From Escherichia coli (lineage in GTDB: Bacteria; Pseudomonadota; Gammaproteobacteria; Enterobacterales; Enterobacteriaceae): DNA of 64,000 nt. The translations under genes were made by a program, and so were the position numbers. Within the stretch, counting starts at the first letter, position 1; each line of letters opens with the position of its first letter. The stretch lies in the NCBI RefSeq assembly GCF_003334315.1, contig NZ_QOWR01000005.1; one strand, given 5' to 3'. Under the pieces are notes generated by a model. The model was given only the letters and a program-made list of their open reading frames with translations, did not search any database and was not told the origin of the DNA. Shown here piece after piece: positions 1 to 64,000 of this stretch.

Positions 1-116
1 GGTTGAGAAGCGGTGTAAGTGAACTGCAGTTGCCATGTTTTACGGCAGTGAGAGCAGAGATAGCGCTGATGTCCGGCAGTACTTTTACCGTTACGCACCA
101 CGCCTTCAGTAGCTGA
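1..116 (+). CDS. Possible 3' end of a CDS that begins upstream of the window (sseB would be the K-12 neighbour)
   Basis: Frame 3 is open from the window edge to TGA at 114-116 (37 codons). Identity cannot be verified from this fragment; an open frame this short could be chance. Confidence 0.25.
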
Positions 117-132
117 GCAGGAGGGACAACTG

Positions 133-189
133 ATGGAGATGGAAGCCACGGGAGCACCTCAAAAACACCATCATACACTAAATCAGTAA
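133..189 (+). CDS. Hypothetical 18-aa small ORF ([18 protein letters not shown])
   Basis: ATG at 133 preceded by AGGAGG at 119-124 (8-nt spacing); TAA at 187-189. Lies in the sseA-downstream intergenic region where K-12 carries the sRNA locus ryfA (from memory). Confidence 0.3.
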
Positions 190-408
190 GTTGGCACCAT
201 TACCTGAATTCGGACTAATAAGCCAGGTTATTTTATTACCGAACACGGCGGAAAGGGCCGGTGTCGATAATACGCTAAATAAACAATAATTACTCTCTTT
301 TGCTTGACAAAAAGAGAGTTACTGGTGAGTATTGTTTTGCTGTGAAGCACCTGCGTTGCTCATGTAACACAAGTCAACCTGCTGGAAAGGCCGCGAACCA
401 GACTAGCA

Positions 409-440
409 ATAAAAAACCGCCAAATTCGGCGGTTTTTTAT
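409..440. terminator. Bidirectional rho-independent terminator (sseA 3' end and convergent upstream transcript)
   Basis: AAAAAACCGCC-aaattc-GGCGGTTTTTT: GC stem flanked by an A-run and a T-run, so it reads as a terminator on both strands. Confidence 0.7.
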
Positions 441-454
441 TGCCTGTAAAATAC

Positions 455-1300
455 TTATTTCACTGGCTCAACCGGTAAATCTGCCCGCGCGCCCCATTCA
501 CTCCATGCGCCGTCGTACAGTTTCACGTTTGGCACATCCAGCGTCGCGAGTGCTAACAAAACCACGGCTGCCGTTACACCAGAGCCGCAGCTGACGATAA
601 TTGGTTTGTCGTAGCTGACGCCGCGACCAAAAAATATCGCATCCAGTTCATCGGTCGTTTTTAGTTCGCCTTCGCGCACCAGTTCCGTCCACGGAACATT
701 CAGTGCTCCGGGAATATGTCCGCGACGTAAACCTGGGCGAGGTTCATCAACTTCTGCGTTAAAACGTGCAGCCGGGCGGGCATCAATAATTTGCGCCGTA
801 TTTTCATGGCTTGCCAATAATACATCGGTTACTTTCACCACGGCTTCAGGATTAAACGCGGCGTTAAACTCTCCTTCCGGCAGCTCTACTGCACCTTCTT
901 CTAACAGCAGATCATCGCGCTGCCAGCCTGCAAGTCCACCCCCCAGAATCGACACTTTCTCTACACCAAAGGTGCGCAGCATCCACCATGCTCGTGGGGC
1001 TGAGAAAAGATTACCTTCGTCATAGACAATCAGGTGCTTATCCTGGTTAACGCCTAATTCACGCATCGCCACGGCGAACGTTTCCGGGCGCGGCAGCATG
1101 TGCGGAAGCGGGGAAGTGTGATCAGAAAGCGCTTCGATATCAAAAAACACTGCGCCGGGAATATGTCCATTCAGATACTCCTGAGCAACGTTACGATCCT
1201 CCTGTCCAGGCGACGCCATGCGGGCATCGATAATCTGAATTTCCGGGTCATCAATATGTTCGGCGAGCCAGTCGGCTCCTACAAACCATGTCGTGGACAT
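455..1300 (-). CDS. sseA: 3-mercaptopyruvate sulfurtransferase (tandem rhodanese)
   Basis: Translation MSTTWFVGADWLAEHIDDPEIQIIDARM... recognised as SseA; 281 aa from the internal ATG at 1298-1300 (track ORF extends upstream to 1459). Confidence 0.95.
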   Translation of the reverse strand: MSTTWFVGADWLAEHIDDPEIQIIDARMASPGQEDRNVAQEYLNGHIPGAVFFDIEALSDHTSPLPHMLPRPETFAVAMRELGVNQDKHLIVYDEGNLFSAPRAWWMLRTFGVEKVSILGGGLAGWQRDDLLLEEGAVELPEGEFNAAFNPEAVVKVTDVLLASHENTAQIIDARPAARFNAEVDEPRPGLRRGHIPGALNVPWTELVREGELKTTDELDAIFFGRGVSYDKPIIVSCGSGVTAAVVLLALATLDVPNVKLYDGAWSEWGARADLPVEPVK

Positions 1301-1506
1301 AGGCATCTCCATTTTTGCCGGGGTTAGGCTAAATTGTCGGATGTTTAGTGAAAAGCGACAAGCAAAAGAGGCTGATTTGGCTGTCTGAGCCACAATTCTC
1401 ACTAAAATTCGGATTGTATGGGCGTGATACTGAATTACATAACGTAAATTCTCACGCATAATAATTATTCGACGTTGCTAACGGGCCATTGTGGCAGGGA
1501 TGAAAA

Positions 1507-4500
1507 ATGAAAAAGTTACGCGTAGCCGCCTGCATGCTAATGCTGGCGCTGGCAGGGTGCGACAACAACGATAACGCGCCAACAGCGGTGAAAAAAGATG
1601 CGCCTTCTGAAGTTACTAAAGCGGCCTCTTCAGAAAACGCGAGTTCAGCAAAACTCTCCGCGCCAGAGCGACAAAAACTGGCACAACAGAGTGCCGGTAA
1701 GGCGCTGACATTGCTGGATCTCTCTGAAGTCCAACTTGATGGTGCAGCCACGCTGGTGCTGACGTTCTCCATCCCTCTCGACCCGGATCAGGATTTCTCA
1801 CGCGTTATTCATGTCGTCGATAAAAAAAGCGGCAAAGTGGATGGTGCCTGGGAGCTGTCAGATAATCTTAAAGAGCTGCGTTTACGCCACCTCGAACCGA
1901 AACGTGATTTGATCGTTACTATTGGCAAGGAGGTCAAAGCACTCAACAACGCAACCTTCAGTAAAGATTACGAAAAAACTATAACTACCCGCGACATCCA
2001 ACCCAGCGTCGGTTTTGCCAGCCGTGGTTCGCTGCTGCCTGGTAAAGTCGTTGAAGGGCTGCCGGTAATGGCGCTCAACGTTAATAATGTCGATGTTAAC
2101 TTCTTTCGCGTTAAGCCAGAATCTCTGCCAGCATTCATTAGCCAATGGGAATACCGCAATTCGCTGGCGAACTGGCAGTCAGACAAACTGCTGCAGATGG
2201 CGGATCTGGTCTACACCGGACGGTTTGATCTCAATCCTGCGCGTAACACCCGTGAAAAATTATTGCTGCCGCTGGGCGATATCAAACCGCTTCAGCAGGC
2301 GGGCGTGTATCTGGCTGTGATGAATCAGGCTGGACGTTACGATTACAGTAATCCCGCGACGCTGTTTACGTTAAGTGATATCGGCGTTTCAGCTCACCGT
2401 TATCACAATCGTCTGGATATCTTTACCCAAAGTCTGGAAAACGGCGCGGCCCAGCAAGGAATTGAAGTCTCTTTATTAAATGAGAAAGGGCAGACTCTGA
2501 CTCAGGCAACCAGTGACGCTCAGGGGCATGTGCAGCTGGAAAATGATAAAAACGCGGCATTACTGTTGGCGCGTAAAGACGGTCAGACAACGCTACTCGA
2601 TTTAAAACTTCCGGCGCTGGACTTAGCAGAATTTAACATTGCTGGCGCGCCAGGCTATAGCAAACAGTTTTTCATGTTTGGCCCGCGCGATCTTTATCGC
2701 CCGGGTGAAACGGTAATCCTCAATGGTTTGCTGCGTGATGCAGACGGTAAAGCGTTGCCCGATCAACCCATCAAGTTAGACGTGATTAAACCCGACGGGC
2801 AGGTTCTCAGGAGCGTCGTTAGTCAGCCGGAGAATGGCCTCTACCACTTAACCTGGCCACTCGATAGCAATGCGGCAACCGGTATGTGGCATATTCGCGC
2901 TAACACGGGCGATAACCAGTATCGGATGTGGGATTTCCACGTCGAAGATTTTATGCCAGAGCGTATGGCGCTGAATCTGACCGGTGAGAAAACCCCGCTT
3001 ACGCCGAATGATGAAGTGAAATTCTCCGTGGTGGGATACTACCTGTACGGTGCGCCTGCTAATGGTAATACTTTGCAAGGGCAACTTTTCCTGCGCCCAC
3101 TGCGTGAGGCTGTGTCAGCCTTACCTGGTTTTGAATTCGGCGATATAGCTGCCGAAAACCTTTCCCGCACGCTGGATGAAGTTCAGTTGACGCTGGATGA
3201 TAAAGGGCGCGGCGAAGTTTCTACAGAAAGCCAGTGGAAGGAAACGCATTCCCCATTACAGGTTATTTTCCAGGGTAGTTTGCTGGAATCGGGCGGTCGC
3301 CCGGTGACGCGCCGCGCTGAGCAGGCTATCTGGCCTGCCGATGCATTGCCGGGGATCCGTCCGCAGTTCGCCTCGAAATCGGTTTACGATTATCGTACTG
3401 ACAGCACGGTGAAACAGCCCATTGTTGATGAAGGCAGTAACGCCGCTTTTGACATCGTTTATAGCGATGCGCAAGGCGTGAAAAAAGCCGTGTCGGGCTT
3501 GCAGGTGCGCCTGATTCGCGAACGCCGCGATTACTACTGGAACTGGTCAGAAGATGAAGGCTGGCAGTCACAGTTTGATCAAAAAGATCTGATCGAAAAT
3601 GAACAAACTCTGGATCTGAAAGCGGACGAAACCGGCAAGGTCAGTTTTCCGGTAGAGTGGGGTGCTTATCGTCTGGAAGTCAAAGCGCCGAATGAAGCGG
3701 TCAGTAGTGTTCGTTTCTGGGCTGGCTATAGCTGGCAGGACAACAGCGACGGGAGCGGTGCCGTGCGACCCGACCGTGTCACGCTGAAACTGGATAAAGC
3801 CAGTTATCGCCCTGGCGATACCATTAAGTTGCATATTGCCGCGCCAACGGCGGGTAAAGGTTATGCGATGGTCGAGTCCAGTGAAGGGCCGCTGTGGTGG
3901 CAAGAGATTGATGTTCCGGCTCAAGGGCTGGATCTGACGATTCCGGTCGATAAAACCTGGAATCGTCATGATCTTTATTTGAGTACGCTGGTGGTGCGTC
4001 CTGGCGATAAATCTCGCTCCGCGACGCCAAAACGCGCGGTTGGTGTGTTGCATCTGCCGCTTGGTGATGAAAACCGTCGCCTCGATCTGGCGCTGGAAAC
4101 ACCAGCAAAAATGCGTCCCAATCAACCATTAACCGTGAAAATTAAAGCCAGCACTAAAAATGGCGAGAAGCCTAAACAGGTGAATGTGCTGGTGTCTGCC
4201 GTTGATAGTGGTGTGCTGAATATTACTGACTACGTCACGCCAGATCCGTGGCAGGCGTTCTTTGGTCAGAAACGCTATGGCGCAGACATTTACGATATTT
4301 ACGGTCAGGTTATTGAAGGTCAGGGGCGTCTGGCAGCTCTGCGTTTCGGTGGCGATGGTGATGAGCTGAAACGTGGTGGTAAACCGCCGGTCAATCACGT
4401 CAATATTGTCGCGCAGCAGGCGCTGCCGGTAACGCTCAACGAACAGGGCGAAGGCTCGGTTACACTGCCGATTGGCGATTTTAACGGTGAATTGCGCGTC

Positions 4501-6468
4501 ATGGCGCAAGCCTGGACGGCAGATGACTTCGGTAGCAACGAAAGTAAAGTGATAGTTGCCGCACCGGTGATTGCTGAACTGAACATGCCGCGCTTTATGG
4601 CGAGTGGCGATACCTCGCGTCTGACGCTGGATATCACTAATCTTACCGATAAACCGCAAAAACTGAACGTTGCCCTGACCGCCAGTGGTTTGCTTGAACT
4701 GGTCAGCGATTCACCCGCAGCCGTTGAATTAGCGCCAGGTGTGCGTACTACGCTGTTTATCCCGGTGCGAGCATTGCCGGGTTATGGCGATGGAGAAATT
4801 CAGGTCACCATTAGCGGGTTAGCGTTACCGGGTGAAACCGTTGCCGATCAGCATAAGCAGTGGAAAATCGGCGTCCGTCCGGCGTTCCCGGCACAAACGG
4901 TTAATTACGGTACGGCGTTACAGCCTGGTGAGACATGGGCGATTCCGGCGGATGGATTGCAAAACTTCTCGCCTGTTACGCTGGAAGGGCAATTGTTGTT
5001 GAGCGGCAAACCACCGCTGAACATCGCACGTTATATCAAAGAGTTAAAAGCGTATCCGTACGGCTGTCTTGAGCAAACCGCCAGCGGCCTGTTTCCGTCA
5101 CTTTATACCAACGCAGCCCAACTGCAGGCGTTGGGCATCAAAGGCGACAGTGATGAGAAACGCCGTGCATCGGTCGATATCGGCATTTCCCGTTTGCTGC
5201 AAATGCAACGTGATAACGGCGGCTTTGCGCTGTGGGATAAAAACGGTGACGAAGAGTACTGGCTGACGGCTTACGTGATGGATTTCCTGGTCCGCGCAGG
5301 CGAACAGGGTTACAGCGTGCCGACAGACGCCATTAACCGGGGTAATGAGCGTCTGCTGCGCTATTTACAAGATCCGGGCATGATGTCGATCCCGTACGCG
5401 GATAATCTCAAAGCCAGTAAATTCGCCGTTCAGTCTTACGCTGCGCTGGTGCTGGCCCGTCAGCAAAAAGCACCACTGGGTGCGCTGCGTGAAATCTGGG
5501 AGCATCGTGCAGATGCCGCTTCTGGTTTACCGCTGCTGCAACTTGGCGTTGCGCTGAAAACCATGGGTGATGCAACGCGTGGTGAAGAAGCGATTGTGCT
5601 GGCGCTGAAAACGCCGCGTAATAGTGATGAGCGGATATGGCTGGGTGATTACGGTAGTCCACTGCGCGACAACGCGTTAATGCTCTCCTTGCTGGAAGAA
5701 AATAAACTGCTACCCGATGAGCAGTACACTTTGCTGAACACACTTTCGCAGCAGGCGTTTGGTGAACGCTGGCTATCGACGCAGGAAAGTAACGCGTTGT
5801 TCCTGGCTGCCCGTACGATTCAGGATTTACCGGGTAAATGGCAGGCGCAAACCTCTTTCTCAGCTGAGCCGCTGACAGGCGAGAAAACGCTAAACAGCAA
5901 TCTGAATAGCGATCAACTTGCCACCTTGCAGGTGAGAAACAGTGGCGATCAGCCGTTATGGTTGCGTATGGATGCCAGCGGTTATCCGCAATCCGCACCT
6001 TTACCGGCGAACAATGTGCTGCAAATCGAGCGTCATATTCTTGGTACTGATGGTAAGAGCAAATCGCTGGACTCGTTACGTAGCGGCGATCTGGTGCTGG
6101 TCTGGTTGCAGGTAAAAGCCAGTAACAGCGTGCCGGATGCGTTAGTCGTGGATCTGCTGCCTGCGGGTCTGGAACTGGAAAGCCAGAATCTGGCGAACGG
6201 TAGCGCCAGCCTGGAGCAAAGTGGTGGCGAAGTGCAGAACTTACTGAACCAGATGCAGCAGGCGAGCATTAAGCACATTGAGTTCCGTGACGATCGCTTT
6301 GTGGCGGCGGTTGCCGTTGATGAATACCAACCGGTAACGCTGGTGTATCTGGCGCGGGCGGTGACGCCGGGAACGTATCAGGTACCGCAACCGATGGTGG
6401 AATCAATGTATGTTCCCCAATGGCGGGCGACCGGCGCGGCTGAAGATCTGCTGATTGTCAGACCGTAA
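1507..6468 (+). CDS. yfhM: Alpha-2-macroglobulin family lipoprotein
   Basis: 1653 aa; lipoprotein signal MKKLRVAACMLMLALAGC; thioester motif CLEQ encoded at 5065-5076. Confidence 0.95.
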   Translation: MKKLRVAACMLMLALAGCDNNDNAPTAVKKDAPSEVTKAASSENASSAKLSAPERQKLAQQSAGKALTLLDLSEVQLDGAATLVLTFSIPLDPDQDFSRVIHVVDKKSGKVDGAWELSDNLKELRLRHLEPKRDLIVTIGKEVKALNNATFSKDYEKTITTRDIQPSVGFASRGSLLPGKVVEGLPVMALNVNNVDVNFFRVKPESLPAFISQWEYRNSLANWQSDKLLQMADLVYTGRFDLNPARNTREKLLLPLGDIKPLQQAGVYLAVMNQAGRYDYSNPATLFTLSDIGVSAHRYHNRLDIFTQSLENGAAQQGIEVSLLNEKGQTLTQATSDAQGHVQLENDKNAALLLARKDGQTTLLDLKLPALDLAEFNIAGAPGYSKQFFMFGPRDLYRPGETVILNGLLRDADGKALPDQPIKLDVIKPDGQVLRSVVSQPENGLYHLTWPLDSNAATGMWHIRANTGDNQYRMWDFHVEDFMPERMALNLTGEKTPLTPNDEVKFSVVGYYLYGAPANGNTLQGQLFLRPLREAVSALPGFEFGDIAAENLSRTLDEVQLTLDDKGRGEVSTESQWKETHSPLQVIFQGSLLESGGRPVTRRAEQAIWPADALPGIRPQFASKSVYDYRTDSTVKQPIVDEGSNAAFDIVYSDAQGVKKAVSGLQVRLIRERRDYYWNWSEDEGWQSQFDQKDLIENEQTLDLKADETGKVSFPVEWGAYRLEVKAPNEAVSSVRFWAGYSWQDNSDGSGAVRPDRVTLKLDKASYRPGDTIKLHIAAPTAGKGYAMVESSEGPLWWQEIDVPAQGLDLTIPVDKTWNRHDLYLSTLVVRPGDKSRSATPKRAVGVLHLPLGDENRRLDLALETPAKMRPNQPLTVKIKASTKNGEKPKQVNVLVSAVDSGVLNITDYVTPDPWQAFFGQKRYGADIYDIYGQVIEGQGRLAALRFGGDGDELKRGGKPPVNHVNIVAQQALPVTLNEQGEGSVTLPIGDFNGELRVMAQAWTADDFGSNESKVIVAAPVIAELNMPRFMASGDTSRLTLDITNLTDKPQKLNVALTASGLLELVSDSPAAVELAPGVRTTLFIPVRALPGYGDGEIQVTISGLALPGETVADQHKQWKIGVRPAFPAQTVNYGTALQPGETWAIPADGLQNFSPVTLEGQLLLSGKPPLNIARYIKELKAYPYGCLEQTASGLFPSLYTNAAQLQALGIKGDSDEKRRASVDIGISRLLQMQRDNGGFALWDKNGDEEYWLTAYVMDFLVRAGEQGYSVPTDAINRGNERLLRYLQDPGMMSIPYADNLKASKFAVQSYAALVLARQQKAPLGALREIWEHRADAASGLPLLQLGVALKTMGDATRGEEAIVLALKTPRNSDERIWLGDYGSPLRDNALMLSLLEENKLLPDEQYTLLNTLSQQAFGERWLSTQESNALFLAARTIQDLPGKWQAQTSFSAEPLTGEKTLNSNLNSDQLATLQVRNSGDQPLWLRMDASGYPQSAPLPANNVLQIERHILGTDGKSKSLDSLRSGDLVLVWLQVKASNSVPDALVVDLLPAGLELESQNLANGSASLEQSGGEVQNLLNQMQQASIKHIEFRDDRFVAAVAVDEYQPVTLVYLARAVTPGTYQVPQPMVESMYVPQWRATGAAEDLLIVRP

Positions 6469-8781
6469 ATGCCTCGCTTGTTAACCAAACGCGGCTGCTG
6501 GATAACGTTGGCAGCCGCGCCCTTTCTCCTTTTTCTTGCAGCGTGGGGAGCAGATAAACTCTGGCCTCTACCGCTGCATGAAGTCAATCCCGCACGAGTG
6601 GTCGTGGCGCAGGATGGTACGCCGCTCTGGCGCTTCGCCGATGCTGACGGCATCTGGCGTTATCCGGTAACAATCGAAGATGTTTCTCCACGTTACCTTG
6701 AAGCGCTGATCAATTATGAAGATCGCTGGTTCTGGAAGCATCCGGGGGTGAATCCATTCTCGGTGGCGCGCGCAGCATGGCAAGATCTCACTTCGGGACG
6801 GGTTATTTCCGGTGGCAGCACGCTCACTATGCAGGTTGCTCGTCTGCTTGATCCTCACCCCAAAACATTTGGCGGCAAAATTCGCCAGCTCTGGCGCGCG
6901 TTGCAACTGGAATGGCATCTGTCTAAGCGTGAAATTCTGACCTTGTATCTTAACCGCGCTCCGTTTGGCGGTACGTTGCAGGGGATCGGTGCGGCAAGTT
7001 GGGCTTATCTCGGAAAATCGCCTGCGAATTTAAGCTATTCCGAGGCGGCAATGCTGGCGGTTTTGCCGCAAGCGCCCAGCCGTCTTCGCCCGGATCGTTG
7101 GCCGGAGCGTGCCGAAGCCGCGCGTAATAAAGTGCTCGAACGGATGGCCGTGCAAGGTGTGTGGTCCCGTGAGCAGGTAAAAGAGTCAAGGGAAGAACCC
7201 ATCTGGCTGGCCCCCCGACAAATGCCGCAACTGGCACCGCTGTTTTCGCGCATGATGCTCGGTAAAAGCAAAAGCGACAAAATCACTACTACGTTGGATG
7301 CCGGTCTTCAACGACGTCTGGAAGAACTGGCGCAAAACTGGAAAGGGCGGTTGCCACCGCGCAGCTCACTGGCGATGATCGTGGTTGATCATACCGATAT
7401 GCGTGTTCGCGGCTGGGTGGGATCGGTTGATCTCAACGATGATTCACGCTTTGGTCATGTTGATATGGTCAATTCGATCCGATCGCCAGGATCAGTGCTC
7501 AAACCGTTTGTTTATGGTCTGGCGCTGGATGAAGGCTTGATCCACCCGGCATCACTGCTGCAAGACGTCCCCCGGCGCACCGGTGATTATCGACCAGGTA
7601 ACTTTGATAGCGGTTTTCATGGCCCGATCAGCATGAGCGAGGCGCTGGTGCGCTCGCTGAACTTACCTGCTGTGCAGGTGCTGGAAGCCTATGGACCGAA
7701 ACGGTTTGCGGCAAAGTTACGCAATGTTGGATTGCCGTTATATTTGCCCAACGGTGCTGCGCCGAATCTTTCACTCATTCTCGGCGGCGCTGGTGCAAAA
7801 CTGGAAGATATGGCGGCAGCGTATACCGCGTTTGCTCGCCACGGCAAGGCAGGCAAATTGCGCTTACAGCCTGACGATCCGCTGCTTGAACGGCCTTTAA
7901 TGTCGTCGGGGGCGGCGTGGATCATTCGCCGGATTATGGCTGATGAAGCGCAACCCTTGCCGGATAGTGCCTTGCCGCGCGTCGCCCCACTGGCATGGAA
8001 AACGGGCACCAGCTATGGCTATCGTGACGCCTGGGCGATTGGGGTTAACGCTCGCTATGTCATTGGGATCTGGACTGGCAGACCGGACGGCACGCCCGTT
8101 GTTGGTCAGTTTGGCTTTGCCAGTGCCGTACCATTGTTGAATCAGGTCAATAATATCTTACTGTCGCGCAGTGCGAATCTGCCGGAAGACCCGCGCCCGA
8201 ACTCAGTCACTCGTGGCGTTATCTGCTGGCCGGGCGGACAGTCTTTGCCGGAAGGTGACGGTAACTGTCGCCGCCGCCTGGCAACCTGGCTGCTGGACGG
8301 GAGTCAGCCGCCAACTCTATTACTGCCGGAGCAGGAAGGCATTAATGGCATTCGTTTCCCCATCTGGCTGGATGAAAATGGCAAACGTGTTGCCGCTGAT
8401 TGCCCGCAAGCGCGACAAGAAATGATAAATGTCTGGCCGCTACCGCTGGAACCCTGGCTGCCCGCATCAGAACGTCGCGCTGTGCGCTTACCACCGGCCT
8501 CGACAAGTTGCCCGCCATACGGTCACGATGCCCAGCTCCCGCTGCAGCTGACAGGCGTTCGCGATGGCGCGATTATTAAACGTTTACCGGGCGCAGCGGA
8601 AGCGACTTTGCCGTTGCAATCAAGTGGAGGGGCAGGTGAACGCTGGTGGTTTCTGAATGGCGAACCGTTAACTGAACGCGGGCGCAACGTGACCCTGCAT
8701 TTGACGGATAAAGGTGATTATCAATTGCTGGTGATGGATGACGTGGGGCAAATCGCGACAGTGAAATTTGTCATGCAATAG
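6469..8781 (+). CDS. pbpC: Penicillin-binding protein 1C (glycosyltransferase/transpeptidase)
   Basis: 770 aa; the ATG abuts the yfhM TAA (TAAATG), as in the K-12 yfhM-pbpC operon. Confidence 0.95.
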   Translation: MPRLLTKRGCWITLAAAPFLLFLAAWGADKLWPLPLHEVNPARVVVAQDGTPLWRFADADGIWRYPVTIEDVSPRYLEALINYEDRWFWKHPGVNPFSVARAAWQDLTSGRVISGGSTLTMQVARLLDPHPKTFGGKIRQLWRALQLEWHLSKREILTLYLNRAPFGGTLQGIGAASWAYLGKSPANLSYSEAAMLAVLPQAPSRLRPDRWPERAEAARNKVLERMAVQGVWSREQVKESREEPIWLAPRQMPQLAPLFSRMMLGKSKSDKITTTLDAGLQRRLEELAQNWKGRLPPRSSLAMIVVDHTDMRVRGWVGSVDLNDDSRFGHVDMVNSIRSPGSVLKPFVYGLALDEGLIHPASLLQDVPRRTGDYRPGNFDSGFHGPISMSEALVRSLNLPAVQVLEAYGPKRFAAKLRNVGLPLYLPNGAAPNLSLILGGAGAKLEDMAAAYTAFARHGKAGKLRLQPDDPLLERPLMSSGAAWIIRRIMADEAQPLPDSALPRVAPLAWKTGTSYGYRDAWAIGVNARYVIGIWTGRPDGTPVVGQFGFASAVPLLNQVNNILLSRSANLPEDPRPNSVTRGVICWPGGQSLPEGDGNCRRRLATWLLDGSQPPTLLLPEQEGINGIRFPIWLDENGKRVAADCPQARQEMINVWPLPLEPWLPASERRAVRLPPASTSCPPYGHDAQLPLQLTGVRDGAIIKRLPGAAEATLPLQSSGGAGERWWFLNGEPLTERGRNVTLHLTDKGDYQLLVMDDVGQIATVKFVMQ

Positions 8782-8929
8782 TCTGTTTTGTCCCTGATTG
8801 TTGCTAAAACTCATTTTATTTTAAAAAAATGTTACCTTCATCAATAGTCAACGGCCCTGTTGCTCATTATAATCCGCGCCATCTCGTACGCTGGTACAGA
8901 CAACAACAGAACAATTTACAGAGGTAAAA

Positions 8930-9361
8930 ATGGCTATTGAACGTACTTTTTCCATCATCAAACCGAACGCGGTAGCAAAAAACGTCATTGGTAATATCTT
9001 TGCGCGCTTTGAAGCTGCAGGGTTCAAAATTGTTGGCACCAAAATGCTGCACCTGACCGTTGAACAGGCACGTGGCTTTTATGCTGAACACGATGGAAAA
9101 CCGTTCTTTGATGGTCTGGTTGAATTCATGACCTCTGGCCCGATCGTGGTTTCCGTGCTGGAAGGTGAAAACGCCGTTCAGCGTCACCGCGATCTGCTGG
9201 GCGCGACCAATCCGGCAAACGCACTGGCTGGTACTCTGCGCGCTGATTACGCTGACAGCCTGACCGAAAACGGTACCCACGGTTCTGATTCCGTCGAATC
9301 TGCCGCTCGCGAAATCGCTTATTTCTTTGGCGAAGGCGAAGTGTGCCCGCGCACCCGTTAA
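8930..9361 (+). CDS. ndk: Nucleoside diphosphate kinase
   Basis: 143 aa, [32 protein letters not shown]...; SD upstream. Confidence 0.97.
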
Positions 9362-9423
9362 TAATTTCGTAAATGCCGCGTGCAAACGTGGCATCCGTGC
9401 GCCAGAATTTGTACAATGCAGCG

Positions 9424-9464
9424 CCCCCGGACGAGCAGCCGCTCACCGGGGCGTTTCTTTTTTC
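9424..9464 (+). terminator. Putative intrinsic terminator/attenuator between ndk and rlmN
   Basis: CCCCGG...CCGGGG stem followed by cgTTTCTTTTTT. Confidence 0.5.
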
Positions 9465-9510
9465 AACCCTCCAGGGGCCATAACGTGTAATAACGAGGCC
9501 GGAATAGCAT

Positions 9511-10665
9511 ATGTCTGAACAATTAGTCACACCTGAAAACGTCACCACGAAAGATGGAAAAATCAACCTGCTGGATCTCAACCGTCAGCAGATGCGGGAG
9601 TTTTTTAAAGATTTAGGTGAAAAACCCTTCCGCGCCGATCAGGTGATGAAGTGGATGTATCACTATTGCTGCGACAACTTTGATGAGATGACCGACATCA
9701 ACAAAGTGTTGCGCGGCAAACTGAAAGAGGTGGCGGAAATCCGCGCACCGGAAGTGGTTGAAGAACAGCGTTCATCCGACGGCACCATTAAATGGGCGAT
9801 CGCCGTTGGCGATCAGCGCGTCGAAACGGTGTATATCCCGGAAGACGACCGTGCCACGCTCTGCGTCTCTTCGCAGGTGGGGTGTGCGCTGGAGTGTAAA
9901 TTCTGTTCCACCGCCCAGCAGGGCTTTAACCGCAACCTGCGGGTATCGGAAATTATTGGCCAGGTGTGGCGTGCGGCGAAAATCGTCGGCGCAGCAAAAG
10001 TCACCGGTCAGCGCCCAATCACTAACGTAGTGATGATGGGCATGGGCGAGCCGCTGCTCAACCTGAACAACGTCGTTCCGGCGATGGAAATCATGCTTGA
10101 TGATTTCGGTTTTGGCCTGTCTAAACGTCGCGTCACGCTTTCTACTTCCGGTGTAGTTCCGGCGCTGGATAAACTGGGCGATATGATCGACGTTGCACTG
10201 GCAATTTCCCTGCACGCGCCGAACGACGAAATTCGTGACGAAATTGTGCCGATCAACAAAAAGTACAATATCGAAACGTTCCTTGCTGCGGTGCGCCGTT
10301 ATCTGGAGAAATCCAACGCCAATCAAGGCCGAGTCACTATTGAATACGTGATGCTTGACCACGTTAACGACGGCACTGAACACGCTCACCAACTGGCGGA
10401 ACTGCTGAAAGATACGCCGTGTAAGATCAACCTGATCCCGTGGAACCCGTTCCCGGGTGCGCCGTATGGACGCAGCTCGAACAGCCGTATCGACCGTTTC
10501 TCAAAAGTGCTGATGAGCTACGGTTTCACCACTATTGTGCGTAAAACGCGTGGTGATGATATCGATGCTGCCTGTGGTCAGTTGGCGGGCGATGTTATCG
10601 ACCGTACGAAACGTACCCTGCGTAAACGGATGCAGGGTGAAGCCATCGACATTAAAGCGGTCTGA
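9511..10665 (+). CDS. rlmN: 23S rRNA m2A2503 / tRNA m2A37 methyltransferase (radical SAM)
   Basis: 384 aa; radical-SAM Cys motif CALECKFC; [23 protein letters not shown]... Confidence 0.95.
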
Positions 10666-10668
10666 TAG

Positions 10669-10713
10669 CCATTACGCCACGGTTACTTTATGTACCGTGG
10701 CGTAATGTTTTAT
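10669..10713 (+). terminator. Intrinsic terminator after rlmN
   Basis: 13-bp stem CATTACGCCACGG / CCGTGGCGTAATG followed by TTTTAT. Confidence 0.6.
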
Positions 10714-10949
10714 GAATGAAGTATTAAGTTGCAATTGTCTGGTCAATATTAACGGTGCGTTTTTGCTGACTTTAAGGCAGTATGTAACGATGCAACAGTA
10801 AGTTAGCCTTAGTGAATGTGGGCTTTGTCACGAGCACACAGACGGTCTTATACTGTATGATAACGGTTAACTTAACGGATGTTTCGCGGTGTGGGTGAGC
10901 ATGATGGTTCACCGGCATCTCAATTCTCATTTAAACGTACCTGCAGCGA

Positions 10950-11963
10950 ATGAATACTGAAGCCACGCACGACCAAAATGAAGCACTTACTACCGGCGCT
11001 CGCCTGCGTAATGCTCGCGAACAACTAGGACTTAGTCAGCAGGCCGTTGCCGAGCGACTTTGCCTGAAGGTTTCCACGGTACGCGACATTGAAGAAGATA
11101 AGGCACCCGCCGATCTTGCTTCAACATTCCTGCGCGGATATATCCGCTCTTATGCGCGTCTGGTACATATTCCAGAAGAAGAACTGCTGCCAGGGCTGGA
11201 AAAGCAGGCTCCACTACGGGCTGCAAAAGTTGCGCCTATGCAGAGTTTTTCCCTCGGTAAACGCCGCAAAAAACGTGACGGCTGGCTGATGACCTTCACC
11301 TGGCTGGTGTTGTTTGTGGTTATCGGCCTGAGCGGTGCCTGGTGGTGGCAAGACCACAAAGCTCAGCAGGAAGAGATCACCACTATGGCCGATCAATCTT
11401 CGGCGGAACTGAGCAGTAATAGCGAGCAGGGGCAGAGTGTTCCGTTAAATACGTCGACAACTACAGACCCGGCTACAACGTCCACGCCGCCAGCGTCTGT
11501 GGATACTACCGCAACCAACACGCAAACACCTGCCGTAACTGCGCCAGCACCAGCTGTTGATCCGCAACAGAATGCGGTTGTTTCGCCTTCGCAGGCAAAT
11601 GTTGATACCGCCGCGACCCCGGCACCAACGGCAACAACAACGCCAGATGGCGCTGCGCCGTTGCCAACCGATCAGGCAGGCGTGACTACGCCGGCGGCTG
11701 ATCCGAATGCGCTGGTGATGAACTTTACTGCCGATTGCTGGCTGGAGGTTACTGATGCTACCGGTAAAAAATTGTTTAGCGGTATGCAGCGTAAAGACGG
11801 TAATTTGAACTTAACCGGCCAGGCACCATACAAACTGAAAATTGGTGCGCCAGCCGCAGTACAGATCCAGTATCAAGGGAAACCTGTCGATCTGAGTCGT
11901 TTTATCAGAACTAACCAGGTTGCGCGTCTGACCCTCAATGCCGAACAATCACCGGCGCAGTAA
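10950..11963 (+). CDS. rodZ: Cytoskeleton protein RodZ (HTH, one TM segment, T/P/A-rich linker)
   Basis: 337 aa; N-terminal HTH, TM segment [22 protein letters not shown], low-complexity periplasmic linker. Confidence 0.93.
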
Positions 11964-11989
11964 CAGACGGGTAACGCGGGAGATTTTTC

Positions 11990-13108
11990 ATGCATAACCA
12001 GGCTCCAATTCAACGTAGAAAATCAACACGTATTTACGTTGGGAATGTGCCGATTGGCGATGGTGCTCCCATCGCCGTACAGTCCATGACCAATACGCGT
12101 ACGACAGACGTCGAAGCAACGGTCAATCAAATCAAGGCGCTGGAACGCGTTGGCGCTGATATCGTCCGTGTCTCCGTACCGACGATGGACGCGGCAGAAG
12201 CGTTCAAACTCATCAAACAGCAGGTTAACGTGCCGCTGGTGGCTGACATCCACTTCGACTATCGCATTGCACTGAAAGTAGCGGAATACGGCGTCGATTG
12301 TCTGCGTATTAACCCTGGCAATATCGGTAATGAAGAGCGTATTCGCATGGTAGTTGACTGTGCGCGCGATAAAAACATTCCGATCCGCATTGGCGTTAAC
12401 GCCGGATCGCTGGAAAAAGATCTGCAAGAAAAGTATGGCGAACCGACGCCGCAGGCGTTGCTGGAATCCGCCATGCGCCATGTTGATCATCTCGATCGCC
12501 TGAACTTCGATCAGTTCAAAGTCAGCGTGAAAGCGTCTGACGTCTTCCTCGCTGTTGAGTCTTATCGTTTGCTGGCAAAACAAATCGATCAGCCGCTGCA
12601 TCTGGGGATCACCGAAGCGGGTGGCGCGCGCAGCGGGGCAGTAAAATCCGCCATTGGTTTAGGTCTGCTGCTGTCTGAAGGCATCGGCGACACGCTGCGC
12701 GTATCACTGGCGGCCGATCCGGTCGAAGAGATCAAAGTCGGTTTCGATATTTTGAAATCGCTGCGTATCCGTTCGCGAGGTATCAACTTCATCGCCTGTC
12801 CGACCTGTTCGCGTCAGGAGTTTGATGTTATCGGTACGGTTAACGCGCTGGAGCAACGCCTGGAAGATATCATCACTCCGATGGACGTTTCGATTATCGG
12901 CTGCGTGGTGAATGGCCCAGGTGAGGCGCTGGTTTCTACACTCGGCGTCACCGGCGGCAACAAGAAAAGCGGCCTCTATGAAGATGGCGTGCGCAAAGAC
13001 CGTCTGGACAACAACGATATGATCGACCAGCTGGAAGCACGCATTCGTGCGAAAGCCAGTCAGCTGGACGAAGCGCGTCGAATTGACGTTCAGCAGGTCG
13101 AAAAATAA
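11990..13108 (+). CDS. ispG: 4-hydroxy-3-methylbut-2-enyl diphosphate synthase
   Basis: 372 aa, [36 protein letters not shown]... Confidence 0.96.
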
Positions 13109-13218
13109 TAACGTGATGGGAAGCGCCTCGCTTCCCGTGTATGATTGAACCCGCATGGCTCCCCAAACATTGAGGGAAGCGTTGAGGGTTCATTTTTATA
13201 TTCAGAAAGAGAATAAAC
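13109..13218 (+). ncRNA. sroE: Candidate 3'UTR-derived sRNA SroE (ispG-hisS intergenic)
   Basis: K-12 has a small RNA processed from the gcpE(ispG) 3' end in this interval (from memory); hairpin GGGAAGCGCCTCGCTTCCC at about 13119-13137. Ends not determinable from sequence. Confidence 0.35.
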
Positions 13219-14493
13219 GTGGCAAAAAACATTCAAGCCATTCGCGGCATGAACGATTACCTGCCTGGCGAAACGGCCATCTGGCAGCGCATTGAAGGCA
13301 CACTGAAAAACGTGCTCGGCAGCTACGGTTACAGTGAAATCCGCTTGCCGATTGTAGAGCAGACCCCGCTATTCAAACGTGCGATTGGTGAAGTCACCGA
13401 CGTGGTTGAAAAAGAGATGTACACCTTTGAGGATCGCAATGGCGACAGCCTGACTCTGCGCCCTGAAGGGACGGCGGGCTGTGTACGCGCCGGCATCGAG
13501 CATGGTCTTCTGTACAATCAGGAACAGCGTCTGTGGTATATCGGGCCGATGTTCCGTCACGAGCGTCCGCAGAAAGGGCGTTATCGTCAGTTCCATCAGT
13601 TGGGCTGCGAAGTTTTCGGTCTGCAAGGTCCGGATATCGACGCTGAACTGATTATGCTCACTGCCCGCTGGTGGCGCGCGCTGGGTATTTCCGAGCACGT
13701 AACTCTTGAGCTGAACTCTATCGGTTCGCTGGAAGCACGCGCCAATTACCGCGATGCGCTGGTGGCATTCCTTGAGCAGCATAAAGAAAAGCTGGACGAA
13801 GACTGCAAACGCCGCATGTACACTAACCCGCTGCGCGTGCTGGATTCAAAAAATCCGGAAGTGCAGGCGCTTCTCAACGACGCTCCGGCATTAGGTGACT
13901 ATCTGGACGAGGAATCTCGTGAGCATTTTGCCGGTCTGTGCAAACTGCTGGAGAGCGCGGGGATCGCTTACACCGTAAACCAGCGTCTGGTGCGTGGTCT
14001 GGATTACTACAACCGTACCGTTTTCGAGTGGGTGACTAACAGTCTCGGCTCCCAGGGCACCGTGTGTGCAGGCGGTCGTTATGACGGTCTTGTGGAACAA
14101 CTGGGCGGTCGTGCAACACCGGCTGTCGGTTTTGCGATGGGCCTCGAACGTCTTGTATTGTTAGTACAGGCCGTTAATCCGGAATTTAAAGCCGATCCTG
14201 TTGTCGATATATACCTGGTGGCTTCAGGTGCTGATACACAATCTGCGGCTATGGCATTAGCTGAGCGTCTGCGTGATGAATTACCGGGCGTGAAATTGAT
14301 GACCAACCACGGCGGCGGCAACTTTAAGAAACAGTTTGCCCGTGCTGATAAATGGGGTGCCCGCGTTGCTGTGGTGCTGGGTGAGTCTGAAGTGGCTAAC
14401 GGCACAGCAGTAGTGAAGGATTTGCGCTCTGGTGAGCAAACGGCAGTTGCGCAGGATAGCGTAGCCGCGCATTTGCGCACGTTACTGGGTTAA
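13219..14493 (+). CDS. hisS: Histidine--tRNA ligase
   Basis: 424 aa; GTG start at 13219; [18 protein letters not shown]... Confidence 0.96.
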
Positions 14494-14510
14494 GGAAGGA
14501 GAAGGACAGC

Positions 14511-15131
14511 GTGGAAATTTACGAGAACGAAAACGACCAGGTAGAAGCGGTTAAACGCTTTTTTGCTGAAAATGGCAAAGCACTGGCTGTTGGGGTGATT
14601 TTGGGCGTTGGCGCACTGATTGGCTGGCGCTACTGGAACAGCCATCAGGTTGATTCTGCACGCTCCGCTTCTCTTGCCTATCAAAATGCGGTTACCGCAG
14701 TGAGCGAAGGCAAACCGGATAGCATCCCGGCGGCGGAAAAATTTGCTGCTGAAAATAAAAATACTTATGGTGCGCTGGCTTCTTTGGAACTTGCGCAGCA
14801 ATTTGTTGACAAAAATGAACTAGAGAAAGCTGCCGCCCAGTTACAACAGGGGCTGGCAGACACGAGCGATGAAAATCTCAAAGCCGTGATAAATCTGCGT
14901 CTTGCTCGCGTTCAGGTACAGCTCAAGCAGGCTGATGCCGCGCTGAAAACCCTTGATACCATCAAAGGTGAAGGGTGGGCTGCCATTGTTGCCGACCTGC
15001 GTGGTGAAGCATTGCTGAGCAAAGGTGATAAGCAAGGTGCGCGTAGTGCATGGGAAGCAGGCGTGAAAAGCGATGTTACTCCGGCACTGAGCGAAATGAT
15101 GCAGATGAAAATTAATAATTTGTCCATCTGA
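14511..15131 (+). CDS. yfgM: Ancillary SecYEG translocon subunit / TPR-like membrane protein
   Basis: 206 aa; GTG start with SD AAGGAAGGAGAAGGA upstream; single TM segment. Confidence 0.9.
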   Translation: MEIYENENDQVEAVKRFFAENGKALAVGVILGVGALIGWRYWNSHQVDSARSASLAYQNAVTAVSEGKPDSIPAAEKFAAENKNTYGALASLELAQQFVDKNELEKAAAQLQQGLADTSDENLKAVINLRLARVQVQLKQADAALKTLDTIKGEGWAAIVADLRGEALLSKGDKQGARSAWEAGVKSDVTPALSEMMQMKINNLSI

Positions 15132-15141
15132 GAGGGACCCG

Positions 15142-16320
15142 ATGCAATTGCGTAAATTACTGCTGCCAGGACTGCTTTCCGTTACCCTTTTAAGCGGCTG
15201 TTCGCTGTTTAACAGCGAAGAAGATGTGGTAAAGATGTCCCCATTGCCAACCGTTGAAAACCAGTTTACGCCGACCACGGCGTGGAGCACTTCCGTTGGT
15301 AGCGGCATTGGCAACTTCTATTCCAATCTTCATCCGGCACTGGCGGACAACGTTGTCTATGCAGCGGACCGCGCTGGTTTAGTAAAAGCGCTGAATGCGG
15401 ATGATGGCAAAGAAATCTGGTCTGTCAGCCTGGCCGAGAAAGATGGCTGGTTCTCTAAAGAGCCTGCATTACTTTCTGGCGGTGTGACCGTGTCTGGTGG
15501 GCATGTCTACATTGGCAGCGAAAAGGCGCAGGTTTACGCGCTGAATACCAGCGATGGTACTGTGGCATGGCAAACTAAAGTCGCGGGTGAAGCACTTTCG
15601 CGCCCGGTGGTCAGCGACGGTCTGGTGTTAATCCACACCAGTAACGGTCAGTTACAAGCGCTGAACGAAGCTGACGGCGCTGTCAAATGGACAGTTAACC
15701 TCGATATGCCTTCGCTCTCTTTGCGTGGCGAGTCTGCGCCGGCAACGGCTTTTGGTGCGGCCGTCGTGGGGGGCGATAATGGTCGCGTCAGCGCAGTGCT
15801 GATGGAACAGGGCCAGATGATTTGGCAGCAGCGTATTTCCCAGGCGACCGGTTCTACCGAAATTGACCGTCTGAGCGATGTTGACACGACTCCCGTCGTT
15901 GTTAACGGCGTTGTTTTCGCGCTGGCCTATAATGGTAACCTGACGGCGCTTGATCTGCGCAGTGGTCAGATTATGTGGAAACGCGAACTGGGTTCGGTGA
16001 ATGATTTCATCGTCGACGGCAATCGCATCTATCTGGTCGATCAAAATGACCGGGTGATGGCGTTGACCATTGATGGCGGCGTTACGCTGTGGACACAAAG
16101 CGATCTGCTGCATCGCCTGCTGACTTCTCCGGTGCTGTATAATGGCAACCTGGTGGTCGGTGACAGTGAAGGTTATCTGCACTGGATTAACGTCGAAGAT
16201 GGTCGTTTCGTTGCCCAGCAAAAAGTTGATAGTTCCGGTTTCCAGACTGAACCGGTTGCCGCTGACGGCAAACTGCTGATCCAGGCAAAAGACGGAACCG
16301 TGTACTCTATTACACGTTAA
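15142..16320 (+). CDS. bamB: Outer membrane protein assembly factor BamB (PQQ beta-propeller lipoprotein)
   Basis: 392 aa; lipobox LLSGC. Confidence 0.95.
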   Translation: MQLRKLLLPGLLSVTLLSGCSLFNSEEDVVKMSPLPTVENQFTPTTAWSTSVGSGIGNFYSNLHPALADNVVYAADRAGLVKALNADDGKEIWSVSLAEKDGWFSKEPALLSGGVTVSGGHVYIGSEKAQVYALNTSDGTVAWQTKVAGEALSRPVVSDGLVLIHTSNGQLQALNEADGAVKWTVNLDMPSLSLRGESAPATAFGAAVVGGDNGRVSAVLMEQGQMIWQQRISQATGSTEIDRLSDVDTTPVVVNGVVFALAYNGNLTALDLRSGQIMWKRELGSVNDFIVDGNRIYLVDQNDRVMALTIDGGVTLWTQSDLLHRLLTSPVLYNGNLVVGDSEGYLHWINVEDGRFVAQQKVDSSGFQTEPVAADGKLLIQAKDGTVYSITR

Positions 16321-16437
16321 TCGTCTCTGTCGTTCACTTTGAAAACGGCTCCTGGACAGGGGCCGTTTTCCTGTTTTTAACAACGACGCGAATATAGCGT
16401 GCGTTGTCTGATGATTTATAAAAATGAGGCTTTAAAC

Positions 16438-17910
16438 ATGGTACCTGTGGTCGCGCTTGTCGGGCGCCCTAACGTAGGAAAATCCACGTTATTTAACCGT
16501 CTAACTCGCACCCGAGATGCGCTGGTTGCGGATTTCCCGGGTCTGACTCGTGACCGTAAGTACGGTCGTGCGGAAATTGAAGGCCGTGAGTTTATCTGTA
16601 TTGATACCGGCGGGATTGATGGCACAGAAGACGGTGTAGAAACCCGCATGGCGGAACAGTCGCTGCTGGCGATTGAAGAAGCGGACGTCGTACTGTTTAT
16701 GGTGGATGCGCGCGCGGGCCTGATGCCGGCAGATGAAGCGATTGCCAAACATCTGCGCTCCCGTGAAAAACCGACCTTCCTGGTGGCAAACAAAACTGAC
16801 GGTCTGGATCCCGATCAGGCAGTGGTTGATTTCTACTCGCTTGGTTTAGGTGAAATCTACCCGATCGCCGCGTCTCACGGTCGTGGCGTATTAAGTCTGC
16901 TGGAGCATGTGCTGCTGCCGTGGATGGAAGATCTCGCACCGCAAGAGGAAGTCGACGAAGACGCTGAATACTGGGCGCAATTTGAAGCGGAAGAGAACGG
17001 CGAAGAAGAAGAGGAAGACGACTTCGACCCGCAAAGTCTGCCGATCAAACTGGCGATTGTGGGTCGTCCGAACGTAGGTAAGTCTACACTCACTAACCGT
17101 ATTCTTGGTGAAGAGCGCGTTGTTGTTTACGACATGCCTGGCACGACGCGTGACAGCATCTACATCCCAATGGAACGCGATGGACGTGAGTATGTGCTCA
17201 TTGACACCGCTGGCGTACGTAAACGCGGCAAAATCACCGATGCTGTAGAGAAATTCTCCGTAATCAAAACGTTGCAGGCCATTGAAGACGCCAACGTGGT
17301 GATGTTAGTGATTGATGCGCGCGAAGGTATTTCCGATCAGGATCTCTCGCTGCTGGGCTTTATTCTCAATAGTGGGCGCTCACTTGTCATTGTGGTGAAT
17401 AAGTGGGATGGCCTGAGTCAGGAAGTGAAAGAGCAGGTGAAAGAAACGCTGGACTTCCGTCTGGGCTTTATCGATTTTGCTCGTGTGCACTTTATCTCTG
17501 CCTTGCACGGCAGTGGTGTTGGTAACTTGTTTGAATCAGTACGTGAAGCGTATGACAGCTCCACCCGTCGTGTGGGGACCTCTATGCTGACGCGCATCAT
17601 GACGATGGCTGTTGAAGATCACCAACCGCCGCTGGTACGCGGTCGTCGTGTGAAGCTGAAATATGCCCACGCCGGTGGTTATAACCCGCCGATTGTGGTG
17701 ATTCACGGTAATCAGGTGAAAGACCTGCCTGATTCCTACAAGCGCTACTTGATGAACTACTTCCGCAAATCGCTGGACGTAATGGGATCGCCGATTCGTA
17801 TTCAGTTCAAAGAAGGGGAAAACCCGTATGCGAATAAGCGTAACACCCTGACGCCAACCCAGATGCGTAAACGTAAGCGTCTGATGAAGCACATCAAGAA
17901 AAATAAATAA
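16438..17910 (+). CDS. der: Ribosome assembly GTPase Der/EngA (tandem GTPase domains)
   Basis: 490 aa from the ATG at 16438; two G-domains (GRPNVGKST twice) separated by an acidic linker. Confidence 0.95.
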
Positions 17911-17931
17911 TTATCCGTAAGTATTTTATCT

Positions 17932-17963
17932 GCCATTCCCTCTATGAATGTAGAGGGAATGGC
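17932..17963 (+). other. Perfect 13-bp inverted repeat (stem-loop) in the der-yfgJ spacer
   Basis: GCCATTCCCTCTA-tgaatg-TAGAGGGAATGGC; no T-run follows, so it is not a canonical terminator. Confidence 0.6.
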
Positions 17964-17979
17964 TACCGGAGGAATTCAT

Positions 17980-19592
<1,613 letters not shown>

Positions 19593-19672
19593 TTATTCAG
19601 TCGATAGTAACCCGCCCTTCGGGGATAGCAAGCATTTTTTGCAAAAAGGGGTAGATGCAATCGGTTACGCTC

Positions 19673-19680
19673 TGTATAAT
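19673..19680 (+). promoter_or_regulatory. Extended -10 element (TGTATAAT) of a likely guaBA promoter
   Basis: TGnTATAAT about 45 bp upstream of the guaB ATG; the adjacent GATGCAATCGGTTACGC weakly resembles a PurR box. Confidence 0.45.
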
Positions 19681-19723
19681 GCCGCGGCAATATTTATTAA
19701 CCACTCTGGTCGAGATATTGCCC

Positions 19724-21190
19724 ATGCTACGTATCGCTAAAGAAGCTCTGACGTTTGACGACGTTCTCCTCGTTCCTGCTCACTCTACCGTTCTGCCGAA
19801 TACTGCTGACCTCAGCACCCAGCTGACGAAAACTATTCGTCTGAATATCCCTATGCTTTCCGCAGCAATGGATACCGTAACGGAAGCGCGCCTGGCTATT
19901 GCTCTGGCTCAGGAAGGCGGTATCGGCTTTATCCACAAAAACATGTCCATTGAACGCCAGGCAGAAGAAGTTCGCCGTGTGAAAAAACACGAATCTGGTG
20001 TGGTGACTGATCCGCAGACTGTTCTGCCAACCACGACGCTGCGCGAAGTGAAAGAACTGACCGAGCGTAACGGTTTTGCGGGCTATCCGGTCGTTACCGA
20101 AGAAAACGAACTGGTGGGTATTATCACCGGTCGTGACGTGCGTTTTGTTACCGACCTGAACCAGCCGGTTAGCGTTTACATGACGCCGAAAGAGCGTCTG
20201 GTCACCGTGCGTGAAGGTGAAGCCCGTGAAGTGGTGCTGGCAAAAATGCACGAAAAACGCGTTGAAAAAGCGCTGGTGGTTGATGACGAATTCCACCTGA
20301 TCGGCATGATCACCGTGAAAGACTTCCAGAAAGCGGAACGTAAACCGAACGCCTGTAAAGACGAGCAAGGCCGTCTGCGTGTTGGTGCAGCGGTTGGCGC
20401 AGGTGCGGGTAACGAAGAGCGTGTTGACGCGCTGGTTGCCGCAGGCGTTGACGTTCTGCTGATCGACTCCTCCCACGGTCACTCAGAAGGTGTACTGCAA
20501 CGTATCCGTGAAACCCGTGCTAAATATCCGGATCTGCAAATTATCGGCGGCAACGTGGCAACAGCTGCAGGTGCACGCGCTCTGGCAGAAGCTGGTTGCA
20601 GTGCGGTTAAAGTCGGCATTGGCCCTGGCTCTATCTGTACAACTCGTATCGTGACTGGCGTCGGTGTTCCGCAGATTACCGCTGTTGCTGACGCAGTAGA
20701 AGCCCTGGAAGGCACCGGTATTCCGGTTATCGCTGATGGCGGTATTCGCTTCTCCGGCGACATCGCCAAAGCTATCGCCGCTGGCGCAAGCGCGGTGATG
20801 GTAGGTTCCATGCTGGCGGGTACTGAAGAATCTCCGGGTGAAATCGAACTCTACCAGGGCCGTTCTTACAAATCTTACCGTGGTATGGGTTCCCTGGGCG
20901 CGATGTCCAAAGGTTCCTCTGACCGTTATTTCCAGAGCGATAACGCTGCCGACAAACTGGTGCCGGAAGGTATCGAAGGTCGCGTAGCCTATAAAGGTCG
21001 CCTGAAAGAGATCATTCACCAGCAGATGGGCGGCCTGCGCTCCTGTATGGGTCTGACCGGCTGTGGTACTATCGACGAACTGCGTACTAAAGCGGAGTTT
21101 GTACGTATCAGCGGTGCGGGCATTCAGGAAAGCCACGTTCACGACGTGACCATTACTAAAGAGTCCCCGAACTACCGTCTGGGCTCCTGA
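19724..21190 (+). CDS. guaB: IMP dehydrogenase
   Basis: 488 aa from the ATG at 19724; tandem CBS domains. Confidence 0.97.
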
Positions 21191-21258
21191 TTCTCTTCGC
21201 CCGACTTCATGTCGGGCGATTTATATTATCTGTTTCACTTGCCTCGGAATAAGCGTCA

Positions 21259-22836
21259 ATGACGGAAAACATTCATAAGCATCGCATCCTCATTCTGGAC
21301 TTCGGTTCTCAGTACACTCAACTGGTTGCGCGCCGCGTGCGTGAGCTGGGTGTTTACTGCGAACTGTGGGCGTGGGATGTGACAGAAGCACAAATTCGTG
21401 ACTTCAATCCAAGCGGCATTATTCTTTCCGGCGGCCCGGAAAGTACTACTGAAGAAAACAGTCCGCGTGCGCCGCAGTATGTCTTTGAAGCAGGCGTACC
21501 GGTATTCGGCGTTTGCTATGGCATGCAGACCATGGCAATGCAGTTGGGCGGTCACGTTGAAGCCTCTAACGAACGTGAATTTGGCTACGCGCAGGTTGAA
21601 GTCGTAAACGACAGCGCACTGGTTCGCGGTATCGAAGATGCGCTGACCGCAGACGGTAAACCGCTGCTCGATGTCTGGATGAGCCACGGCGATAAAGTTA
21701 CCGCTATTCCGTCCGACTTCATCACCGTAGCCAGCACCGAAAGCTGCCCGTTTGCCATTATGGCTAACGAAGAAAAACGCTTCTATGGCGTACAGTTCCA
21801 CCCGGAAGTGACTCACACCCGCCAGGGTATGCGCATGCTGGAGCGTTTTGTGCGTGATATCTGCCAGTGTGAAGCCCTGTGGACGCCAGCGAAAATTATC
21901 GACGATGCTGTAGCTCGCATCCGCGAGCAGGTAGGCGACGATAAAGTCATCCTCGGCCTCTCTGGTGGTGTGGATTCCTCCGTAACCGCAATGCTGCTGC
22001 ACCGCGCTATCGGTAAAAACCTGACTTGCGTATTCGTCGACAACGGCCTGCTGCGCCTCAACGAAGCAGAGCAGGTTCTGGATATGTTTGGCGATCACTT
22101 TGGTCTTAACATTGTTCACGTACCGGCAGAAGATCGCTTCCTGTCAGCGCTGGCTGGCGAAAACGATCCGGAAGCAAAACGTAAAATCATCGGTCGCGTT
22201 TTCGTTGAAGTATTCGATGAAGAAGCGCTGAAACTGGAAGACGTGAAGTGGCTGGCGCAGGGCACCATCTACCCTGACGTTATCGAATCTGCGGCGTCTG
22301 CAACCGGTAAAGCACACGTCATCAAATCTCACCACAACGTGGGCGGCCTGCCGAAAGAGATGAAGATGGGCCTGGTTGAACCGCTGAAAGAGCTGTTCAA
22401 AGACGAAGTGCGTAAGATTGGTCTGGAGCTGGGCCTGCCGTACGACATGCTGTACCGTCACCCGTTCCCGGGACCAGGCCTTGGCGTTCGTGTTCTGGGT
22501 GAAGTGAAGAAAGAGTACTGTGACCTGCTGCGCCGTGCTGACGCCATCTTCATTGAAGAACTGCGTAAAGCGGACCTGTACGACAAAGTCAGCCAGGCGT
22601 TCACTGTGTTCCTGCCGGTACGTTCCGTTGGCGTAATGGGCGATGGTCGTAAGTATGACTGGGTTGTCTCTCTGCGTGCTGTCGAAACCATCGACTTTAT
22701 GACCGCACACTGGGCGCATCTGCCGTACGATTTCCTCGGTCGCGTTTCCAACCGCATTATCAATGAAGTGAACGGTATTTCCCGCGTGGTGTATGACATC
22801 AGCGGCAAGCCGCCAGCTACCATTGAGTGGGAATGA
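21259..22836 (+). CDS. guaA: GMP synthase (glutamine-hydrolysing)
   Basis: 525 aa, [39 protein letters not shown]... Confidence 0.97.
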
Positions 22837-22859
22837 TTTGACCCTGCACTATGAATGAA

Positions 22860-22892
22860 CAAAACCCTCTGTTACTACAGAGGGTTTTTTAT
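22860..22892. terminator. Bidirectional intrinsic terminator between guaA and yfgI
   Basis: AAAACCCTCTG-ttactac-CAGAGGGTTTTTT. Confidence 0.7.
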
Positions 22893-22928
22893 CTTCAAGA
22901 ATTATAGGATTGAAGTTACTAACATCGA

Positions 22929-23468
22929 TTAATTAAACCAGCTGTCCGATTTGTTCTCTTCTGCTTTGCCCACGCTTTTCATCAGATCGCGACCGCCTTC
23001 AGTCATATTTCTGTTGGCGTCAGCTTCAGATTGCACCACATCGGTTTGCGCAGCTTTGTGCTTCAGTTCCTGATCGATAAATTCGTTTTCTCGCTTAACG
23101 CGGGCTTCTTCTTTCGCCAGCGCCAGTTTTTGTTTCTGAATCTCTAAGCTGCGTAGCTCATCTTCATAACTTTGATCGCGTTTTTTGTCCGCAGAGGCTT
23201 CGGCGTCCAGTTTATCCTGACGAGCTTTCTTATTTGCCGCTGCCGTTGCCGCTCTTTTGTTAGCGGCGGCCTGGGCATTTGCGCGACGTTGCTTCTCTTG
23301 CTGGATTTCCCTGTTGCGCTCCGCGACCCATTCGTCATGCTGCCTTTGCTCTTCATTTTTACCTTGCTGTTCCGCTTCTGCGACAGCAGAGAGTTGATCC
23401 TGCAATGATGAGGCGATAGCCGGATAGCTTAAGGAGGCTAAGATGGCGCAAAGAAAAACTTTCTTCAT
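22929..23468 (-). CDS. yfgI: Periplasmic coiled-coil protein YfgI
   Basis: 179 aa; signal peptide, K/E/A/Q-rich. Confidence 0.85.
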   Translation of the reverse strand: MKKVFLCAILASLSYPAIASSLQDQLSAVAEAEQQGKNEEQRQHDEWVAERNREIQQEKQRRANAQAAANKRAATAAANKKARQDKLDAEASADKKRDQSYEDELRSLEIQKQKLALAKEEARVKRENEFIDQELKHKAAQTDVVQSEADANRNMTEGGRDLMKSVGKAEENKSDSWFN

Positions 23469-23483
23469 GACTCCTCCTGATTA

Positions 23484-24002
23484 TTAGCTCTTTTCAGGAC
23501 ATTTGGTATTTGGCTGAATACGCGTTTCGTTATACGTCGTGGTAATAACAACGGCTAAACCTGTCGTAAACTGGCACTCTTTACCCACCTGGGTAGAGGT
23601 ATACACTTTGGTGCCTTCCTTATAGGTTAAAGAAACACCTTCCACTAAGGTTTTATCATTCACCATAGAACCCGCTGCCGCGCCTACAGCTCCGCCGCCA
23701 ACTGCACCTGCCGTCGTTCCGGAATTGCTGCCAGACCCGACGTTGTGGCCGATAACACCGCCAGCGACTGCGCCAATAAGCGCGCCGAAGGCTTGTGCGT
23801 TCCGTTTATTTTGGGAGTTGTCTACGGCAACTTTTGCGGGAAGAATGGAAATAATATTAACGGTTTTAGTTTCTTGTTTGGTATTCAGTTGATCGGTTTG
23901 ATAAACATCGGCAGCATGATCGTCAGCATTTGACTGGCATCCTGCCAGAGTGAATGACGCTAACATTGCCACAGGCAGAAGACATTTTTTAAATTTCATC
24001 AC
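23484..24002 (-). CDS. yfgH: Glycine-zipper outer membrane lipoprotein YfgH
   Basis: 172 aa; lipobox LAGC; Gly-rich region GALIGAVAGGVIGHNVGSG. Confidence 0.85.
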   Translation of the reverse strand: MMKFKKCLLPVAMLASFTLAGCQSNADDHAADVYQTDQLNTKQETKTVNIISILPAKVAVDNSQNKRNAQAFGALIGAVAGGVIGHNVGSGSNSGTTAGAVGGGAVGAAAGSMVNDKTLVEGVSLTYKEGTKVYTSTQVGKECQFTTGLAVVITTTYNETRIQPNTKCPEKS

Positions 24003-24312
24003 TATTCCTTGTTATACACATTACGAAAAATAAGACATTTAAGATCATCAAAAGAGGAAAGTAAATGTATTGCGTATAAAGGGATAGATTAAATTTATTA
24101 AAATTCACGCAGGGAATAATTTATAAAAATATATCATTACAACATATATATTAATTTTATATTTATTTCGCAGCCAAACAGGATAAACATCAGTCAGGAT
24201 AAAGACGTAAAATTTAAGATGAAAGAATATCTGCCGCTTTGATAATCCCAAACAGCAAAAGCATCCGACAGCGAAGTGCCGTTATGTTCTGTGAAAGTGG
24301 AGAAGGTAACCG

Positions 24313-24504
24313 CTAACGTTGTACCGGTGATTCGACGGAGAGTGTGGATTGCTGAGCTTCTTTTTTGCTCTGATGGTGCTGCCAGGCACCGACGGACGAG
24401 TAGATAAAACGGCCAAAGAAGAAGATAAAGCTGATGAGCAGTACGATACGGGTCATGCGACTGTTAAATCGGTGTCGTTTTCGCATACTGGTTGCCTGAC
24501 TCAC
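24313..24504 (-). CDS. yfgG: Small membrane protein YfgG
   Basis: 63 aa with one hydrophobic segment; sits inside an AT-rich intergenic island. Confidence 0.8.
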   Translation of the reverse strand: MSQATSMRKRHRFNSRMTRIVLLISFIFFFGRFIYSSVGAWQHHQSKKEAQQSTLSVESPVQR

Positions 24505-24714
24505 AAAAGGTTCCTTGAAGTATGTCCCACGCTGTGGACGGTACTTACATTAAGGCACAACAGGACAAAATGGTCAATTCTTCGTTATGTAAAAAAGCGT
24601 CAGTGGATACATATTTTAATGTTATGGAAGTTAATTTAATTATTTACAATGATGATGTAATAATGATGAATTAACATGATAAACGTAATAATTCATTAAT
24701 CAGGGTTATTTTGT

Positions 24715-39013: not shown

Positions 39014-39860
39014 AGGATTCCTGACGTAAATAGATAGCCCGATAACACATACTCACCAGCACTGCACCGCCGATAATATTACCCAGCATCACCGGGAGCA
39101 GATTGGCGGTAATAAAATGGCTTACCGTCAGTGCCGGAAAATTGTCTGCGCTACTGTGCGCCAGTTGCCAGAAGGGGGGAGGGGCGAAATGGCGAATGGC
39201 AATGGCGAACGGAATCACAAACAAATTGGCGATACAGTGCTCAAAGCCACTGGCGACAAACAGGGTGATGGGCAAAATCATGGCGACGATTTTGTCGCAT
39301 AACGAACGCCCGCAATAACTCATCCACAGCGCCAGGCAAACCATCAGATTGCACATAATGCCGAGGCTGACAGATTCAGTAAATGTATGATGCATTTTGC
39401 CCTCGGCGCAGTGTAAAACCGCGACTCCCCACATCGCGTTTTCACTCATCACCAGCCCGGAAAACCAGATTAACAAACTGAAACAGGCAATACCTGCCAG
39501 ATTACCGCAGGCCACCAGAAGTGCGTTAATCAGCCAAGTTCGCCAACTAATAACGCCCCGACTTTTTGCCATCACCGTCATTACCGACGAGGTGAACAGG
39601 CTGGTGCCGCAAACCGCCAGCAAAATAAAGCCGAGTGTAAAGCAAAGGCCGCCCACCAGATGGGTTAATGCCTGTGAAGACGGGGCATCGGCGATAACGG
39701 AAAGGTAAAAAGTAAATCCGATCGCCATAAACACGCCAGCGGACATCGCCATTAAAAAGACCGACACTTTACTGCGGGCAATTTTATGGGCGGCAATCCG
39801 TTCAGCGATTGCCGCTTTTCTGGCGCTCAACTGCAAGTCGAAAGAGAGTTTGTTTCTCAT
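39012..39860 (-). CDS. focB: Formate channel FocB (FNT family)
   Basis: 282 aa; last gene of the hyf operon. Confidence 0.92.
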   Translation of the reverse strand: MRNKLSFDLQLSARKAAIAERIAAHKIARSKVSVFLMAMSAGVFMAIGFTFYLSVIADAPSSQALTHLVGGLCFTLGFILLAVCGTSLFTSSVMTVMAKSRGVISWRTWLINALLVACGNLAGIACFSLLIWFSGLVMSENAMWGVAVLHCAEGKMHHTFTESVSLGIMCNLMVCLALWMSYCGRSLCDKIVAMILPITLFVASGFEHCIANLFVIPFAIAIRHFAPPPFWQLAHSSADNFPALTVSHFITANLLPVMLGNIIGGAVLVSMCYRAIYLRQES

Positions 39861-39881
39861 GCATACTCCTGCAAAAGCAGA

Positions 39882-41894
39882 TTACAACACCTCGCGAACC
39901 GAGATCCCCAGCCGCTGCATTCGTGACAGCAGCGTGGTGCGCTTCATCCCTAATCGCGTCGCTGCGCCACGGGGCCCGGCAACAATGCCATTGGTTTCTC
40001 GCAATACCTGAACAATGCGCTGACGTTCTTCTTCGTCATTCTCTGGCGTCGTCGGGTGCAGTAACTGCGCCATTGAACTGCGAAGCGCTGAATCTTCATT
40101 TAGCGTCGGCAGTAAACGGCTTTGTCGGACATTTAGATGTAAATTCAGACTGTTACCACGAGTCAGCAGTACCGCCCGCTCAATCACGTTTTCCAGCTCG
40201 CGCACGTTGCCCGGCCAATCCCACGACATCAACTGGCGTAGTGCCTCGGTCGGAATGGCGTCAATTGCGCGATTCATATGGCGCGCCATTTTTTGCGTGA
40301 AATGTTTTGCTAAAAGAGGGATATCTTCCGGACGGTCGCGTAGCGGCGGCAATTCCAGTGGGAAGACATTCAGGCGATAAAAGAGATCGCTGCGAAACTG
40401 GCGATCTTCAACCATTTGCCACAAATCACGGTTGGTGGCGGCAATGACTCTGACATTCACCGGGATCGTTCTACTCCCGCCGAGACGCTCAATCTCCCGC
40501 TCCTGCAATACGCGCAGCAGTTTAGGCTGAAGTTCTAACGGCAGATCGCCAATTTCATCGAGAAACAACGTGCCGCCATCGGCAATTTCAAAACGACCAC
40601 GATGGGTATTAATCGCACCAGTAAACGCCCCTTTGTCATGACCGAATAACTCACTTTCCAGAAGACTGGCGGGGATGGCAGCGCAGTTGATTTTGACCAG
40701 CGGCTTGTCGCGTCGCGGGCTAAGTTGATGGATCGCTCTGGCGATCACCTCTTTGCCAGTTCCGGTTTCACCACAAATCAACACCGTACTGTCGCTCTTC
40801 GCCACAATATCTACCTGCTGGAGCAGGTCTTCCATTGCCTGGCTTTGATAGATAATGTCACCGATGCCCAGATTCGAAAGGAGCTGCTCGCTAAGCTGGT
40901 GGTTTTCTTGCTGCAAACTTTCCTGCAAATCGGTCATGCTACGCCAGGCATCGGCATTGCCAACGGCAATAGCGATGCGATCGGCTATGTGTTGTAGTAG
41001 CTGGCAGTTTTCCTCACTAAAGAGAGTGGAAGAGGTATGCGCCAGCAACAATGCACCCGGTGTATGGTTGCCAAAGGTAAGCGGTATAAGGAGCGCAGAT
41101 TCGCAGCCGTTAGATGCAAGTAAGAGTAATAACGGGTCGCGTTGCCAGAGAAACAGATCATCTGCACGGTGCGTCAAGGTCGGTTGTCGGGTTTGTAGCG
41201 TTTGTGTCAGCAATACACTTTCGCCAGGCATACAGCGTGGCAGACACGCACAATGTGAGGCAGAAAGATCGCTGCACCACAGGCTGAACTTCTCGTTCTT
41301 TCGATGATCGCCCAGTACCATACTGACTGAAGCCAGACCGAAAAAATGATGGATCTCACGAGCGACGTCAGCGATCAGATCGTCGAGATCAAGATGTGAC
41401 AGCACTGCATTAGTAATATCAACCAGTACCCGATGATGATCGCGATCTTTCTCCAGCAAACGCAGCGCCACCTGCTGTTCTTCATCATTGAGCCATGATT
41501 GCAGAACCGGGGTGATTATCCGCGCCAGCCAGTTAAACAGTGTGCAATCCTGGGAAGTAAAACGACTGCCGTGGGTGCGAATAAAGCGTAGCTCCGCCAT
41601 TCCACTACTGCCGAGAAGGACGGCGTGACGCGAATAATCGACCATCTCGCCCTGATACTCTGTTGTTGCCGTCACATCGCTGCCATCATCATGGTAGCGG
41701 TAATAGAAGTTGCTTTTGAGAACATGCAGTTCAATAAGTTGTACCGGGCTGAACGGCGGCGGCAGCGGGATGAAGGCGCGTAATAAAGACGCCTTGCCGT
41801 GTTTCTGTGCTAACCGCTCCGCGAGCATTCCGTTTACCGCTTCAATTGTTATTCCTTGTGGCGGGGCAAACATCGCCTCGTCTGACATAGCCAT
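39882..41894 (-). CDS. hyfR: Sigma54-dependent transcriptional activator HyfR
   Basis: 670 aa from the ATG at 41892-41894; central AAA+ domain ([14 protein letters not shown]), C-terminal HTH. Confidence 0.92.
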
Positions 41895-41923
41895 CAACAG
41901 TCCTTATTAATGAGAAATCCTTC

Positions 41924-42337
41924 TCACGCAATTTTTCTGGCCATCAGATAGATGGCCGGTTCCTGCACAATTTCATCCAACAGATGAATGAATTGAATGC
42001 TACGCGCCTGCCACACAGACGTCGCGTCATCCGCCAGTGGCGCGAATGCCCGGGTCAACAGGGCGGTGTGGCTGGCGTCAATAACAATCTCACCAAAAGT
42101 CATCACCCCCAGCATCTTACGTCGGGCTTGCTCCTCTTCGACCAGTGCAAGCCAATCTTCGTATTCCGTCAGTGGGCAGCGGAAGGCGACATTCAGACAA
42201 TCAATCACGCCAACGTGATGGCCGATAGCTAGCGAGTAATACATTACCTGAGAGCTGTGTTCCGGCATCTCGTCGCTACTGGCGACAAACTTTTTTCGCA
42301 GCGTCCAGAAAACAATTTCCCCGCACTCTTCAGTCAT
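41924..42337 (-). CDS. hyfJ: Hydrogenase-4 maturation/assembly component HyfJ (HycH-like)
   Basis: 137 aa from the ATG at 42335-42337; overlaps the hyfI 3' end by 8 nt. Confidence 0.88.
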
Positions 42338-43088
42338 GTAACCCCCGGAGTACGCGAAAGAGTTGCTGAACGATACTATTGAGACGTGGATCGTCGGCAT
42401 CGCGCAACCAGGTGTTAACCCGATTTCCTGTAGGATCGTCGCTTAAATGGCGCAGGAGCCGATCGCAAATTTCTCGCCCCTGACGATAGCCCGCCAGCCG
42501 CCGCGCTTCTCGCTCAATGGCGATACGCTGTGATGGCGGGATCTGCGGCCACAACGGTTGCATAGTCACCCCGGTGGGATCGCGATAATCCACAGCGTGA
42601 ATCTTCTGTTGCAGCAAACCGAGCGCCACGGCGAAACCGTGAATGGTGGCGGCCGGTGTTGGCGGGCAGCCGGGGATCCAAACATCAATGGGGACAATGG
42701 TGTCGCTACCGCCCCAGACGCTGTAGAGATCGTGGAAAATACCGCCGCCGACACCGCACGCGCCGTAGGAAACACAAATTTTATGATCGGGGGCAGACTC
42801 ATACGCCCGAAGTGCAGGCATACGCATCGCCCGGGTGACTGCGCCAGTAAATAACAAAATATCGGCGTGACGCGGTGATGAAACAACCTTAATGCCAAAA
42901 CGTTCTGCGTCGAATACTGGTGTAATGGCAGCAAAAATTTCGATTTCACAGGCGTTGCAGCCGCCGCAATCGATGCGATAAACGTAAGCCGAGCGACGGA
43001 TATCCTGTAGCAAATGCCGCTTCATCTTTTGCGTTTGCTCGTCCAGCGTGATGGGCTGGCTGACATATTGTGTAAGCACTGGACTCAT
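42330..43088 (-). CDS. hyfI: Hydrogenase-4 small subunit (NuoB-like)
   Basis: 252 aa; Fe-S Cys motif CGGCNACE...CPGCPP. Confidence 0.93.
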
Positions 43089-43630
43089 AGCTGCTCCTTA
43101 GCCACCAGCAGTACATCTGTATCGTCGTTGATCAGCGTCGCGCGTTGTTTGCATTCCGGGCAGACGCTCGCTTGCGCCCACAACATTTCGCGGTTTTGTG
43201 GCGCATTTTGTTGCTGTGCTAACAATTCAGCAGCCAGTGCGATGGTTTTTTGCGGGGCAAACGGGCGTTCGCAACGGCTGCAACGTTGTAGATGGAACGT
43301 CGCGCGGGTATAGAGATCGGCTTTATTGGTGACGGTCAGTTCAAAGTTATTGGTAAGCTGGATGGCTCTGGTCGGGCACACTTCTTCACAACGTCCGCAG
43401 TAAATACAACGCCCCAGATAGAGCTGCCAGGTGCGCGAATTTTGCTGGTCGTCGGTCTGGATAGTCAGCGCATTTGCCGGACAAGCACAGGCGCAGGCAC
43501 CGCAGGCAATACATTGGCTGGGCATCAGGTCCGGTTTTCCGCGAAAGCCAGGGCTGACCTCCAGTGGCGCGAAGGGATATTTCACCGTCGCGGTTCCGGC
43601 GCGCATAATAGTTTTCAGTAACTTCAGCAT
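43085..43630 (-). CDS. hyfH: Hydrogenase-4 ferredoxin subunit (2x 4Fe-4S)
   Basis: 181 aa; [11 protein letters not shown] and [12 protein letters not shown] motifs. Confidence 0.93.
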
Positions 43631-43639
43631 CTTCTGTCC

Positions 43640-45307
43640 TTACTTCAGCGGCGAACGGTTACGATCAATGCCGTAGCGTTCGATCTCTTTATACGGCACG
43701 GTTTTTGACTGGCGCTTGCGCACATCTACCAGCGTCACACGGTCGGTACAGGAGTAGCAGGGATCAAGGCTACCGATAATCAGCGGTGCGTCAGAAACGG
43801 TATTGCCGCGCAGCATGTAACGCAACACCGGCCAGTTGGCGTAGGTGGCGGCACGGCAGCGCCAGCGGAACAATTTTTGGTTATCACCGAGCATGCTCCA
43901 GTGCACGTCTTCACCGCGTGGCGCTTCAACAAAGCCCAGCGCGAATGCGTGAGGTTTATAGCTAAAGCCTTCGGTCAGCAGTGGGGTATCCGGCATGTTG
44001 TCGAGGGCAAATTCCAGCATTGCCAGCGAATCAAACGTCTCTTTGACACGGACCATCACGCGGGAGAAAACATCGCCGCCGGTAAAGGTAAACAGTGTTT
44101 TTGGAATATTGCCGTAGTCGGCGTAGGGGTGATCAAAGCGCAAATCACGGGCGATTTGTCGGTCGAGAATGCCAATGCCCTGAGTGCGTTGTTCCATATT
44201 CGGCGTAGCAAGCAGCATCTCTACCAGCTCCGACACGTCGGCGCGCATCTCGCGCACCAGTTTCAGCGTTTGCAGACGTTGCTCTTTGAGAATATCGCGG
44301 CGAACACCACCAATCAGATTCAGACCGTAGGTTTTACGCGACCCGATCAGCAATTCCGCCATCGTCATCGACTTTTCCCGCACGCGGAAAAATTGCATAA
44401 AGCCGGTATCAAAACCAACGAAATGGCAGGAGAGGCCAAGGTTAAGCAAATGACTGTGTAGCCGTTCGACTTCCAGCAGAATCGAGCGAATAGTATGTGC
44501 TCGTTGCGGCACCTCAATCCCCAGTGCATTTTCAACCGAATTGGTATAGGCCACACTGTGGGCAAAACCGCAAATCCCACACACGCGGTCCGATAAGAAG
44601 GTCACTTCGTTGTAGCCCATCCGCGTTTCTGCCAGTTTCTCCATGCCGCGATGGACATAAAACAGGCGGTAATCAGCATCGACAATTTGCTCGCCATCCA
44701 CAAACAAGCGGAAGTGACCCGGTTCATCGGAGGTGATATGCAGCGGGCCGACAGAGATCACCCGCGCATCGCTGTTGCCCTCATTGATAAACGGATACGT
44801 TTCGGAATCAGTCGTCGGTTCAGGGCGCAGTCGATAATCCATCGCATCTTTGCGCAGCGGATGCATATCTTCCGGCCAGTCATCGGGCAACACCAGGCGA
44901 CGCTGATCCGGCAGGCCAACCGGAATCAGCCCGTACATATCGCGAATTTCTCGCTCGCCCCAGACCGCGGCAGGGACGCGCGGTGTGACTGACGGAAACT
45001 CCCGACTGTCGGCATCGACCAGCGCCTTCACCACAATCCAGCATTTTTCGGCCCCTTCCATTGAAAGGGCATAATAAACCGCGTAATGACCGTTAAGTGT
45101 CCGCTCGTCGTTGCCAAACAGGACCGGAAGCCAGCCATCATGTTGATAATAAAGATACTGTACAACGTCAGGCAGCAGATTGATTTTCACCGTAATGGTG
45201 ACCTGTTCAGGCGTTTGTCGCTCTTCATCCAGCACCGCGCCGGGGAACTGCGTTTTCAGGGCGGCGAGAATCGCTTCGCCACGATTTGACGATGAATTAA
45301 CGTTCAC
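43640..45307 (-). CDS. hyfG: Hydrogenase-4 large [NiFe] catalytic subunit
   Basis: 555 aa from GTG at 45305-45307; N-terminal RxCGxC (DRVCGICG) and C-terminal DPCYSC Ni-binding motifs. Confidence 0.93.
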
Positions 45308-46877
45308 TGTGTTTCTCCGAAACAGATGCGGTGCCTGAAGGCAAAAAATCATGCCAGGTGCTACGTTGTGCAGGCAGATCGTGCGTCCCTGAGAGGACTA
45401 TAGTGGAAGCGCCCGCCAGGATCCTGATGACAGGTTGTGGAATATGCGTTCCCATCGCCAGCATCATGACCAGCAGAATCACCATTGGCGAGGTGGTCAA
45501 CCAGCCGAGATCACCCCGGTTAACGGCCTGCGGCGGTTTCGCCATTAACACCCGCGCAGCCATCCGTACCAGGCCCGCCAGCACCAGCGTTAACAGCAAT
45601 AACAGCAGGACGATAATCAGCAGGTGATTACGTGCCAGTCCGGCGGTAATGGTCATAAATTCGCTAAGAAAAATGTTGAAGGGCGGCATCCCTGCCAGCG
45701 CCAGCGCACCGCCGCCAAACAGCACGGCGGTAAATGGCATGATTTTGAGCATCCCACAGACGACGTTGAGATCGCGCGTGCCGTACTTGAGCAGTACATT
45801 GCCGGAACCGCAGAACAGCAGCGTTTTTGCCAGACTGTGGTTTAAGATGTGCAGCAGCGCGGCAAAAATTCCCAGCGGCCCGCCAATGCCTAGCTCCACC
45901 GCGACCAGCCCCATGTTCTCCACGCTGGAGTACGCCAGCAGACGCTTAATGTCCCGCTGTACCAGAATGAAAAATGCCGCCACGGCAACCGACAACATGC
46001 CGAAGATGAGCAACAACCGGTTGGGGAAATCGCTGCCGATGGCTTGGCAAATAATGATGTAATAGCGAATCAGCACCAACAGCGCGCAGTTCAGCACTAC
46101 GGCGGAGAGCAGGGCGCTGACCGGACTCGGCGCTTCACTGTGAGCATCCGGCAGCCAGGCGTGCATGGGAAATAGCCCGGTTTTGGTACCAAAGTCAATT
46201 AGCAAAAACACAAAGGCCAACAGCATTAATGTTGGGTCAAGCAAGGACGATTGCTTAAGAACCTCGCTCCAGAATATCGCCATTTCTGCCTGCGGCATAA
46301 CGCTGGCGGTGTTGGCGTATACCAGCACGGTACCGAACAGACCAAAAGCGACACCAACAGTACAAATAATGATGTACTTCCATGCAGCTTCCAGCGATGA
46401 ACGCTGACCGTAAATGCCTACCAGAAACGCCGAGCTTAAGGTGGTGGCTTCGATCGCCGCCCACATCACAATCAGGTTATTGCTGGTAACAACCAGCAGC
46501 ATGGTGAACAAAAACAGATGGAAGAAACCGTAGTAATCGCACAGCGTAACGGGTGAAAGCTCGCCGTGTGCCACTTCATGACGCATGTAGCCAATCGAGT
46601 AAATACCGGTGAGAAAGCCAATCACACCAAGAATGGCGAGGAACAAACCGCCCAGACCATCAATATGAAGCCACAGTCCCGCAGCGAATATTTCTCCTGC
46701 ATCAGCGGCAGTTTGGACCACCCAGAGTGCCAGAATCAGCAGCAGTGTGATCCCTAAGCTATGTAATACGGTCACCGTGCGAGTCGCAGAAAGTCTCCGT
46801 TTCCGGCAGGCAAAACAGAGCAGCGAAAAAAGCAGCGGCGTGAGCAGGAGTAAAGCGAACATCACAGAATAACTCAT
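45297..46877 (-). CDS. hyfF: Hydrogenase-4 membrane subunit (NuoL/M/N antiporter-like)
   Basis: 526 aa; multi-TM. Confidence 0.93.
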
Positions 46878-46881
46878 CTCA

Positions 46882-47532
46882 TTATCCCTTCAGCGCGGTC
46901 AAGTTGTTCACGTCCAGCGTGCCGTGGGTACGCCATATTTTTCTTGCCAGTAACACCATCACAATGACGGCGAAGATGGCGTCGGTAGCGATACCTATTT
47001 CCACCAGTTCCGGTGCTCGCCAGGCAAGAAGCGCCAGCACCAGATGGGAGCCGTTTTCCATCAGGCAGTAACCAAAAATTTGCCGCAGGATATTGCGCTG
47101 GCTGACAATGCACAGCAGGCCAAGCAGAAAATGACCTAACGCTACCGCCAGCGCCGGTTTCAGCCCGGTAGCCATCGGTAGCTTCACGGGCTGAACGACA
47201 AATGCGCAAAGCAGGACAATTAACGCCGCGAGCAGTGCCATCATTGCCGGACCGAATAACGCTTTTTCCGGGATGTTCTGGGGAATATTTCGTGCAGCGT
47301 AAGTCATGATTAACGGTACCAGCAGCACTTTGGTGATAAAGGCGCTGGCGGACCAGATCAGCAGTTGCTCTGCGGCGAACAGGCACGAGAGGGTGGCGAA
47401 AATAGACACCAGCACCAGTGACTGGCAGGCGTAAAATCCGCATGACAGGCGATAGCTTTTGACGCTAATCACAAACAGTGATGTCAGCATCATCAGTCCC
47501 GCCAGATTATTTACGATCATAGAACCGGTCAT
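46882..47532 (-). CDS. hyfE: Hydrogenase-4 membrane subunit HyfE
   Basis: 216 aa; multi-TM. Confidence 0.92.
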
Positions 47533-47543
47533 TCATCATCTCC

Positions 47544-48982
47544 TTACTGCAACCAGGTCGCGGCGATTACGCTGGAAATCAGCGACATCACAATCAGTAC
47601 AATCAACACCAGGCGCATTGACCCTGGCAGCGGTGCGGCATCGGCGACGGCCTCGCTCGGTTTGCCAGGCACGACGCGACCAAACCAGCGAATAAACCAG
47701 GCGAAACTGGCGACCGATTCAATCATCAGCAGAATCATGGCGGGCAGCAGGATCCAGTACTCCACTGACAACGCAAAACCGGCAGCAAACAGCGGGAATT
47801 TACTGAAGAAGCCGTTGAACGGCGGCACGCCGGTAATTGCCAGCGCTGCCACGCAGAAACCCACGCCAGGCAACGGCAGGGTGTGCAATACGCCACGCAG
47901 ACGCGGCAACAAGCGCGTGCCGCAGCTGTAACTCAGCGCACCTGCTACAAGGAAAAACAGGCTTTTAGCGAACGCGTGGTTGACGATGTAGGCGATGCTA
48001 CCCTCCAGCGCCAGCCGCGAGCCGAAGATGGAGAGCGACAAGCCGAAGAACATCCAGCCAAGTTGAGTGATGGTCGACCAGGCCAGCAACCGCTTCATAT
48101 CCTGCTGTGGCAAATACATCAGAAATCCATAAAGAATGGTGACCAGGGCCATGACCATGCCAACGCCGCCAATCACATGCGGGATATTGCCGCCGTCGAT
48201 AATGGCGCGGGCAAAAATGTAAACGCCCACTTTCACCATCGATGCGGCGTGGAGATAGGCGCTGATCGGTGTTGGCGCTTCCATTGCGTCCGGTAGCCAC
48301 GCTTGCATCGGTAGCTGGGCCGATTTCCCCCACGCGGCAAACAGGATGCCGCCATAAACCAGATAACGTGCGTCGCCGTGTAACTCGCTCATCGCGCTAA
48401 GCGCAAACGTTCCGGTCTGCAAAAACAGCGTGGCGGCGGCAAGATACAACCCCAACGAGCCGATATGAGTGATAAGTAACGCTTTTAGTGCTGAACGCTG
48501 CGCTTTATCGCTCTGGTAATAACTGATCAACGCCCAGGAGCAGCCGCCCGTAATTTCAAAAAACAACAACTGACCGAGCAGCGTCGAGGAGAGTACCAGT
48601 CCCGCCATCGCGCCGATAAACACCAGCAAAAATGCGTAATAACGATTCGTGCCGTTATGCGGGTGTTCGCGATTTTTATCCGTCAGATAACCCGTGGAGT
48701 AGATCGTGACCAGCAAACCGAGAAACACCACCACAAACAGAATCAGCGTACTCACGCGATCAATGACCAGGCCAAACAATGCCACATCCCCCACGTTGAC
48801 CAACGTCAACGTGACGGCAACTTTATCGGCCTGATAAAACGCGGAGATCAGCGACAACATGCACAGCGTGGTCAGTGCGGCGAACAAAACCCCCATTCGG
48901 CGGCCCGACGTTGTGGCGAAAACGAAACGACCAGTGCGCCGATAAAAGGCAGCATTAACGTCGTCAGAGCAAGATTTTCCAT
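47544..48982 (-). pseudogene. hyfD: hyfD (hydrogenase-4 antiporter-like membrane subunit) with a -1 frameshift near 48886-48895
   Basis: ATG at 48980-48982 with a GGAG SD opens MENLALTTLMLPFIGALVVSFSPQRRAAEWG, which hits a stop 4 codons after the C5 run at 48890-48894 (G5 on the coding strand). The other frame continues MGVLFAALTT... for 450 aa. Adding one G restores a 479-aa ORF, the K-12 length from memory. Confidence 0.75.
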
Positions 48983-48998
48983 ATTCCGTCAGTGCTCC

Positions 48999-49945
48999 TT
49001 ACAGACCGGTTAACCAGAAGACCCATGCAAGCGCAGCAAGGCTGAAGCCAAGCCAGGTCACATGGTGAATGAGTAAAAAACGCCCGCATGCCAGCGTGTT
49101 TTCTGCGATTGAAGCCAGTACAAAAATCAGCAAAACCTTGAGCAGCGTAACGACAAGTGAAGTCAGCAGGCAGGTGAGAGAAAGTTCTTGCGCGCGCCCA
49201 AAGGGCAGAAACAGGGCCACAAACAGTGCTGCCATCACGACCTGTTTCAGCCCCAGCCCCCATTTCGCCAACGCCAGCCCGGCACCGGAATATTCGGTCA
49301 GCGGGCCTTCCTGTAATTCCTGTTCTGCTTCAGCAACATCAAAGGGAATTTTTCCCATCTCTATGAAGCAGGCAAAACCACAGGCCAGTAACGCCAGTAC
49401 GGTGGTTAGCGGCGAGTTCCAGCCCATCGCCAGCGTATTGCTGATCATCTCGATATGCGTGGAATCCGCTATCAGCGCCAATACCAGCAGTGAGAGAATG
49501 AGCATGGGTTCGACCAGAATGCCGAGCGTCAACTCGCGACTGGCACCGACTCCCGCAAACGGGCTTCCGGTATCCAGCCCTGAAAGAGCAAAGAAAAAAC
49601 GAAACAGGGCAAGAAGATAGATAAGGGTGATCAGATCGCCGCCGCCCGCAAAAGGGAAACGGTAATAAACAGTGGTAGGGCCATCGCCAGCACCAGCATG
49701 CTGCTGATTAATACCCACGGCATCAGGCGGAACATCAGACCTGAAGATATAGGCGCAACTTCCTGGCGTTTAAACAGTTTGTGGATATCGCGATAATCCT
49801 GCCAGATCTCCGGCCCGCGGCGGGAGTGCATACGCGCGCGTATCTGCCGGGAAATACCCGTAAAAAGTGGGGTTAGCATCAGCAGAATCACGGCCTGTGC
49901 TAACGCAAAAATGACCAGATATCCGTCGCAAAGAGTTTGTCTCAT
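48999..49945 (-). pseudogene. hyfC: hyfC (hydrogenase-4 NuoH/HycD-like membrane subunit) with a -1 frameshift near 49650-49680
   Basis: The N-terminal frame MRQTLCDGY...ALPLFITVS terminates 7 codons later; a second frame carries ...PFAGGGDLITLIYLL... to the stop at 48999. The span is 947 nt, so one added base gives 948 nt = 315 aa, the K-12 length from memory. Best junction: cgtttCCCtttt (CCC vs CCCC). Confidence 0.75.
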
Positions 49946-49955
49946 GGTGATTTCC

Positions 49956-51974
49956 TTAGACGGCAATAGCGATTAGCAGCACAACCAGTGCGGCGACCAC
50001 ATACAGGCAATAGAGACGAAAGTCGCCGCTTTGCAGATGCTGTATTTCTTTGGCCAGCCGTTGGGTGGCGCTCACGATGGGGCGGATCACCCGCTCATCC
50101 CAGAAGGGTTCTGTGCTCTGAGCCCTGGCGGTGACGTGCGCAAGACCTTTATTTAGCCTCAGCGTAGGGTCGAGCTGTTGTCGTAGACGAAATAGCGCAG
50201 AAAAGACCACACGCAGCGGCTGCATCACGCCATTGCCTGACGGGGCCATCGCATTTTCCCAGCTGTAGCCGCATGCCCAGGCATCTCCTGTGCGACGAAA
50301 CGCTGCGCGGCGCGAACGACACCACAGCCAGTAAAGGCCAGGCAGCAAAGGCATCGCCAGTAGTAACAGCAACAGTAATGAAGGAGTGACCCGTGTATGA
50401 AACGTGCCGGGTACAAGTGCTATTCCGCTGGCGACAGTGACGGGAGGGGTATCGGTAAACGCATGGGCAATATGCATTATCTTCGGTGCCAGCCAACTGG
50501 CACTAAGCGCAATTAATACGCAGAGTGCCGCGAGCAGTAGCATGGCGACGATCATCGTATTTGGCACTTCCTGTGCCTCTTCAGCGTGTGTACTGCGCGG
50601 CGCACCACAGAAAGTAATACCGTACATTTTTACGAAGCACATTACTGCCAGCCCACCAGTGACTGCCAGCATTACCATAGCAATAGGACCCGCAAGTTGT
50701 AGCGCTACGGCTTCCACACGACTTAGTGAGAACAGCGACTGCCAGGTGTACCATTCGCTGATAAAATCATTCAGCGGAGGAAGGGCTGATATCGCCAGGC
50801 AACCAATCAGGCATGCTGCGGCTGTCCACGGCATCCGTTTCGCCAGTGCCCCCATTTTTTCCATGTCGTGGGTATGCAAACGCGAAATAATCGCGCCCGC
50901 GCCGAGAAATAGCAGCCCTTTGAACAGCGCATGGTTGAGCAGATGAAACAGTGCGCCGAGCAGTCCAACCACGGTGAGCAGCGGGTCGTGCAGTGACAGA
51001 CCGACCATCGCCACACCGACCGCCAGCAAAATAATGCCGACGTTTTCGACGGTACTCCAGGCCAGTAGCCGTTTGATATCCTGTTCCGCCAGCGCATACA
51101 GCACGCCCAGGAGCGCGGAGATTGCGCCGATCGCCATCACCAGAATGCCCCACCACAGCGGCAAACCCGTTTGCGCCAGCAGATCCATCGCCACTTTCAG
51201 GATGCCGAAAATACCGATTTTGACCATTACGCCAGACATCAACGCTGAAGCGTGCGATGGTGCGGCAGGGTGAGCGCGCGGCAACCAGCTGTGCAACGGC
51301 ATCATCCCGGCTTTCGCGCCAAAACCGAAAAAGGCCAGCAGGAACACCGCCGACGCCAGCCCCGGAGAAAGTGAAAGCGTGCGGAAACTGGCAAAATCGA
51401 GGCTGCCGCTTTCGCGCCCCATCAGCAAGAAGGCGATCATTATCAGCACCGATCCGGCGTGGGCGATAAAAAAGTAGAGCATGCCAGCGTTGATCGACGT
51501 TTTATCCTGCCTGGCAATGACCAGAAACCAGGAAGACAGCGACATCATTTCAAACAGCACGATGAACCAAAAAGCGTTGTCCATCACCAGCAGGGCAACC
51601 ATCGATGCGATGAAAAGATTCATAAAGAAGCCCATCGCCGCCGCGCCTTTGCCCTCGTATTCGCGCATATAAGTCAATGAATAGAGCGAACAAACCACCA
51701 CCAGCAAGGAGATAACCAGCACCATAAATGCCGAGAGGCTATCCATTCGCAGGGTTAAATCGGCAAAGTCAAAAGGGGTGGCAAAATGGGCGACTAAAGT
51801 TACACCAGCATGTAATTGCGTAATTCCGCTGATGATGCCAATCACGCCGCCCACCAGCGATGTGATGCTGGAAAGCTTAATAGCCAGTCTGTCCAGACCG
51901 AGTAAAAACAGCGAAGCCAGACTGGCAAACAGATAGAGGATCAGCGACCAGGTTAATAATTGCAGGGCATCCAT
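49956..51974 (-). CDS. hyfB: Hydrogenase-4 membrane subunit (NuoL-like antiporter)
   Basis: 672 aa; multi-TM. Confidence 0.93.
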   Translation of the reverse strand: MDALQLLTWSLILYLFASLASLFLLGLDRLAIKLSSITSLVGGVIGIISGITQLHAGVTLVAHFATPFDFADLTLRMDSLSAFMVLVISLLVVVCSLYSLTYMREYEGKGAAAMGFFMNLFIASMVALLVMDNAFWFIVLFEMMSLSSWFLVIARQDKTSINAGMLYFFIAHAGSVLIMIAFLLMGRESGSLDFASFRTLSLSPGLASAVFLLAFFGFGAKAGMMPLHSWLPRAHPAAPSHASALMSGVMVKIGIFGILKVAMDLLAQTGLPLWWGILVMAIGAISALLGVLYALAEQDIKRLLAWSTVENVGIILLAVGVAMVGLSLHDPLLTVVGLLGALFHLLNHALFKGLLFLGAGAIISRLHTHDMEKMGALAKRMPWTAAACLIGCLAISALPPLNDFISEWYTWQSLFSLSRVEAVALQLAGPIAMVMLAVTGGLAVMCFVKMYGITFCGAPRSTHAEEAQEVPNTMIVAMLLLAALCVLIALSASWLAPKIMHIAHAFTDTPPVTVASGIALVPGTFHTRVTPSLLLLLLLAMPLLPGLYWLWCRSRRAAFRRTGDAWACGYSWENAMAPSGNGVMQPLRVVFSALFRLRQQLDPTLRLNKGLAHVTARAQSTEPFWDERVIRPIVSATQRLAKEIQHLQSGDFRLYCLYVVAALVVLLIAIAV

Positions 51975-52591
51975 TAGCGTTGCTCCTGAGTGAGGGAAAG
52001 GGGATCCTCCCCGCCATTGGCAAACCAGCTTGCGGCAAGGCGCTGTTTTTCTTTCATCTGACGTTGCAGGCTATCGTCGGTGATCAGCCGTAACGCCTGA
52101 TTCGGGCAAGCGCGAACGCAGGCCGGACCTTCTGGCAAGAAATCACACAGGTCGCATTTCACCGCGACGGTCTGGACACCCGGTTCCCAGCGCAGCAACG
52201 CATGTTGGGGCAGCACGTTTTCTTCGCCGTTTTTGAGTGAGCCTTCAGCCTGAAAAACATATTGCGCATGGGCATTCACCGGACGGCTTCCTGAAGCGCT
52301 GATTGCGCCAAATGGGCAGACCACGGCGCAAAGCTTGCAGCCAATACAGAGGCTTTCGTTGAGTTGGATCGCATCATCCCTCTGAGAGATGGCATTGACC
52401 GGGCAGACCTGCAGGCAAGGGGCTTCCTCACAGTGATGACACACGACAGGGGCAGTGATTGTTGACGTCTTCGCCAGGGCCAGGCGCGGGTGTTGCTGTA
52501 AACCTTGCGTTTTATGCACGTCCGAACAGGCAGCGAGACAGGTATTACATCCTGTACACCACAGTGGTTCGGCCACCACAAAGCGGTTCAT
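51974..52591 (-). CDS. hyfA: Hydrogenase-4 Fe-S electron-transfer subunit
   Basis: 205 aa from the ATG at 52589-52591; multiple CxxCxxCxxxCP ferredoxin motifs; stop overlaps the hyfB start (TAATG). Confidence 0.92.
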   Translation of the reverse strand: MNRFVVAEPLWCTGCNTCLAACSDVHKTQGLQQHPRLALAKTSTITAPVVCHHCEEAPCLQVCPVNAISQRDDAIQLNESLCIGCKLCAVVCPFGAISASGSRPVNAHAQYVFQAEGSLKNGEENVLPQHALLRWEPGVQTVAVKCDLCDFLPEGPACVRACPNQALRLITDDSLQRQMKEKQRLAASWFANGGEDPLSLTQEQR

Positions 52592-52632
52592 GTCGGCTCC
52601 TTGAAAATGATATGAAACATTGCATTTCATAT

Positions 52633-52648
52633 TGCATAAAGGATGCCA
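52633..52648 (-). promoter_or_regulatory. Sigma54 (-24/-12) promoter of the hyf operon
   Basis: Minus-strand TGGCATCCTTTATGCA (GG and GC with consensus spacing) about 45 bp upstream of the hyfA ATG; the activator hyfR is encoded in the same operon. Confidence 0.6.
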
Positions 52649-52843
52649 TTCTGATTAACTCAATATATTCAATAAGTTATGTATTAACTGGATTCTGAAC
52701 GGTACAAAAATGATGGTCATTAACGTTCAGCAAAAAATGGATTCGACACCCGTGTCGCAGGGGAAAGCGAGAATGTGATCTTCATCACGAGAAGTGAGGT
52801 ATGCTGGCCGCAAGCGCAGCCAGCACGGAATGGAGCAAAGTAA

Positions 52844-53314
52844 TCAGGCGTGTTCTTTCAGCCAGTTCAGCACAACGTCGTGGTGATTGCTGGTTTTGAA
52901 ATCGTCAAAGACATGTTCGATTTTGCCATCAGCGTCAATCAGGAAGCTGATGCGATGAATGCCATCGTAGGTTTTGCCCATGAAGGACTTTTCACCCCAG
53001 ACGCCGAATTGTTCGCACACCTGGTGGTCCTCATCAGACAGGAGCGTAAAGTTAAGCAGCTCTTTTTCCGCAAAACGGGAGAGTTTTTCGGGTTTATCGG
53101 TGCTGATACCCAGCACATCAACGCCCGCTTTTTTCAACTCATCCATGTTATCGCGTAAGCCGCAGGCCTGTACGGTACAGCCGGGGGTCATGGCTTTCGG
53201 GTAGAAATAAACCAGAACACGCTGTCCCTGGAAGTCGGTCAAATTAACTTGTTCTCCGTCTTGATCCGGCAAGCTAAATTTCGGTGCGATATCACCGGCT
53301 TTCAGTGGATTCAT
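52844..53314 (-). CDS. bcp: Thiol peroxidase Bcp (peroxiredoxin)
   Basis: 156 aa; peroxidatic Cys motif TPGCT. Confidence 0.95.
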   Translation of the reverse strand: MNPLKAGDIAPKFSLPDQDGEQVNLTDFQGQRVLVYFYPKAMTPGCTVQACGLRDNMDELKKAGVDVLGISTDKPEKLSRFAEKELLNFTLLSDEDHQVCEQFGVWGEKSFMGKTYDGIHRISFLIDADGKIEHVFDDFKTSNHHDVVLNWLKEHA

Positions 53315-53886
53315 TACTTAACTCCATCCTGTTCATCATGTTGGGAATAATTGACGACGTTAATACTGCCTTGTGCATTGAGTTCTGTACATAGGGCTTT
53401 GAACGCTTGCTCAATATTTGCTGCGTCCGCAGATGCGGGGCTGTGGGCGGTTATCTGAATATGCAACTGCGCAGCCCGTTCATTTTCAGCAGGTTGCGTG
53501 CGCGACACCAGCTCCGCAATGTTCATATGATGCGCGTCGAAAAGTGCTGTGAAGCGTTCAATTAAATGCGGGGAGTCTGCCACATCGACCTGAACCCAGA
53601 CAGATGCTGGCATTGGCGGACGCGGACGCGCCGTCGTGCGCTTCATCACGATTAAAAGATCCAGTTCGGCACCTTTCAACGGTAACGTTGATTCAATCAG
53701 AGTAATGGCATTCCATGAACCGGAAAGCAGCATAATAAACGTGAACTCTTCTCCCAGCATCGCCAGGCGACTGTCTTCAATATTACAGCCGCAACTACTG
53801 ACATGACGGGTGATGGTGTTCACAATTCCAGGGCGATCGGCACCCAACGCAGTGATCACCAGATAATGTTGCGATGACAGTGTCAA
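53314..53886 (-). CDS. gcvR: Glycine cleavage system transcriptional repressor
   Basis: 190 aa from a TTG start at 53884-53886 with an AAGGA SD; tandem ACT domains; stop overlaps the bcp start by 1 nt. Confidence 0.9.
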   Translation of the reverse strand: MTLSSQHYLVITALGADRPGIVNTITRHVSSCGCNIEDSRLAMLGEEFTFIMLLSGSWNAITLIESTLPLKGAELDLLIVMKRTTARPRPPMPASVWVQVDVADSPHLIERFTALFDAHHMNIAELVSRTQPAENERAAQLHIQITAHSPASADAANIEQAFKALCTELNAQGSINVVNYSQHDEQDGVK

Positions 53887-54031
53887 ACTGGTTATTCCTT
53901 TAAGGGGTGAGTTGTTCTTAAGGAAAGCATAAAAAAAACATGCATACAACAATCAGAACGGTTCTGTCTGCTTGCTTTTAATGCCATACCAAACGTACCA
54001 TTGAGACACTTGTTTGCACAGAGGATGGCCC

Positions 54032-54910
54032 ATGTTCACGGGAAGTATTGTCGCGATTGTTACTCCGATGGATGAAAAAGGTAATGTCTGTCGGGCTAGC
54101 TTGAAAAAACTGATTGATTATCATGTCGCCAGCGGTACTTCGGCGATCGTTTCTGTTGGCACCACTGGCGAGTCCGCTACCTTAAATCATGACGAACATG
54201 CTGATGTGGTGATGATGACGCTGGAGCTGGCTGATGGGCGCATTCCGGTAATTGCCGGGACCGGCGCTAACGCTACTGCGGAAGCCATTAGCCTGACGCA
54301 GCGCTTCAATGACAGTGGTATCGTCGGCTGCCTGACGGTAACCCCTTACTACAATCGTCCGTCGCAAGAAGGTTTGTATCAGCATTTCAAAGCCATCGCT
54401 GAGCATACTGACCTGCCGCAAATTCTGTATAATGTGCCGTCCCGTACTGGCTGCGATCTGCTCCCGGAAACGGTGGGCCGTCTGGCGAAAGTAAAAAATA
54501 TTATCGGAATCAAAGAGGCAACAGGGAACTTAACGCGTGTAAACCAGATCAAAGAGCTGGTTTCAGATGATTTTGTTCTGCTGAGCGGCGATGATGCGAG
54601 CGCGCTGGACTTCATGCAATTAGGCGGTCATGGGGTTATTTCCGTTACGGCTAACGTCGCAGCGCGTGATATGGCCCAGATGTGCAAACTGGCAGCAGAA
54701 GGGCATTTTGCCGAGGCACGCGTTATTAATCAGCGTCTGATGCCATTACACAACAAACTATTTGTCGAACCCAATCCAATCCCGGTGAAATGGGCATGTA
54801 AGGAACTGGGTCTTGTGGCGACCGATACGCTGCGCCTGCCAATGACACCAATCACCGACAGTGGTCGTGAGACGGTCAGAGCGGCGCTTAAGCATGCCGG
54901 TTTGCTGTAA
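54032..54910 (+). CDS. dapA: 4-hydroxy-tetrahydrodipicolinate synthase
   Basis: 292 aa from the ATG at 54032; GAGGA SD. Confidence 0.97.
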
Positions 54911-54926
54911 AGTTTAGGGAGATTTG

Positions 54927-55961
54927 ATGGCTTACTCTGTTCAAAAGTCGCGCCTGGCAAAGGTTGCGGGTGTTTCGCTTGTTTTATTACTCGCTGCCTG
55001 TAGTTCTGACTCACGCTATAAGCGTCAGGTCAGTGGTGATGAAGCCTACCTGGAAGCGGCACCGCTTGCGGAGCTTCATGCCCCGGCTGGAATGATTTTG
55101 CCGGTGACCTCCGGTGATTATGCAATCCCGGTGATCAACGGTAGTGGTGCTGTCGGTAAGGCGCTGGACATTCGTCCACCAGCCCAGCCGCTGGCACTGG
55201 TTTCTGGCGCGCGTACCCAGTTCACGGGCGATACCGCTTCATTGCTGGTGGAAAATGGTCGTGGCAATACTCTGTGGCCGCAGGTGGTTAGCGTGCTGCA
55301 GGCGAAAAACTACACCATCACCCAACGTGATGATGCTGGTCAGACACTGACCACCGATTGGGTACAATGGAACCGTCTGGACGAAGACGAGCAGTATCGT
55401 GGTCGTTATCAAATCTCTGTTAAGCCGCAGGGTTATCAGCAGGCGGTTACGGTTAAACTGCTGAACCTGGAACAGGCGGGCAAACCGGTTGCAGACGCGG
55501 CTTCCATGCAGCGTTACAGCACGGAGATGATGAACGTTATTTCCGCCGGTCTGGATAAATCTGCCACTGACGCCGCGAACGCTGCGCAAAATCGTGCCTC
55601 CACCACTATGGACGTACAAAGTGCAGCTGATGACACCGGTTTACCAATGCTGGTCGTACGCGGGCCGTTCAATGTGGTTTGGCAACGTCTGCCAGCGGCG
55701 CTGGAAAAAGTGGGCATGAAAGTGACCGACAGCACCCGTTCGCAGGGCAACATGGCCGTAACTTATAAGCCGCTGTCTGACAGCGACTGGCAGGAACTGG
55801 GCGCGAGCGATCCAGGCCTGGCATCCGGTGACTATAAACTGCAGGTTGGCGATTTAGATAACCGCAGCAGCCTACAGTTCATCGATCCGAAAGGTCATAC
55901 TCTGACTCAGAGTCAGAACGACGCGCTGGTAGCTGTCTTCCAGGCTGCGTTTAGCAAGTAA
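54927..55961 (+). CDS. bamC: Outer membrane protein assembly factor BamC (lipoprotein)
   Basis: 344 aa; lipobox LAAC. Confidence 0.95.
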
Positions 55962-55965
55962 AAAT

Positions 55966-55996
55966 ACAGGGCTGGAATCATCCGGCCCTTTTTTCT
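55966..55996 (+). terminator. Intrinsic terminator after bamC
   Basis: GGGCTGGAatcaTCCGGCCC (one G-U pair) followed by TTTTTTC. Confidence 0.6.
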
Positions 55997-56004
55997 GATA
56001 TGAT

Positions 56005-56020
56005 ACGCAAACGTGTGCGT
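56005..56020 (+). promoter_or_regulatory. PurR operator (pur box) upstream of purC
   Basis: ACGCAAACGTGTGCGT matches the consensus ACGCAAACGTTTGCGT at 15 of 16 positions. Confidence 0.65.
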
Positions 56021-56066
56021 CGGCAGGAAAACGCGATTTTAGCGGTAATTCGCACGAAATTTGTTT

Positions 56067-56110
<44 letters not shown>

Positions 56111-56173
56111 ACATCCGGCACACCAGACAGCAAAAGATTTTAAAACGTTAATTCACACCCAGGAGTGATAAAG

Positions 56174-56887
56174 ATGCAAAAGCAAGCTGAGTTGTATCGT
56201 GGTAAAGCGAAAACCGTATACAGCACGGAAAACCCGGACCTGTTGGTGCTCGAATTCCGCAATGATACGTCAGCAGGGGATGGCGCGCGCATTGAGCAGT
56301 TTGATCGCAAAGGTATGGTGAACAACAAGTTCAACTACTTCATTATGAGCAAACTGGCTGAAGCGGGTATCCCGACTCAAATGGAGCGTCTGCTCTCCGA
56401 TACCGAATGTCTGGTGAAAAAGCTGGATATGGTGCCGGTTGAGTGTGTCGTGCGTAACCGTGCTGCGGGCTCTCTGGTGAAACGTCTTGGAATCGAAGAA
56501 GGTATTGAGCTGAACCCGCCGCTGTTCGATCTGTTCTTGAAAAACGACGCCATGCACGATCCGATGGTCAACGAATCTTACTGCGAAACCTTTGGCTGGG
56601 TAAGCAAAGAGAACCTGGCGCGTATGAAAGAGCTGACCTACAAAGCGAACGACGTGCTGAAAAAACTGTTCGATGATGCTGGTCTGATTCTGGTCGACTT
56701 CAAGCTGGAGTTTGGCCTGTACAAAGGTGAAGTCGTACTGGGCGATGAGTTCTCTCCGGACGGCAGCCGCCTGTGGGACAAAGAAACGCTGGAGAAAATG
56801 GACAAAGACCGTTTCCGCCAGAGCCTCGGTGGCCTGATCGAGGCCTATGAAGCCGTCGCCCGCCGCCTGGGTGTACAGCTGGACTGA
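56174..56887 (+). CDS. purC: SAICAR synthetase
   Basis: 237 aa from the ATG at 56174; SD AGGAGTG. Confidence 0.97.
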
Positions 56888-57054
56888 TTTTTCTGTTCAT
56901 CATCTTGCCGTGCAGCTGGCACGGCAAGACAACCGCTCTCGGAAGATGTGCATTGAACGCTCATTCCTCCGCCATTTCATCCCGCTTTCCTGTGGTAATC
57001 TTCCTCTGAACCACCTACGATCATTTCTATAATGAATATATTGTTGAGGTATCT

Positions 57055-57918
57055 ATGCGTTGGCAAGGGCGACGTGAAAGTGACAATGTTGAAGACAGGC
57101 GCAACAGCTCTGGTGGTCCGTCTATGGGCGGTCCCGGTTTTCGCCTGCCAAGCGGTAAAGGCGGGCTGATTTTACTGATAGTCGTGCTGGTTGCAGGCTA
57201 CTATGGCGTTGATTTAACCGGGTTGATGACCGGGCAGCCGGTTTCTCAACAGCAATCAACGCGGTCAATTAGCCCAAATGAGGACGAAGCCGCAAAATTC
57301 ACCTCAGTGATTCTGGCAACCACGGAAGATACCTGGGGACAACAGTTCGAAAAGATGGGTAAGACCTATCAGCAACCGAAGCTGGTCATGTACCGTGGAA
57401 TGACGCGTACCGGATGCGGGGCGGGCCAGTCCATAATGGGGCCGTTCTATTGCCCGGCGGATGGCACGGTTTATATCGATCTCTCCTTCTATGATGACAT
57501 GAAAGACAAACTTGGCGCGGATGGCGATTTTGCCCAGGGGTACGTTATCGCCCATGAAGTCGGTCATCATGTGCAGAAACTGTTAGGCATCGAGCCGAAA
57601 GTTCGTCAACTGCAACAAAACGCGACGCAGGCGGAAGTGAACCGCTTATCTGTGCGTATGGAACTCCAGGCCGACTGTTTTGCCGGTGTCTGGGGGCATA
57701 GTATGCAGCAGCAAGGCGTTCTGGAAACCGGCGATCTGGAAGAGGCGCTGAATGCGGCGCAGGCCATCGGCGATGACCGTTTACAACAGCAAAGTCAGGG
57801 GCGAGTAGTACCAGACAGTTTCACTCATGGCACTTCTCAGCAACGCTACAGCTGGTTTAAACGTGGTTTCGACAGCGGCGATCCGGCACAATGCAATACT
57901 TTTGGTAAAAGCATTTAA
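57055..57918 (+). CDS. ypfJ: Putative neutral zinc metallopeptidase YpfJ
   Basis: 287 aa; N-terminal TM segment; HEVGHH motif. Confidence 0.88.
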
Positions 57919-57932
57919 CTTCCGGGGCAGGG

Positions 57933-59948
57933 ATGGCTGAACTGACTGCGCTTCACACATTAACAGCGCAAATGAAACGTGAAGGGATCCGCCGCTTACT
58001 GGTGTTGAGCGGGGAAGAGGGTTGGTGTTTTGATCATGCGCTTAAGTTACGTGATGCCTTACCTGGCGACTGGCTGTGGATTTCGCCGCAGCCAGATGCT
58101 GAAAACCACTGTTCTCCCTCGGCACTACAAACTTTACTTGGGCGCGAGTTCCGGCATGCGGTATTCGACGCCCGCCACGGCTTTGATGCCGCTGCCTTTG
58201 CCGCACTTAGCGGAACGTTGAAAGCGGGAAGCTGGCTGGTTTTGTTACTCCCTGTATGGGAAGAGTGGGAAAACCAACCTGATGCCGACTCGCTGCGCTG
58301 GAGTGATTGCCCTGACCCTATTGCGACGCCGCATTTTGTCCAGCATTTCAAACGCGTACTTACGGCGGATAACGACGCTATCCTCTGGCGGCAAAACCAG
58401 CCGTTCTCGTTGGCGCATTTTACTCCCCGTACTGACTGGCACCCCGCGACCGGCGCACCACAACCAGAACAACAGCAACTCTTACAGCAGCTACTGACCA
58501 TGCCGTCGGGCGTGGCAGCGGTAACTGCTGCGCGTGGGCGCGGTAAATCGGCGCTGGCAGGGCAACTCATTTCTCGTATTGCGGGCAGTGCGATTGTCAC
58601 CGCGCCCGCAAAAGCGGCAACGGATGTACTGGCACAATTTGCGGGCGAGAAGTTTCGCTTTATTGCGCCGGATGCCTTGTTAGCCAGCGATGAACAAGCC
58701 GACTGGCTGGTGGTCGATGAAGCCGCAGCCATACCTGCGCCGTTGTTGCATCAACTGGTATCGCGTTTTCCTCGAACGTTGTTAACCACTACGGTGCAGG
58801 GCTACGAAGGCACCGGACGTGGTTTTTTGCTGAAATTTTGCGCTCGCTTTCCGCATTTACACCGTTTTGAACTGCAACAGCCGATCCGCTGGGCACAGGG
58901 ATGCCCGCTGGAAAAAATGGTTAGTAATGCACTGGTTTTTGACGATGAAAACTTCACCCATACACCACAAGGCAATATCGTCATTTCCGCATTTGAACAA
59001 ACGTTATGGCGAAGCGAGCCAGAAACGCCGTTAAAGGTTTATCAGTTATTGTCTGGTGCGCACTACCGGACTTCGCCGCTGGATTTACGCCGGATGATGG
59101 ATGCACCAGGGCAATATTTTTTACAGGCGGCTGGCGAAAACGAGATTGCCGGAGCGCTGTGGCTGGTGGATGAGGGGGGATTATCTCAACAACTCAGTCA
59201 GGCGGTATGGGCAGGTTTTCGTCGCCCGCGGGGTAATCTGGTGGCCCAGTCGCTGGCGGCGCACGGCAGCAATCCACTGGCGGCGACATTGCGTGGACGG
59301 CGGGTCAGCCGGATAGCAGTTCATCCGGCTCGTCAGCGGGAAGGCACAGGGCGGCAACTTATTGCTGGTGCTTTGCAATATACGCGTGACCTCGACTATC
59401 TTTCGGTGAGTTTTGGTTACACCGGGGAGTTATGGCGTTTCTGGCAACGCTGCGGTTTTGTGCTGGTGCGAATGGGTAATCATCGTGAAGCCAGCAGCGG
59501 TTGCTATACGGCGATGGCGCTGTTACCGATGAGTGATGCGGGTAAACAGCTGGCTGAACGTGAGCATTACCGTTTACGTCGCGATGCGCAAGCTCTCGCG
59601 CAGTGGAATGGCGAAATGCTTCCTGTTGATCCACTAAACGATGCCATCCTTTCTGACGACGACTGGCTTGAACTGGCCGGTTTTGCTTTCGCTCATCGTC
59701 CGCTATTAACATCGTTAGGTTGCTTATTGCGTATGCTACAAACCAGTGAACTGGCATTACCGGCGCTGCGTGGGCGTTTACAGAAAAACGTCAGCGACGC
59801 GCAGTTATGTACCACACTTAAACTTTCAGGCCGCAAGATGTTACTGGTCCGTCAGCGGGAAGAGGCCGCGCAGGCGCTGTTCGCACTTAATGATGTTCGC
59901 ACTGAGCGTCTGCGCGATCGCATAACGCAATGGCAATTTTTTCACTGA
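57933..59948 (+). CDS. tmcA: tRNA(Met) cytidine acetyltransferase TmcA
   Basis: 671 aa; helicase-like Walker A (ARGRGKS) plus GNAT region. Confidence 0.92.
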   Translation: MAELTALHTLTAQMKREGIRRLLVLSGEEGWCFDHALKLRDALPGDWLWISPQPDAENHCSPSALQTLLGREFRHAVFDARHGFDAAAFAALSGTLKAGSWLVLLLPVWEEWENQPDADSLRWSDCPDPIATPHFVQHFKRVLTADNDAILWRQNQPFSLAHFTPRTDWHPATGAPQPEQQQLLQQLLTMPSGVAAVTAARGRGKSALAGQLISRIAGSAIVTAPAKAATDVLAQFAGEKFRFIAPDALLASDEQADWLVVDEAAAIPAPLLHQLVSRFPRTLLTTTVQGYEGTGRGFLLKFCARFPHLHRFELQQPIRWAQGCPLEKMVSNALVFDDENFTHTPQGNIVISAFEQTLWRSEPETPLKVYQLLSGAHYRTSPLDLRRMMDAPGQYFLQAAGENEIAGALWLVDEGGLSQQLSQAVWAGFRRPRGNLVAQSLAAHGSNPLAATLRGRRVSRIAVHPARQREGTGRQLIAGALQYTRDLDYLSVSFGYTGELWRFWQRCGFVLVRMGNHREASSGCYTAMALLPMSDAGKQLAEREHYRLRRDAQALAQWNGEMLPVDPLNDAILSDDDWLELAGFAFAHRPLLTSLGCLLRMLQTSELALPALRGRLQKNVSDAQLCTTLKLSGRKMLLVRQREEAAQALFALNDVRTERLRDRITQWQFFH

Positions 59949-60021
59949 CTCCTTCAATTTTCTCCCATGGTCATTGTGAGTCAGCGGCGTAAAATTAATG
60001 ACATCAGTTAAGGAGTTCGCC

Positions 60022-60720
60022 ATGAAACATGACCATTTTGTTGTTCAAAGCCCGGATAAACCTGCGCAACAGTTGTTACTGCTTTTCCACGGTGTCGGGG
60101 ATAACCCGGTGGCAATGGGGGAAATAGGTAGCTGGTTTGCACCGCTGTTTCCTGATGCGCTGGTGGTGAGTGTCGGTGGCGCGGAGCCGAGCGGTAATCC
60201 GGCGGGGCGTCAGTGGTTTTCGGTGCAGGGTATTACGGAAGATAATCGCCAGGCGCGTGTGGATGCGATCATGCCGACGTTTATTGAAACGGTGCGCTAC
60301 TGGCAGAAACAGAGCGGAGTAGGGGCTAACGCCACGGCGCTAATCGGTTTCTCTCAAGGCGCGATTATGGCGCTGGAGAGCATTAAAGCCGAACCGGGCC
60401 TTGCTTCGCGCGTCATTGCCTTTAACGGACGCTATGCGAGCCTGCCGGAAACCGCGTCTACAGCAACGACAATTCACCTGATTCATGGTGGTGAAGATCC
60501 GGTTATCGATCTGGCGCATGCGGTTGCGGCGCAGGAAGCGTTAATCAGTGCCGGTGGTGACGTGACGCTGGATATCGTGGAGGATTTAGGCCATGCGATC
60601 GACAATCGCAGTATGCAATTTGCCCTGGATCACTTGCGTTATACCATTCCTAAACATTATTTCGACGAAGCGCTAAGTGGCGGTAAGCCTGGCGATGATG
60701 ATGTGATTGAAATGATGTAA
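60022..60720 (+). CDS. ypfH: Alpha/beta-hydrolase esterase YpfH
   Basis: 232 aa from the ATG at 60022 with an AAGGAG SD; GFSQG nucleophile elbow. Confidence 0.88.
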   Translation: MKHDHFVVQSPDKPAQQLLLLFHGVGDNPVAMGEIGSWFAPLFPDALVVSVGGAEPSGNPAGRQWFSVQGITEDNRQARVDAIMPTFIETVRYWQKQSGVGANATALIGFSQGAIMALESIKAEPGLASRVIAFNGRYASLPETASTATTIHLIHGGEDPVIDLAHAVAAQEALISAGGDVTLDIVEDLGHAIDNRSMQFALDHLRYTIPKHYFDEALSGGKPGDDDVIEMM

Positions 60721-60734
60721 AAGACAGATTACCA

Positions 60735-60815
60735 GGCCTGATAAGACGCGTGAGCGTCGCATCAGGCATCGTTCACCATTGCCGGATGCGGCGTGAACGC
60801 CTTATCCGGCCTACG
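60735..60815. repeat. BIME: two REP elements
   Basis: GGCCTGATAAGACGCGTGAGCGTCGCATCAGGC and TGCCGGATGCGGCGTGAACGCCTTATCCGGCCTACG. Confidence 0.7.
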
Positions 60816-60829
60816 GTTGAGCACTCAGC

Positions 60830-61030
60830 TTACTTCTTCGGTTGATCCTTTTTCGGCCAGTCGTCGTCATCGTCCCACTTATCGTTGAAATCACGATGCG
60901 GGGGAAGCTCCGGCTTGTTGGCGAGAAATTTCTTATGGTCGACGCGCTTGAGATCTTTAATCACGTTCAGCAGGACGCCTACCAAAAAGACAATCACCAG
61001 AATCCACCAATATTTAGCCAGCCAGTCCAT
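60830..61030 (-). CDS. ypfN: Small membrane protein YpfN (UPF0370)
   Basis: 66 aa from the ATG at 61028-61030; N-terminal TM segment, acidic/basic C-terminus. Confidence 0.8.
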
Positions 61031-61057
61031 GCTTATTTCCTCTTGCAGAACCACTCA

Positions 61058-64000: not shown

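Follow-up and report, generated by a model that had tools for sequence, protein, structure and literature searches.

The interval beside sseA in an Escherichia coli strain comprises an IS1 end, a relic leader and the antitoxin sRNA gene timR

What occupies the interval next to sseA at the start of a 64,000-nucleotide stretch of Escherichia coli DNA (contig NZ_QOWR01000005.1, hereafter the window)? An initial annotation had treated it as a single gene-free region downstream of sseA, holding a short open reading frame (ORF) and a promoter-to-terminator unit of about 100 nt, and had connected it with the ryfA locus. The motifs on which this description was built are all found in the sequence, namely an 18-codon ORF at 133-189 with AGGAGG at 119-124 and TGA at 114-116, the promoter motifs TTGACA (304-309) and GAGTAT (327-332) 17 bp apart, and a bidirectional terminator at 409-441, a palindrome flanked by an A-run and a T-run, which is confirmed by folding. 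The region is however not a single one. Positions 1-204 are IS1 DNA with insA on the minus strand from position 149, and the IS1 end and a truncated IS128 relic between the ORF and the unit had gone unrecognised. We are highly confident that the interval consists of an IS1 end with a chance antisense ORF, a relic leader and the gene of the TimR antitoxin sRNA (Table 1).

Table 1. Features of the sseA-proximal interval and of the corresponding K-12 locus. Positions are those of the window unless marked L001, the numbering of the K-12 locus, in which window position x corresponds to x+1297.
Feature	Position	Strand	Basis and remarks
IS1 left end	1-204	minus	Megablast, K-12 junction, reverse-complement reading; element continues past the window start
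IS1 terminal inverted repeat	ends at 204	minus	GGTAATGGTGCC...
insA, N-terminal 49 codons	3-149	minus	Translation; GTG start at 149; continues beyond the window start
18-codon ORF	133-189	plus	IS1 positions 15-71, strand opposite insA; judged not to be a gene
Truncated ryfA-like leader relic	205-279	minus	Matches the 5' third of Rfam IS128 (RF00125); its GGCCCUUUCCGCC hairpin has a homologue at the ryfA 5' end
Sigma70-like promoter TTGTCA-16-TATTGT	283-310	minus	Promoter scan; faces the relic leader
timR promoter	304-332	plus	-35 TTGACA 304-309, 17-bp spacer, -10 GAGTAT 327-332
timR sRNA, about 102 nt	340-441	plus	SL1344 TimR alignment, Nissle identity, primers, covariance model, fold
TimR unpaired 5' seed TGCTGTGAAGCACCTGCGTT	338/340-357	plus	Complementary to nt 64-83 of the K-12-type timP (ryfA) 5'UTR
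timR hairpin 1	355-368	plus	Fold and covariation
timR hairpin 2	380-408	plus	Fold and covariation
Bidirectional intrinsic terminator	409-441	both	Common to timR (plus) and convergent sseA (minus; stop codon 455-457)
K-12 ryfA (RF00126)	L001 1236->933	minus	314.9 bits; timP coding sequence inside
K-12 IS128 (RF00125), intact	L001 1576->1368	minus	261 bits; between sseA and ryfA
K-12 copy A, beside ryfA	L001 ~1220-1414		timR-like unit 1315-1413
K-12 copy B, beside sseA	L001 1542-1738 = window 245-441		timR unit = window 339-441

The IS1 end and the relic leader

In reverse complement, positions 1-204 contain the IS1 inverted repeat and, after it, insA with its N-terminal zinc-finger codons, and a generic promoter scan places a promoter-like site directed towards insA within the inverted repeat (197->170, minus strand). 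In megablast searches of 5426 complete E. coli genomes, 4965 carry IS1 transposase loci that match window 1-203; the copies are chromosomal as well as plasmid-borne, and some are 100% identical. The features annotated under these matches are IS1 family transposases. The junction between IS1 and K-12 sequence maps to 203-205. Native chromosome starts at 204/205 and is 100% identical to K-12 MG1655, and several E. coli genomes that do not carry the insertion match positions 204-12000 at 100% identity, so that a Shigella origin, considered in view of the IS1 isoform, need not be assumed. Thus IS1 is inserted into the sseA-sseB intergenic region. While the terminal inverted repeat, the insA start, the zinc-finger codons and the complete identity to other E. 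coli copies are those of IS1, the copy represents a minority isoform, about 7% divergent from IS1A/B across the first 203 nt, and differs from the IS1A-type copy of strain PK8277 at 14 of 204 nt. No further IS1 copy was found when the window was searched for material for comparing the ORF.

In K-12 the order of genes is sseA, intergenic region, ryfA/timP and sseB, and the intergenic region contains two paralogous segments of about 195 bp that are about 85% identical, copy A beside ryfA and copy B beside sseA. Each copy has a ryfA-type 5' hairpin on one strand; on the other, a TTGACA promoter precedes a body of about 100 nt that ends in a terminator. The hairpin strand of the sseA-adjacent copy accounts for the sequence between IS1 and the unit. 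Using cmscan, the minus strand (279->205) matches the 5' part of IS128 with 72.5 bits against a gathering threshold of 80, after which 112 model positions are skipped; the match is partial because IS1 interrupts IS128. The relic is thus akin to the 5' third of IS128 and homologous to the promoter-proximal 5' end of ryfA, of whose leader only the first few nucleotides survive here, but it differs from IS128 in being a fragment alone with a score below gathering. A literature search, which was obscured by the stem-cell marker SSEA, found no paper that takes IS128 further.

In single-copy strains the sigma70-like promoter that faces the relic forms the ryfA-directed half of the divergent promoter region, and a sigma70 holoenzyme SELEX peak of the K-12 sseA-ryfA spacer was attributed to the same TTGTCA/TATTGT hexamers (PMC3946193). 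In this strain the promoter-like site (310->283) would drive just a short relic transcript into IS1. Neither ryfA nor timP is present in the window: the ryfA model (RF00126) gives no match in positions 1-5000 at E<=1, compared to 314.9 bits at the K-12 locus, and in strains without IS1 the gene lies about 270 bp or more past the IS1 junction and hence outside the window. The interval had nevertheless rightly been assigned to the ryfA locus, relatives of which code for a small protein; the unit within it is timR and not ryfA.

The timR unit and its pairing with the timP leader

Compared with published loci, the unit at 304-441 on the plus strand is timR (RyfB, STnc2070), the gene for the antitoxin sRNA in the type I toxin-antitoxin locus timPR (ryfA), and as such already known. 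TimR of Salmonella SL1344 (97 nt), reconstructed from published T7-template oligonucleotides, aligns over its full length, with its +1 at window position 340 and its 3' end at about 442 (80/105 identical, 76%), and the SL1344 promoter, read off a deletion primer, is TTGACA-17-GAGTAT as in the window. The deletion arms and qRT-PCR primers published for E. coli timR map to 309-358, 405-454, 354-373 and 414-430 with 0-3 mismatches, and in K-12 to copy B, not copy A. This is further supported by E. coli Nissle 1917, whose sole such unit lies between sseA and timP and is identical to the window unit at 193 of 201 positions (96%), compared to 184 of 220 for K-12 copy A. The window unit itself is 100% identical to K-12, and IS1, about 100 bp upstream of the -35 element, leaves the gene intact. 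Its counterpart in MG1655 (U00096.3) would lie at roughly 2,653,454 to 2,653,353 on the minus strand. The predicted RNA is 102-103 nt long, and a timR band of about 100 nt is seen in Northern blots of strain CFT073 (PMC13188913).

None of five RefSeq E. coli records inspected annotates timR. An Rfam scan at E<=1 brought no family to its gathering threshold: AgrB (29.6 bits) and ohsC (28.8 bits), both resting largely on the terminator hairpin, as well as RNAI, rimP and Leu-leader all stay below. Being unannotated and without an Rfam match, timR is therefore open to rediscovery as 'new' from sequence alone.

To follow the unit in other genomes, 80 Enterobacteriaceae loci were fetched with SseA as a neutral anchor and searched with nhmmer. 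Homologues are located between sseA and ryfA in Escherichia, Salmonella, Citrobacter, Pseudocitrobacter, Superficieibacter and Kluyvera, with E-values of 2e-14 and 2e-12 for the units of Salmonella diarizonae and arizonae, respectively. In single-copy strains and other genera the unit lies on the strand opposite sseA and is followed by ryfA after 39-42 nt. Conservation among 16-17 aligned units from six genera is 0.93 for the -35 and 0.92 for the -10 hexamer, compared to 0.59 for the spacer. The generic promoter scan does not call the plus-strand promoter, its -10 hexamer being weak (three of six consensus positions), and the generic terminator scan does not call the terminator, probably since the A and T runs lengthen the stem. 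We take the promoter as supported because the hexamers are conserved and the 5' end has been mapped in Salmonella.

The consensus fold comprises an unpaired 5' seed, two short hairpins and the terminator. Eight pairs are maintained despite changes on both sides, and 98.2% of the alignment cells are paired, compared to 33-59% when the partners are slid; the covariation score was reached by none of 500 shuffles. The terminator stem covaries as well (CCGCC/GGCGG versus CCGCT/GAGCGG). Hexamer conservation, a single-sequence fold z-score of -3.96 and covariation above both controls together bear out the sigma70-type promoter-to-terminator unit of about 100 nt that had been proposed. A covariance model yields one full-length match in the 64-kb window (339-441, 98.8 bits), which speaks for specificity only and not for independent detection, the window sequence having been part of the training alignment. 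A second match at 63038-63133 on the minus strand (18.8 bits) is an ordinary intrinsic terminator after a gene and not timR. In Salmonella enterica subsp. arizonae (L022 4934-5242) a timR-like unit is found without a promoter, overlapped on the opposite strand by a ryfA match that begins at model nt 51; this looks like a deletion that fused the seed to its complementary target and removed both promoters.

We then characterized the pairing of the seed with its target, which was taken from K-12, identical in the flanking DNA, as timP of this strain lies outside the window. Pairing was scored by the longest uninterrupted helix and by short-window duplexes, long-range duplexfold energies being skewed by unrealistic interior loops. 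Positions 338-357 pair without interruption over 20 nt with nt 64-83 of the K-12 timP leader (17 Watson-Crick and 3 G-U pairs); the timP ATG is at nt 147 of K-12 ryfA. In 10 of 11 loci across genera pairing occurs in this register, although the sequences differ. Cognate helices measure 16-20 bp while most non-cognate pairs reach 9-11 bp, demonstrating that seed and target coevolve, so that the limited identity between the window and Salmonella seeds (14/20) is expected. A third Escherichia seed type, ACUGUGGGGUGCC, occurs in the E. coli GTDB representative (L006 4860-4962), with a 12-nt helix to its own ryfA and an 18-nt helix to that of K-12; this may reflect a cognate helix interrupted by a mismatch, or an allele mismatch.

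In Salmonella, TimR (formerly STnc2070) is divergent from timP (the former ryfA), which encodes a membrane toxin; translation of timP is blocked when the 5' end of TimR pairs with the timP 5'UTR, at a site over 60 nt ahead of the ribosome-binding site (PMC7667032). Once bound, TimR breaks up a pseudoknot and the active mRNA conformation on which 30S loading depends (PMC13000454). In S. dysenteriae, RNA-seq revealed a divergent transcript of about 100 nt for each ryfA copy, RyfB1 and RyfB2 (PMC5333039). The window unit has the same position beside sseA with a divergent ryfA-side promoter as Salmonella TimR, S. dysenteriae RyfB1 and RyfB2 and timR of UPEC CFT073 and APEC CH138. With the TimR units of Salmonella, Shigella, UPEC and APEC it shares the TTGACA-17-GAGTAT promoter, the length of about 100 nt, the fold of two hairpins plus terminator and a 5' seed directed to the same position of the timP leader, at 76% identity to SL1344 and 96% to B2 E. 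coli. In contrast to these loci, the unit is not immediately adjacent to timP in the K-12-like lineage, where the relic leader and a second timR-like copy lie between; in this strain IS1 is added to them. IstR-1, OhsC, OrzO and AgrB resemble TimR in being short, trans-acting and ended by an intrinsic terminator, with a non-overlapping toxin neighbour whose mRNA leader they pair with, but they have no sequence homology to TimR, which is set apart by acting far upstream of the ribosome-binding site through pseudoknot disruption (PMC13000454).

By analogy with Salmonella, the sigma70 promoter would start timR transcription at about position 340, and the RNA of about 100 nt would end at the terminator common with convergent sseA. 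The 20 unpaired nt at its 5' end would bind nt 64-83 of the timP leader in trans, over 60 nt ahead of the ribosome-binding site; this would keep the leader from adopting the pseudoknot and active conformation required by 30S subunits, leaving TimP untranslated. In an APEC study, deletion of timR had little phenotype and the TimP peptide was not detected; it is hence the Salmonella data that support a toxin-antitoxin function in E. coli. Given the identity of the unit to K-12 we infer that timR is expressed in this strain; its timP target would still be present beyond IS1. As TimR acts in trans, separation from timP should not itself abolish control.

Related insertions bear on the retention of timP. 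Four complete genomes have IS1 at exactly this junction nucleotide, as a different isoform (14 differences in 204 nt). A simple IS1 insertion would leave the 9-bp target duplication TGAATTCGG at the far end. In PK8277 (L002 1937-2704) the far IS1 end instead abuts K-12 L001 ~1255, about 19 nt upstream of the ryfA +1, without a target duplication, indicating an adjacent deletion of copy A and most of IS128. Since PK8277 lost DNA beside IS1, the present strain could likewise have lost timP or its promoter, and timR would then be an orphan regulator, an sRNA with other targets or in decay after the IS1 event removed or silenced timP. The APEC study, which suggests effects of TimR when RyfA is absent, is compatible with this. 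However, timP is retained beyond IS1 in both PK8277 and WEM25, and the window unit, being 100% identical to K-12, has not decayed, so that we consider an orphan timR unlikely and retain the reading of an expressed antitoxin with its target beyond IS1. A second mobile element has entered the intergenic region in E. coli AST20, where a tnpA of the IS200/IS605 family is inserted between the timR region and sseA (L005 2142-2600).

The two timR-like copies of K-12-type strains

In K-12-type strains about 360 nt, made up of the relic and the second copy, separate the sseA-adjacent timR unit from timP, and the seed regions of the two copies differ (GCUGUGAAGCACC in copy B, GCUGAGACGCGCU in copy A). 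The copy A seed, GCUGAGACGCGCUUGCAUU, is of the E. whittamii/Kluyvera type. With the K-12 timP leader it forms a helix of at most 11 nt, compared to 20 nt for copy B, while with the ryfA leaders of E. whittamii and Kluyvera the helix is 17 nt long. Short-window duplexes with the timP leader give -34.3 kcal/mol for copy A versus -39.4 kcal/mol for copy B, a narrower gap than that of the helix lengths, and copy A may still bind the leader weakly. Thus the cognate TimR of K-12-type strains appears to be the distal copy.

The position of copy A right beside timP, which is the canonical divergent one, and the weak -10 hexamer of the sseA-adjacent unit would fit a different assignment, in which copy A is the working TimR of the K-12-like lineage and the plus-strand unit of the window is merely the sseA terminator plus a fortuitous promoter-like sequence. 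This is very unlikely considering the difference in helix length. Moreover, it is the sseA-adjacent unit and not copy A that is the orthologue of the single expressed timR of B2-phylogroup strains; its promoter hexamers are kept across genera, and its body covaries so as to preserve structure, which a bare terminator would not.

As to the history of the locus, IS128 looks like a composite relic, consisting of the 5' end of a lost second ryfA copy, AT-rich filler and the reverse strand of the copy A terminator, without a timP-like ORF. We tentatively suggest, as a possibility with less than even chances, that the K-12-type timPR locus is the remnant of a two-module array, in which the distal, sseA-adjacent TimR matches the surviving timP and IS128 is the relic leader of the lost toxin, and that IS1 insertions recurring at one junction, in this strain and, with an adjacent deletion, in PK8277, are dismantling this array and parting antitoxin from toxin.

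The open reading frame within IS1

The 18-codon ORF had been brought into connection with ryfA and its small protein. It lies within IS1, where it overlaps the insA start in antisense, and is unrelated to ryfA. Its Shine-Dalgarno-like AGGAGG, about 8 nt ahead of the ATG, corresponds on the other strand to CCC-TCC, which encodes Pro-Ser in the InsA Cys-Pro-Ser-Cys (CPSC) motif, and is present because these codons force that sequence. The initial annotation had proposed to compare the reading frame and the codon substitutions among relatives, with loss of the frame counting against the ORF. Neither frame nor start is kept in relatives. Compared with the IS1A-type copy of PK8277, ten insA codons differ, of which eight are synonymous and two conservative (I/V, E/D), while ATG133 reads ATA and ATG139 reads ACA, so that both possible starts of the ORF are gone. 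It is the divergence of the window copy from IS1A/B that happens to create them. As the changes are silent or conservative in the insA frame and abolish the ORF starts, selection acts on insA and not on the ORF. Judged by these substitutions, the ORF is not a real gene; it is a chance open frame combined with constraint from insA on the opposite strand.

A genuine translated small protein, antisense in the left end of IS1, is thus hardly conceivable in spite of the ATG, the near-perfect and suitably spaced AGGAGG and the stop codon, since the Shine-Dalgarno-like motif is set by the CPSC codons, IS1 substitutions track the insA frame rather than that of the ORF, the generic scan finds no promoter-like site on the plus strand ahead of the ORF (positions 1-132), and both ATGs are missing from the IS1A/B isoform, which matches best in 7891 of 9414 records; the window isoform reaches at least 99% identity in only 763.

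A strong Shine-Dalgarno motif before a short ORF can therefore mislead, as it is possibly just the complement of constrained codons of a mobile element. For timR the point is mostly one of annotation, since a conserved sRNA gene that is expressed in CFT073 is absent from the annotation. That the cognate copy is the distal one matters for timR deletions in K-12, where losing the timP-adjacent copy would probably leave TimP repressed.

Follow-up and report, generated by a model that had tools for sequence, protein, structure and literature searches.

Type I bacterial alpha-2-macroglobulins (A2Ms) are described as a class paired with pbpC (PMC3328433, PMC3735191, PMC5764988), and this module of a protease trap and a cell-wall synthase is already well studied. 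The closest described system is ECAM, the YfhM protein of Escherichia coli K-12 (PDB 4RTD, 4ZIQ, 5A42), in which Tyr1183 and Tyr1185 act as protective residues of the thioester while the RDDR and ESMY motifs shield it in the native state (PMC4498604). Salmonella enterica Sa-A2M (PDB 4U48, 4U4J) also belongs to type I, having the thioester and lock residues of ECAM and pbpC directly behind it; it is ~82% identical to YfhM (PMC4498604), with the residue numbering shifted by 8-9. Type II A2Ms, such as Pseudomonas aeruginosa MagD and E. coli YfaS, are likewise multi-MG, periplasmic and inner-membrane-associated (PMC3735191, PMC5764988), but they have neither the CxEQ thioester nor the lipobox Cys, and their genes lie in a six-gene mag-type operon instead of beside pbpC. 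Human alpha-2-macroglobulin, complement C3 and CD109 share with ECAM their MG domains, bait region and CxEQ thioester domain at ~12% identity (PMC4498604); ECAM, however, is monomeric, lipid-anchored and equipped with extra N-terminal bacterial MG domains, whereas its human counterpart is a soluble tetramer.

In the window analysed here, by which we mean the whole 64,000-nt stretch of E. coli DNA, positions 1507-8781 hold an intact, ordinary core-genome yfhM-pbpC operon (Table 1). The 7.3-kb region is present as a single copy in 5426 of 5426 complete E. coli genomes in our genome search, and several of these species members match it at 100% identity across 7.7 kb; the matching genomes annotate it as yfhM/pbpC, flanked by sseA and ndk. 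Because of this universal single-copy presence, the invariant C, E and Q of the thioester motif and the recurrence of the gene junction in 29 loci, we consider the arrangement to be more than chance. Our overall explanation, to which we assign a probability of about 0.9, is that of an intact core operon combining the ECAM trap, a pbpC that is most likely translationally coupled and a stem-loop that probably limits PBP1C relative to ECAM. Against it speaks E. coli NCTC9100, a single genome that has kept yfhM and lost pbpC and ndk.

Table 1. Coordinates of the features of the yfhM-pbpC locus in the window
Feature	Position	Strand	Basis or remarks
Divergent sseA/yfhM intergenic region	1301..1506	.	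Weak promoter-like site and SD-like sequence
yfhM, ECAM, type I bacterial alpha-2-macroglobulin, 1653 aa	1507..6468	+	ATG start, ORF, domains, K-12 identity
Lipoprotein signal peptide, lipobox LAGC, Cys18 at 1558-1560	1507..1560	+	Followed by Asp (+2), Asn-Asn
Disordered bait region, Arg923-Leu942 (ECAM numbering)	4273..4332	+	Residue range from PMC4498604
Thioester site YPYGCLEQ: Tyr1183, Tyr1185, Cys1187, Gln1190	5053..5076	+	Invariant columns in alignment A1
C-terminal MG motifs RDDR (6286-6297) and ESMY (6400-6411)	6286..6411	+	Both invariant in alignment A1
yfhM TAA abutting pbpC ATG, no spacer, no SD upstream	6466..6471	+	Anti-SD duplex
pbpC, PBP1C, class A penicillin-binding protein, 770 aa	6469..8781	+	ATG start, ORF, domains, K-12 identity
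Conserved mRNA stem-loop CGCGGCUGCUGG-AUAACG-UUGGCAGCCGCG, 12 bp, -20.8 kcal/mol	6490..6519	+	pbpC codons 8-17, from +22
GT51 glycosyltransferase motif 1, EDRWFWKHPG, putative catalytic Glu84	6718..6747	+	Within Pfam Transgly
Transpeptidase motifs S342-V-L-K (7492-7503), S396-L-N (7654-7662), K511-T-G (7999-8007)	7492..8007	+	Pfam Transpeptidase
BiPBP_C C-terminal domain, PBP1C-type hallmark	8527..8769	+	Residues 687-767, E = 4.8e-17

YfhM is the same gene product as K-12 ECAM, with 1637 of 1653 residues identical (99%). The 16 substitutions are scattered on the MG and TED surface and none falls in a known functional motif: the lipobox, the bait region (residues 915-965 show no differences), YPYGCLEQ, RDDR and ESMY are all unchanged. 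Pfam detects bMG1, A2M_bMG2, bMG3, MG2, bMG5, bMG6, A2M_BRD and A2M, followed by TED_complement, CUB_A2MG and bMG10. End-to-end PDB matches comprise 4RTD, 4ZIQ and 5A42 (E. coli YfhM) as well as 4U48 (Salmonella); the full-length match to Sa-A2M scores 3048 bits, and those to human alpha-2-macroglobulin, C3 and CD109 are weak but significant (E = 3e-5 to 3e-4). In good agreement with the lipoprotein signal proposed in the initial annotation, the N-terminus (MKKLRVAACMLMLALAGC followed by DNN) combines two Lys and one Arg with a hydrophobic core and an L-A-G-C lipobox that places Cys18 before Asp at +2, and of the 77 related loci whose N-terminus is complete, 75 have Cys followed by Asp at this site. 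The CLEQ thioester motif was also correctly placed at 5065-5076, where TGT CTT GAG CAA encodes Cys1187-Leu-Glu-Gln1190 in frame. Its C, E and Q are invariant in an alignment of 14 sequences with identity down to 44% (alignment A1), and CLEQ is found in 77 of 79 related loci covering the site, the remaining two having CAEQ and CSEQ. Since both Cys residues are present and pbpC lies downstream, YfhM belongs to type I.

PbpC is identical to K-12 PBP1C throughout (770/770 residues, 100%) and scores 1568 bits against the NCBIfam PbpC equivalog (cut-off 1121). An N-terminal membrane anchor (residues 11-26, WITLAAAPFLLFLAAW) precedes the Pfam domains Transgly (residues 61-226), Transpeptidase (residues 306-519) and BiPBP_C. 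The class A layout of GT51 plus transpeptidase is common to PBP1A and PBP1B, but PbpC scores below the cut-offs of these families and has the additional BiPBP_C domain; the PDB search yielded no structure of PBP1C itself, the best match being PBP1A (189 bits). The motifs of both catalytic domains, among them GT51 motif 2 (GGSTLT, residues 115-120), are intact; the glycosyltransferase domain looks active and the transpeptidase domain is atypical. With A2M and thioester/MG domains recovered in YfhM, and transglycosylase and transpeptidase domains in PbpC, the domain search upholds the earlier description of an intact periplasmic defence module, complete in domains and motifs and known beforehand.

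The thioester and trapping mechanism is described for the 99%-identical K-12 protein (PMC4498604). Following it, YfhM would be exported and lipid-anchored via Cys18, and Asp at +2 should retain it on the inner membrane. A protease entering the periplasm would cut the bait region (~residues 923-942) of this monomeric trap; the freed segment would push the C-terminal MG domain off the thioester domain, exposing the Cys1187-Gln1190 thioester, which would then form a covalent link to the protease. PbpC, anchored in the inner membrane, may repair peptidoglycan after such an envelope breach, as proposed in the literature. Counting against our overall explanation, this partnership of trap and cell-wall repair is a published hypothesis drawn solely from gene adjacency rather than a demonstrated function (PMC4498604, PMC5764988). 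We expect yfhM and pbpC to be co-transcribed, with pbpC translation most likely dependent on ribosomes that end at yfhM and then reinitiate; the stem-loop at +22 to +51 of pbpC would probably limit pbpC message or translation after yfhM, leaving ECAM in excess over PBP1C.

The abutting TAAATG reported in the initial annotation holds, with TAA at 6466-6468, ATG at 6469-6471 and 0 nt between them, and the same junction is found in S. enterica subsp. arizonae. The anti-SD duplex of pbpC amounts to +0.4 kcal/mol; 95% of the in-frame positions in the two ORFs have a stronger one, and most neighbouring genes reach -5.6 to -8.8 kcal/mol. In 29 Enterobacteriaceae loci from more than 10 genera the yfhM/pbpC spacer is 0-1 nt, while the flanking codons vary freely, and an SD-like tetramer 3-12 nt ahead of pbpC is absent from all of these loci. 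As pbpC lacks its own ribosome-binding site and begins directly after the yfhM stop, its translation is most likely achieved by terminating, reinitiating ribosomes, and translational coupling of yfhM to pbpC is therefore plausible. Alternatively, the junction could reflect genome compaction only, with pbpC initiated de novo, independently and inefficiently, at an SD-less AUG. Initiation without an SD does occur in E. coli. Furthermore, the tight junction is limited to Enterobacteriaceae and is not module-wide, which also weighs against our overall explanation: the spacer is 28-900 nt in other Enterobacterales and Pseudomonas with gene order unchanged, including 28-240 nt in Yersinia, Serratia, Photorhabdus, Proteus and Providencia, and most Pseudomonas have more than 400 nt and an opposite-strand ORF between the A2M gene and pbpC. 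In Hafnia and the long-spacer taxa pbpC seems to be self-initiating, with GAGG/GGAG-like sequences upstream in some loci. We nevertheless consider compaction without coupling unlikely, given the 0-1 nt spacing held across 29 loci despite free codon variation and an anti-SD complementarity at the bottom of the local distribution. In addition, the E. coli pbpC start codon lies inside a predicted stable structure whose 5' arm is the yfhM end (-47.2 kcal/mol, z = -4.7), which favours opening by an upstream ribosome, although the consensus fold does not retain this start-codon hairpin.

The helix that is conserved is the stem-loop just inside pbpC, a feature absent from the initial annotation, with no Rfam match and no description found in the literature. 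Of the 13 pairs in its stem of 12-13 bp, 9 have changed on both sides in a compensatory manner. Pairing extends to 93% of cells, versus 77% in shuffles, and the covariation score (0.462 versus 0.167) is reached by 0 of 500 shuffles. RNAalifold predicts this helix as the sole consensus structure, and it ranks first of 492 windows across 2.5 kb of one alignment, the 50-nt score being -12.2, with -8.1 for the next best window and -1.1 as the median. In 28 of 29 aligned loci the stem-loop begins at +22 relative to the ATG, behind a variable 18-nt spacer free of indels, and elsewhere at +23 (Cedecea), +25 (locus L085) and +19 (Hafnia). One could argue that the palindrome is a by-product of coding constraint or shared ancestry rather than a selected RNA structure: it lies in coding sequence, its arm codons for Trp (UGG), Leu (CUG) and Ala (GCN) specify conserved residues, and the relatedness of the sequences inflates shuffle-based statistics. 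This is highly improbable in our view. Pairing is kept even though the peptides differ (RGCWITLAAA versus RSRWLWLAGA), and individual pairs take 4-5 standard pair types (GC, UA, AU, CG and UG at columns 76/99); slid registers, which preserve relatedness, fall to 32-59% paired; no other 50-nt window in the 2.5 kb comes close to -12.2; and the unrelated sequences of L085, Hafnia and Cedecea form a hairpin at the same place.

Given this conserved stem-loop downstream of the junction, yfhM/pbpC expression probably depends on more than simple coupling, and the stem-loop probably tunes ECAM versus PBP1C expression. Two modes of action differ in where it acts. As a transcript boundary (a partial terminator, pause site or 3'-exonuclease barrier), it would give rise to a yfhM-only mRNA that is stable. 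Full-length pbpC would then be missing from most transcripts, and the protein ratio would follow from differential mRNA abundance instead of translational coupling. A strong hairpin lies in the spacer, 3-13 nt past the A2M stop, in 21 loci whose spacer measures 28-240 nt, and in Proteus, Providencia and Photorhabdus a T-run comes after it, resembling an intrinsic terminator; locus L086 shares this layout, and in tight-junction taxa the position at +19 to +25 is the closest to the stop that does not enter the initiation footprint. A stable GC-rich stem-loop behind an ORF is likewise seen in intrinsic terminators, intra-operon stabiliser hairpins and Rho-terminated E. coli transcripts, whose 3' ends are marked by stem-loops without a U-tract and with rut sites just downstream (Dar & Sorek 2018, PMC6061677). 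The stem-loop resembles the last of these in having no canonical U-tract and, in E. coli, a 78-nt C>G stretch past the stem (97th percentile of the operon); it differs from them in lying within the coding region of the following gene. Moreover, the C>G bias is not kept in the other 25 non-Escherichia loci, the consensus scan called no intrinsic terminator at the stem-loop, the sequence after the stem (CCCUUUCU...) has no proximal U-run, the tails are not conserved, and no 3' end in yfhM or pbpC appears in the searched supplementary data to the E. coli study of 3' ends. We regard a transcript boundary as possible, somewhat short of even odds.

Acting on translation instead, the stem-loop could be a footprint-edge barrier, keeping ribosomes close to the AUG after termination and so promoting reinitiation, or an early-elongation throttle. 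The nearly fixed distance from the start codon fits such a role, as do the conserved G.U pairs, which assign the structure to the sense strand (there, 93% of cells pair, versus ~72% when only Watson-Crick pairs count). Two features make it rather doubtful: the hairpin of long-spacer taxa precedes the start codon instead of following it, and Hafnia combines its embedded hairpin with a GAGG Shine-Dalgarno and a 13-nt spacer. The Hafnia arrangement also counts against our overall explanation, as the hairpin cannot be explained simply as an aid to reinitiation without an SD. We also know of no established bacterial precedent for a translational stem-loop barrier of this kind.

Upstream of yfhM, a weak sigma-70-like site (ATTACA-17-CATAAT, 1434-1462) is a consensus match only, one of 7 such sites found versus 6.1 expected by chance. 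The yfhM start is preceded by the SD-like sequence CAGGGA, with an anti-SD duplex of -6.0 kcal/mol.

The yfhM-pbpC locus as such is already known: it belongs to the E. coli core genome, structures have been solved, and the defence hypothesis published for it is still unproven. Both of the open reading frames proposed in the initial annotation start with ATG and lie on the forward strand (yfhM, 1653 aa; pbpC, 770 aa; see Table), and RefSeq annotates them as alpha2-macroglobulin and peptidoglycan glycosyltransferase PbpC, respectively, with sseA (divergent) and ndk as flanks. A 7.7 kb query around the locus is 100% identical to several complete E. coli genomes and has a match, in every case chromosomal, in 5426/5426 complete E. 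coli genomes, while a 7.3 kb operon-only query finds exactly one place per complete genome. PbpC is identical to its K-12 counterpart over 770/770 residues; YfhM is identical at 1637/1653, and its 16 substitutions leave the lipobox, bait region and thioester pocket untouched. Window position x maps to K-12 U00096.3 coordinate 2,647,325 - (x - 6469), minus strand. At the nucleotide level yfhM differs from K-12 at 53 positions (36 synonymous and 16 non-synonymous codons), as against zero differences from ~6200 to 9500 (pbpC, ndk and the spacer between them), with differences resuming in rlmN. This distribution points to recombination, and the region looks like a mosaic with a tract boundary near the yfhM 3' end.

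Table. Features of the yfhM-pbpC locus, its protein products, related loci and the remainder of the window
Feature	Position	Details
yfhM	1507-6468 (+)	product YfhM (ECAM), bacterial alpha-2-macroglobulin (A2M)
pbpC	6469-8781 (+)	product PbpC (PBP1C), class A penicillin-binding protein
yfhM stop / pbpC start	6466-6468 / 6469-6471	TAA / ATG, 0-nt spacer
Thioester codons	5065-5076	TGT CTT GAG CAA, in frame; Cys1187-Leu-Glu-Gln1190
Hairpin 1	6421-6483	long, imperfect; predicted to enclose yfhM stop and pbpC start in E. coli and E. albertii
Hairpin 2 (conserved stem-loop)	6490-6519	CGCGGCUGCUGG-AUAACG-UUGGCAGCCGCG; 12 bp, -20.8 kcal/mol; pbpC codons 8-17, begins 22 nt after A of ATG
Cedecea neteri embedded hairpin	starts +23	18-bp stem
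L085 (Enterobacteriaceae MAG) embedded hairpin	starts +25	10-nt spacer
L087 (Hafnia alvei) embedded hairpin	starts +19	13 bp; with GAGG Shine-Dalgarno and 13-nt spacer
YfhM Pfam domains		bMG1, A2M_bMG2, bMG3, MG2, bMG5, bMG6, A2M_BRD, A2M, TED_complement, CUB_A2MG, bMG10
YfhM TED match	residues 1176-1282
YfhM YPYGCLEQ	residues 1183-1190	protective Tyr1183 and Tyr1185, thioester Cys1187 and Gln1190; motif scan, roles from PMC4498604
YfhM RDDR, ESMY	residues 1594, 1632	C-terminal MG domain motifs; motif scan, roles from PMC4498604
YfhM LAGC followed by DNN	residues 15-21	lipobox, pattern match only (acylation predicted)
PbpC Transgly (GT51)	residues 61-226	E = 4.9e-52; EDRWFWKHPG at 84, GGSTLT at 115
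PbpC Transpeptidase	residues 306-519	E = 7.7e-12; SVLK at 342, SLN at 396, KTG at 511
PbpC BiPBP_C	residues 687-767	C-terminal; Pfam
Opposite-strand ORF, Pseudomonas	e.g. L073 6617-6910 (-)	MQVESFFEWLGQALG...IIWLVLGLWLLSWIIH; L050, L056-L058, L065, L071-L075, L078, L080-L082
sroE sRNA	13108-13199 (+)	between ispG and hisS; 113 bits
naRNA4 (REP/BIME-type)	60735-60811	both strands matching

The domain search returned the array predicted for YfhM, including the A2M, TED_complement and MG domains (Pfam E-values from 3e-51 to 3e-8), and the Transgly, Transpeptidase and BiPBP_C domains expected of PbpC. The lack of an assigned NCBIfam family for YfhM is uninformative, its identity being settled by Pfam and PDB: the protein matches the E. 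coli ECAM structures 4RTD, 4ZIQ and 5A42, as well as the Salmonella Sa-A2M structure 4U48, end to end. PbpC scores 1568.6 bits against the NCBIfam PbpC equivalog NF008414 (cut-off 1121) and 919.9 bits against TIGR02073 (cut-off 494), and both GT51 motif patterns sought, EDxxFxxHxG and GxSTxT, occur in it. Its transpeptidase motifs (SxxK, SxN and KTG) are present as sequence patterns, which does not imply activity. The CLEQ thioester motif noted earlier is encoded in frame, and the lipoprotein signal is likewise recognisable, the N-terminus reading MKKLRVAACMLMLALAGC followed by DNN, with an L-A-G-C lipobox, Cys18 and Asp at +2. In E. coli Lol sorting, Asp at +2 keeps a lipoprotein in the inner membrane, in line with where ECAM has been localised in published work. 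The thioester site and the RDDR and ESMY motifs are all invariant in a 14-sequence A2M protein alignment.

Type I bacterial A2Ms combine CxEQ, a lipobox and an adjoining pbpC, type II being MagD/YfaS (PMC3735191, PMC3328433, PMC5764988). Every defining feature that can be read from sequence is found in YfhM, which we accordingly classify, on that basis, as type I; every testable motif and domain of both proteins is in place, so that the genes are intact, as described, and the locus is in fact the type example of the type I A2M-PBP1C module. In the K-12 protein, cleavage by a protease within the disordered bait region (Arg923-Leu942) releases a segment, and this segment and the thioester domain then compete for the C-terminal MG domain; the thioester domain swings by ~36 A, exposing the Cys1187-Gln1190 thioester to reaction with the protease (PMC4498604); both thioester formation and covalent protease trapping after bait cleavage have been documented (PMC4498604, PMC3328433). 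At 99% identity to K-12 ECAM, the YfhM of the window would be expected to share the thioester and the trapping known from that protein.

The abutting stop and start codons of yfhM and pbpC are as first described. The 20 nt upstream of pbpC form at best a +0.4 kcal/mol duplex with the 16S rRNA 3' end, compared with -6.0 kcal/mol for yfhM and -5.6 to -8.8 kcal/mol for most neighbouring genes, and this duplex is weaker than at 95% of the in-frame positions within yfhM and pbpC; judged from its sequence, pbpC is without a Shine-Dalgarno sequence. A consensus promoter and terminator scan of 1200-9600 found sites no more numerous than in shuffled sequence, and it called neither a promoter within the final 500 nt of yfhM nor a terminator separating the two genes. 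Genomic SELEX has placed a sigma-E holoenzyme binding peak in yfhM at K-12 U00096.2 position 2649866 (PMC5493296), which by coordinate conversion falls ~440 nt into the gene, at window position ~1950. A sigma-E promoter at yfhM was considered and rejected: the pattern GAAC-N17-21-TCNAA is unmatched near the gene, and window-wide it was found 7 times versus 10.4 expected. Termination-reinitiation coupling is, we infer, the most likely route of pbpC translation in E. coli, a reading that we hold to be somewhat better than even.

The junction varies across the module. We surveyed 80 species-level genomes, retrieved via alignment of the A2M C-terminal third. A 0-nt spacer (TAAATG) is found in Escherichia, Citrobacter and Salmonella (11 loci) and a 1-nt spacer in Enterobacter, Kluyvera, Kosakonia, Lelliottia, Pluralibacter, Phytobacter and others (18 loci); no SD-like tetramer lies 3-12 nt upstream of the pbpC start in any of the 29 tight-junction Enterobacteriaceae loci. 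Spacers measure 3-12 nt in Cedecea, Mangrovibacter and a Pantoea MAG, 28-82 nt in Serratia, Yersinia, Photorhabdus, Xenorhabdus, Proteus and some Pseudomonas, 116-240 nt in Budvicia, Moellerella, Morganella and one Providencia, and >400 nt in most Pseudomonas. Coupling is thus not a defining property of the A2M-pbpC module, and since the abutting junction is lineage-specific, a translational-coupling operon should not be assumed for the module generally.

The 100 nt around the E. coli junction fold to -47.2 kcal/mol (z = -4.7, with 0/200 shuffles as stable), forming two hairpins. Hairpin 1, strong in E. coli, is missing from the 29-taxon consensus fold, and we rejected it as a conserved element; it stands as an Escherichia-specific prediction only. 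Hairpin 2, which lies within the first codons of pbpC, is predicted at the same place in 29/29 tight-junction loci despite their quite different sequences, and in 28/29 it is in the register of the consensus helix. We tested this helix on an unbiased MAFFT alignment of the pbpC-start region from these loci, pairing columns 73-85 with 90-102. The helix cells are paired in 93.1% of cases versus 76.6% in column shuffles, 9/13 helix pairs show changes on both sides (58 cells versus 21 expected), and the covariation score of 0.462, versus 0.167, was reached by 0/500 shuffles. When the 3' partner was slid by 1-3 columns, which keeps phylogenetic relatedness, pairing fell to 32-59%. RNAalifold returned the helix as the only consensus structure (-20.05 kcal/mol), with compensatory change in 8/11 pairs, and the windows containing the helix come 1st of 492 in another, 2.5 kb alignment of these loci (consensus energy -12.2 versus -8.1 for the next and a median of -1.1).

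The peptide encoded over the hairpin differs between taxa, e.g. RGCWITLAAA in E. coli versus RSRWLWLAGA in Enterobacter, while pairing is retained, as in the covariation of Cys UGC/Ala GCA with Arg CGC/Ala GCG. That peptides vary while pairing holds argues that the RNA, rather than the peptide, is under selection. In the helix, 78/375 cells are G.U, the antisense strand would pair in only ~72% of cells, and two nearly invariant G.U pairs place the structure on the sense strand. A search of Rfam 15 with 6300-6700 on both strands gave no match up to E = 10, and none at gathering score in the region. A dispersed repeat such as REP was rejected, as the operon query finds one place per genome and the hairpin is therefore single-copy. 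Taken together, we regard a selected stem-loop structure at 6490-6519 as very probable.

Cedecea neteri, an Enterobacteriaceae MAG (L085) and Hafnia alvei also have embedded hairpins at this place, unrelated in sequence. In taxa with 28-240 nt spacers, no hairpin recurs at the 5' end of pbpC; a strong one lies inside the spacer instead, 3-13 nt beyond the A2M stop codon, an arrangement also seen in one further locus of the comparison (L086). In Proteus, Providencia and Photorhabdus a T-run comes after the spacer hairpin, as in an intrinsic terminator, and in Proteus and Providencia the hairpin has the GC-rich stem and immediate U-tract that define one; the Yersinia and Serratia hairpins have no such T-run. 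All these arrangements share a stable stem-loop a short way past the A2M open reading frame; where there is no spacer, the stem-loop sits as near to that frame as it can without invading the pbpC initiation footprint.

We favour a role in the ECAM:PBP1C ratio and put at about 0.5 the probability that the stem-loop is an undescribed cis-regulatory RNA element setting the relative output of the two genes. Such an element would be conserved across Enterobacterales at either of two sites, within the pbpC frame (+19 to +25) or in the spacer, close behind the A2M stop, and would act through a yfhM-only 3' end that is formed or protected, through RNA polymerase pausing or through the gating of reinitiating ribosomes. 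It would also have shaped the N-terminal peptide sequence of PBP1C.

Two non-exclusive mechanisms could underlie this role. In one, the stem-loop would mark a transcript boundary, as a partial terminator, pause site or 3'-exonuclease barrier yielding a stable yfhM-only mRNA. [quoted passage not shown] However, this bias is not conserved after the hairpin in other taxa, and we dropped it as a conserved feature; nor does the tail contain a canonical U-tract. Read as an intrinsic terminator in its own right, 6490-6519 fares poorly and was rejected: the tail begins CCCUUUCU, the scan did not call it, and its U-tract is neither canonical nor conserved. The searched supplements of PMC7815308 contain no entry for pbpC or yfhM 3' ends, and a literature search for pbpC and Rho-dependent termination gave nothing relevant. 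In the other mechanism, the stem-loop would gate translation from the margin of the pbpC initiation footprint, a model supported by the nearly fixed distance between hairpin and start codon. But in long-spacer taxa the hairpin lies upstream, and in Hafnia a Shine-Dalgarno sequence is present, both of which argue against a gate as the sole explanation.

As a regulatory element of the ECAM:PBP1C ratio, the hairpin would be a further example of a well-known type, the intra-operon stem-loop with a regulatory or stabilising role; only its location within the opening codons of the downstream gene and its clear covariation set it apart. Together with the junction survey, it is a modest addition to a known locus. 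It does offer a concrete and cheap experimental handle on the balance of ECAM and PBP1C levels, which bears on the question of whether the two proteins truly act together. That PBP1C repairs the wall while ECAM neutralises the protease is a hypothesis drawn from gene adjacency (PMC4498604, PMC5764988), and we found no experimental test of this trap-plus-repair idea in the searchable literature.

In the 80-genome comparison, the order A2M-then-pbpC is almost universal in Enterobacterales and Pseudomonas, with a PbpC homologue downstream on the same strand in 79/80 loci. CLEQ is found in 77/79 loci covering the site, the remaining two having CAEQ and CSEQ, and the lipobox Cys and Asp in 75/77 loci with a complete N-terminus. 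Both exceptions to Cys-Asp, L046 (a Pantoea MAG) and L048 (Budvicia aquatica), have ordinary signal peptides and keep CLEQ; their signal-peptidase-I-like N-termini suggest soluble periplasmic variants. In at least 14 Pseudomonas genomes a conserved, very hydrophobic open reading frame of 97 codons lies between the A2M gene and pbpC on the opposite strand, indicating that in those pseudomonads the two genes form no simple bicistronic operon.

Within E. coli, strain NCTC9100 (L088) carries a clean deletion of pbpC from codon 7 together with almost all of ndk: at its positions 8975-8990 the equivalents of window ~6488 and ~9352 meet, with an ACC microhomology where they join. On the left the break falls 2 nt before the conserved hairpin, and yfhM is intact. 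Strain ECOCN22 has an IS5 insertion in yfhM.

Over its full length the window corresponds to none of the 100%-matching genomes. Positions 1-203 hold the last stretch of an IS1 element, which ends ...AAATCAGTAAGTTGGCAGCATCACC and is inserted downstream of sseA; this stretch is unmatched in the otherwise near-identical W5-6; the query covering the IS1-sseA junction is matched in 10/5426 complete E. coli genomes, at best with 97% identity. Between guaA and yfgI the window has an empty site (22824-22839) where W5-6 has an island of ~18 kb encoding an integrase/tyrosine recombinase, RepA, TraJ/TrbJ/TrbL, an 'ABC-three component system', an AAA ATPase, ComF-family proteins and an S1 peptidase. Elsewhere in the window, the sroE sRNA and naRNA4 match Rfam at gathering score (Table).

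Follow-up and report, generated by a model that had tools for sequence, protein, structure and literature searches.

The ispG–hisS spacer of Escherichia coli is the sroE locus and contains the hisS promoter

What does the short spacer between ispG and hisS of E. coli encode, and is the small RNA that comes from it a regulator in its own right? We analysed this spacer in a stretch of E. coli DNA of 64,000 nucleotides (the window; positions are counted from its first letter unless K-12 coordinates are given). The first-pass annotation had described a 110-bp spacer with a stable hairpin just after the ispG stop and had stated that K-12 makes an sRNA, SroE, from this 3′ UTR. All of this is borne out: the spacer spans 13109–13218 (110 nt, + strand), the hairpin lies at 13118–13136 and folds far better than shuffled sequences, and the identity with SroE rests on a full-length match to Rfam RF00371 and on the K-12 annotation b4761. 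The genes, the sRNA and its structural elements are as follows:

11990–13108, + strand: ispG open reading frame, with its stop codon at 13106–13108 (NCBIfam NF001540, 528 bits)
13108–13199, + strand: sroE (SroE small RNA), from the Rfam RF00371 match and the K-12 b4761 annotation
13118–13136, + strand: hairpin 1, formed by GGGAAGC, a 5-nt loop and GCTTCCC (fold −15.9 kcal/mol)
13146–13192, + strand: hairpin 2, with a closing stem of TGAACCC (13146–13152) and GGGTTCA (13186–13192)
13193–13199, + strand: T-run (TTTTT, then AT) adjoining hairpin 2, a terminator-like tail and the annotated 3′ end of SroE
13219–14493, + strand: hisS, with a GTG start at 13219 (TIGR00442, 523 bits)

Identity and fold of the spacer element

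A scan of the whole window against Rfam returned sroE (RF00371) at 113.1 bits (gathering score 51, E = 2e-27), covering positions 1–92 of the 92 in the model. In K-12 MG1655, the ncRNA sroE (b4761) is annotated at 2640595–2640686 (−), has the same length of 92 nt and stands in the same register as the window element; the 5′ end of this annotation is the last base of the ispG stop. The alignment to the annotated sroE that the first-pass annotation had proposed as a check keeps this register and gives 91 identical bases out of 92, the single mismatch being at 13164 (C here, G in K-12), in the apical part of hairpin 2. The genomic context is also that of K-12, with the element between ispG (gcpE) and hisS, on the same strand and in the same gene order. 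The window element and SroE (RF00371; b4761) share position (beginning at the ispG stop and ending 20 nt ahead of the hisS GTG), length and two-hairpin structure, and the substitution at 13164 is no difference of substance. The first-pass annotation had held that sequence could not define the ends of the RNA; homology sets them at 13108–13199.

All 5,426 complete E. coli genomes carry the sroE segment exactly once and on the chromosome, and 714 of them have the 92-nt allele of the window at an identity of at least 99%. In PGAP-annotated genomes only ispG and hisS are annotated under the sroE match and there is no sroE feature, so that the element can look unannotated. The interval is nonetheless the sroE locus: this is a re-identification of an already known, annotated sRNA, and the identity itself adds nothing new. 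Northern and cloning work by Vogel in 2003 is said to stand behind the discrete SroE transcript of about 90 nt.

Hairpin 1 (GGGAAGCGCCTCGCTTCCC, 13118–13136) begins 10 nt past the ispG stop codon. On its own it has a z-score of −4.0 relative to dinucleotide shuffles, with only 1 of 200 shuffles folding as well, and it extends to 10 bp over 13116–13138. It lies within the ispG 3′ UTR and also covers that part of the hisS promoter (described below) which comprises the −35 and the spacer. Hairpin 2, which is larger and was absent from the first-pass annotation, folds at −23.1 kcal/mol (RNA 13146–13199, z = −4.4) and is flush with the U-run, whose five U correspond to the T at 13193–13197. Taken as a whole, the 92-nt element has a folding energy of −40.9 kcal/mol (z = −5.6; none of 200 shuffles was as good), and its minimum free energy structure, made of the two hairpins, is the Rfam consensus structure.

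Elsewhere in the window, naRNA4 (RF02564, nucleoid-associated ncRNA 4 / CssrE) matches at 60735–60811 on both strands, scoring 92.6 bits (− strand) and 60.8 bits (+ strand) against a gathering score of 59.5. From its sequence, this interval looks like a REP/BIME-type palindromic element.

The hisS promoter inside sroE

Published 5′-end data show that the hisS promoter sits inside sroE. TSS-seq mapped a TSS at U00096.2 2638663 (−), 45 nt into sroE, and the upstream sequence printed for this TSS ends in ...GTGTATGATTGAACCCG (Kim 2012, PMC3415461). An independent dataset, from SMRT-Cappable-seq, lists capped full-length transcripts of b2514, b2513 and b2512 (hisS-yfgM-bamB) that start at U00096.3 2640641 (Yan 2018, PMC6131387). 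Both methods enrich primary 5′ ends. With the genome-version offset of 1978 nt (U00096.2 to U00096.3), taken from the sroE coordinates, both starts fall on the same base, 2640641, which is G13153 of the window. The promoter and leader comprise:

13117–13122, + strand: weak −35-like hexamer TGGGAA (PWM scan; matching at 3 of 6 positions and placed 17 nt upstream of the −10)
13140–13145, + strand: TATGAT, the −10 hexamer of the hisS promoter, identical in all 42 aligned Enterobacteriaceae species and the best −10 score in the spacer
13153, + strand: TSS of the hisS-yfgM-bamB mRNA (U00096.2 2638663 = U00096.3 2640641)
13153–13218, + strand: hisS 5′ UTR of 66 nt, from the two TSS datasets, with an SD-like AAAGAGAA at 13206–13213 before the GTG

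G13153 lies 7 nt after TATGAT and one base past the 5′ arm of hairpin 2. TATGAT has the A at position 2 and the T at position 6 of a sigma-70 −10, with the start 7 nt downstream. The best promoter that the PWM scan returned in the spacer, TGGGAA-N17-TATGAT, has a predicted +1 within 1 nt of the mapped start, and TGGGAA is the putative −35. In Klebsiella and Siccibacter the best promoter in the same type of scan is T(T)GGGA-N18-TATGAT, where TTGGGA has 4 of 6 −35 matches. A simple promoter scan of 12500–13700 found nothing; the −35 is too weak for its rules and the scan is hence uninformative here.

As a consequence of this arrangement, SroE and the hisS 5′ UTR have 47 of the 92 nt in common (13153–13199), that is, the 3′ half of SroE. 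Because the TSS at 13153 and the invariant TATGAT both lie inside sroE, the conservation that defines the sroE family coincides with the hisS promoter. This promoter region was reportedly sequenced by Eisenbeis and Parker in 1982.

The mapped start also bears on how SroE is made. The first-pass annotation had called SroE a possible processed sRNA. This is plausible for the 5′ end at 13108, where no promoter is placed to start an RNA; the only TSS mapped in the spacer is the internal one at 13153.

One other promoter candidate near the 5′ end of sroE, TTGACG (13083)-N15-AATAAT (13104), spans 13083–13109, overlaps the ispG stop codons and has a good PWM score, with transcription predicted to start around 13116, at the base of hairpin 1. 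It was not adopted, given that the −35 belongs to the coding sequence (Ile-Asp-Val), that only a short spacer separates the two hexamers and that the TSS table has no entry for it (Kim 2012). The same study lists a second hisS TSS at about 12842 (U00096.2 2638974), inside ispG and 377 nt upstream of the start codon (PMC3415461). Transcripts from this start would run through both hairpins.

Conservation of the spacer and hairpin 2 as a possible terminator

We compared 80 ispG loci from different species, chosen by protein and not by spacer. The ispG–hisS synteny and the GTG start of hisS are found in all 80, with spacers of 13 to 241 nt. Among 42 aligned Enterobacteriaceae species, the blocks conserved at 90% or more are TGGGAAGC, GCTTCCCGTGTATGATTGAACCC, GGGTTCATTTTT and AGAGAA-AAACGTG, and every column of GTGTATGATTGAACCC reaches at least 90%. 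As a neutral baseline, 12% of 147 four-fold degenerate sites of ispG reach 90%, and the longest run of such sites is 2. Nearly all Enterobacteriaceae loci have a T-run of 5–8 T that abuts the hairpin and lies 21–24 nt upstream of the hisS GTG.

Both arms of hairpin 1 are conserved at 90% or more in these 42 species, with a variable loop. The closing stem of hairpin 2 is likewise kept in sequence, while its interior varies in both sequence and length. Paired cells amount to 96% overall and 99% for hairpin 1. Compensatory changes numbered 2 in hairpin 1, each confined to a single sequence, and the closing stem of hairpin 2 showed none; since both stems are nearly invariant in sequence, the covariation test is uninformative on RNA structure. 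Conservation of the stem sequences themselves, beyond their ability to pair, points to a constraint on the specific sequence. The Rfam sroE model scores 104 bits in Citrobacter, 75 in Klebsiella and 58 in Enterobacter, and has no match in the more divergent or insertion-bearing spacers.

Several spacers depart from this plan. Two Pseudocitrobacter loci (L008 and L009) carry about 75 extra nt in the hairpin 1 loop (spacer positions ~13–110). This insertion leaves both arms intact, displaces the putative −35 and brings ATGACG 16 nt upstream of TATGAT; Rfam returns no match for it. An uncultured Cedecea (L039) and 'Klebsiella' sp. BIGb0407 (L046) carry an insertion of about 125 nt in hairpin 2 (spacer positions ~50–210) that forms its own long hairpin of −50 to −60 kcal/mol, with the closing stem and the T-run retained, which suggests a MITE-like element. 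Six loci from Erwinia and some Pantoea (L050, L064–L066, L068 and L069) have spacers of 13–82 nt without the module of hairpin 2 and T-run. In L069 only 13 nt separate the genes, and hisS transcription must therefore come from within or upstream of ispG.

Does hairpin 2 act as a terminator? It has the shape of one, with a GC-containing stem (13146–13192) that directly abuts UUUUU (13193–13197). As in known intrinsic terminators, a closing stem with GC pairs is followed by 5–8 U and the interior is free to vary, and in Enterobacter hairpin 2 is compact, with a 6-bp stem, a 5-nt loop and U6. It differs from such terminators in that the E. coli hairpin is long (47 nt), has internal loops and contains a promoter that fires from within. 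A simple terminator scan of 12500–13700 missed hairpin 2, which is too irregular for its rules, so that this result is uninformative.

In vivo, hairpin 2 would be a leaky, weak terminator at most, because read-through transcripts are recorded and no curated 3′ end is listed. Published Term-seq tables for three conditions, which are threshold-limited and may miss weak termination, have no curated 3′ end at the SroE terminus (2640580–2640609; Adams 2021). The SMRT-Cappable-seq operon table, also threshold-limited, has no class ending after ispG, and it holds the read-through classes ispG-hisS-yfgM (start 2641981) and rodZ-ispG-hisS (starts 2642925 and 2643004) (Yan 2018, PMC6131387). Our literature search for a terminator between ispG and hisS found no report. 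Another possible role of the conserved T-run is to enhance translation, as an AU-rich stretch ahead of the weak SD and the GTG start of hisS. Within the hisS ORF, Term-seq gives strong curated 3′ ends at about 13360 and 13511 (K-12 2640434 and 2640283), some 141 and 292 nt past the start codon, with scores of 44,933 and 276,771 (Adams 2021). These ends could reflect premature termination or processing within hisS.

The hairpins open to read-through RNA and to RNA from the −10 were compared at 67 loci, namely those with TATGAT or TATAAT before the T-run. A terminator-configured hairpin is possible in read-through RNA at 63 of the 67 loci (median −21.9 kcal/mol) and in RNA started 7 nt past the −10 at only 4. 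A strong −10 is found in the linker only at 42 loci, inside hairpin 2 only at 18 (one of which, L008, is an insertion artefact), in both places at 2 and in neither at 1. This complementarity between linker and hairpin involves about three independent lineages and is suggestive.

Three architectures can be distinguished. Enterobacteriaceae carry the −10 in the linker. Pantoea and Tatumella have TATGAT in the hairpin loop, and their linker site is decayed (TGTGAT, TTGACT). Serratia and Chimaeribacter have a near-consensus TTGAAN-N18-TATAAT within hairpin 2, in its 3′ half. The internal starts predicted for Pantoea and Serratia lie about 28 and 31 nt upstream of the GTG. At the equivalent place of the spacer, Affinibrenneria (L078) has TTGAAG-N16-TATAAT, with no recognised hairpin 2. 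On comparison of these spacers, a terminator-evading geometry appears to have been kept in the three architectures across Enterobacterales; the −10 would have relocated and the old site decayed.

It is possible, and we suggest it tentatively, that the spacer acts as a conserved insulator, a promoter inside a terminator, in which hairpin 2 would damp transcription from rodZ-ispG and hisS RNA, with its promoter always positioned for a start past the 5′ arm, would escape.

Origin of SroE and competing explanations

We consider it very likely that the locus is composite and combines an SroE homologue, the hisS promoter and a leaky terminator or stabiliser for ispG RNA, with SroE itself as a remnant. 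The hisS promoter fires at G13153 and yields the hisS-yfgM-bamB mRNA with its 66-nt leader. Since these transcripts start one base past the 5′ arm of hairpin 2, they cannot form the closing stem and would pass freely. Hairpin 2 and the U-run would act only on RNA derived from rodZ or ispG, either stabilising its 3′ end or serving as a leaky intrinsic terminator.

SroE may then be the stable two-hairpin remnant of such upstream transcripts, from the ispG 3′ UTR. Its 5′ end would arise by cleavage in the AU-rich region of the stop codon. For its 3′ end, termination at the U-run and RNase E-type cleavage at AU|AUU, where the annotated 3′ end falls when read from the sequence, are both possible. 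Most likely, SroE is a piece of the ispG 3′ UTR that processing or termination leaves behind in stable form, and probably a by-product rather than a dedicated trans-regulator. CpxQ from cpxP and SroC from gltIJKL are processed 3′-UTR sRNAs with validated seeds and targets. SroE resembles this class in lying in a 3′ UTR, in having a 5′ end without its own promoter and in ending at a hairpin and U-run; it differs from CpxQ and SroC in having no validated seed or target and in a body that holds the promoter and start of the next gene.

An alternative that we find unlikely is that SroE is a trans-acting, Hfq-associated 3′-UTR sRNA with the linker GUGUAUGAUU (13137–13146) as the seed that pairs with target mRNAs; conservation would then be due to the seed, either instead of the hisS −10 or in addition to it. 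SroE is indeed on record as an sRNA, its 3′ end has a terminator-like hairpin and a U-tail, and the linker is both unpaired and invariant. It was counted among the Hfq-associated sRNAs of nitrogen-starved E. coli (PMC12539622), was 1.75-fold lower in a Klebsiella hfq mutant (PMC3136514) and showed a weak in-vitro interaction with ligB mRNA by EMSA (PMC6172242). Yet ligB was the single binder, as 9 of 10 predicted targets did not bind in vitro (PMC6172242), overexpression of SroE had no phenotype in biofilm, motility or fimbriae (PMC4606813), and SroE expression is constitutive, its level being unchanged across growth conditions (PMC12266141). No SroE target with compensatory-mutation proof is reported in the literature examined, and the U-tail has only 5 U. 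Moreover, the only conserved unpaired stretch coincides with the −10 and discriminator of hisS, and two datasets place the TSS 7 nt past this −10. Erwiniaceae and Yersiniaceae have a degraded linker sequence (TGTGAT, TTGACT), with TATGAT or TATAAT inside hairpin 2 instead, a pattern that a promoter requirement predicts and a seed requirement does not. Finally, RNA-seq and Hfq-IP reads of 'SroE' are inseparable from the hisS 5′ UTR, because 13153–13199 is common to both; only reads over 13108–13152 point to SroE without ambiguity.

The proximity to a tRNA synthetase gene invites another explanation, in which the element is a cis-acting hisS leader or attenuator that senses tRNA-His or histidine, like a T-box or a leader peptide; a T-box-like cis-regulator of hisS has been proposed (Barquist et al. 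2013, PMC3632133). T-box leaders do sit upstream of aminoacyl-tRNA synthetase genes, including hisS in Firmicutes (PMC2965389), sroE is always immediately 5′ of hisS, and its terminator-like hairpin and U-run lie 21 nt before the hisS start codon. In read-through transcripts, hairpin 2 could tune the upstream transcription that reaches hisS. By TraDIS, sroE was 'required' in two Salmonella serovars (PMC3632133), which is most simply explained by insertions that destroy the promoter of the essential hisS gene. We nevertheless rate a dedicated leader as very improbable. The main start at 13153 leaves hairpin 1 and the 5′ arm of hairpin 2 out of the leader made from the hisS promoter, and RNA started there keeps the inner stem only (−10 kcal/mol), which ends 8 nt before the U-run and folds no better than shuffled sequences (z = −0.06). 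The interior of hairpin 2, the would-be sensor, is hypervariable and almost absent in Enterobacter. Over 12950–13350, sroE was the sole Rfam family to match at E ≤ 10, with no hit to T-box (RF00230), a His leader or any other family. Compared with T-box leaders (RF00230), sroE is similar in its place upstream of a tRNA-synthetase gene and in its terminator-like hairpin, but it is too short, has neither a specifier loop nor a T-box motif and contains the main start inside the element.

As a leader-peptide candidate, we considered and rejected an ORF of 46 aa at 13155–13295 (+) with 6 His codons. Only Escherichia and Citrobacter conserve its ATG, which is absent in Klebsiella, Kluyvera, Enterobacter and others. 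The ORF starts 2 nt after the hisS TSS, would be nearly leaderless and overlaps the hisS start out of frame; it is probably due to chance.

Least credible of all, to the point that we give it almost no weight, is that the hairpins are chance or generic REP-like palindromes with no specific role. The RepRanger table does label sroE as containing 'REP' (PMC12306157). However, the pattern of hairpin 1 occurs once in the window and the 92-nt element once per E. coli genome, the fold is far better than that of shuffles, and the stems are kept in more than 40 species while neutral sites diverge. On this single copy per genome and a conservation above that of neutral sites, we rejected a REP or other dispersed repeat.

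For the composite locus that we favour, the useful addition to the first-pass annotation is the overlap of sroE with the promoter, TSS and 5′ UTR of hisS, which it had missed. Because of this overlap, several high-throughput signals assigned to SroE are confounded with hisS, and any sroE knockout also hits hisS expression. Caution therefore applies to reads counted for SroE, to its co-purification with Hfq, to its 'essentiality' in transposon screens and to the phenotypes of its deletion, all confounded by the essential neighbour hisS. If the spacer does act as an insulator, 'SroE' would be a terminated or processed by-product, and many RNA-seq, Hfq-IP and TraDIS signals would report on the hisS promoter and leader. 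We regard the terminator-evading promoter geometry as a testable hypothesis and not as an established fact. Should it prove functional, the spacer would provide a tidy example of how packed operons insulate and re-initiate transcription.

Follow-up and report, generated by a model that had tools for sequence, protein, structure and literature searches.

Two single-base frameshifts, in hyfD and hyfC, shared across Escherichia coli genomes in a widely decaying hydrogenase-4 operon

The neighbouring genes hyfC and hyfD, for membrane subunits of the rarely used hydrogenase 4, each lack one base of the corresponding K-12 gene in the E. coli DNA analysed here (a stretch of 64,000 nucleotides, referred to below as the window). 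With a probability of roughly 90%, we regard both as genuine, vertically inherited frameshift pseudogenes that were broken in the order hyfD then hyfC within a widely decaying operon. Read from its native start, hyfC closes prematurely at codon 105 of its 315 and hyfD at codon 37 of its 479, and both lesions are heritable alleles. The frameshifted state of the two genes is already flagged in public annotation and is ordinary gene decay.

The window is collinear with K-12 MG1655 (NC_000913.3, 2589787–2653590) across 63.8 kb, and only three indels separate the two sequences: the frameshift in each of hyfC and hyfD, and one of 5 bp between genes at 62911. We mapped the K-12 coding sequences onto the window and translated them; 51 of the 53 that lie wholly within it are full length, and hyfC and hyfD are the only ones interrupted, which bears out the initial annotation in naming these two as the sole broken genes. 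The first 25 kb of the window have their best matches, at 99.9%, in phylogroup-A-like strains, with no 100% match among complete genomes.

The locus belongs to the E. coli hyf operon (hydrogenase 4/formate hydrogenlyase-2), with genes that correspond one to one to the 12 cistrons of K-12 MG1655 (b2481–b2492) in the same order, hyfABCDEFGHIJR-focB, between bcp and yfgO. All hyf features described here lie on the minus strand. The structural genes hyfA–hyfJ occupy 41924–52591, with hyfA, B, E, F, G, H, I and J full length, and hyfR (39882–41894) and focB (39012–39860) are intact as well; the initial annotation had listed hyfR, hyfG and hyfI as intact, and the translations extend this to every hyf gene other than the two pseudogenes. 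Over 18 kb, the K-12 and window loci are collinear with 109 mismatches (~99.4% identity) and two 1-nt gaps only. Ten genes are thus full length in both, whereas K-12 carries a run of four C (C4) in hyfC and of six G (G6) in hyfD and encodes complete HyfC (315 residues) and HyfD (479 residues). The intergenic region upstream of hyfA contains one substitution relative to K-12 and a sigma-54-type −24/−12 element, TGGCATCCTTTATGCA (52633–52648), which is the same in K-12 and is the putative hyf promoter.

The hyfC pseudogene, coding for a HycD/NuoH-like membrane subunit of hydrogenase 4, spans 48999–49945 and has 947 nt versus 948 in K-12. From the alignment and codon context, the frameshift lies at 49654–49656, where the coding strand has a run of three C (C3) instead of C4 (TTTCCCTTTT versus TTTCCCCTTTT), so that the codons GTT TCC CCT TTT of K-12 read GTT TCC CTT TTG in the window. 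The truncated frame (49631–49945) comprises 97 native and seven aberrant residues, 104 in total, and ends with a TGA at 49633–49631. This exact 104-residue fragment is called on 631 contigs in NCBI, JGI, ENA and Logan. The mechanical list of open reading frames also includes a 239-codon frame with a GTG start (48999–49718), in register with native hyfC and running over its 3' two-thirds; it spans positions 125–325 alone of the 337-position NuoH profile and is probably not translated.

HyfC has its counterparts in HycD of formate hydrogenlyase-1 (Hyc; PDB 7z0s and 7z0t, chain D) and in NuoH of complex I. Residues 11–312 of K-12 HyfC, the intact orthologue of the window gene, align with residues 3–305 of HycD in the solved formate hydrogenlyase complex (7z0s_D; E = 9e-95), which identifies the product as a HycD/NuoH-type subunit and places the frameshift, at residue 97/98, in the conserved core of the subunit. 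The comparison with HycD tells what the loss of HyfC removes, not how a broken hyf locus behaves. Hyc is not known to have a counterpart of HyfD, HyfE or HyfF.

The hyfD pseudogene (47544–48982) codes for a NuoL/MrpA-like antiporter subunit and has 1439 nt versus 1440 in K-12. Alignment and codon context place its frameshift at 48890–48894, a coding-strand run of five G (G5) where K-12 has G6, and the codons GAA TGG GGG GTT TTG of K-12 become GAA TGG GGG TTT TGT. The truncated frame (48872–48982) contains 31 native and five aberrant residues, 36 in total, before a TGA at 48874–48872. The initial annotation had restored 948 and 1440 nt by adding one base to each gene and had given 315 and 479 residues for the K-12 proteins, and all of these figures agree with K-12; its hyfD site was exact, and its hyfC site, a CCC near 49655–49660, was close. 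In a pairwise alignment of the hyfC–hyfD region with K-12 MG1655, we counted 34 substitutions and exactly two single-base gaps.

The deletion in hyfD also puts an ATG in frame (W30 to M), and the list of open reading frames accordingly includes a 450-residue frame at 47544–48896 that lacks the first 29 residues of HyfD, its first transmembrane helix (TM1). This product belongs to the HyfD equivalog of NCBIfam, NF005097 (cut-off 430 bits), with 774 bits over positions 31–480 of 480; K-12 HyfD scores 811 bits over positions 1–480. Profile positions 1–30, missing from the shorter product, align with the N-termini of NuoL and MrpA. At least 1,000 contigs (NCBI, ENA, JGI and Logan) have a called protein with exactly this 450-residue sequence, which is named as a protein in many draft annotations.

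We determined how far the two alleles extend among 5,426 complete E. coli genomes. The hyfC allele C3 is present in 305 of the 4,287 that carry hyf (~7%; exact 51-mer), and the hyfD allele G5 in 997 of 4,279 (~23%; exact 48-mer). About 77% of hyf-bearing genomes lack the G5 match and about 93% lack the C3 match, and those inspected have G6 and C4. At least 40 complete genomes match the window at 100% over the whole 2,701-bp hyfC–hyfD region, and the hosts and countries they come from are unrelated. Alignment with K-12 and other E. coli, which the initial annotation had proposed for counting tract lengths, therefore gives C4 and G6 in K-12 and C3 and G5 in hundreds of genomes. The lesions that had been described for this one strain are real, but they are not private to it; they are lineage-wide.

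The G5 allele sits on a recognisable haplotype (48876–48955), with a coding-strand A at 48955 and another at 48876 where K-12 has T and G, respectively. Both flanking SNPs accompany G5 in 965 of the 997 carriers (exact 91-mer), in agreement with the haplotype table, which indicates a single origin rather than repeated slippage. The same linkage bears on whether the missing bases are homopolymer miscalls in sequencing or assembly, with the real genes intact. Both changes are one-nucleotide contractions of homopolymers, the classic error type, and some related assemblies have more private 1-nt indels that are possibly errors. However, random miscalls could not yield linkage to two neighbouring SNPs, nor would they place identical alleles in 305 and 997 independent complete genomes and both alleles in BL21(DE3) and E. 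coli B. The runs are also only three to six bases long, and the 63.8 kb compared with K-12 contain no other coding indel. The changes are thus neither confined to one assembly or technology nor unlinked to neighbouring polymorphism, and we consider miscalls extremely improbable. The initial annotation had left decay and artefact side by side; since the alleles recur base for base, the former stands and the latter falls.

The relationship between the two lesions, which lie ~760 bp apart, was sampled in the 40 identical genomes, in E. coli B and BL21(DE3), and in ten distinct genomic contexts. Some genomes, such as VG888-46E9 and 120899, have G5 but not C3, and C3 is accompanied by G5 in nine of the ten contexts. 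The single context with C3 and without G5 (L011) has K-12-type flanking SNPs around its G6 and therefore looks like a recombination patch rather than a product of slippage. In the contexts sampled, C3 nearly always sits on the G5 haplotype, and this arrangement suggests that hyfD probably broke first and hyfC later on the same haplotype.

The pairing of C3 with G6 in L011, together with the location of both lesions within G and C runs, could also be read as phase variation, in which the homopolymers act as contingency tracts that reversibly switch hyf. Phase-variable contingency tracts are typically seven or more bases long. The hyf tracts are very short (3–6 nt) and only two lengths were seen at each site; moreover, tract length follows the SNP haplotype in 965 of 997 carriers, which is the opposite of what rapid reversible switching would give, and the K-12-type neighbouring SNP in L011 points to recombination rather than slippage. 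With neither a long tract nor a length independent of haplotype, a contingency locus is hardly credible here.

The inherited-pseudogene reading would involve the loss of one base from each short homopolymer (C4 to C3 and G6 to G5), presumably by replication slippage. G5 would have arisen once, on the haplotype described above, and C3 later on that already broken haplotype, in the phylogroup-A lineage to which E. coli B/BL21(DE3) and the window belong. Regarding the ancestral run lengths, an exact-pattern scan of the GTDB species representatives gave no hyf match and one hit overall, in a Rhodobacteraceae MAG, which we rejected as a chance match because it has no similarity to hyf. The empty scan likely reflects an E. 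coli representative genome without hyf. We took the full-length state to be ancestral from the coverage of the family profiles and from the PDB alignments (NuoL and MrpA N-termini).

Both C3 and G5 are present in the widely used strains E. coli B and BL21(DE3) (NC_012971.2); in ATCC 8739 and E. coli C, at least hyfD is broken in the same way. The NCBI pipeline PGAP calls both hyfC and hyfD 'frameshifted' in genomes with the identical sequence, and the BL21(DE3) pseudogenes ECD_RS25295 and ECD_RS12350 have C3, G5 and the same PGAP label. B and BL21(DE3) also share with the window the SNP adjoining G5 and a nearly identical hyfC–hyfD haplotype; the B lineage differs in one additional synonymous SNP 14 nt upstream of the C run, in Q479* at the end of hyfD, and in lacking the R287C substitution found in the window hyfC. 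A full-text search of the accessible literature found no paper that describes the hyfC and hyfD frameshift alleles, in B/BL21(DE3) or elsewhere, or that warns of a broken chromosomal hyf operon in these hosts. In a study of the hydrogenase deficiency of BL21(DE3) (PMC3149613), hyf appears solely in the reference list.

Compared with K-12, hyfD of the window has 15 synonymous and one nonsynonymous difference (L10M). This near lack of drift points either to a lesion that is recent compared with the divergence of the haplotypes or to continued selection on the downstream reading frame. The second option would require that recoding or a restart keeps HyfD partly functional, so that G5 is not a null allele. 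If the P-site tRNA-Gly slipped by −1, from GGG onto the overlapping GGG, the K-12 sequence W-G-V-L would be restored; alternatively, ribosomes that stop at the premature TGA might restart 22 nt before it, at the in-frame ATG (48896), which would result in the 450-residue HyfD without TM1. The high frequency of G5 among hyf-bearing genomes (23%) is in line with this proposal, as is the 15-to-1 ratio. If true, strains with an intact hyfC may have a low-level or altered hydrogenase-4 membrane arm, and the near absence of nonsynonymous drift in hyfD would be accounted for.

The signals for such a rescue are nevertheless lacking. There is no X XXY YYZ heptamer, since in the hyfD context, G GGG UUU U, the A-site UUU (tRNA-Phe) is unable to re-pair on GUU, and the predicted folding of the 90 nt downstream is no more stable than that of shuffled sequence (z = +1.83 for hyfD and −0.06 for hyfC). 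The family profiles are unshifted, that is, the frameshift arrangement is not conserved among orthologues. Without a slippery heptamer or a downstream structure, we rejected a programmed −1 ribosomal frameshift of the dnaX or insertion-sequence type. A Shine-Dalgarno-like motif is present at every native hyf start checked, but none precedes the internal hyfD ATG or the internal hyfC GTG, and the 29 residues that a restart would omit form a conserved transmembrane helix common to NuoL and MrpA. Among the 60 G5 genomes listed, approximately 22 have an annotation name that was tied to a 208-bp deletion in hyfD wherever checked, and other G5 genomes have additional frameshifts, which is unexpected if the reading frame were maintained. 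Finally, a rescue of hyfD would leave hyfC broken, as its context, U UCC CUU, permits no re-pairing slip. From these sequence features, we judge it very unlikely that G5 hyfD retains function.

Loss of hyf in E. coli extends well beyond the two frameshifts. The hyf region is missing from 1,128 of the 5,426 complete genomes, a 1-bp deletion in hyfB is found in 1,257 of them and the 208-bp deletion in hyfD in 908, and hyfABCDEFGHIJ are absent from group B2 (PMC2617782, Table 5). Further lesions include a 216-bp deletion in hyfD, an IS element inserted in hyfJ, and stop codons within hyfA, hyfC and hyfF. Like the state seen in the window, these are predicted loss-of-function states of the same operon, but the mutations and their positions are different and none of them is present in the window. 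Seven of ten sampled genomes have at least one flagged hyf lesion; the operon is intact in the other three and also in K-12 and O55:H7.

The ratio of nonsynonymous to synonymous differences between the window and K-12, which is not polarised by lineage, is 29:48 for the hyf structural genes and 51:202 for the other 43 genes (Fisher p = 0.002). Two genes outside hyf, tmcA and yfhM, likewise have high nonsynonymous counts. A corresponding test within the frameshift clade was dropped as biased; the sampled loci had been chosen because their neighbouring proteins differ, which enriches for nonsynonymous variants. We infer that hyf is poorly constrained in E. coli, with relaxed selection as the cause.

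Selection may instead have favoured inactivation of the Hyf membrane arm, and several independent lesions would have reached high frequency for this reason. Between them, hyfB, hyfC and hyfD have four distinct lesions, each carried by 305 to 1,257 genomes; the G5 haplotype is nearly invariant among its carriers, as expected from a recent spread, and group B2 has lost the operon by deletion. In a genome collection of clinical and livestock origin, however, over-sampled lineages can give such frequencies through clonal expansion and hitch-hiking as well, and a substantial share of strains still has an intact operon, as in three of the ten sampled genomes, K-12 and O55:H7. Adaptive loss therefore seems to us possible but unlikely, and we favour ordinary decay of inherited frameshift alleles.

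With both frames closed early, native-start translation would end after 104 codons in hyfC and 36 codons in hyfD, and neither a full NuoH/HycD-like HyfC nor a full antiporter-like HyfD would therefore be made. The HycD/NuoH subunit connects the catalytic arm to the membrane arm in formate hydrogenlyase-1 and in respiratory complex I. From the predicted truncations, we can soundly infer that hydrogenase 4 would not be assembled into a complete K-12-type complex, even though the lesions spare the catalytic genes, the regulator and the promoter region.

The hyfC and hyfD frameshifts should consequently be left in the sequence, with both genes labelled as pseudogenes, and should not be 'corrected'. 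Studies of hydrogenase 4 or formate hydrogenlyase-2 that use E. coli B, BL21(DE3), ATCC 8739 or E. coli C as hosts cannot depend on the chromosomal hyf operon. Our results are descriptive population genomics drawn from existing annotation and imply no new mechanism. Since several different lesions each affect from hundreds to over 1,000 complete genomes, strains with an intact K-12-type hyf operon appear to be a minority of the species, which is relevant to why a physiological role for hydrogenase 4 in E. coli has long been hard to assign.

The locus is the E. coli hyf operon (hydrogenase 4, or formate hydrogenlyase-2) by gene order and identity. On the minus strand, hyfA (52591..51974), hyfB (51974..49956), hyfC (49945..48999), hyfD (48982..47544) and hyfE (47532..46882) are followed by hyfF to hyfJ, hyfR and focB, and the interval 47544–49945 falls within this operon. 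We aligned hyfC–hyfD with 100-nt flanks to K-12 MG1655 (NC_000913.3) and found 34 substitutions and exactly two gaps of 1 nt. As the initial annotation had proposed, each gene is one base short: hyfC has 947 nt versus 948 nt in K-12, and hyfD has 1439 nt versus 1440 nt. In hyfC, GTT TCC CCT TTT of K-12 reads GTT TCC CTT TTG, a coding-strand C4 run shortened to C3 at 49654–49656 (earlier placed near 49655–49660). In hyfD, GAA TGG GGG GTT TTG reads GAA TGG GGG TTT TGT, and the G6 run is reduced to G5 at 48890–48894, precisely where it had been predicted. The K-12 proteins have 315 (HyfC) and 479 (HyfD) residues, the lengths given in the initial annotation. Translation from the native starts gives 104 residues for HyfC (97 native plus LLRAAAI) and 36 for HyfD (31 native plus FCSPH), each followed by a stop.

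The window as a whole aligns collinearly with K-12 2589787–2653590; the 63.8 kb contain 346 mismatches and three indels, namely the two frameshifts and, between genes at 62911, one of 5 bp. Fifty-one of the 53 K-12 CDS wholly inside the window are full length on translation; hyfC and hyfD are the only interrupted ones, which bears out the claim that no other gene is broken. Upstream of hyfA, one base differs from K-12 and a sigma-54-type element, TGGCATCCTTTATGCA, is kept.

Elsewhere in the window, the indel at 62911, the only one besides the frameshifts, is a deletion relative to K-12 (K-12 2590876–2590880) that adjoins the tiny gene ypfM. The first ~200 bases (1–203) have no collinear K-12 alignment; a weak match (82%) points to the timR/ryfA small-RNA locus, which lies downstream of sseA. 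Nonsynonymous differences from K-12 are high for their neighbourhood in tmcA (57933–59948; 22 versus 28 synonymous) and yfhM (1507–6468; 16 versus 37 synonymous).

The initial annotation had kept two readings open, genuine decay and a homopolymer artefact, and suggested comparing run lengths in K-12 and other E. coli genomes. By megablast, the 2,701-bp hyfC–hyfD region is present in 4,298 of 5,426 complete E. coli genomes. At least 40 genomes, isolated in several countries from river water, humans, dogs, pigs, poultry, frogs and sediment, are 100% identical to it from end to end; in them the NCBI pipeline PGAP calls hyfC (947 nt) and hyfD (1439 nt) ‘frameshifted’ pseudogenes. A 51-mer around C3 is found exactly in 305 of the 4,287 hyf-bearing genomes matched, and a 48-mer around G5 in 997 of 4,279. 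Extending the G5 probe to a 91-mer, so that it takes in one SNP 61 nt upstream of the run and another 14 nt downstream, leaves 965 exact matches among 4,293 genomes. One local haplotype thus holds 97% of G5 alleles (965 versus 997), a linkage that neither sequencing errors nor recurrent slippage could yield. Both alleles also occur in E. coli B and BL21(DE3) (RefSeq NC_012971.2), annotated likewise. In a collection of 15 billion proteins, the exact 104-residue HyfC fragment is called on 631 contigs and an exact 450-residue HyfD ORF (see below) on at least 1,000. Recurrence of the alleles in independent complete genomes and the linkage of G5 to one haplotype exclude the artefact; genuine decay, which the pseudogene calls also support, is the reading that stands. 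The lesions are real and heritable, and they are almost certainly inactivating.

One of the 100% matches in hyfCD, strain W5-6 (L008), carries an ~18-kb island after guaA (L008 4707–22822) that is absent from the window and K-12; the corresponding position in the window is ~22837–22928, between guaA and yfgI. The island encodes an integrase, RepA, TraJ/TrbJ/TrbL, an ABC-three-component system and ComF-like genes. The ppx gene of W5-6 is flagged as frameshifted; that of the window is intact.

HyfC is a HycD/NuoH-type subunit. Its K-12 form matches HycD from the formate hydrogenlyase structure (7z0s_D) over residues 11–312 (E = 9e-95), and the break, at residue 97/98, interrupts a stretch conserved in this alignment. 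HyfD is an antiporter-like subunit of the NuoL/MrpA type. The G5 deletion puts an ATG at 48896 in frame, opening a 450-residue ORF (W30 replaced by M) that spans 31–480 of the 480-position HyfD equivalog NF005097, whereas K-12 HyfD spans 1–480. The missing N-terminus aligns with those of NuoL and MrpA and thus represents an ancestral transmembrane helix. The ORF (47544–48896) is named ‘hydrogenase 4 subunit HyfD’ in many GenBank drafts (e.g., UniRef A0A167B9B0_ECOLX), inconsistent with the frameshifted pseudogene of RefSeq PGAP. It scores above the NF005097 cut-off, which may explain why some drafts name it as a normal protein.

Could either gene be rescued by frameshifting or restart? An X XXY YYZ heptamer is absent at both sites, and the 90 nt that follow each are predicted to fold no more stably than dinucleotide-shuffled controls (hyfD, z = +1.83; hyfC, z = −0.06). 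At the hyfD G run, a −1 slip of tRNA-Gly in the P site only would recreate WGVL exactly, so that leakiness of hyfD is conceivable; no equivalent re-pairing slip exists at the hyfC site. Every native hyf start checked has a Shine–Dalgarno-like motif, and none precedes the internal hyfD ATG or the hyfC GTG that opens a 239-residue 3′ ORF. Approximately 22 of the 60 G5 genomes listed bear the name ‘hydrogenase 4 subunit D’, which in every case checked accompanies a second, 208-bp hyfD deletion, and further G5 genomes have additional frameshifts. These second lesions argue against maintenance of the ORF. The sole observation favouring maintenance is the scarcity of nonsynonymous divergence: between the window and K-12, hyfD has 15 synonymous changes and only one nonsynonymous change. 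The G5 haplotype is near-invariant among its carriers, which suggests that the spread of G5 was simply recent compared with the split between the two haplotypes. Judged from sequence, there is a small chance that the common G5 allele is leaky.

G5 is approximately threefold commoner than C3 and is seen without it, for example in VG888-46E9 and 120899. VG888 shares the window haplotype across hyfD and 3′ hyfC, but its C run is C4 and the 5′ part of its hyfC belongs to another haplotype. Of ten distinct contexts in which the 104-residue HyfC fragment is encoded, G5 is present in nine. The tenth, locus L011, pairs G6 with the neighbouring SNP of K-12 type and has an in-frame deletion of 216 bp; its G6 segment looks like a recombination patch. 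From this nesting, rather than a dated phylogeny, the simplest history is that hyfD was broken first and hyfC later, in an already defective operon.

Damage to hyf extends well beyond these alleles. A 1-bp hyfB deletion, which shortens CC to C at K-12 2602408 (GCCAGTTTC[C]GCACG), is found exactly in 1,257 of 4,193 hyf-bearing complete genomes and is annotated as frameshifted (seen in loci L005, L011, L025, L027, L028, L029 and L033); the window retains CC. Since it occurs alongside both G5 and G6, recombination has shuffled the lesions. The 208-bp hyfD deletion removes K-12 hyfD nt 758–965, and its junction shows a 3-nt microhomology, GCG. It is present in 908 complete genomes, STEC of O103, O111 and O121 among them, on G5 and on G6 backgrounds (seen in L004, L006 and L028); PGAP names these copies ‘hydrogenase 4 subunit D’, without a gene symbol. 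The 216-bp deletion (nt 371–586), between 8-nt direct repeats GCGCGATG, occurs in L011 (AP045064.1) and L027 (strain 1506), and in strain 1506 PGAP takes the product as a valid protein despite the loss of 72 antiporter-core residues. Sampled genomes also have internal stops in hyfA, hyfC and hyfF, and a hyfJ cut by ISVsa5. In ten genomes taken at evenly spaced ranking rows (L024–L033, all C4), seven carry at least one PGAP-flagged hyf lesion and three are fully intact, a small sample with a wide confidence interval; besides these stops and the hyfJ insertion, the flagged lesions are a hyfB frameshift and a hyfD deletion. Of the 5,426 complete genomes, 1,128 lack the 2,701-bp region, and hyfABCDEFGHIJ is reported absent in group B2 (Touchon et al. 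2009, Table 5; PMC2617782). Between the window and K-12, the nonsynonymous:synonymous ratio is 29:48 in hyf structural genes versus 51:202 in the other 43 genes (Fisher p = 0.002), and 22:22 when hyfC and hyfD are left out (p = 9e-5). Together, the common lesions, the absence of the region and this contrast indicate that hyf is weakly constrained in E. coli. The rise of the common lesions may reflect drift with clonal expansion, or selection.

A full-text literature search found no paper on the C3 or G5 alleles. A study of hydrogenase deficiency in BL21(DE3) has hyf only among its references (PMC3149613), an unrelated hyfA frameshift is reported in an O157 strain (PMC4321836), and the genome-reduced strain DGF-298 has the entire operon deleted (PMC10652928). 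RefSeq already carries both alleles as annotated lesions in BL21(DE3) and in hundreds of further genomes; they are ordinary and on public record. What remains new is the slight prospect of a leaky G5 and the possible rarity of intact hyf at the population level: as far as the small sample goes, E. coli strains with an undamaged K-12-type operon may be in the minority.
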